Assembly (NCBI GenBank): GCA_964403155.1 | Contig: CAYOEG010000003.1 | Location: 21,400 to 85,399, forward strand | Source: an uncultured Candidatus Saccharibacteria bacterium | GTDB lineage: Bacteria > Patescibacteriota > Dojkabacteria > SC72 | Reading direction: 5' to 3' | Length of the DNA stretch: 64,000 nucleotides | Shown here: in pieces, positions 1 to 64,000 of the stretch | How the letters are laid out: the number at the start of each line of letters is the position of its first letter | Position numbering within the stretch: the first letter of the stretch is position 1 | Notes under the pieces: generated by a model | Database searches by the model: none | What the model was told of the DNA's origin: nothing | Seen by the model: the letters and a program-made list of their open reading frames with translations, nothing else | Translations under genes and position numbers: made by a program

Positions 1-2146
1 TGTTGTCGACAGTTACTTTCCAAGCTGAGCTCCAGCCTGACTCATTGCCTGCAAAGTCTACGGCTTTAACTCTCCACCAGAAAGATGCGTCTGCAACGCT
101 AGTAGCAGTTTTACTTGTTGAGGTAAAATTCTCAGTCCATCTTAAATCAGTCAAACCTTGATCTTTGTAACTTTCATATATGAAGTATGCTACATCTGTA
201 CTTACATCTGACCATTCATTAGTTACGGATGCGCCATTTACAAATGCCCCGTCAATAGGGGATACCAATATTGGTGTAGCTGGTGCTTGAGTATCTAATG
301 TAATAGTCCATATTGGGCTCCAATTACTGTAGTTACCTGCTGCATCTAAAGCTCTAACTTGCCAATACCATGTTCCATCAGGTGCCCCAGATGAATGAAT
401 CATATTTGTTGGCAATATTCCAGAGTGCCAAAGGCTTGTTGTTAATACTCCTCCAACCTCAGCTGGATTCATGGATGATTGGAATTCGTATGCTATTGCT
501 GATGCATCTGTAGAAGCATCCCATGTGAAGTCAAAGTTGTTTGTAGTTGTATATGTGCTGTTAGGTAAACCATTGGTTGGTACTGATGGTGCAGTTGAAT
601 CTACTGTGAAATTTACTCTTTGTGCCCATCCAGGGTTCCCTGCATTGTCATATGCCCATGCAGCTATCTGGTATGTTCCGTCTGTAAATGTATAACCGGA
701 GATATCTGCAGTCCAATCTGTACCGCTTAATACTGCCGGTATGGATGTATAAAGCAACGTTGTTGTTAAATCATCATTAATTCTGTATATATGCATTGCA
801 ACATTTTTTATACCGCTATCTGCATCGTTTGCCGTTCCTGTTATTGTTGAAACAGTTTGATACAATCCAATTGGGGAAAGGACATTTACGATTGGCGCTA
901 CATGATCGGTGCGAATTACTAGGTTTGCATCATTACTCTTCAAAGTATTCCCTGCAACGTCAGTTGCTGTTGCATAGAATGGGTATGCTCCATCTGCTAA
1001 TGTGCTTGGTTCATCCCAGTACCATGTTCCATCTGGATTTGTAGTTGCAGTATAGTCTGTTCCTTCGAAGTTAACTTTTACAGTTGAAATTCCAGAAAGA
1101 ATATCTGAATATGTTCCAGTTAGAGTAGGGGTTGTATCATCTATAGTTAATGAGTTTGCAACTACAGAATCCACTGCACTATCAACAATTATGGTATCAG
1201 AATATACACTTGAAAGATTTCCTCCCAAATCCTTGTATACTACTGAAACTGTTCTAACACCATCTGGACCAGAATCGAGAGTTATTGATTTTGTCCCTGC
1301 AAAGGTCTCCCAACCTGCTCCATTTATATTCATGCTTGTCACATCGCTTGATATGGAAAGAGTAAGTGTTACGCCAAGACTTTTAGTGTATACATCACCA
1401 TTGTTAATTGTGATTGATCCAGTGGGAGCACTGGTATCGAGCTTTATAGTATCAGATACAACTGTATTTGTTTCTTTGTATTTCACATATACGGTTTTTA
1501 ACCCGTCACCCGCAGAACCTATACTGTATGGGTATGAGCTTGTGTAGTGAATCCATCCTGAATCACCTGGAAATGAATTAGTTTCTGAAACTCTAAAGTG
1601 ATGAACAACAGAAGAGGGCGCAGTAAGCGTTAAAGTTACATCTCGTGAATTTGTGTAAGCAGCACCTGAATTTATAGTAACACTCTGTACATAATCGAAT
1701 TTGTTGGCGCTAACAGCTACTGTATCATGCTCGCTATTTCCTCCTGCGTTATTATTATCTGAAGCGAATGCGCAGAGATACTTGCCTCGGTTGTTGCTAT
1801 CTACTGTTATTGAGAAATTCTGTCCACTTACATATTGCGGCTGGTAATCAAGCCAATACCAACTCCAGTTGTATATTGAACAATCGGATTGATTAGATAC
1901 AAAAATATATCTAAATGTATTTGGAATAGCATTGTTGTTCCCATCTGTTACAACAATATTTATTACATCTGGAGAAACTGCTGGAGATTCAACACCGTTT
2001 GCAAATGTAATAACCGGTTTGTTATTTGGTGGTGGATTTTGCCCATCGTTATGTGCAAAAGCTGGCATCGAAAGGGAAAATACATACCCAAAAACAAATA
2101 CAGAAGTAAATATCTTCTGTAAAAGAGATAGAGTCTTTCTTCTCAT
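1..2146 (-). CDS. Large secreted surface protein with repeated bacterial Ig-like domains. Partial: N-terminus at 2146, C-terminus beyond the window start.
   Basis: Open frame on the minus strand with no stops from the ATG at 2146 to position 1; this ORF is not in the track because it is incomplete. The N-terminus MRRKTLSLLQKIFTSVFVFGYVFSLSMPAFA is a classic signal peptide. Repeated domain starts of the form D-x-[ST]-A-P (DTSAPTGSITINNG, DHVAPIVNV, DSTAPSVP, DTQAPATPIL) are typical of Big/Ig-like adhesin repeats. The plus-strand ORFs 471-2246 in the track are antisense artefacts. Confidence 0.6.
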   Translation of the reverse strand, partial: MRRKTLSLLQKIFTSVFVFGYVFSLSMPAFAHNDGQNPPPNNKPVITFANGVESPAVSPDVINIVVTDGNNNAIPNTFRYIFVSNQSDCSIYNWSWYWLDYQPQYVSGQNFSITVDSNNRGKYLCAFASDNNNAGGNSEHDTVAVSANKFDYVQSVTINSGAAYTNSRDVTLTLTAPSSVVHHFRVSETNSFPGDSGWIHYTSSYPYSIGSAGDGLKTVYVKYKETNTVVSDTIKLDTSAPTGSITINNGDVYTKSLGVTLTLSISSDVTSMNINGAGWETFAGTKSITLDSGPDGVRTVSVVYKDLGGNLSSVYSDTIIVDSAVDSVVANSLTIDDTTPTLTGTYSDILSGISTVKVNFEGTDYTATTNPDGTWYWDEPSTLADGAYPFYATATDVAGNTLKSNDANLVIRTDHVAPIVNVLSPIGLYQTVSTITGTANDADSGIKNVAMHIYRINDDLTTTLLYTSIPAVLSGTDWTADISGYTFTDGTYQIAAWAYDNAGNPGWAQRVNFTVDSTAPSVPTNGLPNSTYTTTNNFDFTWDASTDASAIAYEFQSSMNPAEVGGVLTTSLWHSGILPTNMIHSSGAPDGTWYWQVRALDAAGNYSNWSPIWTITLDTQAPATPILVSPIDGAFVNGASVTNEWSDVSTDVAYFIYESYKDQGLTDLRWTENFTSTSKTATSVADASFWWRVKAVDFAGNESGWSSAWKVTVDN

Positions 2147-2342
2147 ATATAAATCTAAAAAATTTATATTGAAGAAGTTTTACATTGAAATGATGTCGCC
2201 GCAAAACCTCTCTGTACAGATCGGTTTCGCCATTAGCTCCGCTTGACTTATATAGCGACCAAAAGAAGTCAAACATCTATGCCCCTGTCCCATAATAATA
2301 TATCGTTTGGAAGTAGGAAGTCAATATACCCTCAAAAGTGAA

Positions 2343-4523
2343 CTATTCGTGAATAATAATTAGCCTATGCAATGCTCTAGTCATACCTACATACAGTAAT
2401 CTCCAAGTTAATTCTGTATCAGGATACCTCTCATCATTAACATCCATAATAAGGACAGAATCAAATTCCAAACCCTTCGCTTGCTCAATTGGTAGTATCA
2501 AAACTCCTTGTTTGTAATCACTCTCAGAGTAGTTAACAATGTCTCTACTAATCTCCGATTCATATTCCTTCAACACATTAAACATCTCAACCGCATGCTT
2601 CTTATCTCTGCAAAGAATTGCACAAGTAACAGCACCCTTCTCAAATTGTATTTTTATTTTTTCAATAATAGTTTTAATTGTATTCTTATCGCACTTAGAA
2701 AATTCTTTAGAAAGACTCATCTCTTCTACAGGGTCCCCATGCCTTAAAACTGCCTCAGGTAACTTATACCCAATTGGGAACTTACGCGAGAATATCTTGT
2801 TAGCATAATCAATAACCTCAACTGTAGCTCTGTAACATCTCTGCAATTGATGGAACGAAGTCTGCTTTGCAGTAATACCATCCACCAAATCTAAAACTGT
2901 TTGCCAATTCTTAATGTAGAAAGGAGGAATAATGGATTGTGCCAAATCTCCAGCTATTGTTAAATTGCCATTCTTTGCAACAGAAGCTAATGTAGCTAGC
3001 TGAACATAGCTAATATCTTGTGCCTCATCGACCATGATGTAATCTCTCTCCGATGATTTTCTTCCATATATCTTTTGGTGTAGGTAAACCATAGGGGCAA
3101 GATCTTCAATTCGGTAGAAAGTATTTTTCCCCTTTATGCTCAATGCCTTAATGGAGTGCTCCTTGCACTTTGAGTCCAGCAGATTAGATTTGAAAAGCTT
3201 TTTGTAGAGGTTGTATATATTTACATTCTTACTAAAGTAACTAAGTATTTCCTTTTTCTTCTCGATTTCGTTATTAAAATACGTGTCTATCTGTCCAGTT
3301 CTTGCGCTCTCAAATTGCTTCTGGGCGAATGCATAATCTACTGCTAAATCTAATCTTTCTGGCATATCGATATTTGGGAACTCATCCTTCAGTTCTTTAT
3401 ATCTGCGAATTATTCTTTCTTTGTGGGAGTAGGGGATTTCAGAAAGTAATTTATCCTCAAATTCTTCAAAGTATTTATCTAAGACACCCATGAACTCTAC
3501 AGAGCCTTTGTATTCCTTGACCTCAAGATTTTCTTCTAAAGGTGATACCGTGTAATTATCATTCCATCCAAGAACTTTCTTGCCCCAGAACATATAGGTT
3601 AATGTTTCGACTTTTTCTACTCCAAGATTGGGTAAGACATCTGAGACATAGTCGATGAACATCTGGTTAGGAGCAATGATTAGGGAATTCTCAGATTTAA
3701 TTTGCTCTTTGTATGTATAGAAGAGGTATGCGAGTCTATGTAGGAGTATTGTAGTTTTACCACTACCTGCAACTCCTTGTATTAACACAGGCTTATTTAT
3801 CTCTTCCCTAATAATTTCATTTTGTTGTGCTTGTATTGTAGAAACAATATCTTGAAGCTTTTGACCGAGCCTTTCATTTAATTGAGCTAAGAGGAATTCA
3901 TCCGCTGCAGCATTACCCGATTTAGCATCATATATTCCCTTAATCCTTGCTCTTGATATCTGGAATTGTCTTTTTTGTTTTAAATCGCCAGATCTTTTCC
4001 CAACAGGGGCTACAAAAGAGACATTATTGGTAGGCCCAGAATTTTCGTAGTACAGATTCGCAATTGGAGCTCTCCAGTCTGTAATGATGGGAATATGTGT
4101 TTCTTCATCCATTAGTGCAAACTTCCCTATGTAGAGTATGAGAGGTTTTTTAGTAACACTATCATATGGTGTGAATACTATTTTTCCAAAGTATGGGGAA
4201 TCAACAGCAATTAATTCATTGTTTATACGTGATACCAATATCTTAATTTCTGTTAGTATCTGGTTGTATACCTTTTTAGCATCTCCGATATCATCTTCAC
4301 CAGATTCCATATTTATGATATCTACCTGTTTTTCAAGTTCTTCCTCTAATTTCTCTAATCGAGGTATATATCTATTAATATCTGCGACTTTTCTTTGAGT
4401 AACACTTTTTAGTTGTGGATATTCCTCTTGTTCTAATTGTGATAGGTCTTGAAGATCTGAAAATGAAGCCACTCGGTCTAGATCCTTGTATAAAGGATTT
4501 AGATATTTTTTGAATGTTTGCAT
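2343..4523 (-). CDS. UvrD/Rep-family SF1 DNA helicase, HelD (helicase IV)-like
   Basis: Walker A motif GVAGSGKTT, motif II MVDEAQD and motif VI VGMTRALHRL. The N-terminal region of about 220 aa carries SPYFGKIVF...DWRAPIANLYY, which resembles the HelD/helicase IV N-terminal signature. Confidence 0.65.
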   Translation of the reverse strand: MQTFKKYLNPLYKDLDRVASFSDLQDLSQLEQEEYPQLKSVTQRKVADINRYIPRLEKLEEELEKQVDIINMESGEDDIGDAKKVYNQILTEIKILVSRINNELIAVDSPYFGKIVFTPYDSVTKKPLILYIGKFALMDEETHIPIITDWRAPIANLYYENSGPTNNVSFVAPVGKRSGDLKQKRQFQISRARIKGIYDAKSGNAAADEFLLAQLNERLGQKLQDIVSTIQAQQNEIIREEINKPVLIQGVAGSGKTTILLHRLAYLFYTYKEQIKSENSLIIAPNQMFIDYVSDVLPNLGVEKVETLTYMFWGKKVLGWNDNYTVSPLEENLEVKEYKGSVEFMGVLDKYFEEFEDKLLSEIPYSHKERIIRRYKELKDEFPNIDMPERLDLAVDYAFAQKQFESARTGQIDTYFNNEIEKKKEILSYFSKNVNIYNLYKKLFKSNLLDSKCKEHSIKALSIKGKNTFYRIEDLAPMVYLHQKIYGRKSSERDYIMVDEAQDISYVQLATLASVAKNGNLTIAGDLAQSIIPPFYIKNWQTVLDLVDGITAKQTSFHQLQRCYRATVEVIDYANKIFSRKFPIGYKLPEAVLRHGDPVEEMSLSKEFSKCDKNTIKTIIEKIKIQFEKGAVTCAILCRDKKHAVEMFNVLKEYESEISRDIVNYSESDYKQGVLILPIEQAKGLEFDSVLIMDVNDERYPDTELTWRLLYVGMTRALHRLIIIHE

Positions 4524-4562
4524 TTGGAATTTCAGTGATAGAAATTACAGAATGGAATGATA

Positions 4563-5846
4563 CTAGATATAGAGATTAGAGTCAATTCTCGTTCTTAATA
4601 ATCGGAAAACTTTGTTAATTATTTGGGGTACACGTTGGTACGTTATTTTGTATATTGGGGCAATTTGTTGGTGTTTTTTACCTTCTATGTAGCACATATG
4701 GAAAATCTCCTTATCTCTAGGGGTCAACTTCTTCTCAAGTATAAGTTGATCAATTTTACTAAATATATATTTTAAACTTTCTTCATCATCTTTCAAATCA
4801 TGCATATCATCATCGTTATGTTTGATTATTATCCTTTCACCTATTGTATCTCCATCTGCTTCTGTTTCGTTAATTGATGCATCTAGCTCGATTATTTTTT
4901 GATTTTGAACATTTATGATTGCAAAAACTGTTTCTGTTGTAATTGGGGAGTCTCGATGCCAGTCTACGGATTCGATAATAGATTCCACTTCTTCAATGCC
5001 TAGTTCCTTTAATTGTTTACCTTTAAACATCTCGTTAGCTTTTTTTAAGAACATATTAAATCTAGCTTTTGTACTACGATTTATCCTAATAATATTCTCG
5101 CACCCATCATTTCTTCCAGATTGTATATAGCACATTATTGTTTTTACAGCATATGTGCTAAATTTGAATCCTTTTTTGATATCAAAATTACGAATAGCGT
5201 AAAGGAGGCCGATCATACCAGTTTCGTAATCATCTTCACTTATATAACCAAGCTCACGCATAGCTTTGTATACAAGGGGTCTTTCTGTTCTACAAAGAGC
5301 ATCTTCTATTCTTCCAATGTATTCTTCTATTTTTGTATTTTCATTCTCGTTGAAGCGTAGCATCTGTCTTGTTGTAATCAAATCACCCCGGGTTGTCGAA
5401 TCCAAGAGCAACTTATCCTCAGGATGATTACAGAAAAAAGTTTCAATGTATCTAAGCGATATTTCTGTTGATGCTTTAATGGGAGATGCTACGATATTTG
5501 TTAGTTCGGTTTCGTAAAAGGCTTTTCCTTTGAGTATGGGGTATAACTGTTTGAGTGTCCTGACTTCCATGTTCAGAAGTTGGCAAGCGATTTGTGTATC
5601 AATAAGTTTAGAATTTTGTGATATAGATGATGTAATTTCTGAAATATTTTGTATTTTTTCATAGAATTGCTCAAACTCTTTTTCCGTTGACGGTAGCAGA
5701 TATGGAGCTCCTTCTATTACCTTTTCTGGGAAGAAAGTAATTGTATTGAGCAACTTTCGTGTTTCTTCATAGTTTTTTTCTGGTATTGCGACGACAAAGT
5801 CAATACCATTTTCTAATTGTGACATAGTCTCTAACTCGTATCCCAT
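4563..5846 (-). CDS. Sigma-70 family RNA polymerase sigma factor with an N-terminal extension of about 190 aa
   Basis: Region 2 (IGLLYAIRNFDIKKGFKFSTYAVKTIMCYI) and region 4 HTH (LTPRDKEIF...ITYQRVPQIINKVFRLLR) are recognisable. The first roughly 190 aa show no similarity I can recognise. Confidence 0.65.
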   Translation of the reverse strand: MGYELETMSQLENGIDFVVAIPEKNYEETRKLLNTITFFPEKVIEGAPYLLPSTEKEFEQFYEKIQNISEITSSISQNSKLIDTQIACQLLNMEVRTLKQLYPILKGKAFYETELTNIVASPIKASTEISLRYIETFFCNHPEDKLLLDSTTRGDLITTRQMLRFNENENTKIEEYIGRIEDALCRTERPLVYKAMRELGYISEDDYETGMIGLLYAIRNFDIKKGFKFSTYAVKTIMCYIQSGRNDGCENIIRINRSTKARFNMFLKKANEMFKGKQLKELGIEEVESIIESVDWHRDSPITTETVFAIINVQNQKIIELDASINETEADGDTIGERIIIKHNDDDMHDLKDDEESLKYIFSKIDQLILEKKLTPRDKEIFHMCYIEGKKHQQIAPIYKITYQRVPQIINKVFRLLRTRIDSNLYI

Positions 5847-5921
5847 AGCGCAAGATTATACCACGTTAATTCTGAAATGTACTTAGCTTTTAATTCCTTT
5901 GAAACTACGTTATCATGAAAT

Positions 5922-6476
5922 ATGAGTAATCAATTGAAGCTTTTTCTTTACATTGTCTTTATCATTGGTATTTTTTTACTAATACAGAACAAATTCCAGA
6001 TATTTGATATTGAATTAACTAATGAAGAACAGAAAATTGAAGAGAATAATGACACAGGGGAGGATATCAGTAAAAATTATAACGTTGAGAATTATGTAGA
6101 GATAGTTGTAGATGCGACAAAGATTGTGAAAGTGAATGTGGAACTTGCTAATACCGAAGAAAAAAGGAAACTTGGGCTTTCTTTCAGACAGTATCTTGGT
6201 GATTATGACGGGATGCTTTTTGTATTTGATCAGGATGCCTCTAACCCTTTTTGGATGAAGGATATGAAGATGCCTTTGGATATTATTTTTGTGGATTCAG
6301 ATTATTTTATTGTTGATATAAAGGAGGCGCAAGCACCCTGTACTGTTTCATACTGTCCTTCAATATATTCATCTGCACCATTTAGGTATGTGTTAGAGGT
6401 AAATTCTGGATTTGTTGAGAAGAATGGTATTACTAAAGATGGGAGCCTTGTTTTGCATATTGCAGATTTAAACTGA
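5922..6476 (+). CDS. DUF192 (COG1430) family protein, signal-anchored
   Basis: N-terminal hydrophobic helix. The core LGLSFRQYLGDYDGMLFVF...NPFWMKDMKMPLDIIFVD matches the DUF192 signature. Confidence 0.5.
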   Translation: MSNQLKLFLYIVFIIGIFLLIQNKFQIFDIELTNEEQKIEENNDTGEDISKNYNVENYVEIVVDATKIVKVNVELANTEEKRKLGLSFRQYLGDYDGMLFVFDQDASNPFWMKDMKMPLDIIFVDSDYFIVDIKEAQAPCTVSYCPSIYSSAPFRYVLEVNSGFVEKNGITKDGSLVLHIADLN

Positions 6477-6489
6477 TATTATTATCAAA

Positions 6490-7119
6490 ATGATTAGTAC
6501 ATTTATTGATTGGCTTGTGAATTTAATAACCGCAATCGGGTACCCCGGGGTTATGCTTTCTATGTTTATAGAGAGTTTCTTTGCACCAATCCCTAGCGAG
6601 ATAATATTACCATTCTCAGGGTTTGTAGCTTCATCTGGATCTTTAAATATTTATCTTGTGATCCTTTTTGCGTCTTTGGCAGCATATTTAGGATCTTTGC
6701 CTTTCTATCTAATTGGTAGGTGGGGCAAAGATAAGGTTGATATGTTTTTAAGAAAGTATGGTAAATACTTGTTTATAAAAGAGGAAGATTTAGATAAAGG
6801 TTATGATATTTTTAATAAACACGGGGAGAAGATGGTATTCTTTGGAAGATTAATCCCAATCATTCGAACAGTAATTTCTTTCCCAGCGGGTGTGGCCGAT
6901 ATGAACTTTGGTTTATTTAGTCTTTTTACATTTGCGGGAACATTAATATGGTCGTCTATTCTTGCAGGAGCAGGTTATTTACTTGGTGATAATTGGGATA
7001 CTATTTCCGTCTATGTTTCTAAATACGAAAAAGTAATATTGGTAATACTAATCGTTGTAGTTGTTCTGTTTGTAGCACGAGGTATAAAAAATATATTGGA
7101 CAAAAGAAACGCTAAGTAG
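6490..7119 (+). CDS. DedA/TVP38 family membrane protein
   Basis: GYPGVMLSMFIESFFAPIPSEIILPFSGF is the DedA signature; multiple TM segments. Confidence 0.6.
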   Translation: MISTFIDWLVNLITAIGYPGVMLSMFIESFFAPIPSEIILPFSGFVASSGSLNIYLVILFASLAAYLGSLPFYLIGRWGKDKVDMFLRKYGKYLFIKEEDLDKGYDIFNKHGEKMVFFGRLIPIIRTVISFPAGVADMNFGLFSLFTFAGTLIWSSILAGAGYLLGDNWDTISVYVSKYEKVILVILIVVVVLFVARGIKNILDKRNAK

Positions 7120-8644
7120 TGATTCTAATCAAAGATTGTCCATTCATTTCGCTTGGTTTTGTAATTCCCATAATATCCAATATTGTAGGTGCTACATCCT
7201 TTAGAGAACCATATGGTAAAAATCTGTTAGTAATATTTGTACCTGCTATGATACAAGGTACAGGATTCAATGAGTGTTCTGTATCGGCAGTATTGTTCTG
7301 AAGATTAATCATCTCTTCTACATTCCCATGATCTGCAGTTATTATAACTGCACCCCCTTGGGCGAGGAAGGCGTTTGTAAGCTCATGCACGCAGTAATCT
7401 ACGGTTTGCACGGCCTTTATACCTGCATCTAGGACTCCGGAATGGCCAACCATATCCGCATTTGCGAAATTAACAAGTATAAAATCATAAGCATCAGTGC
7501 TCATTCTTTTTGTTAATACGCTTAGAACATCTAGCGCGCTCATCTCTGGCTTTAGATCATAAGTGGCAACTGCTGGTGAAGGTATGGCGATTTGATCTTC
7601 ATTTGCATAGACAACGGAGGCTCCACCGTTGAAGAAATACGTAACATGCGGGAATTTCTCGGTTTCTGCAATTCTCAATTGTCTTAAACCCACAGAATCT
7701 ATGACTTTACCAAGTGGTAGATTAACATATTGCTTTGGGAATATAACCTTAGAAGGGAAGCTTTTGCTGTATTCTACCATTCCCACAAAATAGAGATTTG
7801 TTATATTATCTTTCTGAAAGTTATTAAATGTTGGGAGATCAAATGCTTGGGAGAGTTGTAATCCTCTATCTGGGCGGAAGTTAAGATTGATAACAACATC
7901 ATTTGTTTTTATAGTGCTGTCGTTTATGACGATAGGCTCCATGAATTCATCAGTGATGTTTTTTTGGTAGAAGTCATCAATAGCCTCACCATATGTTTTA
8001 AAGCGAGTCCCTACATTTCGCGTTAGTAGGTAATATGCTCTCTGTGTTCTATCCCATTGATTGTTTCTGTCCATGGCGAAGTATCTTCCAATGATCGTTC
8101 CAATCTCCCCGATACCTCGTGACATACAATATTTATCAATATCTGTGAGATATTGAAGCGCTGAATTGGGTGGTGTGTCTCTACCATCTGTAAATGCATG
8201 TATGTAAACATTCCCGTCAAAGTTATTTTTTGCAAAGAAATCGATAATTGCTTTAAAATGATTAATATGTGAATGCACAGACCCATCACTTAGAAGTCCC
8301 ATAAGGTGGATGTCGCTCTTGTATTGTTTTGCGTGGATTAATGCTGATTGTAGAACATTGTTGGTCATCATTAAACCTTTTTCTATGGCGCTATTGATAC
8401 GAGGTAGAGTTTGGGCAACAATATTTCCAGCTCCGAGATTTAGATGACCGACTTCACTATTACCTCTAACATTCTTTGGGAGCCCAACAGCTTCTCCAGA
8501 GGCAAGCAAATATGTATGTGGGTATATATTCCAAAGGGTTGAAAGATTTTGAGGATTAGCTAAGACCACGGCATTTCCCTGGTTTTTTGGTGCAGCTCCA
8601 AGTCCATCTAATACTATCAATAATACTTTTTGTTTAGCTTTCAT
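7112..8644 (-). CDS. gpmI: 2,3-bisphosphoglycerate-independent phosphoglycerate mutase
   Basis: N-terminal LLIVLDGLGA and the ADHGN phosphotransfer motif; 510 aa, typical of iPGM. Confidence 0.9.
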   Translation of the reverse strand: MKAKQKVLLIVLDGLGAAPKNQGNAVVLANPQNLSTLWNIYPHTYLLASGEAVGLPKNVRGNSEVGHLNLGAGNIVAQTLPRINSAIEKGLMMTNNVLQSALIHAKQYKSDIHLMGLLSDGSVHSHINHFKAIIDFFAKNNFDGNVYIHAFTDGRDTPPNSALQYLTDIDKYCMSRGIGEIGTIIGRYFAMDRNNQWDRTQRAYYLLTRNVGTRFKTYGEAIDDFYQKNITDEFMEPIVINDSTIKTNDVVINLNFRPDRGLQLSQAFDLPTFNNFQKDNITNLYFVGMVEYSKSFPSKVIFPKQYVNLPLGKVIDSVGLRQLRIAETEKFPHVTYFFNGGASVVYANEDQIAIPSPAVATYDLKPEMSALDVLSVLTKRMSTDAYDFILVNFANADMVGHSGVLDAGIKAVQTVDYCVHELTNAFLAQGGAVIITADHGNVEEMINLQNNTADTEHSLNPVPCIIAGTNITNRFLPYGSLKDVAPTILDIMGITKPSEMNGQSLIRITT

Positions 8645-8723
8645 AGGCAGTTGTATTAATATTCTGGCATATTTTTGAAATTTATTCTATAATTGCACCT
8701 GGTTTAAATATTATTAAAGAAAA

Positions 8724-9173
8724 ATGGATACAAATATATTAAAAAAGATAGAGGTTGGTCAGCTACAAAAGAGGCCTGATGTTAAGGTTGGAGATACTGT
8801 TAAATTGTATATCAAGATTAAAGAAGGTAACAAAGAAAGAGTACAGATGTTCCAAGGCGTAGTTATCGCAATGAGGGGCAAGGGTTCTGAGACCACAATT
8901 ACAGTAAGAAAGATCTCTTATGGTATCGGTGTTGAGAAAGTTATTCCTCTATACTCTCCTGTATTAGATAAAATGGAGATTGTGAAAAGAGGAACTGTTA
9001 GAAAATCGAAGTTATATTTTTTGAGAGGTAGAATAGGGAGAAAAGCATTAAAGATCAGTAATATTAAAGATGTATTTATGACTGATGAGGTCGTAGTACC
9101 AGAGGAAGGTGAAGCTCCTGTTGAGGAAACACCTGCATCTGAGGAAGTAGTTGAAGAAAAGACTGAGGCTTAG
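8724..9173 (+). CDS. rplS: 50S ribosomal protein L19 with an acidic C-terminal tail
   Basis: The L19 core RPDVKVGDTVKLYIKIKEG...RVQMFQGVVIAMRGKGSETTITVRKISYGIGVEKVIPLYSP. Confidence 0.9.
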   Translation: MDTNILKKIEVGQLQKRPDVKVGDTVKLYIKIKEGNKERVQMFQGVVIAMRGKGSETTITVRKISYGIGVEKVIPLYSPVLDKMEIVKRGTVRKSKLYFLRGRIGRKALKISNIKDVFMTDEVVVPEEGEAPVEETPASEEVVEEKTEA

Positions 9174-9194
9174 TATTATTAATTACTACTTTTT

Positions 9195-9271
9195 GCGGGA
9201 GTAGTTCAATTGGTTAGAATGTCTGTTTTCCAAACAGAGGGTTGCGGGTCCGAGCCCCGTCTCCCGCTCCA
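9195..9271 (+). tRNA. tRNA-Gly (anticodon TCC), CCA encoded
   Basis: The cloverleaf reads acceptor GCGGGAG / CTCCCGC, D-stem GTTC/GAAT, anticodon stem TCTGT/ACAGA, loop TTTCCAA, T-stem GCGGG/CCCGT and discriminator U73, followed by CCA. The start GCGGGA and U73 match bacterial tRNA-Gly. An alternative register reading CCA (Trp) was rejected. Confidence 0.8.
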
Positions 9272-9312
9272 TGTACTGTAACTTATCCACATTTTGTAAT
9301 ATAATTCTTGCT

Positions 9313-9876
9313 ATGCAAGATGCAGATGTCCCACTATGGGATAAGGGTGACAATACAGATAACTATGCGAAAGGTGGTGTGAACAGCTTCTCTTTGTTTG
9401 ATTATGATGAAAAAGAATCAAAAAACGAAGAAATAGAGAAGGTATATGAATTAGTTTTAGGTAGGAAACCAACATCAAGGGAGATTGCTTATTATAGATA
9501 TTCCACCGTTAAAAAAGGGGATGTCGTAAACAAACTTCTAAAAAGTGACGAGCATAAGCGGATTATTGAGAAAGGGCATAAATACCCAGATATCGAAAAT
9601 CAAGAAAAATTAGCGCAAAGCAACATCTTAAAGTTAAGACATAGTATAGAGGATCAAAATGGCGAGATGGAGGAGATGAGATCTATGCTTGAACAGAAAA
9701 ATAGGGAGATAGCGGTTCTTCGCGAGGAGAAAAGAATCCCATTTGTTACTCAATCTTTTTTAGAAGGCAAGGGAACAGTTTACTATACTAATACAAAGGA
9801 CAGCACAGAAAGAAAAGAGCTTGTTAATAATACGTGGTTGGATAAGATAGCTGATTTTATTAAAAAATTATCATAA
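9313..9876 (+). CDS. Hypothetical coiled-coil protein with a DUF4214-like segment
   Basis: The track ORF begins inside the tRNA, so the internal ATG at 9313 (MQDADVPLWDK) is used instead. VYELVLGRKPTSREIAYYRYS...LLKSDEH resembles DUF4214. The C-terminal half is charged and coiled-coil. Confidence 0.4.
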   Translation: MQDADVPLWDKGDNTDNYAKGGVNSFSLFDYDEKESKNEEIEKVYELVLGRKPTSREIAYYRYSTVKKGDVVNKLLKSDEHKRIIEKGHKYPDIENQEKLAQSNILKLRHSIEDQNGEMEEMRSMLEQKNREIAVLREEKRIPFVTQSFLEGKGTVYYTNTKDSTERKELVNNTWLDKIADFIKKLS

Positions 9877-10079
9877 TGACACCAAGAGTATGTGCCAAAA
9901 GACTAAAAGAAGTTAGAGAAGCTGTGGGTTATTCTCAGAAACAGCTTGGTTTGAGAGTAGGGTTGTCGGACAAATCAATTAGTATGTATGAGAAAGGCAC
10001 AGTGTATCCACCTGTTTCCAATCTATTAAAAATTGCCAAGGAATTAGAAAAAGACGTTAGCTATTTTATCCAAGATTAA
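9876..10079 (+). CDS. XRE-family helix-turn-helix transcriptional regulator
   Basis: The HTH_3 pattern GYSQKQLGLRVGLSDKSISMYEKG; the start overlaps the upstream stop (TAATG). Confidence 0.7.
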   Translation: MTPRVCAKRLKEVREAVGYSQKQLGLRVGLSDKSISMYEKGTVYPPVSNLLKIAKELEKDVSYFIQD

Positions 10080-10693
10080 CGAGGTGGTGTTAGCCAGCTC
10101 TTAGTTTTCTTAAGGAGTTTTTTCGAAATCTCAATTCCTCCCCATATAGATAATCCTGCAACTGCAAGAATTATTAGTACTTCGATTGCAACCAAGATTA
10201 TGTACTCTATCGTGATTGGTTGGGAAACGAGATGAGAATCTAGTGTGATGGAATTACTTACAGTGTTGGTATAGTTTGTATCATACTGCCAAGCAATGGT
10301 GCTCACATTTATCTTGTAAGTACCACTTGCAGATGGTTTAACAACTGCTTTGTACGTATATTCTCCGCCATCTGTTACATTCACAAATTCGGGATGTTTT
10401 GGAGTAATTTTAATTGTAGATGAACTATCCCAGATAATTTGGACTTTTGAGGAGGTTAAGTGGGGTACGATTGTAAGTGTATATGTAATGTTTTTATTTA
10501 ATGGTGACTGTACGCCTTCCGAGAGTGTTAGATCAAAGTATTTGTTGGTTGCCATGCTTGTATTTTCATCTACATCTGTTTGAAGTGTATATTCGCCTGT
10601 GGATTCTTCAGTGGTAGTTTCTTGGGCATAGGCGTTTGAAACAACCCCGATGGAAAGTAAGATTGAAAAAAGAATAACAAAGAAATTTCTCAT
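10076..10693 (-). CDS. Hypothetical secreted protein with a C-terminal membrane anchor
   Basis: Signal peptide MRNFFVILFSILLSIGVVSNAYA. The C-terminus has the hydrophobic helix ILVAIEVLIILAVAGLSIWGG followed by KKLLKK. Confidence 0.4.
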   Translation of the reverse strand: MRNFFVILFSILLSIGVVSNAYAQETTTEESTGEYTLQTDVDENTSMATNKYFDLTLSEGVQSPLNKNITYTLTIVPHLTSSKVQIIWDSSSTIKITPKHPEFVNVTDGGEYTYKAVVKPSASGTYKINVSTIAWQYDTNYTNTVSNSITLDSHLVSQPITIEYIILVAIEVLIILAVAGLSIWGGIEISKKLLKKTKSWLTPPR

Positions 10694-11106
10694 TTAAGTA
10701 TTCTGTGTATGCTCATATTATATATCTTGTAAGCTTCTTGTGCTTCACTCTCTGTTATATCAAAATCATCATGTACTATTTTATTTCTTATTTTGTGCAC
10801 TTCCCAAAGCCTATCATACTCATTCCTCTTAAATCTATTTTTTATTAGTTTCAAATTATCTCCGCACGGATTACTGTTCGAAAGTCTGTATTGCAGAGCT
10901 TTAGATAGTATGTTGTCTAACTTAATAATAGTGTCTCTTCTTCGTGCAAGGTCATCAGAAGTTGCTCCCGCCCTGAGAGCCTCCAGGCTGTTGAGCATAC
11001 GAGATATTGCCTTTTGTTTTTCTTTCCTTTGATTTTGGCTAGCAAACAAGAATAGAACTGCGACACAGATCAAAATCAAAATTGTTATTATTAGTGCTTT
11101 ATCCAT
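10690..11106 (-). CDS. Membrane-anchored protein with a HepT-like HEPN motif
   Basis: N-terminal TM helix LIITILILICVAVLFLFA. The C-terminal IRNKIVHDDF fits the HEPN Rx4-6H / HepT RNxxxH motif. Confidence 0.4.
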   Translation of the reverse strand: MDKALIITILILICVAVLFLFASQNQRKEKQKAISRMLNSLEALRAGATSDDLARRRDTIIKLDNILSKALQYRLSNSNPCGDNLKLIKNRFKRNEYDRLWEVHKIRNKIVHDDFDITESEAQEAYKIYNMSIHRILK

Positions 11107-12985
11107 GTTTTTGTTTTATCTTTTTAAATCCCCAATATGCTAAGTATACTACACCTGTGAACGAAGCTAACGAGATTGCTTTTACTATGATTGTTATAAA
11201 TACAGGTGTTTGAATATTAAACCCTTCTGAGGTTGTAATTTCTTGATTGTAATCAAAGTTCCCAAATTTTGTGCTTGTTGTTAGCATATCAGGTAAAGAT
11301 AGGTTTAGGATATTGTACTGAATGGTTGCAGATCCATTGGGTAAAATTATTTGGGAATTAATGTTATTAACTGGGTCTATATATTTTTCTAGCATTTCAA
11401 TATTTGAAAGGGTAATCTCATAGTTTCTTATAGCGATATTGCCAGTATTTGTAATATTCATGATAGTCTTAACATATGGGGAAATGATTGTATTGTTTTC
11501 AAAATACATGGAAGTTGTTGTACTGAGAACAGGTGTAAGGCTTTCCTGTGAGTTATATTGTACTTTGAAATCTGTGTCCTGATAAAAAGTAAGCTTTGGT
11601 GCCACGGGATTTTTTCCTCTTCTTAATATTGAAATATGATCAAAGAAAGGACTGTTGTAAAGTGTCTTTTGTGCGAAATCTTCGAGGAATGGATCTAAAA
11701 TGACCCATCTCTCTGAAACAGTGTCATACGCTTCCACCCAATAGTTATAGAATCCATCAGAGGTGTACCCAGAAATATTTGAAACAAAACCAATAACTTG
11801 TCTCGCAGGAATACCGTAATACCTGAGTATTGTTATGAGAAAATCTGAATAGTCTGATGGAGAAACTTCATTTGGGTTCTCTACTAATTGATCAAAACCA
11901 ACTCTACTATCTGTGATTATTCCTTCTGTTAAGTCTGTTTGTGGATTTAATCTCTCAATGGTGTATGCATAGAGATATTTGATAACCAATTCTTTTGATG
12001 TGTCATCGATATTTTTAACATTAGAAAATGTATCATTAACAGCTGAAATGTTCGTTTTTAAATATTCAAGAATTCTAGTAAATTCGTTTTTCTCTGTTGT
12101 ACTCCAATAGCCTGTATTTGTTGTTAAATATGAGGCGACAGCATCTACTTCCTCAGAACCATTATGCATTATGATATATCCTTTGACTGTACAATCTTGA
12201 GAGGATTTAGGTGCTACGATATATTGGAGAATGTAGTTTCCATCTTCATCTTGTTCTGCAAGGTTCGGTGATGGCTCTATAGTTGTCCATAAAATAGTTT
12301 GATGTGTGCTGTCTGAGGGAACAATTATTTCAAATGTTTGATTTTTATCTTCTAAATTATTTGTGAATGTTTTACTTATTTCAAAGCTGTATGAGACATG
12401 TTCGCCAAAAAGTACTGAGAGATTGGGATAGATAGGTTTTTCGATTTGTATTTGATATGTATCACCAATGGCTTTGATGTTTTGTATTGTGTCTGATGAC
12501 CATAAGGGTTCCCCAATTGCTCGTGGGTATATCAATGTGATTTTTGTTGTGTCATAACCTTGGAATTGAGAGACTATGGTATATGAGTTTGTTTGTGTGT
12601 ATGCAGTAGAGTAATTTACAGATATGCTGATAGGGGTTGATGGTTTTACAATTGCGTTATTAAGATCTAACAATATATCTGTAACTCCGGCTCGTTTGTA
12701 GCTTGTGCATTCTACATCTGTACCTTTGCTTTCATTCTTGCATGTAGGTGCTATGCCTTCCTGGGGGATTGTAATCGTAAAGTATGATATGACCTTTGGT
12801 GTATCAGTTGATATTGTTATTATCGCTTGCGTAGCTATTGTGTCGCCTTGGATGGTATGTACAAATTCGGAGGAGAGATTGAAGTTATCTTCTGCAAAAG
12901 TTTGGAGAGGTTTTTGGGTGAAGAGCACCAATGAAAGACTAGAGAGTAATAGAATTTTCCTTAAATAGCCAATCAAATTTCTCAT
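11099..12985 (-). CDS. Secreted transglutaminase-like domain protein with a C-terminal TM anchor
   Basis: Signal peptide. The core YGIPARQVIGFV...YNYWVEAYDTVSERWVILDP matches transglutaminase-like (Cys-His-Asp) architecture, but the Cys position appears to be Ser. C-terminal TM helix. Confidence 0.5.
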   Translation of the reverse strand: MRNLIGYLRKILLLSSLSLVLFTQKPLQTFAEDNFNLSSEFVHTIQGDTIATQAIITISTDTPKVISYFTITIPQEGIAPTCKNESKGTDVECTSYKRAGVTDILLDLNNAIVKPSTPISISVNYSTAYTQTNSYTIVSQFQGYDTTKITLIYPRAIGEPLWSSDTIQNIKAIGDTYQIQIEKPIYPNLSVLFGEHVSYSFEISKTFTNNLEDKNQTFEIIVPSDSTHQTILWTTIEPSPNLAEQDEDGNYILQYIVAPKSSQDCTVKGYIIMHNGSEEVDAVASYLTTNTGYWSTTEKNEFTRILEYLKTNISAVNDTFSNVKNIDDTSKELVIKYLYAYTIERLNPQTDLTEGIITDSRVGFDQLVENPNEVSPSDYSDFLITILRYYGIPARQVIGFVSNISGYTSDGFYNYWVEAYDTVSERWVILDPFLEDFAQKTLYNSPFFDHISILRRGKNPVAPKLTFYQDTDFKVQYNSQESLTPVLSTTTSMYFENNTIISPYVKTIMNITNTGNIAIRNYEITLSNIEMLEKYIDPVNNINSQIILPNGSATIQYNILNLSLPDMLTTSTKFGNFDYNQEITTSEGFNIQTPVFITIIVKAISLASFTGVVYLAYWGFKKIKQKHG

Positions 12986-13673
12986 ATTTTCTTATTATCT
13001 GTTTTATAACAGGAGTTTTTGGTGTTATACCATAATTTAGAATAGCCTTATCCCAATCCAACTTCTCAGGTTCATTAACAATCTTGTAATATGGATTTCG
13101 GACAGTTTCCTGTTTGGCATTCTTTCTAATAACATAATAAGCTAAACCGCTCTTTCCATCAAGCACAACCTTGGGTTTTGCATTTATACTTGTATATTCG
13201 GCATATATAAGATTTGAATTTTGGCGGGTATTGATAATTGTGCAACAGTAGCCTGCTGGTATGATGATTTTTTGTTCTCTTCTTGCAGTAATTTTGAATA
13301 TACGATTATCCCGAGGGGATCTGTATCTTTGTAGTAATATTGTAGCACCACCGTAAACGATATCGATTAATCTCGCATATTTTTTGCATCGTGTTGCACG
13401 AGTTTTTACAAATTCAATGCCTGCAAGGTTAGGTTTAAGTACTACAAAATTAATTTGTAAACCTTTCGATGCATAGATCTGATCCAAGTCCAGTTTCTTG
13501 TATTTTTTGTAAAAGATTTCGGGGCAAGACAGCTCCTTGTTTAGTAATTGTGGGCGTATTTCGTCTATTGTTACAGCGACACTTTCTTTGAAAGAAAGGT
13601 CTTTAACCTGAAGATCCTCCCCATCGTAAAGCATCGGGAAGCCTGAGGTCCTTTTAAGATCTATTTTTGCCAT
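12939..13673 (-). CDS. Cupin-type phosphoglucose isomerase-like protein; metal ligands not conserved
   Basis: VLKPNLAGIEFVKTRATRCKKYARLIDIVYGG...IIPAGYCCTIINT aligns by eye to archaeal cPGI VLYPGKVGNEFFMTKGHYHSK..AEVYFALKG...VPPYWAHRTVNTG. The His residues of the HYH and WAHR motifs are replaced here. Confidence 0.35.
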   Translation of the reverse strand: MAKIDLKRTSGFPMLYDGEDLQVKDLSFKESVAVTIDEIRPQLLNKELSCPEIFYKKYKKLDLDQIYASKGLQINFVVLKPNLAGIEFVKTRATRCKKYARLIDIVYGGATILLQRYRSPRDNRIFKITARREQKIIIPAGYCCTIINTRQNSNLIYAEYTSINAKPKVVLDGKSGLAYYVIRKNAKQETVRNPYYKIVNEPEKLDWDKAILNYGITPKTPVIKQIIRKYEKFDWLFKENSITL

Positions 13674-13697
13674 GGGAATTATTATACCACATGAGAA

Positions 13698-13985
13698 TTA
13701 CTCCCTGTTAAACGATTTGAGTAATTCAGATAGGATAAATGCCGCTATCATAAAGAAAAGTAAGGCAATGATAGGGGTTAGATAAATCTCAAAACGATCT
13801 ATTCTTAATATGCTTGAAGTTATTCCTTCGAATGGTTTTACGAATATATCACTCATTGTTTTTATCCAACTCACAATTGTGTTTTCTGGGTTTGCTTTTA
13901 CAAAATCTATTACTATTCGCCCAAGAATTAATGCCTCAATGAGCATCGTGGCTGTATAAGCTAATCTGATTATGAACTTTAACAT
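13698..13985 (-). CDS. YggT-like small membrane protein
   Basis: 95 aa with two hydrophobic helices flanking a conserved central region; the layout resembles the YggT/Ycf19 family. Confidence 0.4.
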   Translation of the reverse strand: MLKFIIRLAYTATMLIEALILGRIVIDFVKANPENTIVSWIKTMSDIFVKPFEGITSSILRIDRFEIYLTPIIALLFFMIAAFILSELLKSFNRE

Positions 13986-13987
13986 AG

Positions 13988-14734
13988 TTAGTTATTATCA
14001 AGATTATCTACATAGTAGTCAAGTTCACTCATAAAACGAGAGACTCCTCTAGCCCAGGCATGCCCACTTTCTGCACATGGAGGGCAATATGCCGGTTCTA
14101 TCTCTGCAGGGGTTAATGTAACACCGTATCCTTCAGCTAGGCCTCTTGTTATCTCTTTTATACCATCCTCCCATGTCGCAAATACACTCCAGCCTCTTGC
14201 ATTCTTATTTATACCCCTCCACCCCCAAGCATTATTTGAATTCCCACCTGGTACTATATTCCCAAATGCAGATTCTACCCCGGAGATAGAGACGACGAGT
14301 CTCCAATCTAATCCGTAACTATCAGCAGTCTCAACTATATATTTTGAATATGGCGCTAATGGGGAGTGATAGTCACTTAAGAAGCTACTCATCGCTAAGA
14401 CTCTTGGGTCTATGGTTATGAATCTTGAAATACCAGTAGCGTTACTATCTGAGATATCGGAAGAAAGATTATATTCTGCTGTATACGTGTAGATATCGAA
14501 TACCGGTGACAATGTATTTACTTGCATAGTGGAGCTTTTCTGCGCGGTTCGGCTTATACCTGTGATTAATATTTTCTCAAAATGTGGAGATACAAAAAAA
14601 TAATATATGCCGAATATTATTATGAAGGAAACGATTCTAATAATATTGGAGTTAGTTAAAGATTGTATCGGTAGCAGTTTTGTTTTAATACCTTCTAGTT
14701 CTGGCATAATATCCAGTATAACAGAAAGGGGCAA
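13988..14734 (-). CDS. Putative peptidoglycan hydrolase (GH73/FlgJ-like glucosaminidase fold?), membrane-anchored
   Basis: N-terminal TM helix. DWRLVVSISGVESAFGN resembles the catalytic E-S-x-x-G of glucosaminidase/lysozyme-like folds. Weak call. Confidence 0.3.
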   Translation of the reverse strand: MPLSVILDIMPELEGIKTKLLPIQSLTNSNIIRIVSFIIIFGIYYFFVSPHFEKILITGISRTAQKSSTMQVNTLSPVFDIYTYTAEYNLSSDISDSNATGISRFITIDPRVLAMSSFLSDYHSPLAPYSKYIVETADSYGLDWRLVVSISGVESAFGNIVPGGNSNNAWGWRGINKNARGWSVFATWEDGIKEITRGLAEGYGVTLTPAEIEPAYCPPCAESGHAWARGVSRFMSELDYYVDNLDNN

Positions 14735-14742
14735 TCTTTGTT

Positions 14743-17700
14743 ATGTTCACACACCTACATTTACATACAGAGTATTCTTTGTTGGATGCGACTATTAGAA
14801 TTCCAGCACTGATTGAGAAACTTCAAGCCAACGGTATGACTTCTTGCGCCATTACCGATCATGGGAATATGCATGGTGCTTTTAAATTCAAAAATGCCAT
14901 GACCGAGGCTGGGCTTAAACCAATTATTGGCTGTGAAATCTATGTTGCCCCAAGGAAGATGTCAGATAAAGAATTCGGGATTGATAATAACTACTATCAT
15001 TTGATATTACTGGCAAAAAATCTAAATGGGTACAAGAACTTAATGAAAATTGTATCTGTAGCCCATATGGAGGGCTTTTACTATCGTCCTCGTATTGACT
15101 TTGAGACACTTTCAAAATACACCGGTGATTTAGTGGCTACTTCTGCTTGCTTAGCGGGGCCAATTTCACAACCACTTCTGAAAAGTAATGACTACAAAAA
15201 AGCTCTAGATACAGCTAAAAACTATGCCGAGATATTTAAAGACAACTTCTATATTGAAATTCAACGTAATGGTATGGAGGAACAAGAGAAGGTTAATGAA
15301 GGGCTTCTAAAAATTGCGAAAGAATTGAAACTCCCGATAGTAGCCACTTGTGACTCGCATTACCTAGATAAAGAAGATGCGGCTATCCAGGAAATTCTTT
15401 GGTGTATTAGTGACGGCACGGCAATGGATGACCCTAAGAAAAGAACAATGCCAACTAATGAATTCTACGTTAAGACTCCGCAAGAAATGGAAGAACTATT
15501 CAAGGATCTTCCAGAAGCTATTGAAAATACTCAAAAGATTGCATATTCAATTGAGGAGTACGACATGTCATTTGGCCGTATTGAGCCCCATTATCTTGAC
15601 TTACCAGAAGGTTTAACAACTGGCGAATATCTAAAAAAAGTTACCTTCGATGGAGCGAAAGATAAATATGGTGAAATTACAAAGGAATTGGAAGTGAGAC
15701 TGAATTATGAACTAGATGTTATTGGTGGCAAGGGCTACAATGACTACTTCTTGGTTGTCCGTGACTTTGTAATGTTTTGTAGGAATAACGGTATTGTTGT
15801 GAGTATGAGAGGCTCTGGTTGTGGTTCTGCTGTTGCGTATTGTATTGATATTACGAATATCGAGCCTATCGGTTGGGAATTGTACTTTGAGAGGTTTTTG
15901 AATCCTGAGAGAGAATCCCCCCCGGATTTTGACATAGATATTGCGGATAAACGTCGTGGGGAGCTAATTGAATACACCATTAATAAATACGGTATTGATA
16001 ATGTAAAACAGATTGGTACATTCAGTAAGCTTCAGACGAGGCAAGCTATAAAAGATGTTGGGCGTGTACTTGGTATTGATTTAGAAATTACGAACAAATT
16101 GGCGAAAATGGTAGAGGTTGTATTTGGTAAGGCAAAAGACATTGACTATATGATTGAGCATAACCCAGAATTTGCAGAAATAATAAATTCGTCTGATAAG
16201 CTACAAGAATTAAGAAAAATTGTAAAAAAAGTTGCAGGAATTTGCAGAGGAACATCTACTCACGCATGTGGTGTTATTGTTGCCCCTGAACCAGTAGTGA
16301 ATTTCTGCCCAATACAAAGGGATTCTCATGGTGGTGGAATTGGTATGACGCAATATGAAATGGCGGATGCTGAGGCTACCGGGTTAATGAAATTCGATTT
16401 TCTTGGATTGCGCAACCTAAATGTCATAGGTGAAGCAGTTAAAAAAGTTGAGGTGAATACTGGCACGCAATTGAATTTGAGGAAATTGAATAGAGATGAT
16501 AAGGAATCTTTTGAAATTATGCAGCAGGGGCATACCGTAGGTATTTTCCAAATGGAGGGTGAGGGAATGAAACGTACCATTAAAGCCGTTCACCCCGAAT
16601 CTCTAGAGGATGTTTGCTATATTCTCGCTGCGTATCGTCCAGGTCCTATGCAGTTCATATCTGACTATGTTGATGTAAAACGTGGCAAGAAAAAAGCCGA
16701 GTATATTTTCCCAGAACTTGAACCAATTCTCTGTATCACTAATGGCGTTATAACGTATCAGGAACACATTATGAGTATTGTGAAAGAAATAGGCGGATAT
16801 TCAATGGGGAATGCAGCAGCATTAATGAAGCTGATGAGTAAGAAAAAGTTTGATAAGGTTGAGCATGAGAAACCAATATTTATGGAAGGTGCTATGAAGA
16901 AGGGCTTCGACGAGGAGAAGTTGAATTTGCTTTGGGAAAAACTTTTGTTATTCGCAAACTACGGATTCAACAAAGCACATAGTGCTTCGTATGCTACGGT
17001 AGCTTACTGGACGGCATATCTGAAAGCTCACTATCCTCTTGAGTTTATGGCAGCCTTACTTGAGGGTGATCTTGATAATTTTGACAGGGTGATTATTGAT
17101 CTTAATGAATGTGAAAGACTTGGGATTAATGTATTACCACCATCCATAAATGAAAGTGGCTTCTATTTCAAAGTCGAAGGTGATCGCTCTATACGTTTTG
17201 GGCTTGGAGGTATAAAAAATGTTGGCGAGGATGTTGTTAAGACAGTTGTAGAAGAGAGAAAAGAACACGGCGAGTACAAACACTTGGATGATTTCGTGCA
17301 TAGGATGTTTAATGATGTTGGGAAGAGGGCTATGGAATACTTAGTAATGGCAGGTACGATGGATAGCTTTGGTGACAGAAATGCTTTGTTACAAATTCTA
17401 CCAGTGATATATGAAAAGGAAAAAGCGAGAAACAAGAGCCAAGTGTTAGGGCAGATAGATATATTTTCGCTTACATCCAACGGAGAAGAAAAAAAGGATG
17501 AAACAGTGGCGATGACGCCATTGCCAAATATTGAAAAAACGCCAATATCCCAGATACTATCGTGGGAGAAAGAACTTCTTGGGCTATATTTTTCTAGTCA
17601 TCCGTTAGACCCATTTCAAGAGTTTTTTGAAACAAAAAATGTTGTATCTTTAAGGCAAGCCCTTGATGAGAAAAAGAATAATGACCTTGTTATCTTAGGG

Positions 17701-18144
17701 GTTATGGTCAACAAGATTAGAAAGATTACAACTAAGAAGGGTGAAATAATGGCATTTCTCACGATTGAGGACAAGACTGCTACCGCTGATGCTATTGTAT
17801 TTCCTAGAACGTATCAGGAGCTTAAGGATGCACTATGTGAGAATAAACCAATACTAATAGCGGGAAAGATAAATGTAAGAGATGGAGAGAAGAGTATCGT
17901 TGTTGAAAAAGCAAAATATATTGATGAGGAGAAATGTAAATCTAGTTTTGATGGTATTACTTTCAGAATTAGACCTATTCATTCAGAAGAAGAGATTGCT
18001 GAATTAAAAGCCTTTATTGCTAAATCTGATGGTGATATTCCTGTACGTATTATTATCGATGATGGTGAGAAGAAAAAGACAGCTGTACTTGCTAAGAAGA
18101 TTGGTATGAATGAAGAAACAAAGAAATGGTTAAGGAAGTTCTAA
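14743..18144 (+). CDS. dnaE: DNA polymerase III alpha subunit
   Basis: PHP domain (MFTHLHLHTEYSLLD, CAITDHGNMHG), polymerase core and OB-fold; 1133 aa. Confidence 0.95.
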   Translation: MFTHLHLHTEYSLLDATIRIPALIEKLQANGMTSCAITDHGNMHGAFKFKNAMTEAGLKPIIGCEIYVAPRKMSDKEFGIDNNYYHLILLAKNLNGYKNLMKIVSVAHMEGFYYRPRIDFETLSKYTGDLVATSACLAGPISQPLLKSNDYKKALDTAKNYAEIFKDNFYIEIQRNGMEEQEKVNEGLLKIAKELKLPIVATCDSHYLDKEDAAIQEILWCISDGTAMDDPKKRTMPTNEFYVKTPQEMEELFKDLPEAIENTQKIAYSIEEYDMSFGRIEPHYLDLPEGLTTGEYLKKVTFDGAKDKYGEITKELEVRLNYELDVIGGKGYNDYFLVVRDFVMFCRNNGIVVSMRGSGCGSAVAYCIDITNIEPIGWELYFERFLNPERESPPDFDIDIADKRRGELIEYTINKYGIDNVKQIGTFSKLQTRQAIKDVGRVLGIDLEITNKLAKMVEVVFGKAKDIDYMIEHNPEFAEIINSSDKLQELRKIVKKVAGICRGTSTHACGVIVAPEPVVNFCPIQRDSHGGGIGMTQYEMADAEATGLMKFDFLGLRNLNVIGEAVKKVEVNTGTQLNLRKLNRDDKESFEIMQQGHTVGIFQMEGEGMKRTIKAVHPESLEDVCYILAAYRPGPMQFISDYVDVKRGKKKAEYIFPELEPILCITNGVITYQEHIMSIVKEIGGYSMGNAAALMKLMSKKKFDKVEHEKPIFMEGAMKKGFDEEKLNLLWEKLLLFANYGFNKAHSASYATVAYWTAYLKAHYPLEFMAALLEGDLDNFDRVIIDLNECERLGINVLPPSINESGFYFKVEGDRSIRFGLGGIKNVGEDVVKTVVEERKEHGEYKHLDDFVHRMFNDVGKRAMEYLVMAGTMDSFGDRNALLQILPVIYEKEKARNKSQVLGQIDIFSLTSNGEEKKDETVAMTPLPNIEKTPISQILSWEKELLGLYFSSHPLDPFQEFFETKNVVSLRQALDEKKNNDLVILGVMVNKIRKITTKKGEIMAFLTIEDKTATADAIVFPRTYQELKDALCENKPILIAGKINVRDGEKSIVVEKAKYIDEEKCKSSFDGITFRIRPIHSEEEIAELKAFIAKSDGDIPVRIIIDDGEKKKTAVLAKKIGMNEETKKWLRKF

Positions 18145-18158
18145 TGGTATAATTAGTA

Positions 18159-19622
18159 ATGAATTCAACCATTCAAAGAAAATTAGAAACACTTCCACAT
18201 AAACCAGGCGTATACAAGTTTAAAGATATTAATGGTGATTTGCTTTACATCGGCAAAGCCATCAATCTTTACAACCGTGTCAGATCATACTTCAACTCTG
18301 ATCTAGAAGATAGACCAAGAGTAAAACCGATGATTCCCTTCATAGCCGATCTTGAAATTATAGAAACTAACAATGAAATAGAATCATTAGTATTAGAATC
18401 AGCACTAGTAAAAAAATATCAACCGCTATATAATTCAGCTTTAAAAGACGACAAATCATACGCATGGATATACATATCTACAAAGGACAAATTTCCAACA
18501 GTCAAAATTGTTAGAACCTTAAACCAAAAGGAATACAAAAATGGAGAGCTCTTTGGCCCATATCCCAGTGGCTTAACCGTAAGAAGAATATTCACATACC
18601 TTCGTAAGCTCTACCCATTTTGTAACTGTTGCAAAGAAGGATCTAAAGAATCTCTCTACTATTTCTTAGGCCTATGCCCAGGGCCATATCAAGGGCATAT
18701 TTCAGAAAAAGATTACAGAAAAAATATCAATGAAATAATTAAATTTCTTAGAGGGAGAAAGAAAGGGCAAATATCAGAACTAGAATCAGAAATGAAACAG
18801 TATTCAACAAAAAAGAACTATGAAGAAGCCGCAAAGCTTCGAGACAGAATCAACGACCTTAAGTATCTCGGCGAGAAGATTGAATACACATATTTTGATA
18901 CAGAAGAAGATTACAAAACACGAAGAAAAGCAGTATTAAAGAAAAACTTTGAAGAGCTACGAACAGAGTTAGGACTTAACACGTTGAAAAGAATTGAGTG
19001 CTATGACATATCTAACACCCAAGGCAAATTAGCATATGGTTCCATGGTTGTAGCTCAAGATGGAGAGATAGCACGAAATGAATACAGGATTTTCAAGATC
19101 AAGGGGTTGGATACCCCAAATGACCCGAAGATGTTGACAGAGGTTCTAAAAAGAAGATTTGCAAACAAGGAATTTGATATATGGCCAAATATTGTTTTAG
19201 TAGATGGTGGGAAGACCCAGCTATCTGTAGTGCGAGAAAGCATTCCTGAGAGCGTATATATCATTGGGATATCAAAAGGTAAAAGGTTTAAAAGAAAAGG
19301 CGGCAGGCTGTTAGATGAATTTTGGATTTACTCTCACGACGATATTCAGAAGGTAGAGATTGAGAATAGGGGGATATTGATAGAATTGAGAGATGAAGCA
19401 CATAGATTTGCAATTACGCATCATAGAAAAGCAAGATCAAAATCCGGCCAAAGATCTATTTTAGAAAGTATACCTGGAGTAGGGGTTACTACAAGAAAAT
19501 CCCTTATTGAATATTTTGGTAATATCGAGAATATTAAAAAAACAGGCAAAGAAGAAATTCTATCTATCGTAAAGAACAAAAAAACAACTGCTGAAATATG
19601 TAAATATTTTAATATTTCTTAG
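18159..19622 (+). CDS. uvrC: Excinuclease ABC subunit C (short form)
   Basis: GIY-YIG motif (GVYKFKDINGDLLYIGKAINLYNRVRSYF), UvrBC-interaction region and RNase H-like endonuclease domain. Confidence 0.9.
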   Translation: MNSTIQRKLETLPHKPGVYKFKDINGDLLYIGKAINLYNRVRSYFNSDLEDRPRVKPMIPFIADLEIIETNNEIESLVLESALVKKYQPLYNSALKDDKSYAWIYISTKDKFPTVKIVRTLNQKEYKNGELFGPYPSGLTVRRIFTYLRKLYPFCNCCKEGSKESLYYFLGLCPGPYQGHISEKDYRKNINEIIKFLRGRKKGQISELESEMKQYSTKKNYEEAAKLRDRINDLKYLGEKIEYTYFDTEEDYKTRRKAVLKKNFEELRTELGLNTLKRIECYDISNTQGKLAYGSMVVAQDGEIARNEYRIFKIKGLDTPNDPKMLTEVLKRRFANKEFDIWPNIVLVDGGKTQLSVVRESIPESVYIIGISKGKRFKRKGGRLLDEFWIYSHDDIQKVEIENRGILIELRDEAHRFAITHHRKARSKSGQRSILESIPGVGVTTRKSLIEYFGNIENIKKTGKEEILSIVKNKKTTAEICKYFNIS

Positions 19623-20697
19623 TATCGGAGGCCTGTATATTTGTAAGTATATATTCAAAAAACGGATTATTTACCATATTTGAATCGATAACATATACCT
19701 TCCCATTGGAAGAATTTGAAATCACACCAACCTCCCTGTCCTCTGTATTTGAACTAATTATTCCTCTTAAGCCACTTCCGACATTTGTAGAGATTACATA
19801 GGTATTAATAATGCCCCACCTTTCCTCTCCTTGCGCATTAATTTGGGTTATATAATCATTTAAAGCGTAGTCAATAGCTCTTTGTCCTGCAGTATCCATT
19901 GGAACAATATATACTTTTTCATCTTCTCCAATCTTTGAGAAAAGAATCTGTTGCAATTTAGGATCATACGAAGAAGCACTGTAAGAGATGAGGTATTCCT
20001 TTGGGATTTTTAATACCCATGGGAAGTCAGGAAGAAGATCCTGGGCTTCATCATCTGTAAGTAAAAGATTCATCTCTGTTTCTTCTTGTACTCTCTCTGC
20101 AAGAGCTGTATTGGCCTGATCTGTTGTTATTGTCTCATACCATACATCATTGTATTTTGAATATATCCTTAATCCCTTGTTATCCTTTGTCCAATATTGC
20201 CCATATTCTTTGTCTACAACCTCCATTGAAACCATTTGTACGAAACTCCATCCATAACCTGGGAGTGTTTCGGTGTAGAAATTAAAAGCATCTTCTGTAC
20301 TTGAATCCTTTGGTAATCTGTAGGCAGAGCTCCCACTACTGAGGAAGTTCTTTACAGAATCTAAATCTTGGCTATTTTGGAATATAAATGTTGATCCTGG
20401 GTATGCAGGAAGATCTTCTAGACCGGTAACGAATGTTAATTCAACATTCTTTTCGGTATTTCTAAGTGTATTGATATATTTTACTGCCAAAAAGACAACC
20501 GCGATTAGTACTATGCCTAGTAAAAGGAAGATACTGTATCCAGGTAATTTAAAATTTCTTTGCTTTGTTCTAGTAGGTTTTGATTTGAAAATTGATAGTT
20601 TCTTCTTGCGTTGTAGCTTAAAGGTGTTTTGTTTTACGGGCATATATACTTTTCCAGCTTTGTATGATGATTTGCCTACTTTTCTCTTGGGGTTCAT
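19609..20697 (-). CDS. Hypothetical membrane-anchored extracytoplasmic protein
   Basis: Basic N-terminus, then the TM helix IFLLLGIVLIAVVFLAV; no motif I recognise. The 3' end overlaps uvrC by 14 nt (convergent). Confidence 0.4.
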   Translation of the reverse strand: MNPKRKVGKSSYKAGKVYMPVKQNTFKLQRKKKLSIFKSKPTRTKQRNFKLPGYSIFLLLGIVLIAVVFLAVKYINTLRNTEKNVELTFVTGLEDLPAYPGSTFIFQNSQDLDSVKNFLSSGSSAYRLPKDSSTEDAFNFYTETLPGYGWSFVQMVSMEVVDKEYGQYWTKDNKGLRIYSKYNDVWYETITTDQANTALAERVQEETEMNLLLTDDEAQDLLPDFPWVLKIPKEYLISYSASSYDPKLQQILFSKIGEDEKVYIVPMDTAGQRAIDYALNDYITQINAQGEERWGIINTYVISTNVGSGLRGIISSNTEDREVGVISNSSNGKVYVIDSNMVNNPFFEYILTNIQASDTKKY

Positions 20698-20747
20698 AAT
20701 TTACATTATATATATTTTTTGATTTACAAGTATATATATTTTTGTAG

Positions 20748-20753
20748 TATAAT
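20748..20753 (+). promoter_or_regulatory. Candidate -10 hexamer TATAAT for tRNA-Gln
   Basis: TATAAT lies 12 nt upstream of the tRNA 5' end. TTTACA sits 19 nt upstream at 20723-20728 as a possible -35. The same TATAAT-to-tRNA spacing occurs upstream of tRNA-His. Confidence 0.3.
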
Positions 20754-20765
20754 CTCTTGTTTTAA

Positions 20766-20836
20766 TGCGGGATCGTCTAATGGTAGGACACTGGTCTTTG
20801 AAGCCAAGAATCATAGTTCGAATCTATGTCCCGCAA
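20766..20836 (+). tRNA. tRNA-Gln (anticodon TTG), no CCA encoded
   Basis: Acceptor TGCGGGA/TCCCGCA (7 Watson-Crick pairs, with the U1-A72 pair typical of tRNA-Gln), U8, D-stem GTCT/GGAC, anticodon loop CTTTGAA, T-arm CATAG-TTCGAAT-CTATG. The track ORF 20765-21079 is spurious. Confidence 0.8.
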
Positions 20837-20838
20837 GA

Positions 20839-21639
20839 TTATAACTTCCTCAACTGTTCTATTGCTTCTCTAGTAGCTTTCTCACCAATCTCTATCAACT
20901 TTGAAGGATTCTCAGCAAATGCTGTAATAGGTAAATCAGGATCAATAGGTAAATCTAAACCAACATCAGCTTTCTTAACACCCTCTTTAGAAAGATTATA
21001 CAAAGAAGTATCAATCATGGCCTCTATAACCTGCATAAAATTCAATTTATTAACGTCCAAGTGCTTAGGGAACATCTGAGAATACAGATTAACAGCAATA
21101 ACCCTCTGCGCACCCATATCCCTAACCACGTCTACTGGAACAGGATCTGTAGTACCCCCATCAATTAGTATTCTTTCTCCATTTTCAACTGGTTTGAAAA
21201 GAAGAGGTATAGACATACTTGCACGAATAGCGGTTTTCAAGCTTCCTTCTTTCATCACAACACGTTCGCCAGTATTAATATCTGTCGCTATCGCCGCAAA
21301 TGGAATCTTAGTATCTTGGACAAGCACATCATCAGGAATATATCCTCCAAGCATATTTAGAACCTTTTCGCCCTTAAAAATACTCGATTTAAGAGATGGA
21401 TCAAAAAAAGCATCAAACATCTCCCTGTAGCCCTGAGAATAGGCAAGCTCTTCTAAAACCTTGATATTTTTTGTATATGCATAGAATCCTCCAACTATTG
21501 CACCAATACTTGTACCAGCAATATAGTCGATGGCAATATTATTCTTTTCTAACTCCTTTATAACACCAATATGTGCCAAACCTTTTGCGGAGCCAGCTCC
21601 TAAAGCCAGGCCGATCTTCTTTTTAAATAAATGAAACAT
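20839..21639 (-). CDS. Patatin-like phospholipase
   Basis: Glycine-rich GLALGAGSAKG, nucleophile elbow GTSIG and catalytic DGG. Confidence 0.75.
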   Translation of the reverse strand: MFHLFKKKIGLALGAGSAKGLAHIGVIKELEKNNIAIDYIAGTSIGAIVGGFYAYTKNIKVLEELAYSQGYREMFDAFFDPSLKSSIFKGEKVLNMLGGYIPDDVLVQDTKIPFAAIATDINTGERVVMKEGSLKTAIRASMSIPLLFKPVENGERILIDGGTTDPVPVDVVRDMGAQRVIAVNLYSQMFPKHLDVNKLNFMQVIEAMIDTSLYNLSKEGVKKADVGLDLPIDPDLPITAFAENPSKLIEIGEKATREAIEQLRKL

Positions 21640-21649
21640 GCGCAGTATA

Positions 21650-23614
21650 TTATAAATTAGATTGTATCTCTTTAATTTGATCTCTTAACTCTGCAGCTTT
21701 CTCAAATTGCAAACTATCTGCCGCTAGAAGCATCTTGCTCTCAAGTTGTTTAATTAATAATTTCTTTTGTTTCTCATCTAGCTTTTCAATATATTCGTCA
21801 TCTACAGGTATCTCTTCTTTCTTTTCTACCAATGCTCCTCGTATCTCTTTTGTAATTGACTTAGGAGTAATGTTATTCTTTCTGTTGTATTCTAACTGAT
21901 ATTCACGTCTTCTGTTAGTCTCTGAGATGGCAGCTTTCATACTTCCTGTCATATTATCTGCATACATAATAACTCTACCCTCTATGTGCCTTGCAGCTCT
22001 CCCAATGGTCTGTATGAGACTTGTCTGTGAACGTAGAAACCCTTCTTTGTCAGCATCCAGTATAATTATAAGTGATACCTCTGGTAAATCGATACCCTCT
22101 CTCAGAAGATTAATACCAACCAGTACATCATAGTTTCCCAATCTTAAATCACGAAGAATATCTACTCGTTCTACAGTATCAATATCTGAATGTAGATATT
22201 GAACCTTAATACCAGAATCCTTCAAATAGTCTGTAAGATCTTCTGCCATACGTTTAGTAAGTGTTGTAACCAAAACTCTTTGTCCTTTTACTACATTCTT
22301 GGTTATCTCAGTAAGGACATCATCAATTTGCCCTTCTGTCTTTCTGACCTCTATTGTTGGATCTACAAGTCCGGTTGGCCTTGTTAGTAGTTCTACGACA
22401 GTTTTGTTGCTATCCATAATTTCATATTCATTTGGTGTTGCTGAGATATACAGCGTATTTCCTTGTTTTTTTACAAATTCATTAAAATTCAAAGGCCTAT
22501 TATCTCTTGCACTTGGTAATCTAAAACCATATTCGATCAAATTGTCCTTTCTTGCACGATCCCCGTTATACATTCCCCCTACCTGGGGAATTGTGATGTG
22601 TGATTCATCAATGAACATTAAATAGTCTTCAGGGAAGTAATCCAGAAGTGTAAATGGAGGTTCACCAGTTTTCCTACCATCGAAATATATGGAATAGTTT
22701 TCCATACTTTTACAGTATCCAACTTGCTCAAGCATTTCGATATCGTAGTTAGTCTTCTGTTCTAATCTGTATGCTTCAACGTCTTTACCAATATTTCTCA
22801 AAAATGCTAATCGCTCAGTAAGATCTTTTTGAATTCGCTGTATGGCAGTACAGATTACATCTGCAGAATATACTAACGACGTGGCAGGAAATATTAGTAC
22901 TTCTTTCAATTCTTCAATCTTGTGTTTAGAAATTGGGTCTACACGATATATATTCTCAATGGTATTTCCCCACATCTCGATACGAAGTGAAGCTTCATCA
23001 TATGGTGGGAATATCTCGATGATGTCACCGTTAATCCTAAATACTCCAGTATCGAAGTCATATGTATCTCGATCATACCTCATTAATACTAGGTCTCTGG
23101 CCAATTGTGAAATATCTATTTCATGTCCTTTTCTTAATTCTAATGTTTTGTTTTCGTAGTTTCCCGGGTCTCCGATATTGTAAATGCATGATACCGAAGC
23201 TATAACAACAGTATCTCTACGTGTTAATGCAGAATTCATTGCTGCAAACCTTAAATTCTCGATTGCCTTGTTCACCTCGGATTCTTTTTCAATGTAAAGA
23301 TCCTTAGTGGGAATGTATGCTTCAGGTTGATAGTAATCGTAATATGATACAAAGTATCTCACAGCGTTTCCAGGGAAAAACTCTTTAAATTCTTCATACA
23401 GTTGTGCTGCTAATGTTTTGTTGTGAGAAAGTATTAATGTCGGTCTGTTAAGTTGCTGTATAACATTGGCCATAACAAAAGTTTTACCGGAGCCTGTTAC
23501 TCCGAGTAAGGTCTGCCTATCTTTACCATTTTGCATATTTTGCAGTATCTGATCAACTGCTTTTTGTTGGTCTGAAGAAGCTTTGTATGGAGACTGTAGA
23601 TTGAATTTGTCCAT
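21650..23614 (-). CDS. uvrB: Excinuclease ABC subunit B
   Basis: FNLQSPYKASSDQQKAVDQI, Walker A GVTGSGKT, helicase motifs, and the C-terminal UVR domain (LESKMLLAADSLQFEKAAELRDQI). Confidence 0.95.
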   Translation of the reverse strand: MDKFNLQSPYKASSDQQKAVDQILQNMQNGKDRQTLLGVTGSGKTFVMANVIQQLNRPTLILSHNKTLAAQLYEEFKEFFPGNAVRYFVSYYDYYQPEAYIPTKDLYIEKESEVNKAIENLRFAAMNSALTRRDTVVIASVSCIYNIGDPGNYENKTLELRKGHEIDISQLARDLVLMRYDRDTYDFDTGVFRINGDIIEIFPPYDEASLRIEMWGNTIENIYRVDPISKHKIEELKEVLIFPATSLVYSADVICTAIQRIQKDLTERLAFLRNIGKDVEAYRLEQKTNYDIEMLEQVGYCKSMENYSIYFDGRKTGEPPFTLLDYFPEDYLMFIDESHITIPQVGGMYNGDRARKDNLIEYGFRLPSARDNRPLNFNEFVKKQGNTLYISATPNEYEIMDSNKTVVELLTRPTGLVDPTIEVRKTEGQIDDVLTEITKNVVKGQRVLVTTLTKRMAEDLTDYLKDSGIKVQYLHSDIDTVERVDILRDLRLGNYDVLVGINLLREGIDLPEVSLIIILDADKEGFLRSQTSLIQTIGRAARHIEGRVIMYADNMTGSMKAAISETNRRREYQLEYNRKNNITPKSITKEIRGALVEKKEEIPVDDEYIEKLDEKQKKLLIKQLESKMLLAADSLQFEKAAELRDQIKEIQSNL

Positions 23615-23657
23615 CTCAAGATTCTAGCAGATATGGGTTTGTGTTAAAATAGCAGAT

Positions 23658-25478
23658 ATGGATAGACCAAAGTTAAACAAGTTAAGCCAAGAGGTAGTAA
23701 ATCAGATCGCGGCAGGAGAGGTAATTGAAAGACCTGCGTCTGTGCTAAAGGAGCTTTTAGACAACAGTATTGATGCACAGGCTATAAAAATTGTAGTAAA
23801 GATTAGAAATGGCGGTATGGATATGATTGAGGTGAGTGATGATGGTATTGGAATACCGAGTGAAAATTTGTCAGAAATATTCGATGCGCATACTACATCC
23901 AAAATAAAGAGTATAGAGGATTTGAATACATTGATGAGTATGGGATTTAGAGGCGAGGCGTTATCATCCATAACTTCCGTGTCAAAGGTTACTGTTCAAT
24001 CAAAATACAAAGACGAGGATGTTGCTTATGAGCTATCCTACAATGATAATGGTAAATCAGATGTAAAAAAATGTGCGAGAGAAGAGGGTACTTTAGTTAA
24101 AGTTGAAGACCTTTTCTACAATATTCCAGCAAGAAAAAAATATCTTAAATCAGCGCAAACTGAGTACAGGAAGATATATGAGACAATTTCAAAGTACTTA
24201 TTAACATACCCGAATATCCATTTTGTTGTTGAGAAAGATGGTAAAAAAATCTTAGATATGCCAATTGTGAAGGATGCTAAGCCGGGGGATATCGTCAAAG
24301 AGAGAGCACGAGAGGTATTTGCAGATGAAGAAAGTTTGGAGGTTTTCTATGATGGCTCTGGAATAACTATAAAAGGACTCTCTGCGCATCCTTCCTCTCA
24401 TAAAGCGAAATCATCGAAGCAGGTTGTTTTTGTTAACCATCGTGCTATTACTGATCGTGGAATTATTCGTGCAGTGTATGAAGGTTATTCCAGATTCCTA
24501 CCATTTGGAGAAAAGATTTCTTTTGTATTGGGAATTGATATTAAGCCAGAACTTGTAGATGTTAATGTACATCCGAGAAAAGAAGAAGTTAGATTTGAAA
24601 ATGCCTTTAGGGTATATTCCGCAGTTGAGGAAGCTATTAGACATACATTAGAAAAGGCCTTGTCGTTTAACAACACCCACCTCGAGGAATCATCTTCTTC
24701 TGCAGTGAGTAGCTCTTTTGATAGTATCAGACAGAACTTCGCTAACGCAAAGTCGATATCTGTACCTAAGCCATATTCTGAAATCAAGTTTAACAACAAG
24801 GCCTCATCTGTAAGAGACAGTCTGTTGTTCTCGCAGGAGGTGCTTCAAAACACATTTTCAGCTAAGATACCGGAACATATATCCCAGGATGAGGGAAAAG
24901 GGATATCCAGTGTCAGAAATATTTTTCAGATTTTTAATAAATATATTGTTGTAGAGTTTGAAGATGAACATCTCTGGGTTATAGATCAGCATGCCGCTGC
25001 GGAGAGAATTAATTTTGAAAAATTATCCAACAGAGAAACTAAATCAAATGTACAGACATTACTCGTGCCCCAAGAAGTAAAGCTCTCGAAAGAGCAAATC
25101 CTGTTTTTAAAGGAGCAAAAAGAGTTTTTTAAAGGGATGGGTTTTGCTTTTAATATAAAAGATTCGGGTATTGAGATTCTTACAACTCCTGTTGAGTTTA
25201 TGTTTGATATTCAATCCATGTTTAATGAAATCTTTGAACTTTCAGATGACCCCATGATTTTGAAACAGAATTTTGATAAGCTAAAACAAGACATACTTGC
25301 TACCATAGCATGCCATTTGAGTGTACGTTCAGGACAAAAATTAGATAGAAGCGAGATGTTGAGTATGTATAAAGAGCTATCTGAATGTAAAAATGAATAT
25401 AGCTGCCCGCATGGAAGACCCGCTATATGGAAAATGAGTTTGAGTGATATAGATAAAAATTTTGAAAGGACATACTAA
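23658..25478 (+). CDS. mutL: DNA mismatch repair protein MutL
   Basis: GHKL ATPase N-terminus (LSQEVVNQIAAGEVIERPASVLKELLDNSIDA) and the C-terminal dimerisation domain. Confidence 0.9.
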   Translation: MDRPKLNKLSQEVVNQIAAGEVIERPASVLKELLDNSIDAQAIKIVVKIRNGGMDMIEVSDDGIGIPSENLSEIFDAHTTSKIKSIEDLNTLMSMGFRGEALSSITSVSKVTVQSKYKDEDVAYELSYNDNGKSDVKKCAREEGTLVKVEDLFYNIPARKKYLKSAQTEYRKIYETISKYLLTYPNIHFVVEKDGKKILDMPIVKDAKPGDIVKERAREVFADEESLEVFYDGSGITIKGLSAHPSSHKAKSSKQVVFVNHRAITDRGIIRAVYEGYSRFLPFGEKISFVLGIDIKPELVDVNVHPRKEEVRFENAFRVYSAVEEAIRHTLEKALSFNNTHLEESSSSAVSSSFDSIRQNFANAKSISVPKPYSEIKFNNKASSVRDSLLFSQEVLQNTFSAKIPEHISQDEGKGISSVRNIFQIFNKYIVVEFEDEHLWVIDQHAAAERINFEKLSNRETKSNVQTLLVPQEVKLSKEQILFLKEQKEFFKGMGFAFNIKDSGIEILTTPVEFMFDIQSMFNEIFELSDDPMILKQNFDKLKQDILATIACHLSVRSGQKLDRSEMLSMYKELSECKNEYSCPHGRPAIWKMSLSDIDKNFERTY

Positions 25479-26188
25479 TGAAAACAGGAACACTATACCT
25501 AATACCTACCCCTATAGATAATAACGAGCTAAAAGATATCCTTCTGCCCAAAGATTTGCCTTTAGTAAGTAAATTAAAGCATTTCATTGTTGAGACTCCT
25601 AAGAATGCAAGGCGGAATCTTGGTACTTTGACTATGGAGACTGTAATGCAGGAGATTGATATGCAAGAGTTAAGCGAACATACCAAGGATAATCAATTGA
25701 AAGCTTTACTTGAGCCCGCTATGCAGGGTTTTGATATGGGATTGATGGCTGATGCAGGATTACCAAGTATTGCAGATCCAGGATACAGGGTTGTCATCGA
25801 GGCCCAGAAGTTTGATATTAAAGTTGTACCACTTGTTGGGCCATCATCTATAGTTTTAGCTTTAATGGGATCGGGTCTTAATGGGCAGAATTTTGCATTT
25901 AATGGATATATTCCTGTTGATAAGGAAGAATTAAAAACGAAAATCAGGTTGTTAGAGTCTCTTTGTCACAAAATTGGACAGACACAAATCTTTATGGATA
26001 CACCATATCGGAATCAAAAGCTTTATGAATGTATATTAGAAGTTTGTAATCCAAACACCTATCTATGTGTAGCACTAAATGTTGGTAATGATGATGGATA
26101 TATTAAGACTATGAAAATATTCGACTGGAGAAAGAGTAGAGCTGTTTTGCCTAAAACCCCCTGTTTATTTTTAATCAACAAAGCATAA
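25478..26188 (+). CDS. rsmI: 16S rRNA (cytidine1402-2'-O)-methyltransferase
   Basis: GTLYLIPTPIDN start, typical of the RsmI tetrapyrrole-methylase fold. Confidence 0.8.
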   Translation: MKTGTLYLIPTPIDNNELKDILLPKDLPLVSKLKHFIVETPKNARRNLGTLTMETVMQEIDMQELSEHTKDNQLKALLEPAMQGFDMGLMADAGLPSIADPGYRVVIEAQKFDIKVVPLVGPSSIVLALMGSGLNGQNFAFNGYIPVDKEELKTKIRLLESLCHKIGQTQIFMDTPYRNQKLYECILEVCNPNTYLCVALNVGNDDGYIKTMKIFDWRKSRAVLPKTPCLFLINKA

Positions 26189-27390
26189 TGCCATCATTCA
26201 TTGGCTCTATACCAACAATTGATGCTTCCGATATGGAGCTTGCGAAAAATATTTCAAACGGCAAAATAGATACTTGTAGAAGTCGCGAGTACGTCAGTAG
26301 TGGAATGAAAAGGATTTTGGGTAAAGAGGATCTATTCTTTTTCAACAGAGGGAGGGAATCGATCTATGTGGCATTGCAGACATTGGGTGTATCTCAAGAT
26401 GATGAGGTTTTAATTCAAGCTATGACGTGTAGTGCAGTCGTTGCCCCAATATTATGTCTAGGTGCAAATCCCATCTATGTAGATATTTCAAAACAAACTC
26501 TTAATATTGATATAGACGATTTGGAAAGGAAGATAACGCCTAGAGCAAAGGCATTAATAGTTCAGCATACGTTTGGGAAATTTGCGGAGATGGAGAAGAT
26601 AGAGAAAATTTGCAAAGCCAATGGCATTAAGATAATTGAAGATTGTGCACATCTTTTCAGAAGTGATGTACAAGATACAGTTGTTAATAGGTTTAGTGAT
26701 ATCTCAATCTTTAGTTTCGCTCAGGACAAGGCAATAAGTAGTGTAACAGGAGGGTTATTGGTGGTTAATAACTCCGATTATGTTGAAAAAGTTAACACTT
26801 TGTACAAAGTGTGCCGTAATCATACCATGCAAGAAACAAAATACCCGCTTTCATACCTAAAACTTTGGGATTTTGCTAAGCGATACTATTTCACTCCATT
26901 GGTGCCTTTTCAAAAACGAATAACGATAGGGAAGGTGGCGATAATGACTAGTAGGTGGCTTGGGATAACTAAACAGCAGGCAACTGAGGTGCTGGATAGA
27001 GAAATAGTTCCAACCAAAATTAGTGATATACAATATGCGCTTTTGGGAAATCAACTTAAGAAATTAGAGAAATTAAATAGTCATAGACGTGATATTTTGA
27101 AAATATACGATGAAAAATCAGGCGAATTGTTGATTCGATACCCTGTGTTAGTTGAAAATCCGGAATTAGTTTTAAATATATTGAGTCAAAATAGATATCT
27201 TTGTGGTAGATGGTATAACAGTATTGTATTCCCGATGAAAGACCTGAGGACTACTGGATATATTCAAGGAAGTTGTCCTGATGCAGAGTATGTTGTAAAG
27301 CATATCATTAATCTTCCATTAGACATGGATATTTCAGAATCAGATGCCATGAATATCAAGGGAATTGTTTCTAAATTTTTGATACACTAG
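26188..27390 (+). CDS. DegT/DnrJ/EryC1/StrS-family PLP-dependent sugar aminotransferase
   Basis: Fold-type I pattern: IEDCAHL, and FSFAQDKAISSVTGGLLVV with the PLP-binding Lys. Confidence 0.65.
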   Translation: MPSFIGSIPTIDASDMELAKNISNGKIDTCRSREYVSSGMKRILGKEDLFFFNRGRESIYVALQTLGVSQDDEVLIQAMTCSAVVAPILCLGANPIYVDISKQTLNIDIDDLERKITPRAKALIVQHTFGKFAEMEKIEKICKANGIKIIEDCAHLFRSDVQDTVVNRFSDISIFSFAQDKAISSVTGGLLVVNNSDYVEKVNTLYKVCRNHTMQETKYPLSYLKLWDFAKRYYFTPLVPFQKRITIGKVAIMTSRWLGITKQQATEVLDREIVPTKISDIQYALLGNQLKKLEKLNSHRRDILKIYDEKSGELLIRYPVLVENPELVLNILSQNRYLCGRWYNSIVFPMKDLRTTGYIQGSCPDAEYVVKHIINLPLDMDISESDAMNIKGIVSKFLIH

Positions 27391-27394
27391 TCCT

Positions 27395-28456
27395 ATGTCA
27401 GTTATTGAATTCAAGGAAGCTACAAATGATCAAGAATGGGATGAGAAGGTTTTATCACTTCCTAACTATTCATTTTTAAACTCTAGTGCGAGGTATCAGT
27501 ATTTGAAAAATTCAGGAAGCAATACTTTTAGATATTATATTTACCAAGATAACAATTTTGTTGGCATAGTTGCTGGTAATATTGGTCATTCAAAAATATT
27601 CGGGAGATTTTTAGAGTGTAAGCACTCTCCATTGCTAAAAAGTAGCTCAAAAGAGCTATGGGCTGAAATAATGGGCTTCTGTAAGACTTTAGGACGCAAG
27701 AATAGATGCTTCATGGTACGATTAGTCCCTCTTGTTAGAGAGGATTTGAACCTTTCGGGAGCGTATACATCAGAGGGAGCTATTATTGCACCAATCCATA
27801 ATGTCGATGCATTAATCTCTCAATATTTTGATATGAATAAGTCCGAAGATGAACTTAGACATGACATGACAGATTCGACAAGGAATAATATTAATAAATT
27901 ATCCAAGAATCCTGATATTTCAATTAAGATTTTTGATGATAATTCTCAGTTTGATGTTTTCAGGAATTTCCATGAACAGACAAAGAAGATAAAGGGGTAT
28001 GTTGATAGACCAGCAAAATTACTGTTAAGCGAGCTCCAGGTACAGATTGATAATCACATGTGCTATATGATCGTCGGCTACTTTAAAGATCGACCAATCA
28101 GTATCTGGCAATGTACGATATTTGGGAAATATATGCATATATACCAAGCAGGAAGCGATACCGAGTTCAGAGAAAAAAATATTCGTGTTACATACCTTCT
28201 TTTTTGGGAGGCGGTTAAACTTGCTAAGCAGCTAGGGTGTGCAGTATTAGATCTTTTTGGTGGTATGACACCCCCTTCGTATACAGGCAGCAAACATCCA
28301 TGGAGAGGAGTGAGTTCATTTAAAGAAAGTCTAGGAGGAGAAAAGATAGTATATTTACATAGTAGAGATTTACCTTTAAATACACCAAAGTATTGGTTGT
28401 ACTACATCTATTCCTATATCAGGACTTCGCTCAAGGGATATACAATTAAGTGGTAA
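27395..28456 (+). CDS. FemAB-family (aminoacyl-tRNA-dependent peptidoglycan peptide-bridge transferase)-like protein
   Basis: The C-terminal YQAGSDTEFREKNIRVTYLLFWEAVKLAKQLGCAVLDLFGG resembles FemABX Y...YLLQWEAIKWAK..G....DFGG. Confidence 0.45.
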   Translation: MSVIEFKEATNDQEWDEKVLSLPNYSFLNSSARYQYLKNSGSNTFRYYIYQDNNFVGIVAGNIGHSKIFGRFLECKHSPLLKSSSKELWAEIMGFCKTLGRKNRCFMVRLVPLVREDLNLSGAYTSEGAIIAPIHNVDALISQYFDMNKSEDELRHDMTDSTRNNINKLSKNPDISIKIFDDNSQFDVFRNFHEQTKKIKGYVDRPAKLLLSELQVQIDNHMCYMIVGYFKDRPISIWQCTIFGKYMHIYQAGSDTEFREKNIRVTYLLFWEAVKLAKQLGCAVLDLFGGMTPPSYTGSKHPWRGVSSFKESLGGEKIVYLHSRDLPLNTPKYWLYYIYSYIRTSLKGYTIKW

Positions 28457-28458
28457 TT

Positions 28459-30174
28459 CTACCAACTTCCTCCACCACCGCCACCAAATCCACCGCCACT
28501 TGATCCTCCGCTAAATCCGCTTCCGCCAAAGCTTCCATGTGATGAAGAGTAACCTCTTGAGCTATTTGTAGCAACAGCCCTAGTAGCTATTTGTTGGTTC
28601 ATATGAGTTAGAGAATTGGCTAGAATATATGAATTAAAGAAATTATTATTCCCGTCATACCACTCAGGAGGTGTTGTATATAAATCTTCAAATTCTTTAG
28701 CCCATTTCTTCTCTAAACCAAATATGATGGCATAAGGGAGTAACTTCTCAAAAACCCCAAGATATTTCTTAGGGTTATCATGGAATTCAATTCTATGCTT
28801 CTCAGCAGTATTAATATACATTTTAAGCCCTTCCAGTTCATAAAAAAGCTCATTACCTTTTGCATCACGTTTATCTATTTGCGTAGCAAATATTATTATC
28901 ACAACAAACGAGATAAGCAGCCCAAAGAACCAACTCATTGCTGCATGGTCAGAGAAAAATCCTGCAGATGCGAAGATCAAGAAAAGGCCAACAACTCCAA
29001 GTGCTAAGTATCCACCGGATATATTACTTTGCTTTTTTGAGAAATATCCATCTTCATACATTCGTTTATCCAACGATCCTCTCAAAGTATTTATTGTATT
29101 GAAGAATTTTGTGCTAAGTTTCTTTATACTTATGGTATCGCCACTATCAAACAAACCGTCGTATAATTTACGCTCATCATTGTCATCGGGAGCTGTCTTC
29201 TCGGTTTTGATAAGCTCATAATCCTTCTCGGAGATTTGTTTTATTTTTATATATTTGTTTATCGCTTGGTATATTATCTCTGCAGATATGGCGTTATTTG
29301 GTAGATTCTTCTTGTATACATATGCTGCGATTAAAGGATTGATACCCTTTGGAGCATCGTAGTGTGGGATCACAGTAAGTTTTTTGTTCTTTTTGTATAT
29401 TTTTGACAAAAAAATAACGAGAATAATAACTGGAATTGGTAAAAGAACTCCTAAGTTCGCTAATATTGTCTGAATCCGCTGTTGCGATGTTGTATCTGCG
29501 ACTGTTCCCTTTGGCATTGCTACAACAACTGTAAGCCCCTCATACACATCAAGCAGGCCCGCTTTTACAGTTAAGCTATTATATTCAGTGCTTTTCTTTG
29601 CTATGCAGTTGGTATATGTCTCTTCGTAATACCCAGTATAGCAACGATAGTCTGTGATTGTACCTGGAAGATTTATTGTGGTTTCAACATTTTGAATAGG
29701 CACTTCCCAGCCGTTCCCAGTTATGTTCAAATATAGTTCATCATGATCATCAAAGTAATTAACTGCATATGTAAGTTTGTAATCTATAACGTAGGTATAA
29801 TTGCCAATAATGGTTTCTTCTGCATCGCCAATTTTGAATATTGTGTAACCATTCGAAGAATCTTTCTCATATGAATCATACTTATCGCTGGGATTAGAAG
29901 TTTTGAAGTAGTAGAGATCCTTTAATTTGAGAAGTGTAGGCCTCGTGAATGAGCCCTGGGTTTTGTAATTTGTTGGAATCTCTCTATATATACCATGACG
30001 ATAGCTAGTAAAAACGTAATCTATCGTCTCATTGATGTCGATAGATGCATCTTGATTGAAAGTGACGTTACTGTTGAAATTCTTTATGTAATCGGAATCT
30101 GTTTGTGCGGATACCTTGCATGGTAATACAAAAGCAATTAGGCCTAAAAGGACTACAAAAAAGAATTTCTTCAT
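28459..30174 (-). CDS. DUF2207-domain membrane protein with a C-terminal Gly-rich tail
   Basis: Signal peptide, extracytoplasmic N-domain, central TM block, and the tail GSFGGSGFSGGSSGGGFGGGGGGSW. It lies downstream of LemA, as in the common LemA-DUF2207 pairing. Confidence 0.55.
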   Translation of the reverse strand: MKKFFFVVLLGLIAFVLPCKVSAQTDSDYIKNFNSNVTFNQDASIDINETIDYVFTSYRHGIYREIPTNYKTQGSFTRPTLLKLKDLYYFKTSNPSDKYDSYEKDSSNGYTIFKIGDAEETIIGNYTYVIDYKLTYAVNYFDDHDELYLNITGNGWEVPIQNVETTINLPGTITDYRCYTGYYEETYTNCIAKKSTEYNSLTVKAGLLDVYEGLTVVVAMPKGTVADTTSQQRIQTILANLGVLLPIPVIILVIFLSKIYKKNKKLTVIPHYDAPKGINPLIAAYVYKKNLPNNAISAEIIYQAINKYIKIKQISEKDYELIKTEKTAPDDNDERKLYDGLFDSGDTISIKKLSTKFFNTINTLRGSLDKRMYEDGYFSKKQSNISGGYLALGVVGLFLIFASAGFFSDHAAMSWFFGLLISFVVIIIFATQIDKRDAKGNELFYELEGLKMYINTAEKHRIEFHDNPKKYLGVFEKLLPYAIIFGLEKKWAKEFEDLYTTPPEWYDGNNNFFNSYILANSLTHMNQQIATRAVATNSSRGYSSSHGSFGGSGFSGGSSGGGFGGGGGGSW

Positions 30175-30178
30175 AAGT

Positions 30179-30730
30179 TTAGAACTTTATCTCAATATTT
30201 TTCTTTTCTTCCTCGGATGCCTCAAAGAAAGGCTCTGCTTTGAACCCAAGGATATTTGCAATTATATTGTTTGGGAAGACGACAATCATAGTATTAAAGT
30301 CTCTAACAGTTCCATTGTAGAATCTTCTTGATTTCTGAAGTGTATCTTCTAATTCCTTAAGGCTTGTTTGAAGCTCTAGGAAGTTTGTATTAGCCTTTAA
30401 TTCAGGATAATTTTCTGCGAGTGCGAATATCTTAGAGAGTCCCTTTGATAACTGATCTTCTAACTTCGCTTTTTCCTCAAAAGAACCAGCAGTCATAGCT
30501 TGTGTTCTTAATTCTGTAACTGCAGAGAATGTCTCTTTCTCATGCTTCGCGTAGCCCTTTACTATTTCTACCAAATTGGGAATCATATCGTATCTTTGTT
30601 TCAAGATTGTCTCAATATCTGCAGAGGCTTCACCTATGACAACTTTCTGCCTGGATAGCTTGTTGAATAGACCTATTACAACAAGTGCGACTAGAAGGAC
30701 AACACCCAATATTATATATAGAGCGGTCAT
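30179..30730 (-). CDS. LemA family protein
   Basis: N-terminal TM helix plus KQRYDMIPNLVEIVKGYAKHEKETFSAVTELRTQA, the LemA signature. Confidence 0.7.
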   Translation of the reverse strand: MTALYIILGVVLLVALVVIGLFNKLSRQKVVIGEASADIETILKQRYDMIPNLVEIVKGYAKHEKETFSAVTELRTQAMTAGSFEEKAKLEDQLSKGLSKIFALAENYPELKANTNFLELQTSLKELEDTLQKSRRFYNGTVRDFNTMIVVFPNNIIANILGFKAEPFFEASEEEKKNIEIKF

Positions 30731-30790
30731 GTTTTTATTTTCTTAATTTATCTTTTTATATTTTAGATATTATTATGTCCTAATGCAATA

Positions 30791-30820
30791 TATAAAAGAA
30801 ACCCCTCATTACGAGGGGTC
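30791..30820 (-). terminator. Rho-independent terminator of the lysine-rich protein gene
   Basis: On the minus strand, GACCCCTCGTAATGAGGGGT (a 6-bp GC stem) is followed by TTCTTTTATA, 28 nt after the stop. Confidence 0.6.
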
Positions 30821-30847
30821 CTACTAGCTATGAATTAAAGAAAATGG

Positions 30848-31033
30848 TTATTTCTTTTTCTTCTTTGCTACTTTCTTTGTAGCTTTCTTTTTTACCACCT
30901 TCTTTACAGTCTTCTTAGCAACTTTCTTCTTTGCTACCTTTTTGACTGCTGGCTTCTTAGTAACTTTTTTCTTTGTTACTTTCTTAGCCACTTTCTTTTT
31001 AACAACTTTTTTTGTTGTTTTACCTTTGGGCAT
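30848..31033 (-). CDS. Lysine-rich histone H1-like small basic protein (61 aa)
   Basis: MPKGKTTKKVVKKKVAKKVTKKKVTKKPAVKKVAKKKVAKK... is built from KK(V/A)xKK repeats. It is followed by its own terminator. Confidence 0.55.
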   Translation of the reverse strand: MPKGKTTKKVVKKKVAKKVTKKKVTKKPAVKKVAKKKVAKKTVKKVVKKKATKKVAKKKKK

Positions 31034-31096
31034 TTTATTTAAGGTAATAAGATTATTACTTTAATTTAACATGTAGGAGATATATGTCAATACTTC

Positions 31097-32098
31097 CTAC
31101 TTAAGTGACATGTGTATTGTAAATACTGTGTAACAGAGGTACGTAAAAATCATAATGAAGCCGGAGAGTCGACTTAAGGTTTTCATTCTCCCAAGCAATT
31201 TCATTTCGGCAAGGATAAGAATTACAACAATTGCTCCATAGATATTTACAAAGACAGTATCATTGATGACCCCATCACTAACGGGGATTTGTCTCATGAC
31301 GGATAATATTCCAATTCCTAACCCAAGGTTAAGTACATTACCACCGAAAACATTTCCCACGATAAGATCATTGTTGTTTGTTTTCGCTGCAACAATGCTA
31401 GCTACAATAGTCGGGATTGATGTACCTATACCTACAAGTGTAAGACCTAATAGATAGCTACTAATACCCGTGACCTCAGAAAATATTGGGGTCAACATTG
31501 TGATTCCAAGGGATGTGGCGAGAAGCAGAAAAACAAGAAGCCCAATACTTAGCAATTCTTTTCCAACAGATTTTGCATTTGTTTTGTGATCCTTTAGTCC
31601 TATTACATTTTTGAAATCTTCCTCGACTTCTTTATTCTTGTGAAGAAAACCATATTGAATAATTATTACCCCAGCAGAAACTAGAAATATGATTAAAATA
31701 ATACCATCTGTAAGTGTTAACTGTCTGTCGATTATTAATGCTGTAAAGAGAGCTGTAATGGCAAAATAAAGAGGGATTTCCTTCTCAAAAACCTCTTGCT
31801 TCACCATAATAGTAGTCATGAATGCGGGGATGCCTAAAGCAAGCCCAAGATTAACATAGTTTGTACCGATAAGATTACCCAGTGCAATGTCAGGTTGATT
31901 GTTCACAAATGCCATAATACTAACAAGAAGAGTTGGCGCTCCGGTAACAAAAGCCGTCAATGTTGTTCCTATGATTACATCACTGACGCCAATATTTTTG
32001 GCAAGTTTTATAGATATATTAACCAGTGCTTTGCCACAAAATGTTAACACAACAAAACATAGGATGAGACCTAGTGTAGAAAGTAGTAATGGTGACAT
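31097..32098 (-). CDS. Ca2+/Na+ antiporter (CaCA family, YrbG-like)
   Basis: Two alpha-repeats (GTTLTAFVTGAPTLLVSI...GNLIGTNYVNLGLALG and GTSIPTIVASIV...GNVFGGNVLNLGLGIG). The start was moved to the ATG at 32098 because the track start overlaps tRNA-Pro. Confidence 0.7.
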   Translation of the reverse strand: MSPLLLSTLGLILCFVVLTFCGKALVNISIKLAKNIGVSDVIIGTTLTAFVTGAPTLLVSIMAFVNNQPDIALGNLIGTNYVNLGLALGIPAFMTTIMVKQEVFEKEIPLYFAITALFTALIIDRQLTLTDGIILIIFLVSAGVIIIQYGFLHKNKEVEEDFKNVIGLKDHKTNAKSVGKELLSIGLLVFLLLATSLGITMLTPIFSEVTGISSYLLGLTLVGIGTSIPTIVASIVAAKTNNNDLIVGNVFGGNVLNLGLGIGILSVMRQIPVSDGVINDTVFVNIYGAIVVILILAEMKLLGRMKTLSRLSGFIMIFTYLCYTVFTIHMSLK

Positions 32099-32125
32099 AT
32101 TTAGCAAGCAGTTATATATAGAGAA

Positions 32126-32199
32126 TCGGGGTGACATGACTTGAACATGCGACCTCTGCGTCCCAAACGCAGCGTTCTAGCCAACTGAACTACACCCCG
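32126..32199 (-). tRNA. tRNA-Pro (anticodon TGG), no CCA encoded
   Basis: The reverse complement reads CGGGGTG-TA-GTTC-AGTTGGCTA-GAAC-G-CTGCG-TTTGGGA-CGCAG-AGGTC-GCATG-TTCAAGT-CATGT-CACCCCG-A. The C1-G72 pair and A73 are typical of tRNA-Pro. Confidence 0.85.
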
Positions 32200-32230
32200 A
32201 TGACTAGGAGGATTTTAACACATCATTAAA

Positions 32231-32259
32231 AAAGAAAAAAGGGAGGTGTATGCCTCCCT
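32231..32259 (-). terminator. Rho-independent terminator of the DUF4870 gene (hairpin flanked by T-runs on both strands)
   Basis: GGGAGG-cataca-CCTCCC followed by TTTTTTCTTT on the minus strand, 22 nt past the stop. On the plus strand it is also followed by TTTTCAAAA. Confidence 0.6.
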
Positions 32260-32281
32260 TTTCAAAATCACAATAAAAGCA

Positions 32282-32617
32282 TTAGATTGCAGACAGCAAC
32301 TTTAGTGCCAATCCAGAAACAACAGGAACATCAAATCTCTCTCCTTTGTATGCCTTTACCATTCCAACAATGATAAGAACCAATGTTAATGGGGCTAATA
32401 ACCAACCGATAACAGGAACCCATGCGAATAATTGTAGGACACCAACTAGTGCAAACTGTGCACCCATGTATCTTACGAACTCATCCTCTTTTTCAACTAA
32501 CATAAGAATTAGGCCAACTATTGGGATACATGCCAATACAGCCATCCACTGATTCTTTGAGTTGTACTTAATTCCGTCTAATGTATAGACTTTTTTAGCT
32601 TTTTTCTCTTCTGCCAT
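32282..32617 (-). CDS. DUF4870-like small membrane protein
   Basis: The pattern W..VLACIPIVGLILMLVEKEDEFVRYMGAQFALVG...VPVIGWLLAPL matches DUF4870. The start was placed at MAEEKK (32617); the track ORF extends to 32659. Confidence 0.45.
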   Translation of the reverse strand: MAEEKKAKKVYTLDGIKYNSKNQWMAVLACIPIVGLILMLVEKEDEFVRYMGAQFALVGVLQLFAWVPVIGWLLAPLTLVLIIVGMVKAYKGERFDVPVVSGLALKLLSAI

Positions 32618-32675
32618 AGTAACAAGATATAAATTAATATCTTTAGGATACAAGTACATTTCTGATTTTGCAAGG

Positions 32676-32748
32676 GGTATACTACAGGTACTTGCATGGG
32701 TATACTGTACTGGTATACTTAGGTATACATAAATTATTAGTGGTATAC
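32676..32748. promoter_or_regulatory. Cluster of five GGTATAC heptamers (core palindrome GTATAC) in the lexA promoter region; candidate operator array
   Basis: GGTATAC occurs at 32676, 32699, 32712, 32722 and 32742. The last copy is the 8-bp palindrome GGTATACC, 2 nt before the lexA ATG. The region is divergent from the DUF4870 gene. Confidence 0.4.
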
Positions 32749-32750
32749 CT

Positions 32751-33407
32751 ATGGGAGATATATTGACTGAAAAACAGGAATTGGTTTTGAAAGCAATCAG
32801 AGATTTCTTTCTTGAGAATTCCTATGCACCTTCTTTAACGGAATTACAAAGGATCTTAGGTATTACAACGAAGAGGGGTGTAGTAATACACTTGATGGCT
32901 TTAGAGAGAAAGGGGTATATCATTAGAACTAATGAGCCTAGAGGTATTAGATTGATAGATGATACTGAAGAAACAATATCTTTCGAATATATGGTCGGTA
33001 TACCTATTCTAGGGTATGTAAATGCAGGGACACCACTAGTAAACGCGAATGAGGAAAATCTAGGTATATTAAAAGTTGCCAAAGATATTATTGGGAAGGG
33101 TAAAAAGAATCTCTTCTCAGTAGTTGTTAAAGGAGATTCTATGAACGAAGCAGTGGTTGGTAACACTAAAGTATCTGATGGCAATTATTTGATTGTTGAT
33201 AAGGATGCAGATGTGTCAGATGGTGATATTGTAGTAGCAATAATAGAGAACTCAGCTACAGTTAAAAGAATCAAAAGGCTGGAGGATATGATTGTGTTGT
33301 ATCCGCAATCAAGCAATCCGATACACCAGCCTATTTTCTTAAACTTAGACTTCAATGGGTTAATCAATGGTAAGGTTGTAAGAGTATTGGAGAATCCAGC
33401 TATCTGA
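32751..33407 (+). CDS. lexA: LexA repressor (S24 peptidase)
   Basis: N-terminal winged-helix domain; the cleavage-site region; Ser in VKGDSMNEA and Lys in TVKRIKRL of the S24 catalytic dyad. Confidence 0.85.
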   Translation: MGDILTEKQELVLKAIRDFFLENSYAPSLTELQRILGITTKRGVVIHLMALERKGYIIRTNEPRGIRLIDDTEETISFEYMVGIPILGYVNAGTPLVNANEENLGILKVAKDIIGKGKKNLFSVVVKGDSMNEAVVGNTKVSDGNYLIVDKDADVSDGDIVVAIIENSATVKRIKRLEDMIVLYPQSSNPIHQPIFLNLDFNGLINGKVVRVLENPAI

Positions 33408-34101
33408 TCTCAACACTCTTAACATAGGGTTTTACATTACTTCGTAGTTTTCTTAACTCTTTTTCTGTAAATGAGTTTTGAGTCGAAAGTGATGTATTTA
33501 TAGTTTTCCCTGGGCGAAAATTTTGTATGAAATACAAATTCGCACCATTTATAAGTTCACCAATGCCTACAGACGAGTTAGTATCGTGTATCCCTTTTAC
33601 ATAAGTGGTCCTAAATTCATACTTTATTCCCGAATTCATAATTATCTTTATCGATTCTTTAACTTTTTTAAGGGTATCTGCACCCGTATAGAGTATATAT
33701 CCTTCATCTGAGTATTTTACATCCATGGATATGCAATCAAGCAAACCACTTTTTACAAGGCGCTGTAATCGATCAGGAAGTAAACCATTGGTATCAAGCT
33801 TAACTAGATACCCTAATTTTTTGATCTTTTTTATGAATGAGAGGAGCTCTTTGTAATAGAGCAGAGGTTCGCCACCAGTAATTACCACAGCATCTAACTT
33901 CCCAGATCTGCTCTCGAGATACTTAAGAATTTTCTCTTCGTCGAGTAATCGATCTTTCTTTAGAGGTTCAACGACTAGCTCGGGGTTGTGGCAATATTCA
34001 CAATGCAGATTACAGCCATATGTAAAGACAACTGCCGACAATTTCCCAGGGTAATCAATAAGCGATATTTTTTCAAAACCAACAATATTTAACATCCACA
34101 A
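33400..34101 (-). CDS. nrdG: Anaerobic ribonucleoside-triphosphate reductase activating protein (radical SAM)
   Basis: LIDYPGKLSAVVFTYGCNLHCEYCHNPEL carries the CxxxCxxC cluster motif; ITGGEPLL. TTG or ATG start at 34101/34095. Confidence 0.8.
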   Translation of the reverse strand: MWMLNIVGFEKISLIDYPGKLSAVVFTYGCNLHCEYCHNPELVVEPLKKDRLLDEEKILKYLESRSGKLDAVVITGGEPLLYYKELLSFIKKIKKLGYLVKLDTNGLLPDRLQRLVKSGLLDCISMDVKYSDEGYILYTGADTLKKVKESIKIIMNSGIKYEFRTTYVKGIHDTNSSVGIGELINGANLYFIQNFRPGKTINTSLSTQNSFTEKELRKLRSNVKPYVKSVEIR

Positions 34102-34229
34102 GAATTCATTTTAAAGAATTTTCTATCACCCCATTCCGCTTGTTTTCCAACATTCCATTGACTTATTGGTCTGATATATCCAACTACTCTGGAATAGACT
34201 TCACACCTTTGTCTTGTAACTTTTTTCAT
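34089..34229 (-). CDS. 46-aa ORF encoding the glycyl-radical C-terminal segment of class III RNR (split from nrdD, or a frameshift)
   Basis: The translation MKKVTRQRCEVYSRVVGYIRPISQWNVGKQAEWGDRKFFKMNSCGC matches the NrdD C-terminal consensus R-V-x-G-Y...N-x-G-K-Q-x-E...R (E. coli RRVCGYLG..FNAGKQEEVKRRVKH). It is too short for the ORF track, and its stop overlaps the nrdG start. Confidence 0.5.
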   Translation of the reverse strand: MKKVTRQRCEVYSRVVGYIRPISQWNVGKQAEWGDRKFFKMNSCGC

Positions 34230-34254
34230 AACTAGGACAGTAATAATTTATATA

Positions 34255-36318
34255 TTAAAATTTCTCATTGAATGGCATCCCATCTTGATAGCCAAGCTCC
34301 GCATCACACTTAGGACAATATTTATGCTCCCCAGCGATATACCCATGCTTAGGACACACACTAAAGGTAGGTGTCAGAGAAAAATATGGCAATTTATAGT
34401 TCTCTGCAACCTTCTTCACAAGGTTTTTTACACTCTCAGCGGAGGATATCTTTTCCCCAACATACAAATGCATCACAGTTCCACCTGTATATCTACATTG
34501 GAATTCATCTTGTAAGTCTAGAGCCTCAAAAATATCTTCAGTGTAATTAACAGGTATTTGGCTACTGTTGGTGTAGTAGGGAACAGAACCTGGTCTCTCT
34601 GCAATATCAGCAGCGGTTATTATATCCGGGAACTTCTTCTTATCTGCCTTTGCAAATTTGTATGTAGCTCCCTCCCCGGGGGAAGCTTCTAAGTTGAATA
34701 ATTGGTTTGTTTCTGATTGATAACTCTTCAACTTTTCTCTCATATGATCCATTATCTCTAGTGCAAATTCTCTTCCCTCCTTGGAAGTTATACCTTTTCC
34801 CTTATCTTTAAAGAAATTCATCATAGATTCATTCATTCCTAGAATACCAATAGTATTAAAATGGTTCTTGTAATATTCTCCAAAACGTTTTTTGATATTA
34901 CCTAAATAGAATTTTGAGTATGGATATAGCCCTTTATCAGTGTATTTCTCAATAAATGCTCGTTTGATCATCAGGCTTTCCTTCGCTAAGTCCATTATAT
35001 GATCCAAACGTTTCAAATAATCATGCTTGTTTGTACTAAGATACCCGATTTTTGGCAGATTAATTGTTACTACTCCGAGGCTTCCTGTTAATGGATTTGC
35101 TCCAAAAAGGCCACCGCCTCGCTTTCTTAGCTCTCGATTATCAAGTCTTAATCTGCAACACATACTTCTAGCATCGTCTGGGTTCATATCAGAATTAACG
35201 AAATTCGAGAAGTATGGAATACCGTATTTCCCTGTCATATTCCATACGGGTTTGTAATCCGAATTATCCCAATCAAAGTTCTTTGTAATGTTGTAAGTCG
35301 GGATTGGGAATGAAAAAAGTCTTCCTTGCGAATCTCCTTCCATCATTACCTCGCAGAATGCTTTGTTAAACATTGCCATTTCTTTTGTGAACTCTTTGTA
35401 TTTTTCTTTCTGTACCTTTCCTCCAATAATGATATTCTGTTCTGCAAGTTCTCCTGAAGGAATTAAATCCATGGTTATATTTGTAAAAGGTGTTTGACAT
35501 CCAACTCTTGTCGGTACATTCATGTTGTACAAGAATTCTTGCATTTTTTGTTTAACTTGCTTGTATGACAAATTGTCATATCTAATGAATGGGGCTAAAT
35601 ATGTATCAAAGCTTGAGAATGCTTGTGCTCCTGCAGCTTCATGTTGAAGAGTATAGAAGAAGTTAACACATTGGCCTAAAGCAGCCCCCAAATGTTTCGC
35701 GGGCGCAGAAGATATTTTCCCTGGGACCCCCGTAAAACCTTTCAAAAGCAAATCCTCTAAACTCCAGCCACAACAATATACCGCCAACATACCTAAATCA
35801 TGAATATGGAAATCTTTATCTATATTCGCATTAGAAATCTCTTTGGGATATATACTGTGTAACCAGTAATTTGATTGAACAGTAGTGGAGATATAGTTGT
35901 TTAATCCTTGCCATGAGTATGCCATATTACTGTTCTCATTTACCTGCCAATCAAGTTGATCAATATAACCTCTAACAAGTGTATCTGCATCTATTAAAGA
36001 TTTTATATTCATCACCTGATTCTTCAAATCAACAAACATTCCAAATGCAATGGATGTTTTCCCATGTCCCTCATCAATCAATACCTGTTTTACTACATCT
36101 GCGATTTCTTCTGTCTTAACATACTTTCGTTTGGAGTATTTTTGCACAAGCATATCTACTACTATTGTAGCCATTTCTTTAGCTCTTTTTCTATCACTTC
36201 CACCAACACTCTGGGCAGCTTTGAATATGCCGGTTGCTATTCTTTCTTTTTCAAATTTAACAATTCTTCCATCTCTCTTTCTGACCTGGAACGGGACTAG
36301 CTTTTTCTGGGCAGCCAT
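34255..36318 (-). CDS. nrdD: Anaerobic ribonucleoside-triphosphate reductase (class III), lacking the terminal glycyl-radical loop
   Basis: N-terminal ATP-cone (VRKRDGRIVKFEKERI), catalytic core (CCRLRLD...GGGLFGANPLTGSLGVVTINLPKIGY) and a C-terminal Zn-ribbon (CPKHGY...CPKCD). It ends 25 nt before the small ORF. Confidence 0.9.
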   Translation of the reverse strand: MAAQKKLVPFQVRKRDGRIVKFEKERIATGIFKAAQSVGGSDRKRAKEMATIVVDMLVQKYSKRKYVKTEEIADVVKQVLIDEGHGKTSIAFGMFVDLKNQVMNIKSLIDADTLVRGYIDQLDWQVNENSNMAYSWQGLNNYISTTVQSNYWLHSIYPKEISNANIDKDFHIHDLGMLAVYCCGWSLEDLLLKGFTGVPGKISSAPAKHLGAALGQCVNFFYTLQHEAAGAQAFSSFDTYLAPFIRYDNLSYKQVKQKMQEFLYNMNVPTRVGCQTPFTNITMDLIPSGELAEQNIIIGGKVQKEKYKEFTKEMAMFNKAFCEVMMEGDSQGRLFSFPIPTYNITKNFDWDNSDYKPVWNMTGKYGIPYFSNFVNSDMNPDDARSMCCRLRLDNRELRKRGGGLFGANPLTGSLGVVTINLPKIGYLSTNKHDYLKRLDHIMDLAKESLMIKRAFIEKYTDKGLYPYSKFYLGNIKKRFGEYYKNHFNTIGILGMNESMMNFFKDKGKGITSKEGREFALEIMDHMREKLKSYQSETNQLFNLEASPGEGATYKFAKADKKKFPDIITAADIAERPGSVPYYTNSSQIPVNYTEDIFEALDLQDEFQCRYTGGTVMHLYVGEKISSAESVKNLVKKVAENYKLPYFSLTPTFSVCPKHGYIAGEHKYCPKCDAELGYQDGMPFNEKF

Positions 36319-36341
36319 TATTTGTAGTAGTAAAAATTAAA

Positions 36342-36788
36342 TTATTTTTCTAAATTATCAATTTCCTCTCTAATATCATTCAGATCTTTAAACTCTTTAT
36401 ATACAGAAGCAAAGCGAATGTATGCCAAAGGGTCCTTGGTCTTTAACCAAGCAAGAATCATTTTACCAATCTCTTTTGATGTAACTGGTTCTTCGCTATT
36501 ATTAACATATCTTTCTACACCTTCAGCAAAATCTTCAACCTCTTGAAGGCTAATAGTGTTTTCATTAATTGCCTTCTTTATTCCTTTAACTATCTTGCTC
36601 ACATCGAATGTTTCTAAAGAGCCATCTTTTTTTAATATTGAAATATCCATCTTTTCAATTCTCTCGTATGTAGTAAATCTCTTACCACATCTAAGGCACT
36701 GTCTTCTGCGTCTTGTAGAACTATCTTCGCGGTTGTCTCTTTTGTCTACAACCTTTGTTGTATCGCAAGCACAGAATGGACATCTCAT
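36342..36788 (-). CDS. nrdR: Transcriptional repressor NrdR
   Basis: MRCPFCACDTTKVVDKRDNREDSSTRRRRQCLRCGKRFTTYE is a Zn-ribbon, followed by an ATP-cone. The start was placed at MRCPFC; the track ORF runs 66 nt further upstream. Confidence 0.85.
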   Translation of the reverse strand: MRCPFCACDTTKVVDKRDNREDSSTRRRRQCLRCGKRFTTYERIEKMDISILKKDGSLETFDVSKIVKGIKKAINENTISLQEVEDFAEGVERYVNNSEEPVTSKEIGKMILAWLKTKDPLAYIRFASVYKEFKDLNDIREEIDNLEK

Positions 36789-36796
36789 ATATTTTA

Positions 36797-36828
36797 CACA
36801 CAACATATTGTATGTATGTCCAACATAC
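36797..36828 (-). promoter_or_regulatory. Two adjacent palindromes upstream of nrdR; candidate NrdR boxes
   Basis: ACAAcATaTTGT at 36799-36810 is a near-perfect palindrome. GTATGT-cca-ACATAC at 36814-36828 is a perfect 6-3-6 inverted repeat. Both lie 10-40 nt upstream of the nrdR start, and both resemble the NrdR box acaCwAtATaTwGtgt. Confidence 0.35.
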
Positions 36829-36979
36829 CCCCAATCAGTAGTATGGTCAAGCAACCGATAGTGTGAAAGTCTATAGTATGTTGTTAGAAAAAGAGAAGTG
36901 ATTGTAAAAGAATATTACAGGATTTGACTATGAACTATCCCTTGTGTACCATATGTAATTAAGTTGAGTTCCACAACAG

Positions 36980-37474
36980 ATGATTATTGACCTCAAAGAT
37001 TTCCCTCAAATTAGAAAGCTGACTATCAAAGATAAAAGTTTGGTCTGTACATCGGGTTGGTACGATCCTATACACCCCGGACACATATCATATCTAAGAG
37101 AAGCTAGTAAACTAGCAGATTTTCATATAGCAGTAGTAAATGGAGATATGCAGGCAGTTACCAAAAAAGGGAAGCCTTTTATGCCTGCAGAAGAGAGGGC
37201 ATATATTGTGAATTCCCTTGATTTCGTAGACTTTGTAGTGGTATACGAGCATCCAACAAAATATGACTGTTGTGAAGCCCTGGATATTATTAAACCTGAT
37301 ATTTTTGCCAAAGGAGGTGACCGAGACGTAAAGGCAAAAGTGCCAGAGGCTGAGATAGTAGAAAAGAATGGAGGGACGGTAAGATACAATATTGGAAATC
37401 CAAAGCTGTGGTCAAGCTCAAACTACTTAGAAGAGTGGGTACAGTTTAAAAATTCACAAGCAGTTAACTCTTAA
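36980..37474 (+). CDS. Cytidylyltransferase-like nucleotidyltransferase (TagD/RfaE domain II-like)
   Basis: CTSGWYDPIHPGHISYL contains the HxGH motif. RAYIVNSLDFVDFVV and the KGGD segment are also present. Confidence 0.55.
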   Translation: MIIDLKDFPQIRKLTIKDKSLVCTSGWYDPIHPGHISYLREASKLADFHIAVVNGDMQAVTKKGKPFMPAEERAYIVNSLDFVDFVVVYEHPTKYDCCEALDIIKPDIFAKGGDRDVKAKVPEAEIVEKNGGTVRYNIGNPKLWSSSNYLEEWVQFKNSQAVNS

Positions 37475-38387
37475 CACCACTCAAATATTTAAATATAGCA
37501 TTAGCAGCGATAGCACCCTCACTAACTGCGGATACAACCTGCCTAAAACCATTAGATCCTGTTGTACAGTCTCCAGCAGCCCAAATGCCCTCAATATTAG
37601 TCGCCTGAGACTGATCAACCTTTATATATTTCTTCTCGTCTGTATCTATATTCAGAATATCAGGTAACAGTGAGTTTGGCTCAGACCCTATCTCTATAAA
37701 TATACCATCTAGAGCTAGTGTCTCTTGTTCATTGTAAGGCTTAGATAACCTTACTCTCTCCAATTTTGGTTCGCCCTCAAAACCGGTTGGCAATGTTTCA
37801 AAAAGAACTTCAATATTTGATCTAGAATTCAATTGATCAATCCATATAGGTTCACCACTAAATTCCTTGCCACGATAGATAACATAGACCTTCTTAGCTA
37901 TATCACTTAGCATACATGCAGACATTACTGCGGCATTTTTACCACCAACAACAGCTACTACCTTGTCTTTGTAAAACATAGCATCACATGTTGCACAGTA
38001 TGAGAGACCCTTTCCTAAATATTTCTCTTCATCAGGAAGCATAAGTTTGTTTCTTTCCGTACCTGTAGCTAAGATGATTGTCTTTGCAAAATATTCATTT
38101 TTCCCGTCAGTAAACAGATGGAAAAGAGGATCTTCTTTCTTTACATCAACTACACTTTCATATTTTACTTCTGCACCTTGATCTTTGGCTTGTTTCTCAA
38201 ATTTCATACCTAATTCCATACCAGAGATATCTGGTAAACCAGGGTAATTACAAACCTTATGCGCATCAGAGATTGTTCCCCCTATTATTTTTCCAATAAT
38301 GATATTTGACAGTTTGTATCTACTCGCATATATGCTTGCAGAGTATGCGGCTGGTCCGCTTCCTATTATTGCAATGTCGTATGTCAT
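37464..38387 (-). CDS. trxB: Thioredoxin reductase
   Basis: FAD motif IGSGPAAYSASIYASR, the redox-active CATC, and NADPH motif VVGGKNAA. Confidence 0.85.
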   Translation of the reverse strand: MTYDIAIIGSGPAAYSASIYASRYKLSNIIIGKIIGGTISDAHKVCNYPGLPDISGMELGMKFEKQAKDQGAEVKYESVVDVKKEDPLFHLFTDGKNEYFAKTIILATGTERNKLMLPDEEKYLGKGLSYCATCDAMFYKDKVVAVVGGKNAAVMSACMLSDIAKKVYVIYRGKEFSGEPIWIDQLNSRSNIEVLFETLPTGFEGEPKLERVRLSKPYNEQETLALDGIFIEIGSEPNSLLPDILNIDTDEKKYIKVDQSQATNIEGIWAAGDCTTGSNGFRQVVSAVSEGAIAANAIFKYLSGVKS

Positions 38388-38663
38388 GTATGTTAGTAAT
38401 TACAAGTTAATATATATATTCATTTTAGCATATGTGCAAAGATGGGGATATGTAATATCTATAATTGATACCCTTAGTACTTAAAGAAAGCCTTTAGAAG
38501 TGTAATAGGGTATATATAGTGAATTTTGATAGATATATTTATGAATATGTAATATATTCATAATTTCCGATATAGATCGGAGAGGGGTTTCGAGAGAGGT
38601 ATCCAGTGGAGAAATGTTAATGCTATAAATAGCAATTATCATGTCTGGATACCTCCTCATAAC

Positions 38664-38861
38664 CTATTTCCATTGATCTTGGCAATACCAAGACTCTAAT
38701 GCTGGTGAGCCCCCTTTGGGGTTCAAGTCCTTAAACTCGCGACAACCATCACTGGTACAAAAACGTGGTCCTTCGCAAAGAGGAAGGGTTGTGGGAGTGC
38801 AAGCACTCATGATGAAAACAACCATCAATAAAGCAATTACTACCAACATTAATTTTTTCAT
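38664..38861 (-). CDS. Small Cys-rich putative lipoprotein (65 aa)
   Basis: Signal peptide with a lipobox-like IMSAC. The mature part has 5 Cys (CEGPRFCTSDGC...YCQDQWK). A strong SD, GGAGAGGAG, sits 7 nt upstream. Confidence 0.45.
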   Translation of the reverse strand: MKKLMLVVIALLMVVFIMSACTPTTLPLCEGPRFCTSDGCREFKDLNPKGGSPALESWYCQDQWK

Positions 38862-39029
38862 TTTTTTCTCCTCTCCCGATTAGGGATACAAAATTTTCTA
38901 GTTTAGTGTAGTCGTACACGAACTTAGAACTTTCAAAGCATTAAAAGCTTTAAGTTCGCGTCCAACAAGAAGAAATATTTGGGAATAGGTATTTTAAAGA
39001 GCAGTATAGATTTATTCAACCTATAGTAT

Positions 39030-39038
39030 ATTATACCA
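39030..39038 (-). promoter_or_regulatory. Extended -10 (TGGTATAAT) candidate promoter giving a leader of about 160 nt for the lipoprotein gene
   Basis: The minus strand reads aaattgTGGTATAATatac. The leader contains the inverted repeat CGAACTTA...TAAGTTCG (38919-38958). Confidence 0.3.
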
Positions 39039-39051
39039 CAATTTCTTATCT

Positions 39052-39819
39052 TTAAACAACTACACCCCAATCTCTGGTATCGGTTAGTATCTCTGGGTGT
39101 TCTTTTCTAACAATAACCATATATTCAAACATCACGCTATTACCACCATTTTCGGTATGAACTGACCAACCATCCTCCTTGTCTGTAACAGCCTTCCCGT
39201 TATCATCTACAATCTGGCATTCAACACATATGACCATACCATCTACAAGTAAGTCACCAGTTTTTTGCTTTCCGAATGCAGGTACATCAGGATACTCATG
39301 CAAAGATCTTCCAATACCATGCCCACAATATTGTTTTAAAACATTAAAACCATTATCTTTTGCACACTTTTCCATCTCATAGCCCAAATCACCAGTATAA
39401 TTACCCGCAATCGCTTTCTCTACAGCATTCTCAACTGAGGCCCTACCAGCCTCTAGAAGCTTTGAATTATCCTTTGGAGGTGTGCCAACACTCCATGTCC
39501 AACAGTGATCTGTAAAATATCCCTTGTAAATTATTCCAAAGTCAATAGAAACGAGATCACCATTTTTTAGAGGTGTATTTTTAGGAATACCATGAATAGC
39601 TACATCATTAACAGAGATACAAGTATTGTATTGGTAGTCATCGACAGTTTCAAAAGAAGGTTTAACACCATACATAGTACATAGCTCTCCAGCTAAGTCA
39701 TCAATTTCTAAAGGTGTAACACCTTCTTCAATGCTCTCTCCAAGCTGTTTAAGTATATTTACAGATATCTCTGTTGCTTCACGAAGCATTAATTCATCTT
39801 TTGGATTTTTAATAATCAT
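39052..39819 (-). CDS. map: Methionine aminopeptidase type I
   Basis: The metal ligands are present in DFGIIYKGYFTDHCWTW, QYCGHGIGRSLHEYP and ECQIVDD. The start is the internal ATG 20 nt after the upstream stop; the track start overlaps the previous gene. Confidence 0.85.
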   Translation of the reverse strand: MIIKNPKDELMLREATEISVNILKQLGESIEEGVTPLEIDDLAGELCTMYGVKPSFETVDDYQYNTCISVNDVAIHGIPKNTPLKNGDLVSIDFGIIYKGYFTDHCWTWSVGTPPKDNSKLLEAGRASVENAVEKAIAGNYTGDLGYEMEKCAKDNGFNVLKQYCGHGIGRSLHEYPDVPAFGKQKTGDLLVDGMVICVECQIVDDNGKAVTDKEDGWSVHTENGGNSVMFEYMVIVRKEHPEILTDTRDWGVVV

Positions 39820-39838
39820 AACAGTATTATACCTCTTA

Positions 39839-40999
39839 CTACCCAATAATATATAGCTCCTCCTCTGCTCGGGTAACCGCTGTATAAAGCCATCTTCTCC
39901 AATTATCATCAGTCATTTGAGGGAAACGTTCCTCAAAAAGAATAACCTTTTTTGCTTGACTACCCTGTGCCTTATGCACTGTTAAAGCATAACCAAAATC
40001 AAACAAATTCATATTCTCAGAAAGATACTGCGTCAATGTTTCAGATTTCCCAAATTGATCAACACTAATAGGACCGGAGAAGATATCATCTTCACCATCC
40101 AAAGCAATCTCAGTATCATAAAAATTACCAACATCATTTTTAGATATAGAAAGTATTGTACCAGTCATACCATTAAATATTGCCATACTAGGATTGTTCT
40201 TTAAGCAAATCACACGGTCACCATATTGAGGAGTAGGTGCATCGAACTCTAATAATTGTCTAATGCCTTTATTCAAATCTACACGTGTACGATTGTATCC
40301 AACAAGGACCATTGTTTGATCATTAAAAGATTCCATTTTGCTCGATATAAATTCCTGAGTATCCTCTTCCTTTTTCGAGATTTTTCTAACTGTATCAGAA
40401 AAATCCATAAAAGGAATCTGACCATAACGTCTCGCAATCTCAGATACTTTAATAATCGGATTATCACGCTCCTGCCTAAATATTTCTTCCAATCGTAGAG
40501 TAGGGTTTGACATAAGATTGAAAGATTCTTCAATAGGGGGTAATTGCCCATGGTCGCCAGTTGCAAGCACAGGCACATCATAGCTCAAAAGATCCTCCCA
40601 TATTGTAGAAGTAACCATTGAAGCCTCATCAACAATAATTAAATCATAATCGAATTCCTCAGCTGATTTCCTTTCCCAGCCTATGATATTGTCTTTGTCA
40701 TCACAAATAGCTTTGTATATAAGGCCATGTATAGTACCTATGTAATCAGAAGTACTAATTGATCCTGCATCTTTTAATTTTCGCTGAAGCACTCTAGCAG
40801 CTTTACCAGTAAAGCTACAATATGCAATCTTAATTTTCTTTTTCTCCTTATGAATATATTGCCCTAGAATACCAAGTAATGTCGTTTTCCCAGTGCCTGC
40901 ATAACCACCAAATGTAATATATTGAGTAGGATGTTCTTTGTACCACTGTAAAATACTCTCTAATATGTTGTTTTGCTTCTCTGAAAGTTCAAATTTCAC
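39839..40999 (-). CDS. Compact SF1B RecD/Dda-like DNA helicase
   Basis: Walker A GYAGTGKTT, Walker B IIVDEASM, LATGDHGQLPP, and ALTVHKAQGSQAKKVIL (motif V/VI); 386 aa. Confidence 0.65.
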   Translation of the reverse strand: MKFELSEKQNNILESILQWYKEHPTQYITFGGYAGTGKTTLLGILGQYIHKEKKKIKIAYCSFTGKAARVLQRKLKDAGSISTSDYIGTIHGLIYKAICDDKDNIIGWERKSAEEFDYDLIIVDEASMVTSTIWEDLLSYDVPVLATGDHGQLPPIEESFNLMSNPTLRLEEIFRQERDNPIIKVSEIARRYGQIPFMDFSDTVRKISKKEEDTQEFISSKMESFNDQTMVLVGYNRTRVDLNKGIRQLLEFDAPTPQYGDRVICLKNNPSMAIFNGMTGTILSISKNDVGNFYDTEIALDGEDDIFSGPISVDQFGKSETLTQYLSENMNLFDFGYALTVHKAQGSQAKKVILFEERFPQMTDDNWRRWLYTAVTRAEEELYIIG

Positions 41000-41035
41000 T
41001 TGTGTTAATTAACCATAATTGATAAATTAAAAGGT

Positions 41036-42463
41036 ATGTCTAATGTATATAGTATTATGAAAAAGAGCAAGTTTGCCCATATAGTGCTTACAGTGGCGCT
41101 GTTTCTTTCTACGCTTAGCGTAGTACAAGCTTCAGATGTTAAAACATTCACATATTTTACCGGCATAGGGTGTCCTCATTGTGCAAATGTATCACCAGAA
41201 TTACATGAGAAAGTAAATACTACTGATGGGCTGGTTATGGTAGAATACGAGCTTTACAAACAATCATCAAATGCAAAAGTTCTAGCAGATTACAGCGATC
41301 GATTTGGATTTAATCTCGCGATTCCATTAGTAATATATGAGCCCAATGTATATGATCTGGGTGATACACCAATATTAGAGAACCTAGGCCAAAGACTTTC
41401 AGATATCAAAACAAATACTGTTGAACAAGAAGATGAGACTGTCACATGGACAAACTTTGATCTAAATGATTTCAAGGGCTATCCAAAAATCTTTGGAAAA
41501 GACAGGGTAGCAATGAAAACTGATACTGGAACAATCACAGGAGATCAGAATACAGAAATAAAGGGGTTCCTTTCTACAAGCGGATTAGACGAATGTGTAT
41601 CAAATCTGACAGGAGAATCAGTAAGTGACCTGACTGTTGAGTATCCTGGAGGCTTTGAAACTTACACATACGGTATTAAAATAGGTTCTTGGACTCTATT
41701 ATGGAGAGGAAACACTTGCGCGCAAGTAGGGGATACAACTGCTGATGAAAGTAATACAGAAAATAACTCGGATATATCATTATTAAAAATTGGGACACTT
41801 GCGATTACAGATTCTATAAACCCGTGTGCTTTATCTGTTTTACTCATGATGTTAGTTGCTATCACCACATATCATCCAAAGGACAAAAAACAGGTGTTGC
41901 GGTCAGGGCTAGCTTTTGTAGGAGCAGTTTTTATCACATATTTCATATATGGTATTCTCATAATCAAAGCATTTACATTAATCCAAGGCCTAAGCAGTAT
42001 CAAAACATATCTTTATACTGGATTGGGAATAGGAGCCATACTATTAGGACTTTTAGAGCTTAAGGATTTCTTTTTTTACAAACCTGGTGGTATTGGTACA
42101 GAGATGCCTTTGTTCCTAAGACCAAAGGTCCAGAAGATTATAGCTAGAATAACATCTCCACTAGGTGCTTTTGCTTTGGGTATGTTTGTAACATTATTCT
42201 TGCTTCCATGTACCATTGGTCCATATGTCATATTAGGAGGCATGTTATCTTTTAGTGAGTTTTTAAATACCTTGCCGTATCTTTCCTTCTACAATCTTAT
42301 TTTTATCTTGCCAATGATCATTATAATTTTACTTGTATTTTTTGGTACAAAGAATATTAAACAGATTAATGAATGGAAAGAAAAAAATGTTAAAATCATG
42401 CATTTAATTATTGGCGTTATATTCTTACTTTTGGGCTGTACTATGGTATTGGGATGGTTTTAG
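41036..42463 (+). CDS. Fusion of an exported thioredoxin-fold CPHC domain to a CcdA/DsbD-like membrane domain
   Basis: Signal peptide, then TYFTGIGCPHCAN (a DsbA-like CPHC active site). The TM domain has the two CcdA Cys motifs, INPCALSVLL and LLPCTIGPYV. Confidence 0.6.
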   Translation: MSNVYSIMKKSKFAHIVLTVALFLSTLSVVQASDVKTFTYFTGIGCPHCANVSPELHEKVNTTDGLVMVEYELYKQSSNAKVLADYSDRFGFNLAIPLVIYEPNVYDLGDTPILENLGQRLSDIKTNTVEQEDETVTWTNFDLNDFKGYPKIFGKDRVAMKTDTGTITGDQNTEIKGFLSTSGLDECVSNLTGESVSDLTVEYPGGFETYTYGIKIGSWTLLWRGNTCAQVGDTTADESNTENNSDISLLKIGTLAITDSINPCALSVLLMMLVAITTYHPKDKKQVLRSGLAFVGAVFITYFIYGILIIKAFTLIQGLSSIKTYLYTGLGIGAILLGLLELKDFFFYKPGGIGTEMPLFLRPKVQKIIARITSPLGAFALGMFVTLFLLPCTIGPYVILGGMLSFSEFLNTLPYLSFYNLIFILPMIIIILLVFFGTKNIKQINEWKEKNVKIMHLIIGVIFLLLGCTMVLGWF

Positions 42464-42503
42464 AGTATATTATATATTGTTTATATAATCTGCCTAATTA
42501 ATA

Positions 42504-45323
42504 ATGATAAGCTCCAATAGCAGAAGAATAATTATGACTTGTGCTATCGTAGTTGCCTCAATTTTAAGCTATGTCGCCATTTGGAGTAACAGCAGAGGAA
42601 ATGTGTTTGCAGGAAGAAATGTAAGCTGTGCCTGTAGAGGTGTAGAAGATTGTTATTGTATAGAAGGGGAGATCTTTGAAGGTACTTGCCCAGATACACA
42701 AAATTATATGCATTGCACTAGAAGAGTTTGCAATGTTTGTAAAATTGGATCTCCCCCAGACTGCGAGCCTACGTTGGCATGTAATTCTCCATGTACCGGA
42801 GGTGGTGATTGGACTTATTTTAATGGCTCATACCATACATGTGATACTCCAATCAGTTGTACTTCCGGCGAAGGTTGCGACGATTGTACTCCACCAGCTT
42901 GTCCAACAGGATATACAGACGTTAATCCAAATAACTATTGCTCTACCATCAGAAGTGATACATCTTGTAGCAATGGTGACGATGATTGCGGAGATTCCTG
43001 CGGTAGTAACACCAGGAAGTGCTACCTTAAGGAAACCAACACCTCCTTCGTCCAAGCCAATCTTTCTACAGATGGTCCATCTAGTATAAGTATGATTGTA
43101 GATGGTAGAACATACTCCCTCTCTACTGATCCCAACAATCCTACACCTATCGAACTACCTGCCCCTGGATCCTCTGATGTACAGTTATCAGTACCTACAT
43201 TCACTGCACCAACAACCTCAAGAGGTGCTAACTATTACTTCCAAGCAAACAACTATGGCGTTGATAATGAATGGAAAACATGGACTAATTGTAGTGGTGT
43301 AGCAGGAGAAGACTTCTGTACCGAAATGCCAAATTCTAACAACACCCAAGCATTTGACCCTACATCACTAACTGTAAACCAAGTACTAAAGGAAGGTGCA
43401 GTAGGTCAAATATCTGCTCAATATGCCACTCTTAATAAATGCGACAATGAATTACAATATTCTAGCGCAAGGGTGGGTTACTATAAAGTTGATTACATAC
43501 CGGATCCTCCACCAGATGATCCAGAAATAATCTTCCCCGATATTACAATGGACAGGACACCAAGAGGATGCTCAAGCCTTACATACACTGGGCAAGATAT
43601 TAACAACCCTCTGCATGTTGTATTCAAAACTTCTGACGAAGACGGGAGTTATGATATACAAGCTGCTACCATATGGCTTAGCAAAGATAATACTGTACCT
43701 ACCACTGGTACAATCACAGGTACTTACTCAGGTTCTTCCAATCAAGACTTAGGAATAATGATTAAGAAACATGGAACTGATTGGTCTAACCCATATATAT
43801 ATGTAACTAATACATCTCCTTTCACTTTTGCAAGAATCACAAATGAATATGTAACTGTAAATGGGAGTAACATAGCAAGGATATATGATGTATCTGTGAC
43901 AGAGGATTCCGCAACAGCTGTAACATTTGATTACAAGATTGAATTCCTAGCGTCATCTGAAAATCTCTCGGGTATGTACAATGTATATGGTGGAGCATTA
44001 GATACACTCATGATAGATGGTAACACACTAGATCAAAATTACTTCATCTCACTAACAGACTGGGGAATAGATCTTGTAAACCCAGTGGCTAATGACATAA
44101 CCCAAGAGATATATGATGCAACTAGAACAAACATCACATGGTCTGTATCAGACACAATCAGTGGGATAGATAGAACAGTAATTAACGCATACAGAACAGG
44201 AGGATTAGTCACAGACAATGTCACCCTTTACTTACCTACCGCATACACTACAAGTAAAGGAACTGTTCTGCTAAGTAGTGGCAGCCCTGTCCCAGATTTA
44301 GACGATATTGGCTTGTATGAAGATACAAATGCATGGATATTTACAACTTCAACAGGAGAAAAAGACAGACTCAGCATTGGGAACAATGAAAATGGTAATA
44401 TTTTGCTTTACACAACACCGTATGACAAAGCTTGTAATGTTGCATCCACAAGTGAAAACCTTGATCTAAATCCATGGATTGCGACAAGAGGAGGATCAAT
44501 ATATTCTCTGAACAGCATCTCTTCTCCTGCAAAAGATGTTACGTCAAGTACAAACCTAGATGGAGTATTTGATACCCGTACATCTATGACAAAAGAAAAA
44601 CTTGACCTAGGAACAGAACTATTGGCAACAAGAAACGTTAATATAACGAGCCTAATACATTCCTCGGCAGGAGCTGTGAGAGCATTGCATGTAGTAGATG
44701 AAAATAGAGTAAAAAGCTATTGGTATTCTCAACTTTATAAGAAATTCGAGGAAAAAAGAGATGGTCTTACATCTTTCACAAAAGGAAGTAGTGATGACGC
44801 AACAACGGATAGCTGTACAGGAAATAAATGCTACATGTTTGCGACAGGGGATATACATATTCCATCAAGCTACTCTTGCGATGTTCCAACTCTCTTTATT
44901 TCTGAACAAAATATATATATTGAACCAGATCTAGAAAGCAATGGTGGACTTTCAGGGTGTATCTTCCTAGCAAAAAATAATATATACATCGGTGGTGGAA
45001 GTTACGCGTCTAATACAAAAATTCAATATGATTATATTGAGGGATTTTTCATCGCTGATAATCAAATAATTTTTTCATTAGCAGACCAGGCGAAATCTCT
45101 TAGAGATGGTATCGAGATATATGGTGGATTGATTGCTCTTGGCTCAAACATCTCAGATGGGAATAATGCGGTATTAATAAATAGAAATCTAAGGCTATAT
45201 AATCAAACTAACCCAACACTCGTTATAACATATGATAATAGATACGCCAATTTATCATACATATTCTTCGGAACTTCAACTCAGCTTTACAAACAAGAAG
45301 TCGGATTCAAAACAGGTGATTAA
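42504..45323 (+). CDS. Giant Cys-rich secreted/anchored surface protein, paralog A (939 aa)
   Basis: N-terminal hydrophobic anchor or signal. A roughly 140-aa region with about 35 Cys. One R domain of about 150 aa (ETNTSFVQANLSTDGPSSISMIVDGRTYSLSTDPNNPT...TAPTTSRGANYYFQANNYGVD...AGEDFCT). A conserved C-terminal body of about 600 aa shared with paralog B. Confidence 0.5.
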   Translation: MISSNSRRIIMTCAIVVASILSYVAIWSNSRGNVFAGRNVSCACRGVEDCYCIEGEIFEGTCPDTQNYMHCTRRVCNVCKIGSPPDCEPTLACNSPCTGGGDWTYFNGSYHTCDTPISCTSGEGCDDCTPPACPTGYTDVNPNNYCSTIRSDTSCSNGDDDCGDSCGSNTRKCYLKETNTSFVQANLSTDGPSSISMIVDGRTYSLSTDPNNPTPIELPAPGSSDVQLSVPTFTAPTTSRGANYYFQANNYGVDNEWKTWTNCSGVAGEDFCTEMPNSNNTQAFDPTSLTVNQVLKEGAVGQISAQYATLNKCDNELQYSSARVGYYKVDYIPDPPPDDPEIIFPDITMDRTPRGCSSLTYTGQDINNPLHVVFKTSDEDGSYDIQAATIWLSKDNTVPTTGTITGTYSGSSNQDLGIMIKKHGTDWSNPYIYVTNTSPFTFARITNEYVTVNGSNIARIYDVSVTEDSATAVTFDYKIEFLASSENLSGMYNVYGGALDTLMIDGNTLDQNYFISLTDWGIDLVNPVANDITQEIYDATRTNITWSVSDTISGIDRTVINAYRTGGLVTDNVTLYLPTAYTTSKGTVLLSSGSPVPDLDDIGLYEDTNAWIFTTSTGEKDRLSIGNNENGNILLYTTPYDKACNVASTSENLDLNPWIATRGGSIYSLNSISSPAKDVTSSTNLDGVFDTRTSMTKEKLDLGTELLATRNVNITSLIHSSAGAVRALHVVDENRVKSYWYSQLYKKFEEKRDGLTSFTKGSSDDATTDSCTGNKCYMFATGDIHIPSSYSCDVPTLFISEQNIYIEPDLESNGGLSGCIFLAKNNIYIGGGSYASNTKIQYDYIEGFFIADNQIIFSLADQAKSLRDGIEIYGGLIALGSNISDGNNAVLINRNLRLYNQTNPTLVITYDNRYANLSYIFFGTSTQLYKQEVGFKTGD
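44052..44245 (+). repeat. About 194-bp near-identical tract shared with 49252-49445 inside diverged paralogs (gene-conversion tract)
   Basis: I see only 2 mismatches over roughly 194 bp, while the flanking sequence is about 75% identical. The tract encodes the identical peptide TDWGIDLVNPVANDITQEIYDATRTNITWSVSDTISGIDRTVINAYRTGGLVTDNVTLYLPTAYTTSKG. Confidence 0.6.
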
Positions 45324-45366
45324 AGCTTTGTGATATACTTACTAATATATTTAATCTGCTCACAAC

Positions 45367-46122
45367 ATGCCTAAGCCATTCCTCTATTTCGATACTGAAA
45401 CAACAGATTCAACTGTTAAAGACCTCATACAACTAGCCTTTGTTACTGATGGAGACGTCAAATTAAATATGTATTTCAAACCTAAGCAGCAAATCTCTTT
45501 TGGCGCAATGGCAGTACACCACATTACGCCAGAATTTCTTGAGGATAAACCATATATAGAAGATACACCCCTCCCTCTAGAAAACCTTGACCCCGATTTC
45601 ATAGGAGACTCCCTTGAAGACTATCTCAAATTCTTAGCTAACAAATATATCTGGGTCGCTCATAATGTTGATTTTGATTTAGAAGTACTAAACCGGAAGG
45701 GAATAAAAATACCCGAATATATATGTACATTAAAAATTGCAAGAAATATGTTAAGTGAAGGGGAGCATGACTTAGAAAGCTATTCTCTTCAGTATTTACG
45801 TTACTACTTAGGTCTATATAAAGAGGAAAATCAAGATCACAACACTGCGCATGATGCCCTTAGCGATGTGCATTTTCTTAAAAATCTATTTCATTACCTA
45901 CAATCACACAGTACACTATCAGCTGAAAATATGATCTTAATAACAAAAGAACCTCAATTCATGAGACAGATATCTTTTGGTAAATATGCAGGGAAAACAC
46001 TAGAAGATATTGCTAGACTAGATAAAGGATACTTAGAATGGATAGTAGAAACGATGGAAGACAAACCTGATTTACAGTGGAATGCAAAGAGGGTATTGAG
46101 TAATGATTTAACTTTATTCTAA
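45367..46122 (+). CDS. DEDDh 3'-5' exonuclease (DnaQ/ExoX-like) with a DUF3820-like C-terminal domain
   Basis: Exo I FDTETT, Exo II VAHNVDFDLEVL, Exo III HTAHDALSD. The C-terminal FGKYAGKTLEDIARLDKGYLEWIV matches the DUF3820 / ExoX C-terminal signature. Confidence 0.7.
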   Translation: MPKPFLYFDTETTDSTVKDLIQLAFVTDGDVKLNMYFKPKQQISFGAMAVHHITPEFLEDKPYIEDTPLPLENLDPDFIGDSLEDYLKFLANKYIWVAHNVDFDLEVLNRKGIKIPEYICTLKIARNMLSEGEHDLESYSLQYLRYYLGLYKEENQDHNTAHDALSDVHFLKNLFHYLQSHSTLSAENMILITKEPQFMRQISFGKYAGKTLEDIARLDKGYLEWIVETMEDKPDLQWNAKRVLSNDLTLF

Positions 46123-46127
46123 TACAA

Positions 46128-47312
46128 ATGAAGAAAAAAATAGTATTACTATCAATATTACTACCCATTTTCATGCTTCTTCTTTGCGGTGGATTATACT
46201 TTCTTTTTAAAGATAAAATACCAGTTTTAAATACGGTAAAAATAGAAAAATATACAGAGATCTTAGATTGGTGCGAATCATCTAAGTCTGAGGAAGGACT
46301 AGTTATCAACTGTCCAGCACTACTAGTAGACATAAGGGTAGGTGAGGAAAACACAAGCTGCTTCGATATTCAAATACTTACAAAAAACAATACTATTGAA
46401 GATCTTTCTCTTTGCGAGCGAACAGATAAGATAAGTTATGCAAATGAAATCCTACAATTTAAAAGATTACTACCTATAGATGTAGAATTCTCTTACTCTC
46501 GCCCAAATCTCTTGAGTAGCTATGTGTTTAATACATTTGATATGACCCTAATGTCTGATGATCAGATTAAAGCATTTGTAAATGATGATATTGCAGAACT
46601 TGTTAATATGGATATAACTACTACAAAAATAAAGAATAGTGTGGATTTCTGTCCAGCACCAGATAAATTGCCGGAATATATAACAGAGACGAATAAAACC
46701 AGCTATACAGGATTTTATGAAGCAAACAAGCTTGAAGCTTCAGAATACGAAAATACATACAATTATAACCTTGATGATACCGTAATCCGTTTTCTTTTCA
46801 GTTGTGATTCAAAGAAAATAGTAAATAATCTGTCTGGGTGTACACAAACCAGTTATCAATTGTCAGAAGATGCATATACAGAACTAAGAAAAACACCTAA
46901 CTCAATTGATTTTGATATGGCTCTTAATGATAATGACCGATACAATATAAAGATAGCATCTTTTTTGATCGATAATCCAGATGGAATCAAAATTAGTAGT
47001 AGTGTATCTGCATTAATCACTCTTCTCAAAGAACTCAATGGTACACCTGATGTAAATGAATATTTATACTGCTCAGCTTACAAGGTAATTTCCAAAATAG
47101 AAGATAGCTTAGCACAAGAATATTCAAATGTAATGTTAGATAATATTGAACAAAGCATCCACAAAACCACTTCCGCTATATGTGCGGGTATGGTTTCTTC
47201 TGATGATGTTGATAATATTGGTTTGTATCTTAGGATAATAAATTCTACAAAAGGTGATGATTTCCAGATATTAAATAAATGTAATATTTTAAATCTAATA
47301 TCACAGAAGTAA
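46128..47312 (+). CDS. Hypothetical signal-anchored extracytoplasmic protein
   Basis: MKKKIVLLSILLPIFMLLLCGGLYFLF forms a TM helix; the remainder has several Cys and no motif I recognise. Confidence 0.4.
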   Translation: MKKKIVLLSILLPIFMLLLCGGLYFLFKDKIPVLNTVKIEKYTEILDWCESSKSEEGLVINCPALLVDIRVGEENTSCFDIQILTKNNTIEDLSLCERTDKISYANEILQFKRLLPIDVEFSYSRPNLLSSYVFNTFDMTLMSDDQIKAFVNDDIAELVNMDITTTKIKNSVDFCPAPDKLPEYITETNKTSYTGFYEANKLEASEYENTYNYNLDDTVIRFLFSCDSKKIVNNLSGCTQTSYQLSEDAYTELRKTPNSIDFDMALNDNDRYNIKIASFLIDNPDGIKISSSVSALITLLKELNGTPDVNEYLYCSAYKVISKIEDSLAQEYSNVMLDNIEQSIHKTTSAICAGMVSSDDVDNIGLYLRIINSTKGDDFQILNKCNILNLISQK

Positions 47313-47316
47313 TATT

Positions 47317-50300
47317 ATGTCTGTATTTCGCTTAAAAGTATTCGCTGCATTAGGAGGATTTCTTTTTCTATTACTTTCTTCTACAGAGATTTTAGGATAT
47401 GTATGCAGCAGTCTTCGCACATGCAATGGAGGACCAACATGTACTATCAGTTCAACAAGGGCATATTGCTCGAAAGAAGCATCGGATAGCCCTATTTGTA
47501 ATTGCCCTGATACTACACAATACATACATTGCTTAGAAGGTGCATATAGCTTTAGCAATTGTTGTCCATATAACAATCTATACATTGATAATATGGGCAG
47601 TGGTTATTGTACAAGATCAATAGATGCAACATATCCTAACGGTGGAACTTGTGAGTGTTGTACTCAAATCAACTGTGATTGTACACCCAAATGCCCAACG
47701 GGTTCGTATTTTACAAACACAGGGGCATACTGCTACGCAGGCAAATCAAGTTGCTCAGAATCTAACGAATGTTCAGAATGTACAGACTATGGTGCAGCGT
47801 GTTACTATCCAGAAACAAACACATCTTTCGTCCAATCAAATGGTTCTACAGCTGGTCCAACTAGCATAACTATGACAGTAGATGGTACTGCATATACTCT
47901 TTCTACCGATCCTAATAACCCTACTGTTATCAAACTACCTCAATGTTCTTCTCCGACTGTCCAATTATCTGTCCCTGCATTTACAGCACCAACAACCTCA
48001 AGAGGAGCTAATTACTATTTCCAAGCAGATAACTATGGTGTAGATGGTCAGTGGCAAGGATGGGTATCATGCGCTGGTACTGCAGGAGAAGATTTTTGTA
48101 CTGGGATGCCAAATTCAAATAGAACCCAAACCCTTGTTCCATACTCTTTAACAATAAATCAAGTATTCAAAGAGGGGGCAGAAGGTAAAATCTCTGCACA
48201 ATATGCTACAACTAATAAATGTGACGATAACTTTAAATATTCTGTTGCAAGAGTTGGTTACTATATAGTCGAGACAGTAAAACCAACTGTTAATCCAACA
48301 TCCGTAAATATAACTGTCGATGGAAAGACATACAGTCTCTCCTCTTCTGCGTCTACGCCTACAACTATAAAACTTCCATCTTTAGGATCTTCTGATGTAC
48401 AAGTATCTGTACCAACCTTTACAGCTTCTACAAGTTCTACAGGCGCCAACTATTATTTTAAAACTGATAATTATGGCTTAAATGGAGAATGGACGGGTGG
48501 AACTGCATGTCAAGGTATCGCAGGAGAAGATTTTTGTCTTGGACCTAACGCGAACAATACACAAACCTTTGATCCATACACCAAAACAGTAGCTCAAGTA
48601 CTTAAAGAAGGCGCAAAAGGTAAAATAACCGTTCAATATGCAGCTACAAACAAATGTACCACATCTTGGGAATACTCAAGCGCATTTACAGGATACTATC
48701 TTGTAAACAAAAAACCCGTACCAAACACAAACATCTTTCCAGATATAGCAACAGACATAACTCCCAAAGGATGTGCAAGCCTTACATACACAGGATTAGA
48801 TATTAACAACCCTCTGCATGTAGTAATAAATGCTACTGATGCCGATGGGAATGGTGATATACAAGCTTCTACCATATGGTTTACCAAAGATGATACGATA
48901 CCTACTACTGGTACAATCACAGGTACTTATTCTGGTTCTTCAAATCAAGACCTAGGGATAATGATTAAAAAGAATGGTACTACTTGGTCCAATCCATATA
49001 TATATGTAACCAATACATCTCCTTTTACATTCGCAATAATCACAAATGGATATGTAACTGTAAACGGAAGCAACATAGCAAGAATATATGATGTATCTGT
49101 AATACAGGACTCTACAGACGTTACATTTGATTACAAAATAGAGTTCTTACAAAGTGCTCAAAATCTCTCTGGTATGTACAATGTATATGGAGGAGCATTA
49201 GACTCATTCATGATCAACGGTAATAGTTTAGATCAGAGTTACTTTACATCTCTAACAGACTGGGGGATAGATCTTGTAAACCCAGTGGCTAATGACATAA
49301 CCCAAGAGATATATGATGCAACTAGAACAAACATCACATGGTCTGTATCAGACACAATCAGTGGGATAGATAGAACAGTAATTAACGCATACAGAACAGG
49401 AGGATTAGTCACAGACAATGTCACCCTTTACTTACCCACCGCATATACAACAAGCAAGGGAATTGTGACCTCTCAATCGTTACCACCAGCAAGTGATATT
49501 GGTAAATACGCAGGAACAAACGCCTGGGTATTTACAACTTCAACAGGAGAAAAAGATAGATTAAGCATTGGAAACAATGAAAGTGGAAGCATTGCAATCT
49601 ACGCCACAACATATGATAAAGCATGTAACACTGCATCTACAAACGAAGAACTTGATCTAAATCCATGGTTTGCAACAAGAGGAGGAAATGTCTATTCGCA
49701 AGGCAATATATCCACCGATGCTAAAGATGTCTCCTCTGTAACATCTCTAGATAATGTGTTTAGTTCAAAAGCAGGGATGACTAAAGAAAAACTAGATCTA
49801 GGGACAGAATTGCTTTCTACTGGAGATTTGAACATATCGAACTTAATACATTCAACCGCAGGGGCTATAAGAGCACTGATCACATATGATATGAATAATA
49901 GTAAGAATTATTGGTTTGGAGCTCTATCTAGCGAATTTGAGAAATACAAGCTAAACTCAACTGCCTTTGTTCCAACAACAACCTCTGTCTCTGCTGATTG
50001 CATGGGAACAGGGAGCTGCTATTATATTTCACTCTCAGCAGAAGCAGATATTAATATACCATCGGGATATATCTGTGATAGACCAACCCTTATAATTTCA
50101 AACAGGGATATATACCTAGAACCAAATGTAACAAATGGCGCAGGGCTATCAGGCTGTATCTTCCTCGCCAAAAACAATATATATATCGATGATGCCAGCT
50201 ATCTTTCAGCTACACAAATAAAATATGATTACCTTGAAGGCTTCTTTATAGCTGATAACCAGATAGTATTTCCTTTAGTTGACCCGGCAAGAACAAGAAG

Positions 50301-50517
50301 AGATGGAGTAGAAATATTTGGTGGATTAGTTGCATTCGGATCAAACATATCAGACAATAGCAAGGCAATATCAATAAACAGAAATTTAAGATTATACAAT
50401 CAGACAAACCCAACACTTGTTGTAACATATGATAATAGATATTCAAACATATCTAAGATTTTCTTTGGACAACAAGCTTCAATATACAAACAAGAGTTAG
50501 GATTCAAATCTTACTAA
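47317..50517 (+). CDS. Giant Cys-rich secreted/anchored surface protein, paralog B (1066 aa, two R domains)
   Basis: Same architecture as paralog A (42504-45323), with two tandem R domains of about 150 aa (SVPAFTAPTTSRGANYYFQADNYGVD... and SVPTFTASTSSTGANYYFKTDNYGLN...). The C-terminal body is about 75-100% identical to A. Confidence 0.5.
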   Translation: MSVFRLKVFAALGGFLFLLLSSTEILGYVCSSLRTCNGGPTCTISSTRAYCSKEASDSPICNCPDTTQYIHCLEGAYSFSNCCPYNNLYIDNMGSGYCTRSIDATYPNGGTCECCTQINCDCTPKCPTGSYFTNTGAYCYAGKSSCSESNECSECTDYGAACYYPETNTSFVQSNGSTAGPTSITMTVDGTAYTLSTDPNNPTVIKLPQCSSPTVQLSVPAFTAPTTSRGANYYFQADNYGVDGQWQGWVSCAGTAGEDFCTGMPNSNRTQTLVPYSLTINQVFKEGAEGKISAQYATTNKCDDNFKYSVARVGYYIVETVKPTVNPTSVNITVDGKTYSLSSSASTPTTIKLPSLGSSDVQVSVPTFTASTSSTGANYYFKTDNYGLNGEWTGGTACQGIAGEDFCLGPNANNTQTFDPYTKTVAQVLKEGAKGKITVQYAATNKCTTSWEYSSAFTGYYLVNKKPVPNTNIFPDIATDITPKGCASLTYTGLDINNPLHVVINATDADGNGDIQASTIWFTKDDTIPTTGTITGTYSGSSNQDLGIMIKKNGTTWSNPYIYVTNTSPFTFAIITNGYVTVNGSNIARIYDVSVIQDSTDVTFDYKIEFLQSAQNLSGMYNVYGGALDSFMINGNSLDQSYFTSLTDWGIDLVNPVANDITQEIYDATRTNITWSVSDTISGIDRTVINAYRTGGLVTDNVTLYLPTAYTTSKGIVTSQSLPPASDIGKYAGTNAWVFTTSTGEKDRLSIGNNESGSIAIYATTYDKACNTASTNEELDLNPWFATRGGNVYSQGNISTDAKDVSSVTSLDNVFSSKAGMTKEKLDLGTELLSTGDLNISNLIHSTAGAIRALITYDMNNSKNYWFGALSSEFEKYKLNSTAFVPTTTSVSADCMGTGSCYYISLSAEADINIPSGYICDRPTLIISNRDIYLEPNVTNGAGLSGCIFLAKNNIYIDDASYLSATQIKYDYLEGFFIADNQIVFPLVDPARTRRDGVEIFGGLVAFGSNISDNSKAISINRNLRLYNQTNPTLVVTYDNRYSNISKIFFGQQASIYKQELGFKSY
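49252..49445 (+). repeat. Second copy of the near-identical tract (partner of 44052-44245)
   Basis: See the first-copy entry; the two copies are offset by exactly 5200 bp. Confidence 0.6.
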
Positions 50518-50537
50518 ATTTATATATAATATTAAGT

Positions 50538-51500
50538 ATGTTAAAGAAAAAATACTCTGCACAAGCTTTGGCTATTGCGATGGTAGTTTTGGTAGTTTCA
50601 TCTATTCTTGCTATTTCCATCTATTCTCGTATATCAAAAGATAAGACTCTCTCACTAGATGAAAGAGCTTCCGCAGAGGCTCTCGAAGTCTCTGACCTGA
50701 TTCTTAACTACCTCACAGATGCTTCAATTAACGATGTGATCGAGGCAGCCGAAGAAGCGTCTGAGACACAAACTATAGAAACAGGCATCAGCCTAACAGA
50801 AAATGCTGCTTCATCACAAATATCTTCCTTGTTGGAGGCAATTGGTATTAATGCTGGACTAGAATCATTAGATATATGTCCACTGTCTGTAGCTGGTAAT
50901 TCGTATGTACTTTCGTTGACAGAGGGAGATTTAGATACATATTTTGAGATAAGACCTGGACAGATGATGGCATTGCCACTTAAAGGAATGGCATTGGGTG
51001 ATGATTGCAGCACAGTCCTGAGGGCTGCAATTAGGGGAGACAGTACAACGGGATTCACACTTACAAAAGTATATGGTTCGGGATATGTAAATGATTTGGC
51101 AACATCATACAAACCATACGATGAATCAGACGTCGCCCATTATTGTTTCTCTTCTGGAACAGGTTGCAATAACTCAAATTTCCTAGATAGTAGCAGTGAT
51201 GGTGTAAACTGGATCTATTTTTCAGATGATGGAACCGAACAAATAGACTTAGATCTAAAAGCTACATCTGGAGGATATCAATTGGATGAGGTAAAAATAA
51301 CAGCAATTGGAGGCACAGTTGGTATTGCTTATCAAATTAACAACCCAGAAAGCTGTACACAAGACCTCCAGATGATAAATGTACAAGCTGCTGCAAACTG
51401 TAGCGGCTCATATAGAGGGAAATCTGTTCTCATACCAAAAAAGCAATGGGAAAGCCCGATATTCAACTATACAATTTTTAACGGAGAGGGTTCACTCTAA
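50538..51500 (+). CDS. Hypothetical signal-anchored protein downstream of paralog B
   Basis: MLKKKYSAQALAIAMVVLVVSSILAISIYSRISKD is a basic N-terminus followed by a long hydrophobic helix. The remainder is Ser/Thr/Gly-rich and extracytoplasmic. Confidence 0.4.
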   Translation: MLKKKYSAQALAIAMVVLVVSSILAISIYSRISKDKTLSLDERASAEALEVSDLILNYLTDASINDVIEAAEEASETQTIETGISLTENAASSQISSLLEAIGINAGLESLDICPLSVAGNSYVLSLTEGDLDTYFEIRPGQMMALPLKGMALGDDCSTVLRAAIRGDSTTGFTLTKVYGSGYVNDLATSYKPYDESDVAHYCFSSGTGCNNSNFLDSSSDGVNWIYFSDDGTEQIDLDLKATSGGYQLDEVKITAIGGTVGIAYQINNPESCTQDLQMINVQAAANCSGSYRGKSVLIPKKQWESPIFNYTIFNGEGSL

Positions 51501-51510
51501 AAACAGCTAA

Positions 51511-53208
51511 ATGAGTAATAGATATTCCATAAAACTAGGGGGAGAGTCCGGACAAGGTATTAACACCCTCGGTTTACTTCTGAGTAAATCCCTTAAATCA
51601 GTCGGATACAACATATTTGCATATAGAGAATATCCCTCTTTAATTAAAGGAGGTGTAGCATCATATCAAATAGATATCTCAAATGAAGCTATCAACTCAT
51701 CTTCCAAAATCTGTAATCTGCTTGCCATCTTGGACCCAGACTCCATAACAGAATATTTGGAATCTTTGAATTTGAATGGGATATTAATTTACGATGACGA
51801 AATTGAATTTACCGAAGAACAAAAATCCATTATTCAGAATAAAAAAATCTCAACAATATATTTAGATACACAAACTATAGCTGTAAGTAACGGTGGAAAT
51901 CCCATTATGGCAAATACTGTCATGATAAGCTTCATATGGAAAATCCTAGGTCTATCGCAGCAATCACTTGAAGCTATCGTTAAAGAGATTTTCATAGAAA
52001 AAGGAGAAGAAATTGTTGAAAAAAATTTAAAATGTATAGCTGCAGGCTTTAATTCAGAAATATATAAAGAAGAATACAACCAAGGTAGCTATATACCAAT
52101 TCCAGATGACAAAAACAAAGATAATAAAATACTAACAGGAAATGATGCCATAACATTGGGGGCTATTGCCTGTGGAGTACGTGCATACTATGGTTACCCC
52201 ATGACTCCAGCAACCTCCATTTTTAAATATCTTGGGAATACATACAAAGAAACTGGTATCTTAATTAAACAGGCAGAAAGTGAAATCACAGCAGTACAAA
52301 TGGTAATAGGTAGCATGGCAATGGGAACAAGAGCATTTACTGCAACATCAGGCGGGGGATTCGATTTAATGCAAGAAACAATCTCTTGTGCGGGAATATC
52401 GGAAGTACCACTAGTAATAGTGCTCGCACAAAGAATAGGGGCAGGAACAGGTGTTCCTACATGGACAGGATCAAGTGATATACAAACCGCAGTAAAGGCT
52501 GGGCATGGGGAATTTCCAAAGGCAGTACTTTCTGTAAGTGATATTACTTCTGGATTCACATTGATTCAAAAAGCATTCAATATAGCAGAAAAATATCAAA
52601 TACCTGTAATAGTCCTTACAGAGAAACAAATTGCAGAATCACTATTCTGTGTATCATCACTGCCAAAATCTTTAGATATAGAAAGAGGAGTTGAAAAAAA
52701 AGCAAAGAGGTATGAGATAACGGATGATGGGATATCTTCAAGATGGATACCGGAAGAATCCAAAAAACCATATTTAAACACTAGTGATGAACATGATGAG
52801 GAAGGAACTAGTACAGAAAATGCATCCATGATCTTACAAATGTCCACAAAACGCATGAAGAAATTAGAATCATTAAAACAAGAAATCCCAGAACCAATAC
52901 TGTATGGGAACATCTCCTCTAATACCATATTAGTTGGGAGTGGAAGTACAAAGAATGCAATATTAGACGCGATATCCTCAGGAAAAGATATCGCATATCT
53001 TCACTATGAATACATCTATCCATTGAAAACAGACCTTCTTATGAATTTCGCCTCTCAAAACAAACGCATTCTACTAATTGAGAACAATCAAACAGGAGAA
53101 CTGGGCAAAATAATTACTGAAACTTGTGGTTACCAGTTTAAAGAAAAAATATTAAAAGCAGATGGAAGACCATTCTTCTTAGAAGATATATTAAATATAG
53201 AAATATAA
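51511..53208 (+). CDS. korA: 2-oxoacid:ferredoxin oxidoreductase alpha subunit with an N-terminal gamma domain
   Basis: The gamma-like N-terminus IKLGGESGQGINTLG...EYPSLIKGGVASYQIDIS is followed by the alpha domain ILTGNDAITLGAIACGVRAYYGYPMTPATSI. Confidence 0.75.
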   Translation: MSNRYSIKLGGESGQGINTLGLLLSKSLKSVGYNIFAYREYPSLIKGGVASYQIDISNEAINSSSKICNLLAILDPDSITEYLESLNLNGILIYDDEIEFTEEQKSIIQNKKISTIYLDTQTIAVSNGGNPIMANTVMISFIWKILGLSQQSLEAIVKEIFIEKGEEIVEKNLKCIAAGFNSEIYKEEYNQGSYIPIPDDKNKDNKILTGNDAITLGAIACGVRAYYGYPMTPATSIFKYLGNTYKETGILIKQAESEITAVQMVIGSMAMGTRAFTATSGGGFDLMQETISCAGISEVPLVIVLAQRIGAGTGVPTWTGSSDIQTAVKAGHGEFPKAVLSVSDITSGFTLIQKAFNIAEKYQIPVIVLTEKQIAESLFCVSSLPKSLDIERGVEKKAKRYEITDDGISSRWIPEESKKPYLNTSDEHDEEGTSTENASMILQMSTKRMKKLESLKQEIPEPILYGNISSNTILVGSGSTKNAILDAISSGKDIAYLHYEYIYPLKTDLLMNFASQNKRILLIENNQTGELGKIITETCGYQFKEKILKADGRPFFLEDILNIEI

Positions 53209-54062
53209 TGATAGACATAAAAGAGTACAACAAAAATATAAAACCAACATGGTGCCCAGGCTGTGGTAATTTTGCAATACATATGGCCTTAAAAAATGCA
53301 CTCAGCCAATTGGATATTAAACCTTCACAAACATACATCACCTTTGATATTGGATGCAATGGGAATGGGGCAGACAAAATTAACACGTATGCCTTCAAAG
53401 GACTTCATGGAAGATCAATTCCACTTGCGGCAGGAGTTCACCTAGCAAATAGAAAATTTACTGTGATTTCGGATATGGGAGATGGCGCATGCTTCCATGA
53501 GGGGTTAGATCATCTTATACATGCAATAAAATCAAACTACGACATCACAATCTTGATTCATAACAATCAGAATTTCGCGTTAACTACTGGACAAGCAACA
53601 ATTACAACTAATGAAGATAAACCCATGTATGGTCTCCCGGATAGTAAACCGGAGCGAAGTTTAACTGCTTCAGAAATAATATTAAGTGCAGACCCATCAT
53701 TCTATGCAAGAGGTTACTCTGGTGACTTACCACAATTAGTAGAAATCATTAAGGCAGGTATACAAAACCATGGTTGTAGTGTAATAGAAATATTCCAAGT
53801 ATGCCCGACATACAATGAAGAATGCACACCTGAATGGTACTCACAAAGAATTAAGAAATTAGAAACTCCTGCAACTAATCTCGAGAATGCACACCAGATT
53901 AGTCAAATTACTGATCAGATAGTAAATACTGGTATAATATATCGTAACACAACGCTTAAGATATTCTATGAACTCTTAGAGAATAGAAAAGACATTTCTA
54001 CAGAATTGGTTGAAGAAGTAAAACCATATGACGTAGAGAAACTATTTAATCAATTTAAATAA
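53208..54062 (+). CDS. korB: 2-oxoacid:ferredoxin oxidoreductase beta subunit (TPP-binding)
   Basis: TWCPGCGNFAI and the GDGA TPP motif (SDMGDGACFHEG). Confidence 0.8.
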   Translation: MIDIKEYNKNIKPTWCPGCGNFAIHMALKNALSQLDIKPSQTYITFDIGCNGNGADKINTYAFKGLHGRSIPLAAGVHLANRKFTVISDMGDGACFHEGLDHLIHAIKSNYDITILIHNNQNFALTTGQATITTNEDKPMYGLPDSKPERSLTASEIILSADPSFYARGYSGDLPQLVEIIKAGIQNHGCSVIEIFQVCPTYNEECTPEWYSQRIKKLETPATNLENAHQISQITDQIVNTGIIYRNTTLKIFYELLENRKDISTELVEEVKPYDVEKLFNQFK

Positions 54063-56170
54063 TGATAGACAAAATATTTTCTCCGAAATCAATCGCTATC
54101 GTCGGAGCCTCTCAGGATTCGGAAAAGATAGCTTCTGTAATATTAAAAAATGTGACCGAAGGAGGATTCAATGGTAAAGTATATCCAATCAATCCCAAGT
54201 ATGAGGAAATACAAGGAAGGCAAGCATATGCTGACATTTTGCAAATTAAAGATCACGTCGACATGGTTTGTATTGCAATACCATACCAATTCGTAGAATC
54301 TGTTGTCGATCAGTGTGTAACAAAAAAAGTACAATCTGTTGTCATAATTACTGCTGGCTTTAAAGAAACTGGAGAGGAAGGAAAGATAATAGAAGAAAGA
54401 ATTTCTCAGAAACTTAAAAATGCAAACATTCGACTTCTTGGACCTAACTGTTTAGGATTCATAAATAATAAAGCAAAAATAAATCTGTCATTTGCAAGAC
54501 AGAACCCAGGAGAGGGTAATATCGCATTTGTCTCCCAATCCGGAGCTTTCTGTACTGCTATCCTTGATATGGCTTGTGAAAACGGAATCGGTTTCTCACA
54601 TGTGATATCTTTAGGAAACAAAGCTGATATCCATGAGAACGAATTAATGCAAACCCTGCTTTTTGACAATAATGTTAAAGCACTAGCACTATACTTAGAA
54701 GAATTTGCAGATGGAAAAGAATTTGTAACACTAGCACAAAAAGCTAAAAAACCCGTACTACTCATTGCACCTGGAAGTTCGGAACAAGCAAAAATCGCAA
54801 TTTCTTCCCACACAGGAGCACTTGCATCTTCATATGACACAATTATAGCTGCAGTGAAGAAAGGAAATGTTATCCTTGCTGAAAATTCCGAAGATCTCTT
54901 TAAACTAATTACACTTATAGCTCAGAATGCAATTCCAAAAGGAAAGAAAATCGCGATCATAACAAATGCTGGAGGTCCTGGGATCATAGCAACTGATTCT
55001 GTAGAAAAAGAAGGGCTTGAGCTAACTGAAATAGGAGAGAAAACAAAACAAAAGCTTCTAAAGGTACTCCCTAGAGAATCAAACATCAAGAATCCTATCG
55101 ATATATTAGGAGACGCAAAAAGTGATAGATACGAACTCGCAATACAAGCAGTTTTAGAAGAAAAAGATGTGGATTCTATCTTCACTATCCTCACACCCCA
55201 ACTCATAACTGATATAGAAGGCACTGCACAAAAAATTATTGAAATGAGTAAAACTACAGCAAAACCAATATACTCCTGTTTCTTGGGGGGAAAAGATGTT
55301 AGATCTGGATTCAGGATTTTAGACAAAGAAAACAGACCCTCCTTCAATGATATTCAAGAAGGAATACATTTGATTGCAAAATTAGCGAGATTTGAAGAGA
55401 ACAAGGAAAGAACCAAGATAACAGATTGTAATGATTACAAAACCAGAGCTAAACATAAAAAGGAGGTACTCTCATGCTGTGATGCAGAAACTATCAGAGT
55501 ATTACCTGAACAACTTGCAATCTCCCTTCTTCAGGAATTTAAAATTGATATCCCCAATGAACTTGTTACAGGAAGTCTTGGAAATGCAATTGATTTTGCA
55601 GCATTGAATTTTCCTGTTGCAATAAAAGCTACAGCAAAGGATTTAGCACATAAAACTGATTTTAAGGGAATATATCTTGATATTCGAACTATCTCTGAAT
55701 TCGAAGAAAAATTTATAGAGCTTAAAGAAAATATTTCAAAAATTACAGGGAATCCATCTCCAGAGATTCTAGTCCAACAGATGATAGATGGAAAAGTGGA
55801 ATTCTTCATTGGTGCTAATAGAGAAGGTGATTCAATGATATATGAAAAAGAGGGTAGAGGATTCGGTCATCTTTTAGCAATAGGGCAGGGAGGAATATAT
55901 ACAGAGGTCTTTAAAGACATCAAGCACATATTAGTACCCGAGTATGATCAAAAGATAATGGATATATTAGATGAAACCAAAGTATCGATGATTATAAATG
56001 GGTATAGAGGCAAACCAGCGTTAGCAAAGGAGAAATTAATAGAATTAATAGTTAAGCTAGAAAAACTGTTGATCAATTATCCAGAGATCATCTCAATGGA
56101 TATAAATCCAGTGATAATTACTGAGAAAAAGGCTATTGTTGTAGATGTTAAATTCTACGTAGCAAAGTAA
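54062..56170 (+). CDS. Acetyl-CoA synthetase (ADP-forming), fused alpha-beta
   Basis: N-terminal CoA-binding domain KSIAIVGASQDSEKIASVILKNV, succinyl-CoA-synthetase-like ligase domains, and a C-terminal ATP-grasp domain; 702 aa. Confidence 0.75.
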   Translation: MIDKIFSPKSIAIVGASQDSEKIASVILKNVTEGGFNGKVYPINPKYEEIQGRQAYADILQIKDHVDMVCIAIPYQFVESVVDQCVTKKVQSVVIITAGFKETGEEGKIIEERISQKLKNANIRLLGPNCLGFINNKAKINLSFARQNPGEGNIAFVSQSGAFCTAILDMACENGIGFSHVISLGNKADIHENELMQTLLFDNNVKALALYLEEFADGKEFVTLAQKAKKPVLLIAPGSSEQAKIAISSHTGALASSYDTIIAAVKKGNVILAENSEDLFKLITLIAQNAIPKGKKIAIITNAGGPGIIATDSVEKEGLELTEIGEKTKQKLLKVLPRESNIKNPIDILGDAKSDRYELAIQAVLEEKDVDSIFTILTPQLITDIEGTAQKIIEMSKTTAKPIYSCFLGGKDVRSGFRILDKENRPSFNDIQEGIHLIAKLARFEENKERTKITDCNDYKTRAKHKKEVLSCCDAETIRVLPEQLAISLLQEFKIDIPNELVTGSLGNAIDFAALNFPVAIKATAKDLAHKTDFKGIYLDIRTISEFEEKFIELKENISKITGNPSPEILVQQMIDGKVEFFIGANREGDSMIYEKEGRGFGHLLAIGQGGIYTEVFKDIKHILVPEYDQKIMDILDETKVSMIINGYRGKPALAKEKLIELIVKLEKLLINYPEIISMDINPVIITEKKAIVVDVKFYVAK

Positions 56171-56219
56171 TTCTATTCTTATCCCTTGAAATTACATCAC
56201 AAATGTCAAGAATGGAAAG

Positions 56220-56657
56220 TTAATATCCAGTATGAGAATTTTCCCCGTATTCGTTGTACAACTTCTTGCAGGCATCTTTCTCTATCTGAATCTCCATATA
56301 TCCATCTACATTCCCCGTCTCTTCCATGAAGCCAATTTCCTGTGCATCTGAATAGTCACATCCATAATATACCTTTGATATCTTAGCCCACATTATTGCA
56401 TGGCGGCACATTGGGCATGGTTTACCAGTTACGTATAACTCACAACCAGACAAATCAAAAGCCTTGAGTTTTTTTGAAGCCTGTTGTATTGCTCTAATTT
56501 CAGCATGATTTGTAGCATCTTTTCTTCTTACAACCTCATTATGTGCCTTCGATATAATTTTTCCATCTTTAATAATCACACATCCAAATGGACCACCATG
56601 ACCCTTCCTCACACCATATTGCGCCTCATCCAAAGCTATCTTCATATACTCATTCAT
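56220..56657 (-). CDS. CDA-fold nucleotide/base deaminase (GuaD/TadA-like)
   Basis: Zn ligands HAE and PCPMC. GGPFGCVIIKDGKII resembles B. subtilis GuaD GGPFGAVIVKDG. The start overlaps the upstream stop by 1 nt. Confidence 0.7.
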   Translation of the reverse strand: MNEYMKIALDEAQYGVRKGHGGPFGCVIIKDGKIISKAHNEVVRRKDATNHAEIRAIQQASKKLKAFDLSGCELYVTGKPCPMCRHAIMWAKISKVYYGCDYSDAQEIGFMEETGNVDGYMEIQIEKDACKKLYNEYGENSHTGY

Positions 56658-57523
56658 TAGTACTGCTTCTTAAAATTAATGTCGTCTACAAGCATTTTTC
56701 TACCTGTCCTTCCAAGATCTTTCTCATATTGCCTAGCATACTCTCTGTAGTCAACAACCTTCTTTGTTCTCTCTTTTATACTTCTCTCTCCAATCATACC
56801 GGGACCATTTATGCATCCGCCATCACAGGTAAGAATATCTAAAAATCTGTAATTCTTGTACATTCCGTCTTTAAATTCAGACAATACCCTCAAGATATTC
56901 TCGACACCCTCCATTACTAAGATCTCTTTTTCTTTTAGTATGTTTTTGTAATGGAGTGTAGAAGATAGACCACCAGAAATTGGATAGATTTTGGTATAGT
57001 CATTATAAAATCTCTCAAAAGTAATACAATATTTTGAGTCTGTAACCTTTTCGGGGATATTTTTCTCTACAAAGAGAGATTGCAATTCCTTAAATGTTAA
57101 AGCTTCATCAACACTACCTAATTCTTGTGCTTCCATCTTTTTTGTAATACAAGGACCAACAAATACAATTTTGTATTCAGGATAGTATTTCTTGCAAATG
57201 AGAGCCATCGCCCCCATAGGAGAAAGCACAGGAACCAGATTTGATATTAGATTAGGGAATTTCGTACGGATCATGTTAACAAGAGTAGGGCATGGTGATG
57301 ATATCCAGGTTTTCTTTTCTCCCTTTTCGATACTTTCTTTCAGAATTTCATAATACGCCAGATTCACCATCTTCGCACCAAACGTAAGCTCAACAATTTC
57401 GTCAAAGCCTAACATTCGAAGACGATATATAATTTCGGGATAGTCAAATTCCGCAACAAAAGAAGGTGCTAACATACATAGATATTTTTCTTCATCTTTG
57501 AATTCCATATTAAAAATATACAT
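56657..57523 (-). CDS. Minimal [FeFe]-hydrogenase H-cluster-domain-like protein (288 aa) with a non-canonical L1 motif
   Basis: L1-like WISSPCPTLV (against canonical TSCCPxW), L2 VGPCITKKMEA (against MPCxxKxxE) and L3 LDILTCDGGCINGPG (against ExMACxGGCxxGGGQP). There are no N-terminal ferredoxin-like cluster domains. Confidence 0.55.
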   Translation of the reverse strand: MYIFNMEFKDEEKYLCMLAPSFVAEFDYPEIIYRLRMLGFDEIVELTFGAKMVNLAYYEILKESIEKGEKKTWISSPCPTLVNMIRTKFPNLISNLVPVLSPMGAMALICKKYYPEYKIVFVGPCITKKMEAQELGSVDEALTFKELQSLFVEKNIPEKVTDSKYCITFERFYNDYTKIYPISGGLSSTLHYKNILKEKEILVMEGVENILRVLSEFKDGMYKNYRFLDILTCDGGCINGPGMIGERSIKERTKKVVDYREYARQYEKDLGRTGRKMLVDDINFKKQY

Positions 57524-57622
57524 GACGCTTAGCGTCTACGCAAATCATTAGTACAACAATAACTATATGGGAATTTTACTGTTTTTTAGAAACTATATGC
57601 CCAAATGTGATACAATTTCCTC

Positions 57623-58141
57623 ATGGTACTGCTCAGCATTGATACTATTAAGAAACTTTTGTTAGATAAAAAACTTCAACTTATTGGGGTATATTCGTTG
57701 GCATTTTTAGTTCCATTTATATTCCGACAGCCACAGCTATTGATAGGGAGTATTGTGAACTTCATCCTGATATTTTCTATCTCACGGTTTGAAACTAAGA
57801 AAATTATACCTCTAATATTTATACCCTCTATCGCATCACTCTTAAGTGGGACACTTTTTGGTACTTTTACCCCTTATCTCCTATATATTATCCCTTTTAT
57901 AGCTACCGCAAATTTGATATTCATTCTTTCATTTAAATATATAAAGATTAAATACCTGAGAGTTATATTTTCTGCGTTAATTAAGGCTTCTTTTCTCTTC
58001 TCTTGTGCATATATACTCGTAAATACGCTCCATATTCCTCAAATATTTCTAACAACAATGGGAGAAATACAATTCTTAACAGCAATAATAGGGGCTTTGC
58101 TGTTTGAAGTAATGTTTTCAAAATCTGTTACGGTAAAGTAA
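57623..58141 (+). CDS. Hypothetical polytopic membrane protein (possibly a small-transporter S-component type)
   Basis: Five to six hydrophobic helices in 172 aa. An extended -10, TGATACAAT, sits 8 nt upstream of the ATG, so the mRNA is possibly leaderless. Confidence 0.3.
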   Translation: MVLLSIDTIKKLLLDKKLQLIGVYSLAFLVPFIFRQPQLLIGSIVNFILIFSISRFETKKIIPLIFIPSIASLLSGTLFGTFTPYLLYIIPFIATANLIFILSFKYIKIKYLRVIFSALIKASFLFSCAYILVNTLHIPQIFLTTMGEIQFLTAIIGALLFEVMFSKSVTVK

Positions 58142-58180
58142 TATGATATAAGATATTAAATAATTTATACTGTCTAACCA

Positions 58181-58822
58181 ATGGTAGAGACAAAAAATAC
58201 TGAAGAACAACCAAAGAAGAAAGGGCATGGTTGTTTAATTGCATTTCTGCTTTTTCTTTTCCTAATAGCTGCAGTTGTAGGTGGTGGATATTGGGGATAC
58301 AAGAAACTAACATCTAGTCTTTCAAAGCAAATAGATTTGAATGTTACGTATTCTCAAGAAGATATGGACTTATTAATGAGTAATTTAGGCGCAGATGCAA
58401 ACCCTACATCTTCTTATCCTCATGTAGTAGAGTTAACAATAACAAGCCAACAAGCAACTGCCTTTGTGAATGTATCCACTGAAAGTATGAAGAAAGTATC
58501 TATTAAAGACACGCAGATTAAGTTTAGTGAAGAGAAGGCAGAGATTTCTACTATACTTACATACAAGAGAGAGAGATTTCCCATATATGCCACAGGGAAT
58601 GTATCAAAAGCTACAGATCATACAATATCTGTCAATTTGTATGATGTAAAAATCGGGGATATTAGTATTCCCAAAGCTCTTCAGGATTATGTAGAAACTG
58701 CACTAGAGAGTATGGCAAATTCCAAACTATCTGAATTAGGTGATACTTTAAGAATCGATAATTTTAAATTTACTGATAATGGTCTGCGTGTAGTTGGTTT
58801 AATTCCAAGTGAGGAAAAATAA
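58181..58822 (+). CDS. Hypothetical signal-anchored protein
   Basis: KKGHGCLIAFLLFLFLIAAVVGGGYWGY forms a TM helix; no motif I recognise. Confidence 0.35.
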   Translation: MVETKNTEEQPKKKGHGCLIAFLLFLFLIAAVVGGGYWGYKKLTSSLSKQIDLNVTYSQEDMDLLMSNLGADANPTSSYPHVVELTITSQQATAFVNVSTESMKKVSIKDTQIKFSEEKAEISTILTYKRERFPIYATGNVSKATDHTISVNLYDVKIGDISIPKALQDYVETALESMANSKLSELGDTLRIDNFKFTDNGLRVVGLIPSEEK

Positions 58823-58823
58823 T

Positions 58824-59384
58824 ATGAAGAATACTGCCATAATTTTTGTTTTTCTAGGATTGATCTTTATCGTGATCGTTATCTTTGCATTTATATATCT
58901 TCCTAAGATGGCAGATGCTAATGGTATTGATAACCAGGGAATTGTTTTAGAGATGCCGATAGATGTTACTTTGATGAGGTATTCGAAGGATGGTGTTATT
59001 CCTTTTTGCGTAAATAATAGCAAGGGTATTGATATTCAGGTGAGGGAGAACGCCCCTATACTTTCTCCTCTTTCTGGTGTTCTTTCTGATTACAACACTG
59101 ATTCTGATAGTGTAGTTATACAAGCTTCTTCTAAGGTATTGGCTCGTATTACTAGTGTCAAGGATTTGAATTATGCTGTTGGTGATTATGTTATGGTTGG
59201 TGATATTATTGGTTACGCGGATGGAGAGGATATTCTTTTAGTGCTAGAGAATTTGAAGAATGAGAGATATGAGTGTCCTTTTTTGTATATGGATGACAAT
59301 GGGAAAAAGGTACTTGCAGAGGGTCTTAAGGTTTCTACATATTCAGCAGAGAATATTTGTGATTGTTCCAGTATTGATTTTTAA
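58824..59384 (+). CDS. Hypothetical signal-anchored protein with a weak LytM/M23-like beta-barrel resemblance
   Basis: The start was placed at MKNTAII (58824), preceded by a GAGGA SD. There is a TM helix. SPLSGVL...AVGDYVMVGDIIGYADGE loosely resembles an M23/LytM fold. Confidence 0.3.
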   Translation: MKNTAIIFVFLGLIFIVIVIFAFIYLPKMADANGIDNQGIVLEMPIDVTLMRYSKDGVIPFCVNNSKGIDIQVRENAPILSPLSGVLSDYNTDSDSVVIQASSKVLARITSVKDLNYAVGDYVMVGDIIGYADGEDILLVLENLKNERYECPFLYMDDNGKKVLAEGLKVSTYSAENICDCSSIDF

Positions 59385-59443
59385 GGGGTAGTTTTCAATA
59401 TATATATGATTTATACACGATAGTTAAATAGAAGGGGATAATG

Positions 59444-59449
59444 TATAAT
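59444..59449 (+). promoter_or_regulatory. Candidate -10 hexamer TATAAT for tRNA-His
   Basis: TATAAT lies 12 nt upstream of the G-1 of tRNA-His, the same spacing as at tRNA-Gln. Confidence 0.3.
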
Positions 59450-59461
59450 ACGAAACGATAT

Positions 59462-59539
59462 GGTGGATGTAGCTCAATTGGTTAGAGCACTGGTTTGTGG
59501 CACCAGGGGTTGTGGGTTCAAGTCCCATCTTCCACCCCA
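59462..59539 (+). tRNA. tRNA-His (anticodon GTG) with encoded G-1 and CCA
   Basis: An extra 5' G pairs with discriminator C73, the hallmark of tRNA-His. Anticodon stem CTGGT/ACCAG with loop TTGTGGC; T-arm GTGGG-TTCAAGT-CCCAT; 3' CCA present. Confidence 0.85.
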
Positions 59540-59601
59540 TATTTGACATTTACACCTCCAGTTATTACTATGAATACTAGTAATTTAAATCCTTCTTTAC
59601 T

Positions 59602-60429
59602 ATGAAGCTCTGGCAAAAAATGTTTACGAGTTGCATCATATTATCCCTCCTAACAATAGTAATAGCATACTTAAATCCTATCCTAGACTTTGATGTATCG
59701 AAAATACTCTCCTCTAGTACCACGCTATTCTCCATACTAGTAGGTTTCTTCATTGCATCAGCAATGTCAAACTTCTTACGATTAAAAACCCTCGTAGCCT
59801 CTGAAATGGGAGGACTATACAGTGTATACAAATTCGCATCACTAATAGATGAAAAACTAGGAGAAGAAGTAAAACAAGCAATCGATAAATATGTAACAAC
59901 AGGGTTCCATTGGGAATTAAATAACTATGTAGAAAATACACACAAAGAATTTGATGAAATATTTGATATATTAAAAAAGAGAAAAACCAATCCAGATAAT
60001 AATAAGGAGGAAGTTGCATTAGACTTCTTAATGACAGATCTTGGTTCACTCCCTGCAATAAGAAATGAAATATCATTAGTTGCAAAAACAACACTAAACA
60101 AACTTTACTGGATACTCCTAATCGCATTAGGAGTACTAACCATTTTTGCGCTACTAATGGGTACACAATTCAATTTTACTAGTATCTCTCTTGCCATATG
60201 TGTATCCTCTGCAGTCATATTTTCTTTGCTACTTCTAGACGAGGTCGATAAGAATAAGCTAAATGAATATGACATCGCTTTCAATAACTACAACCAGCTT
60301 CTGATATCTCTTGGAAAACGACCCTATTATTTAGATATAGATATTAAAAGTAAAAGAGTAAAAATTGATAAAACAAAACCATATAGACTTTACAATTCTA
60401 ATACTCATGAAGTAGTAGAGATGAAATAA
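59602..60429 (+). CDS. Hypothetical membrane protein
   Basis: Three to four TM helices (N-terminal and central); no motif I recognise. Confidence 0.35.
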   Translation: MKLWQKMFTSCIILSLLTIVIAYLNPILDFDVSKILSSSTTLFSILVGFFIASAMSNFLRLKTLVASEMGGLYSVYKFASLIDEKLGEEVKQAIDKYVTTGFHWELNNYVENTHKEFDEIFDILKKRKTNPDNNKEEVALDFLMTDLGSLPAIRNEISLVAKTTLNKLYWILLIALGVLTIFALLMGTQFNFTSISLAICVSSAVIFSLLLLDEVDKNKLNEYDIAFNNYNQLLISLGKRPYYLDIDIKSKRVKIDKTKPYRLYNSNTHEVVEMK

Positions 60430-60477
60430 TTCTCTTGCGCCAACTCCTCTCCATCAATATAATGAAAATATATTCAG

Positions 60478-61578
60478 ATGGAAACTACCCTTCCTAATAA
60501 CAATATTGTTCGTAAAATAAAGAAATACAAATTAAACTCCCAGTTACGCAATATCCTTCTCCTAGTCTTTCTTGTACTCTTACTCCTTTCATCAATAGTA
60601 TTTACCTACTATTACACTACACAACAAACTACACAAGACGAAAACAGTCAAACTATTACATATGTAGAAGAAAAGAATGACGATGAGGAAACCGTCACAA
60701 ATAGATATATCCAAGAAGAAAAAGATATAACACCTGAAACCCCATCAACATCAGAAACAGATACAAATGCAAACACAACAACAAAACAAAATACAACAAA
60801 TCAGACAACACAAACTAATGCACCAACAGAAGATCAAACAACTCCAACTAATACACCAACAGATCCCACCCCAGAACCAGAAGTTCCAGAGACACCTAGT
60901 GCCTATGTCGTTTTCTACTCTGATACACAGTCAGATACTACAGAAGAAGACCAAAATCATCAAAGAGTAGTAAACTACATATTAGCAACTGGAGCAAACC
61001 CCGTTTTCCATGCAGGTGATATCATGGAAGATGGAACCCAAGACAGTTTAAATAGATTTAATACTGTAACGACCACACTAAGATCTACAAGAATCTTTTA
61101 CGCTGCACTGGGAAATAACGATAGAGTCGTTGGTGATTCAACTACACCATCACAACTATTCTTAGACAATTTTACATTCCCTAACAACGAAAAATGGTAT
61201 TCGGTAAACTATGGAAATCTCCATATGGTAATACTAGACAGTGCATTCTCCTCTGCCAGTCAAACACAAATAAACTGGCTAATAGCTGATCTACAAAGTT
61301 CAAACTCACAAAACAGAATAACAGGAGTAATGTTCCATCACCCAACATTTAGCAACACAATATCACAATACCTCATAAACTATGGTGTAGATTTTGTAAT
61401 ATCAGGACATACCCATGGATACACACATACTGTATCAAATGGTATAAACTACTTTGTATTAAGTGGACAACCATCGATAGGGTATATGAAGGCAATGGTG
61501 TATGAAAGTAGGGTAGAGATAACGACATACAATACAAATAATGTGGTTATAGAAACAGGAGAATTTTATAAGAGATAG
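60478..61578 (+). CDS. Membrane-anchored calcineurin-like metallophosphoesterase with a Thr/Pro-rich linker
   Basis: TM helix, then a low-complexity T/N/Q/P linker, then the MPP motifs DTQSD, GDIMEDG, GNND, HHP and GHTHGYTH. Confidence 0.65.
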   Translation: METTLPNNNIVRKIKKYKLNSQLRNILLLVFLVLLLLSSIVFTYYYTTQQTTQDENSQTITYVEEKNDDEETVTNRYIQEEKDITPETPSTSETDTNANTTTKQNTTNQTTQTNAPTEDQTTPTNTPTDPTPEPEVPETPSAYVVFYSDTQSDTTEEDQNHQRVVNYILATGANPVFHAGDIMEDGTQDSLNRFNTVTTTLRSTRIFYAALGNNDRVVGDSTTPSQLFLDNFTFPNNEKWYSVNYGNLHMVILDSAFSSASQTQINWLIADLQSSNSQNRITGVMFHHPTFSNTISQYLINYGVDFVISGHTHGYTHTVSNGINYFVLSGQPSIGYMKAMVYESRVEITTYNTNNVVIETGEFYKR

Positions 61579-61588
61579 AAATACAATC

Positions 61589-62104
61589 TTATCCCACTTT
61601 CTCAAGTAGTAATTCACATTGACATCCAAACTTCATTTCTTCATTCATTTTTTGTCCTACTTCTGATTCCGACCATTTATCCCAATCTCGAATATCAATT
61701 TTCAACAATTCTTTCCATGCTTTCTCCTCTAGACCTACCCCTATAAGTACACTAGCATTAAAAACTTCTGGAAAATGTGTTGTTAAAGCTCCTCTTTCAT
61801 AATCTCCAACGCCTGATCCGACACCATGGTATGCATCCTCCTCTTCCGTCTTATGTAATCTATACACAAGAGGTCTGGTATTGCGAGCTAAGGGTGGTAC
61901 TGTGAAAAGAAACAGTTTCTCTTCTCGCATAATTCCGATTATTGCACAAGGAAGCCATTCAGCACCTCTATCAATACCAATAACTCTTCCATCATTTAAA
62001 ACACATATTTCTCCAGGCGTAGGTTCATTATTTCCCATTTCAAGACGCGCAGTTATCCTATAATGAGTTCCGTTTTTTAATTTTTCTATTGAAGGTATTA
62101 GCAT
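61589..62104 (-). CDS. Hypothetical protein
   Basis: 171 aa, soluble, with a GVGSGVGDYERG segment; no family I recognise. Confidence 0.3.
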   Translation of the reverse strand: MLIPSIEKLKNGTHYRITARLEMGNNEPTPGEICVLNDGRVIGIDRGAEWLPCAIIGIMREEKLFLFTVPPLARNTRPLVYRLHKTEEEDAYHGVGSGVGDYERGALTTHFPEVFNASVLIGVGLEEKAWKELLKIDIRDWDKWSESEVGQKMNEEMKFGCQCELLLEKVG

Positions 62105-62213
62105 AAGTTTTAATTTTTAACTTATTTATTATAAACATAAATTATATTATATAAGTTATAAAATCAAGAGCTACATATTCCTTATATTTATTAAACCATG
62201 TATAAATGTATAT

Positions 62214-63338
62214 ATGAAATATATCCTACCCATATTTATAGCTATAATCTTAGCAAGTATATTTCCTACATATCTCCTACAGAATGAGTCAGTTGAAGCA
62301 TCCATAAGCAAAGCACCTCCAACAGTAGAAGAAAAGATATTAAAATATATGACACCTGAGTATAAAGTAGGTCAGCTATTTTTATTTGGAATAAATGGAA
62401 CAGATCTAACATCGGAGACACAAGAATTTCTAACCAAGAATCATATTGGAGGAGTATTACTCTATGGTAAAAATGTTGTCTCTGAAACACAGATTGAACA
62501 ATTCACATCACAGATACAAACTACTAATAAGATACCGCTTTTCGTAGCAATAGACCAAGAGGGCGGAATAGTATCAAGGTTGCAATGGAACAATACACTT
62601 ACAGAAGCACAATCAGAGATGAATACTCCAGAAGATGCATATACTGTTGCAAAAGAGAGAGGTAAATTGCTCAATAGAATGGGTATCAATATGAATCTAG
62701 CACCAGTCGTAGAATATATAACAGATCCGGAATCTTTCATGTATCTTAGAGCTTTTAGAGGTATAAAAGAAATTGTAATACAGAAAGGTGTAGCATCAGT
62801 AAACGGATACAGAGACTCAAACGTAATAGCAGTGCTTAAACACTATCCAGGACATAGCAACGCTTCTCCTGATTCACACTTTGCATTACCCGTGGTTAAT
62901 ATCTCTCCAGAACAATGGGATGAATACATCTCTCCATTTAGCGAAATAATTGGACAAACAACTGTAAGTGGAATCATGGTAGGACATATACAATATCCAC
63001 AGATAGATACATCACCTTCAAGTATTTCAAAAGAGATTCTCTCCACTAGATTAATAAATAATTTGAACTACAAAGGATTAGTCATAACAGATGATATGGA
63101 GATGGGAGCACTAAAAGATATCGATACATATACGAATCTTGCTAAGCAAGCAATTTTAGCAGGCAATGATATCCTAATTTACAGTACTGCAAGTGACACC
63201 GAGACATCTATACAACAAGAAATATACGACTTCATATTACAAGAAGTCATTACAGGGGATTTGAATATTGATAACAAAGTATTAAAAATAATAGAAACTA
63301 AGGTTCAATACGGCATTTACAATCCAATACTTAATTAG
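62214..63338 (+). CDS. Secreted glycoside hydrolase family 3 N-terminal domain protein (beta-N-acetylhexosaminidase NagZ-like)
   Basis: Signal peptide. GH3 motifs are present in AIDQEGGIVSRL, KHYPGHS and ITDDMEMGA. Confidence 0.7.
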   Translation: MKYILPIFIAIILASIFPTYLLQNESVEASISKAPPTVEEKILKYMTPEYKVGQLFLFGINGTDLTSETQEFLTKNHIGGVLLYGKNVVSETQIEQFTSQIQTTNKIPLFVAIDQEGGIVSRLQWNNTLTEAQSEMNTPEDAYTVAKERGKLLNRMGINMNLAPVVEYITDPESFMYLRAFRGIKEIVIQKGVASVNGYRDSNVIAVLKHYPGHSNASPDSHFALPVVNISPEQWDEYISPFSEIIGQTTVSGIMVGHIQYPQIDTSPSSISKEILSTRLINNLNYKGLVITDDMEMGALKDIDTYTNLAKQAILAGNDILIYSTASDTETSIQQEIYDFILQEVITGDLNIDNKVLKIIETKVQYGIYNPILN

Positions 63339-63724
63339 ATTGTATGTTCTTCTCCCTCTGCAGCCATAGCTTCTTCCTTTGTCGCATGTATCGTACCATC
63401 AGGATGATTTGCAGGTGCATAAATGGTATAGAGCTTGAGGTCTTCAGTTTCAGAAGTATTGATAATATTATGCTCTGTACCAGCAGGTATTATTACAACC
63501 ATATCTTCCTTTACTAATGTTTCTTCGCCATTCATTATGACCTTTCCTTCTCCATCTTCAAATCTAAAGAATTGATCAACAGTATCATGTACTTCCATAC
63601 CTATATCTTCAAGTGGTTTAAGAGACATTGCTACTAATTGCATATGTGAACCAGTATAAAGAACCTTTCTAAAATTTGTATTCTCACTAACAACATCTTC
63701 AATATTACTTACATATCCTGTCAT
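63335..63724 (-). CDS. Cupin domain protein
   Basis: A two-motif cupin core: G(S)HMQLVAMSL...HD...E and IPAGTEHNIINTSE. Confidence 0.5.
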   Translation of the reverse strand: MTGYVSNIEDVVSENTNFRKVLYTGSHMQLVAMSLKPLEDIGMEVHDTVDQFFRFEDGEGKVIMNGEETLVKEDMVVIIPAGTEHNIINTSETEDLKLYTIYAPANHPDGTIHATKEEAMAAEGEEHTI

Positions 63725-63816
63725 TATTTAAAAAATAATAATTTAGATATTTATATATTAACATCCAAATGAAGTGAATTGAAGAATGCAAGAACCCATA
63801 GTATAATATCTGTCTT

Positions 63817-64000
63817 ATGAGCACAGAACAATTATTAGACCAATCAACAAATATAACGGAAGAAACTATTAGGCGGCTACCAAGTCTTTCATATTCTCAA
63901 TCAACAACACGCACACAAATAGACCAACAAGAAATTCAAGTTTACGGTATCCTAAATCCAATTGAAGAAGTAGCAAAATACAGAACAATAATTCCTGACA
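63817..64000 (+). CDS. Hypothetical protein, partial (runs off the window end)
   Basis: Open frame from the ATG at 63817 to the window end (MSTEQLLDQSTNITEETIRRLPS...). TATAAT at 63802-63807 lies 10 nt upstream, so the transcript may be near-leaderless. Confidence 0.25.
   Translation, partial: MSTEQLLDQSTNITEETIRRLPSLSYSQSTTRTQIDQQEIQVYGILNPIEEVAKYRTIIPD

What the first reader, a model, noticed from the sequence alone, without database searches (positions are those of the whole stretch)
56657..57523. Minimal [FeFe]-hydrogenase-like H-domain protein with an altered active-site motif, coupled to a deaminase and next to the Kor/Acd fermentation operon
- A 288-aa ORF carries the three H-cluster-binding motifs in the canonical order and spacing (L1 WISSPCP, L2 VGPCITKKMEA, L3 TCDGGCINGPG) but no ferredoxin-like accessory-cluster domains.
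- In L1 the first Cys of TSCCP, the proton-relay Cys of catalytic hydrogenases, appears replaced by Pro (SSPCP).
- In L2 the Met of MPC is Gly.
- Such substitutions are typical of sensory or non-catalytic hydrogenase homologs (HydS, Nar1/NARF-like).
- It overlaps the start of a CDA-fold deaminase by 1 nt, so the two form an operon.
- It sits immediately downstream of korAB-acd, which produces reduced ferredoxin.
- No HydE/F/G maturase is in the window.
Basis: partly seen in the sequence, partly recalled or inferred. Interest (0 to 1): 0.6.

Follow-up and report, generated by a model that had tools for sequence, protein, structure and literature searches.

The report
Ultraminimal [FeFe] hydrogenase of a CPR bacterium
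This gene encodes a stripped-down, catalytic-domain-only [FeFe] hydrogenase of the "ultraminimal" type, so far described only in tiny DPANN archaea but here found in a tiny CPR (Dojkabacteria) bacterium, where it most likely vents surplus fermentation electrons as hydrogen gas.

Summary
A minus-strand ORF (56657-57523; real start M6 at 57508, 283 aa) is a full [FeFe]-hydrogenase H-domain and nothing else (Pfam Fe_hyd_lg_C, E 5e-44; AF2 pLDDT 94; best PDB folds are all [FeFe] hydrogenases). All four H-cluster cysteines and the [2Fe]-anchoring residues are kept. The proton-relay Cys299 is Pro, Met353 is Gly, Met497 is Leu, and the rest of the canonical proton path is missing too.

These are family traits. 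In 153 H-domain-only relatives the 299 position is never Cys (Pro in 84). The family is large (>2,300 hits). It spans CPR bacteria and DPANN archaea, and groups with the archaeal proteins to the exclusion of multidomain sensory (group C-type) hydrogenases in 100 of 100 bootstraps. It matches the "group E ultraminimal" hydrogenases of Greening et al. 2024, one of which makes H2 in vitro.

The korAB-acd genes are convergent, not co-transcribed, but the adjacency is conserved. In distant lineages korAB lies directly upstream on the same strand. The deaminase is guanine-deaminase-like and is absent from this position in several Dojkabacteria-like loci, so the link is probably incidental. An unannotated 5-TM protein is a more widely conserved neighbour. 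No hydEFG is in the window.

Verdict: a new bacterial member of a recently described kind.

The parts
56657..57508 (-). hyd: 283-aa H-domain-only ('ultraminimal', group-E-like) [FeFe] hydrogenase. The longest ORF extends to 57523, but that start is not conserved.
   Evidence: Pfam Fe_hyd_lg_C E 4.8e-44. CpI alignment. AF2 pLDDT 94.1 and Foldseek top hits all [FeFe] hydrogenases, TMq 0.74-0.79. Start codon analysis.
57287..57307 (-). L1 motif WISSPCP. Pro77 replaces the proton-relay Cys299 of CpI. Cys78 corresponds to cluster ligand Cys300.
   Evidence: The Pro/Val/Ala/Asn-but-never-Cys pattern in 153 relatives is.
57128..57160 (-). L2 motif VGPCITKKMEA. Gly123 replaces Met353. Cys125 corresponds to Cys355 and Lys128 to Lys358.
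56798..56830 (-). L3 motif TCDGGCINGPG. Cys233 corresponds to Cys499 and Cys237 to Cys503. Leu231, just upstream of the motif, replaces Met497.
56220..56657 (-). Guanine/guanosine-deaminase-like CDA-fold deaminase. Its start overlaps the hyd stop by 1 nt (TAATG). Probably co-transcribed but not functionally tied to hyd.
   Evidence: Pfam dCMP_cyt_deam_1. Best PDB match is B. subtilis guanine deaminase 1tiy/1wkq, E 3e-28. Present after hyd in many Dojkabacteria-like loci but absent in several, and absent from all distant loci.
51511..54062 (+). korA (gamma-alpha fusion, 565 aa) and korB (284 aa): a two-subunit 2-oxoacid:ferredoxin (acceptor) oxidoreductase, the likely source of the electrons.
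   Evidence: Pfam POR/POR_N and TPP_enzyme_C/PFO_beta_C. TIGR03710 at 511 bits, above its cutoff. Conserved next to hyd in Dojkabacteria. Directly upstream and co-directional in L084, L087, L096, L098; adjacent in archaeal L019 and in L091.
54062..56170 (+). acd: ADP-forming (NDP-forming) acetate/acyl-CoA ligase. This is the ATP-yielding step that needs ferredoxin to be re-oxidised.
   Evidence: Pfam CoA_binding, Succ_CoA_lig, ATP-grasp_5. TIGR02717. Convergent with hyd-deaminase and syntenic in nearly all Dojkabacteria-like loci that extend far enough.
57623..58141 (+). tm172: unannotated ~5-TM membrane protein, divergently transcribed from hyd. It is a conserved partner gene of unknown role.
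   Evidence: No Pfam, NCBIfam or PDB match. One family member gives a weak ECF S-component hit, E 0.005. Adjacent to hyd in most Dojkabacteria loci. Tandem and overlapping with hyd in L020, L076, L080, L090 and L104.
57509..57622 (.). Divergent intergenic region between hyd and tm172. It holds a TATATTT element (57514-57520) just upstream of the hyd start, conserved in most homologous loci shown.
   Evidence: Upstream sequences of 12 loci. A promoter-like site for tm172 lies at 57587-57616 (consensus match only).

Best explanation
The gene encodes the only subunit of an 'ultraminimal' (group-E-type) [FeFe] hydrogenase in a Candidatus Dojkabacteria (CPR/Patescibacteria) bacterium.

Shown here:
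- It is a complete H-domain.
- It has the four cysteines for the [4Fe-4S] subcluster and its bridge to the [2Fe] subcluster.
- It has the invariant Lys, Ser and Pro residues that hold the [2Fe] subcluster's cyanide ligands.
- It has no accessory cluster domain and no output domain.

Inferred:
- The neighbouring two-subunit 2-oxoacid:ferredoxin oxidoreductase (KorAB) oxidises pyruvate or another 2-oxoacid to acyl-CoA and reduces ferredoxin.
- Acd converts the acyl-CoA to acid plus ATP.
- The hydrogenase takes the electrons at its exposed [4Fe-4S] subcluster and releases them as H2. The donor is ferredoxin, or conceivably the OFOR itself. This keeps the fermentation running in a genome with almost no other redox sinks.
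- Protons cannot reach the active site by the canonical Cys299/Glu279/Ser319/Glu282/Arg286 route, because all five residues are replaced. A different route is needed. It may involve the near-invariant Tyr at the Glu279 position plus water next to the small Pro/Ala/Val residue at 299. Turnover is probably slower than in group A enzymes.

Unresolved: how the [2Fe] subcluster is made without hydEFG nearby.
For: Fold and active site:
- Pfam E 4.8e-44. CpI alignment.
- AF2 pLDDT 94.1 and PDB fold hits exclusively [FeFe] hydrogenases.
- In 153 H-domain-only relatives, C300, C355, S323 and K358 are invariant. C499, C503, P324, A230 and P231 are invariant apart from alignment gaps or a single exception. 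K358, S323 and P324 have no known role other than holding the [2Fe] subcluster (established knowledge of CpI and HydA1).

Family placement:
- More than 2,300 homologs. Named members come from Dojkabacteria/WS6, Parcubacteria and Patescibacteria, and from Pacearchaeota, Nanoarchaeota and Iainarchaeota.
- In a bootstrapped NJ tree, the window protein and the Pacearchaeota protein exclude all multidomain sensory-type proteins in 100 of 100 replicates. The ultraminimal clade is monophyletic in 75 of 100.

Published biochemistry (PMC11216029):
- Group E enzymes average 286 aa and are H-domain only.
- One of them (Fm) binds the H-cluster, evolves H2 and is biased toward H+ reduction.
- OFOR genes are often adjacent to the hydrogenase genes in DPANN genomes.

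Context found here:
- acd-korB-korA is next to hyd in nearly every Dojkabacteria-like locus with enough flanking DNA.
- korA-korB is directly upstream on the same strand in distant loci L084, L087, L096 and L098.
- porAB lies divergent from an acyl-CoA synthetase-hyd operon in a Pacearchaeota genome, L019.
Against: - No HydE, HydF or HydG in the 64-kb window. I could not scan whole Dojkabacteria genomes, so whether an H-cluster is ever assembled in vivo is unknown.
- No ferredoxin-type CxxCxxCxxxC motif anywhere in the window.
- Pro at the Cys299 position has no protonatable group. In group A enzymes, non-acidic replacements of this Cys nearly abolish activity (general knowledge; see also PMC10407848). 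I do not know which residue the active Fm enzyme carries at this position.
- Nearest multidomain relatives are sensory-type.
- In this window korAB-acd is convergent with hyd, not co-transcribed.
- Membership in published group E rests on proxies.
Confidence: 0.6

Rival explanations
1. It is a real H-cluster enzyme that works mainly in the uptake direction. It would oxidise environmental or host-derived H2 to reduce ferredoxin. The adjacent OFOR would then run reductively (acyl-CoA + CO2 -> 2-oxoacid) for anabolism.
For: Same structural evidence as the main explanation. [FeFe] hydrogenases and OFORs are both reversible (general knowledge). The closest characterised multidomain relative, TmHydS, prefers H2 oxidation (PMC11216029). 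Many source samples are H2-rich anoxic systems such as digesters, groundwater and sludge (contig names).
Against: The only characterised ultraminimal enzyme is biased toward H+ reduction. The conserved partner Acd is an ATP-yielding, acid-forming enzyme, which fits oxidative flux. Reducing ferredoxin with H2 is thermodynamically unfavourable without bifurcation, and no bifurcating subunits are present.
Confidence: 0.12
2. It is a low-turnover H2 sensor or regulator, like group C/D HydS proteins, which signals through a separate partner protein.
For: Loss of the whole canonical proton pathway, and the M353G and M497L changes, resemble groups C and D (PMC10407848). Nearest multidomain relatives carry PAS, histidine-kinase, sigma-54 or GGDEF output domains, and several have Pro at the 299 position.
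Against: No output domain, no PF04060 FeS domain and no N-terminal ferredoxin domain. No regulator is conserved next to it. The conserved neighbours are OFOR, Acd and a small membrane protein. It groups with the ultraminimal clade rather than the sensory proteins. A sensor makes little sense as the only hydrogenase-like gene of a minimal genome, and I could not check whether it is the only one.
Confidence: 0.12
3. It never receives a [2Fe] subcluster, because the organism lacks HydEFG. It would then work as a simple [4Fe-4S] protein: an electron carrier or acceptor for the OFOR, or a Nar1-like Fe-S assembly factor.
For: No maturase in the window. Most archaeal genomes with these enzymes also lack HydEFG (PMC11216029). 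No classical ferredoxin motif is in the window, so the OFOR needs some acceptor.
Against: Strict conservation of residues whose only known role is to bind the [2Fe] subcluster (K358, S323, P324, P231/S232), across CPR and DPANN members down to about 35% identity. This is hard to explain without that cofactor. The archaeal homolog readily accepts [2Fe]adt and becomes active. Nar1-type proteins carry an extra N-terminal cluster motif that is absent here (general knowledge; not tested).
Confidence: 0.12
4. The hydrogenase-like protein and the overlapping deaminase act together, for example as a redox-controlled or redox-assisted nucleobase deamination module.
For: A 1-nt stop/start overlap, conserved in many Dojkabacteria loci.
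Against: The deaminase is missing from this position in several Dojkabacteria-like loci and in all distant loci, while hyd keeps its other neighbours. Hydrolytic CDA-fold guanine deaminases need no redox partner (plus general knowledge). Gene overlaps are common in compact CPR genomes.
Confidence: 0.03

Closest known systems
Group E 'ultraminimal' [FeFe] hydrogenases of DPANN archaea (Greening et al. 2024, Cell; e.g. the Fm enzyme of Ca. Forterrea multitransposorum)
   Same: Size (283 aa here, against an average of 286). H-domain only, with a single [4Fe-4S] plus a [2Fe] site. Non-canonical proton-transfer residues. Frequent adjacency to 2-oxoacid:ferredoxin oxidoreductase genes. Host is an ultra-small, genome-reduced fermenter. 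No maturases nearby. Named Pacearchaeota, Nanoarchaeota and Iainarchaeota proteins are 42-49% identical to it and fall in the same clade.
   Different: The host is a bacterium (Dojkabacteria, CPR), whereas group E was described as an archaeal, monophyletic group. In my trees CPR and DPANN sequences interleave. The Dojkabacteria/Patescibacteria clade has Pro at the Cys299 position, while the archaeal members I could name have Ala, Val, Asn or Pro. It has a conserved 5-TM neighbour gene. I could not compare it directly with the published Fm and Na sequences.
Group C/D putative sensory [FeFe] hydrogenases (TmHydS, TamHydS)
   Same: Loss of Cys299 and of the canonical proton pathway, Gly at the Met353 position, and 35-43% identity over the H-domain. 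Pro at position 299 occurs in many sensor-fused relatives (PMC10407848).
   Different: No N-terminal ferredoxin domain, no C-terminal PF04060 cluster, and no PAS, kinase, sigma-54 or GGDEF output. Phylogenetically separate. The Group D-specific Glu252/Glu289 pathway was not examined.
Chlamydomonas reinhardtii HydA1 (group A, M1 type), the classical 'minimal' hydrogenase
   Same: H-domain only, takes electrons straight from ferredoxin, and disposes of fermentative or photosynthetic electrons as H2.
   Different: HydA1 is about 450 aa with long loop insertions. It keeps TSCCP, MPC, M497 and the full proton pathway. It matches the window protein only at E ~1e-8.
Nar1 / NARFL (eukaryotic cytosolic Fe-S assembly hydrogenase-like proteins)
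   Different: Nar1-type proteins are eukaryotic and larger. They have an N-terminal cluster motif and have lost the [2Fe]-binding residues (general knowledge). None appeared among the sequence or fold hits. The [2Fe] anchors are conserved here.

Membership tests
[FeFe] hydrogenase H-domain (Pfam PF02906 Fe_hyd_lg_C) | Significant full-length match to the H-domain profile | tested here: met
   E 4.8e-44, 151 bits against a cutoff of 22.1, profile positions 3-245 of 245.
[FeFe] hydrogenase H-domain (Pfam PF02906 Fe_hyd_lg_C) | Four cysteines ligating the [4Fe-4S] subcluster and bridging to [2Fe] (CpI C300, C355, C499, C503) | tested here: met
   C78, C125, C233 and C237 align to them. They are conserved in all 153 short relatives apart from alignment gaps.
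[FeFe] hydrogenase H-domain (Pfam PF02906 Fe_hyd_lg_C) | Residues anchoring the [2Fe] subcluster ligands (K358, S323/P324, P231/S232) | tested here: met
   K128, S101/P102 and P20/S21 are present and essentially invariant in the family.
[FeFe] hydrogenase H-domain (Pfam PF02906 Fe_hyd_lg_C) | H-domain three-dimensional fold | tested here: met
   AF2 pLDDT 94.1. The Foldseek top 50 PDB hits are all [FeFe] hydrogenases, TMq 0.74-0.79.
[FeFe] hydrogenase H-domain (Pfam PF02906 Fe_hyd_lg_C) | Actual H-cluster incorporation and H2 turnover | not testable with these tools
   Needs expression, [2Fe]adt or HydEFG maturation, FTIR and an activity assay.
Prototypical group A [FeFe] hydrogenases | TSCCP / MPC / M497 motifs and the C299-E279-S319-E282-R286 proton pathway | tested here: not met
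   Replaced by P77, Y57, V97, I60 and S64, with G123 and L231.
Group E 'ultraminimal' [FeFe] hydrogenases (Greening et al. 2024) | About 286-aa protein consisting of the H-domain alone, with no accessory FeS domains | tested here: met
   283 aa and a single Pfam domain. No CxxCxxCxxxC motif.
Group E 'ultraminimal' [FeFe] hydrogenases (Greening et al. 2024) | Phylogenetic placement with the DPANN ultraminimal enzymes, as sister to the sensory group C | tested here: inconclusive
   It clusters with named Pacearchaeota, Nanoarchaeota and Iainarchaeota H-domain-only proteins and excludes the sensor-fused proteins (100 of 100 bootstraps). Clade monophyly is 75 of 100.
Group E 'ultraminimal' [FeFe] hydrogenases (Greening et al. 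2024) | Archaeal (DPANN) host | tested here: not met
   The closest homologs are named Candidatus Dojkabacteria, candidate division WS6 or Patescibacteria. The window carries bacterial genes such as UvrB, NrdR and GreA-type neighbours.
Group C/D sensory [FeFe] hydrogenases | N-terminal ferredoxin domain, C-terminal extra FeS motif (PF04060), and a PAS or other signalling domain | tested here: not met
   None is present in the window protein. All are present in the long relatives.
Nar1/NARFL hydrogenase-like CIA proteins | Eukaryotic, with an N-terminal Cys cluster motif and loss of [2Fe]-binding residues | tested here: not met
   No N-terminal extension. The [2Fe] anchors are retained. No Nar1 hit appears in the PDB sequence or fold searches.

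The most novel reading that the evidence does not exclude
CPR bacteria and DPANN archaea share an exchangeable, maturase-independent hydrogenase module. The Pro-type ultraminimal enzyme would be a genuine H2 producer whose [2Fe] subcluster, or a precursor of it, is not made by HydEFG. Instead it would be acquired or assembled with the help of the conserved, unannotated 5-TM partner protein, which gives a weak ECF S-component-like hit. One possibility is uptake from the host or the surroundings. This would expose both a new H-cluster supply route and a new, Cys-independent proton-delivery solution (Tyr57 plus water next to Pro77).
Probability: 0.06. Interest if true: 0.85.

Novelty: new member of a known kind. 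Interest (0 to 1): 0.45.

Why it matters
- **Host range.** If the protein is active, the smallest known class of hydrogenase is not an archaeal peculiarity. It would be widespread in CPR bacteria: more than 2,300 relatives, with Dojkabacteria, Parcubacteria and other Patescibacteria among the named ones. CPR and DPANN sequences interleave in the tree, which suggests gene exchange between the two ultra-small radiations.
- **Physiology.** It would give Dojkabacteria, which are regarded as having extremely minimal metabolism (bioRxiv 10.1101/2019.12.18.881540), a concrete redox sink. That makes their 2-oxoacid-to-acid ATP-yielding fermentation workable, and makes them H2 sources for partners.
- **Enzymology.** A naturally conserved Pro at the proton-relay position, together with a near-invariant Tyr at the Glu279 position, is a ready-made test case for alternative proton pathways. 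The enzyme is also a 283-residue scaffold for engineering.
- **Maturation.** The missing maturases and the conserved membrane partner bear on the open question of how these organisms build the H-cluster.

Tried and rejected
- **Single-sequence AF2** gave an unusable model (pLDDT 31). I redid it with a 150-sequence alignment.
The published Fm and Na genomes could therefore not be fetched. The paper's supplementary sequences are not held.
- **The listing of cluster members** on 50%-identity representatives returned no taxon names. Names came from the profile search instead.
- **Exact look-up of the 100%-identical protein** found no contig on record.
- **tm172** has no Pfam hit even at E 10 and no PDB hit with a family profile. 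The only hint is one weak NCBIfam ECF-S hit. A 33%-identical homolog sits without any hydrogenase nearby, so the link is not universal.
- **Promoter and terminator scan** gave nothing above shuffles.
- **Literature searches** for CPR or Patescibacteria plus group E, ultraminimal or HydG found no paper describing these bacterial enzymes. The library is incomplete, so this is not proof of absence.
- **Rejected: Nar1-like identity.** The [2Fe] anchors are conserved and there is no N-terminal cluster.
- **Rejected: a functional hyd-deaminase unit.** The phyletic pattern argues against it.
- **Rejected: korAB-acd-hyd as a single operon in this window.** The genes are on opposite strands.
Full report
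**1. What is in the sequence**

The ORF is real but lies on the minus strand (56657..57523, 288 aa). In homologous loci the first ATG is replaced by other codons, or is followed by an in-frame stop. The ATG GAA TTT ("MEF") start is conserved in 11 of the 12 loci compared (L013 has ATG CCA TTT). The coding sequence is therefore 56657..57508, 283 aa. This matches the 283-aa database protein that is 100% identical.

Identity of the protein:
- Pfam finds one domain, Fe_hyd_lg_C, at E 4.8e-44. It covers the whole profile.
- NCBIfam's best hit is the C-terminal half of the monomeric [FeFe] hydrogenase model TIGR04105.
- An AlphaFold2 model built on a 150-sequence alignment is confident (pLDDT 94.1, pTM 0.91).
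- Its best PDB matches are exclusively [FeFe] hydrogenase catalytic domains: T. kivui HydA, CpI, CbA5H and TmHydABC, with TM-score 0.74-0.79 on the query.

**2. The active site**

I used the HMMER alignment to Clostridium pasteurianum CpI and a 259-sequence family alignment. The CpI alignment is ungapped across CpI 253-339, the block that holds positions E279 to P324.

| CpI residue | Role | Window residue |
|---|---|---|
| C300, C355, C499, C503 | cluster ligands | C78, C125, C233, C237 (kept) |
| K358, S323/P324, A230-P231-S232 | hold the [2Fe] subcluster | K128, S101/P102, A19-P20-S21 (kept) |
| C299 | proton relay | Pro77 |
| E279 | proton pathway | Tyr57 |
| S319 | proton pathway | Val97 |
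| E282 | proton pathway | Ile60 |
| R286 | proton pathway | Ser64 |
| M353 | near the [2Fe] subcluster | Gly123 |
| M497 | near the [2Fe] subcluster | Leu231 |

I confirmed the motif coordinates by hand on the sequence.

**3. These are family traits**

- A word-indexed search found 730 close homologs. The best 120 are 61-100% identical and mostly about 283 aa. Where named, they come from Candidatus Dojkabacteria or candidate division WS6. Of the 120, 119 show xSPCP, 118 show GPC and 108 show LxCxGGC under strict pattern matching. The remaining few failed the patterns and were not inspected individually.
- An exhaustive HMMER search of 50%-identity cluster representatives gave 2,716 hits. About 25 clusters are 260-310-aa H-domain-only proteins. 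Next come 550-1,000-aa proteins.
- Those long proteins have the architecture Fer4 + H-domain + PF04060 FeS, followed by PAS, histidine-kinase, sigma-54-activator, GGDEF or GAF domains. That is the sensory, group C-type architecture.
- Among 153 H-domain-only proteins, the position of C299 is never Cys. It is Pro in 84, Val in 28, Ala in 19, Asn in 12 and Thr in 6. The position of E279 is Tyr in 141 of 153. The cluster ligands and the [2Fe] anchors are essentially invariant.

**4. Relation to the published "ultraminimal" hydrogenases**

Greening et al. 2024 (PMC11216029) defined group E. Its features are:
- H-domain-only enzymes averaging 286 residues.
- Found in three DPANN phyla, and sister to sensory group C.
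- Different proton-transfer residues from the canonical enzymes.
- One member (Fm) binds a single [4Fe-4S] cluster and accepts synthetic [2Fe]adt. It shows H-cluster FTIR states, evolves H2, and is biased toward H+ reduction.
- Most host genomes lack HydEFG.
- OFOR genes are often adjacent.

A profile search with 21 non-Dojkabacteria short proteins returned 2,334 hits. Named members include Parcubacteria, "Patescibacteria group" and Dojkabacteria. They also include Candidatus Pacearchaeota, Nanoarchaeota and Iainarchaeota.

The window protein is 42-49% identical to those archaeal proteins and 42-56% identical to other CPR proteins.

Tree results:
- In an NJ tree of 259 sequences, 147 of the 153 proteins of 330 aa or fewer form one clade, with CPR and DPANN sequences interleaved.
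- In a 78-taxon bootstrap, that clade is recovered in 75 of 100 replicates.
- The Dojkabacteria/Patescibacteria "Pro" clade is recovered in 87 of 100.
- The smallest clade joining the window protein to the Pacearchaeota protein excludes all sensor-type proteins in 100 of 100.

I could not obtain the Fm and Na reference sequences, because no supplement is held. Formal membership in group E is therefore inferred from these proxies. No paper in the searchable library connects this class with CPR bacteria.

**5. Genomic context**

The flanking genes, in window order:

| Gene | Coordinates | Strand | Identity |
|---|---|---|---|
| korA | 51511-53208 | + | 2-oxoacid:acceptor oxidoreductase alpha; TIGR03710 above its cutoff |
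| korB | 53208-54062 | + | oxidoreductase beta subunit |
| acd | 54062-56170 | + | ADP-forming acyl-CoA ligase |
| deaminase | 56220-56657 | - | guanine-deaminase-like |
| hyd | 56657-57508 | - | the hydrogenase |
| tm172 | 57623-58141 | + | unannotated 5-TM protein |

So korAB-acd and hyd-deaminase are convergent, not one operon. I compared 104 related loci.

Findings on korAB and acd:
- Nearly every Dojkabacteria-like locus that extends far enough has acd-korB-korA convergent downstream of hyd. L062 is an exception, with no acd or korAB within 8 kb.
- Among the roughly 25 distant loci (43-55% identity), korA-korB lies directly upstream on the same strand as hyd in L084, L087 and L098.
- L096 shows korB in that same position, but the locus is cut off upstream of it.
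- korAB is convergent with hyd in L091.
- In a Pacearchaeota genome (L019), porAB is divergent from an overlapping AMP-forming acyl-CoA synthetase-hyd pair.
- The recurrence of OFOR next to hyd across domains and in different orientations is the best evidence for a functional link.

Findings on the deaminase:
- It overlaps the hyd stop by 1 nt. This is conserved in many Dojkabacteria loci.
- It is absent from this position in a 72-73%-identity subclade (L006, L007, L009, L032-L036, L077) and in several other Dojkabacteria-like loci (L010, L015, L037-L040, L042, L065, L067-L069, L071). It is also absent from all distant loci.
- It most resembles Bacillus subtilis guanine deaminase (E 3e-28).
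- I read it as purine salvage, co-transcribed by the accident of a compact genome.

**6. A more persistent neighbour: tm172**

- This 172-aa, 5-TM protein has no Pfam, NCBIfam or PDB match.
- It is divergent from hyd in most Dojkabacteria loci.
- It lies immediately next to hyd on the same strand in L020, L076, L080, L090 and L104, overlapping it in four of them and 8 nt away in L076. Hyd identity there is only 44-56%.
- One family member gives a weak hit to an ECF-transporter S-component model (E 0.005).
- A 33%-identical homolog has no hydrogenase nearby.
- Greening et al. mention an uncharacterised 4-6-TM "hyd6TM" protein next to archaeal group A enzymes. I could not test whether it is related.

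**7. Maturation and electron donor**

- The window has no HydE or HydG. The only radical-SAM ORF is NrdG, beside NrdD and NrdR.
- It has no HydF-like GTPase.
- It has no classical ferredoxin motif.
- Whole genomes could not be scanned with the tools left.

**8. Interpretation**

The most likely function is ferredoxin-linked (or OFOR-linked) H2 evolution. This would re-oxidise the electron carrier of the neighbouring 2-oxoacid oxidoreductase so that Acd can make ATP (confidence about 0.6).

- The fold, the cofactor ligands, the family placement and the conserved neighbourhood are shown here.
- Activity, direction, the proton route (possibly Tyr57 plus water beside Pro77) and cofactor biogenesis are inferred.
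- The rivals are H2 uptake, a sensor role, a [4Fe-4S]-only protein, and a hyd-deaminase unit. They are weighed in their own sections.

**9. Novelty and score**

The kind is known: ultraminimal group E, published in 2024. NCBI already labels the homologs as [quoted passage not shown]. Three things appear to be new relative to the literature I could search:
- The bacterial (CPR) host range and abundance.
- The fixed Pro at the proton-relay site in the Dojkabacteria/Patescibacteria clade.
- The conserved membrane partner.

I rate it a new member of a known kind, with interest 0.45.

Noticed in passing
window 57623-58141 (+); also L020:6448-7017, L076:7378-7956, L080:8839-9384, L090:8836-9420, L104:5439-6014: An unannotated ~170-200-aa, 5-TM protein family accompanies the ultraminimal hydrogenase gene. 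It is divergent in Dojkabacteria and tandem with hyd (overlapping in four of five loci) in other CPR lineages. It has invariant PQ..G..N, PS, G..F and MG..Q..T motifs. There is no Pfam or PDB match and only one weak ECF S-component hint. A 33%-identical homolog (P0423) has no hydrogenase nearby.
   Followed up: partly
window 57509-57523 and upstream regions of hyd in L001-L030: The annotated-length ORF start (ATG at 57523) is not conserved. Three loci have an in-frame stop there, so M6 (57508) is the start. A TATATTT element (window 57514-57520) sits a few bases upstream of the start codon in most of the 12 loci compared. It may be a -10 box giving a very short or absent leader. A 13-nt hairpin, GACGCTAAGCGTC (57524-57536), lies just upstream.
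   Followed up: partly
protein P0122: A 4,122-aa predicted protein has 14 separate Fe_hyd_lg_C-like stretches and was the second-best hit in the representative search. It could be a concatenated or misassembled gene model, or a giant multi-H-domain protein.
   Followed up: no
protein P0143, nested in the ultraminimal clade: A 352-aa protein combines an N-terminal 2x[4Fe-4S] ferredoxin domain with an ultraminimal-type H-domain. It may be an intermediate between the sensor-type and ultraminimal architectures, or a secondary fusion to its electron donor.
   Followed up: no
L021:5983-7864 (Iainarchaeota) and L019:5482-7846 (Pacearchaeota): In Iainarchaeota, hyd directly follows a TYW1-like radical-SAM wyosine gene. 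In Pacearchaeota, hyd overlaps the end of an AMP-forming acyl-CoA synthetase gene and is divergent from porAB. A 61-aa ferredoxin and TYW3 lie a few kb downstream.
   Followed up: no
window 33400-36854 (-): An NrdR - NrdD (anaerobic ribonucleotide reductase) - NrdG (radical-SAM activase) cluster, consistent with a strictly anaerobic lifestyle. NrdG is the only radical-SAM gene in the window.
   Followed up: partly
window 47317-51500 (+): A 1,066-aa Cys-rich secreted repeat protein is followed by a 320-aa protein with a pilin-like N-terminal hydrophobic segment and no Pfam match. The 320-aa gene stays syntenic, immediately upstream of korA, in Dojkabacteria loci.
   Followed up: no
window 1-64000: No CxxCxxCxxxC ferredoxin motif occurs in any frame of the 64-kb window. 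The physiological electron carrier between the two-subunit OFOR and the hydrogenase is therefore not encoded nearby.
   Followed up: partly
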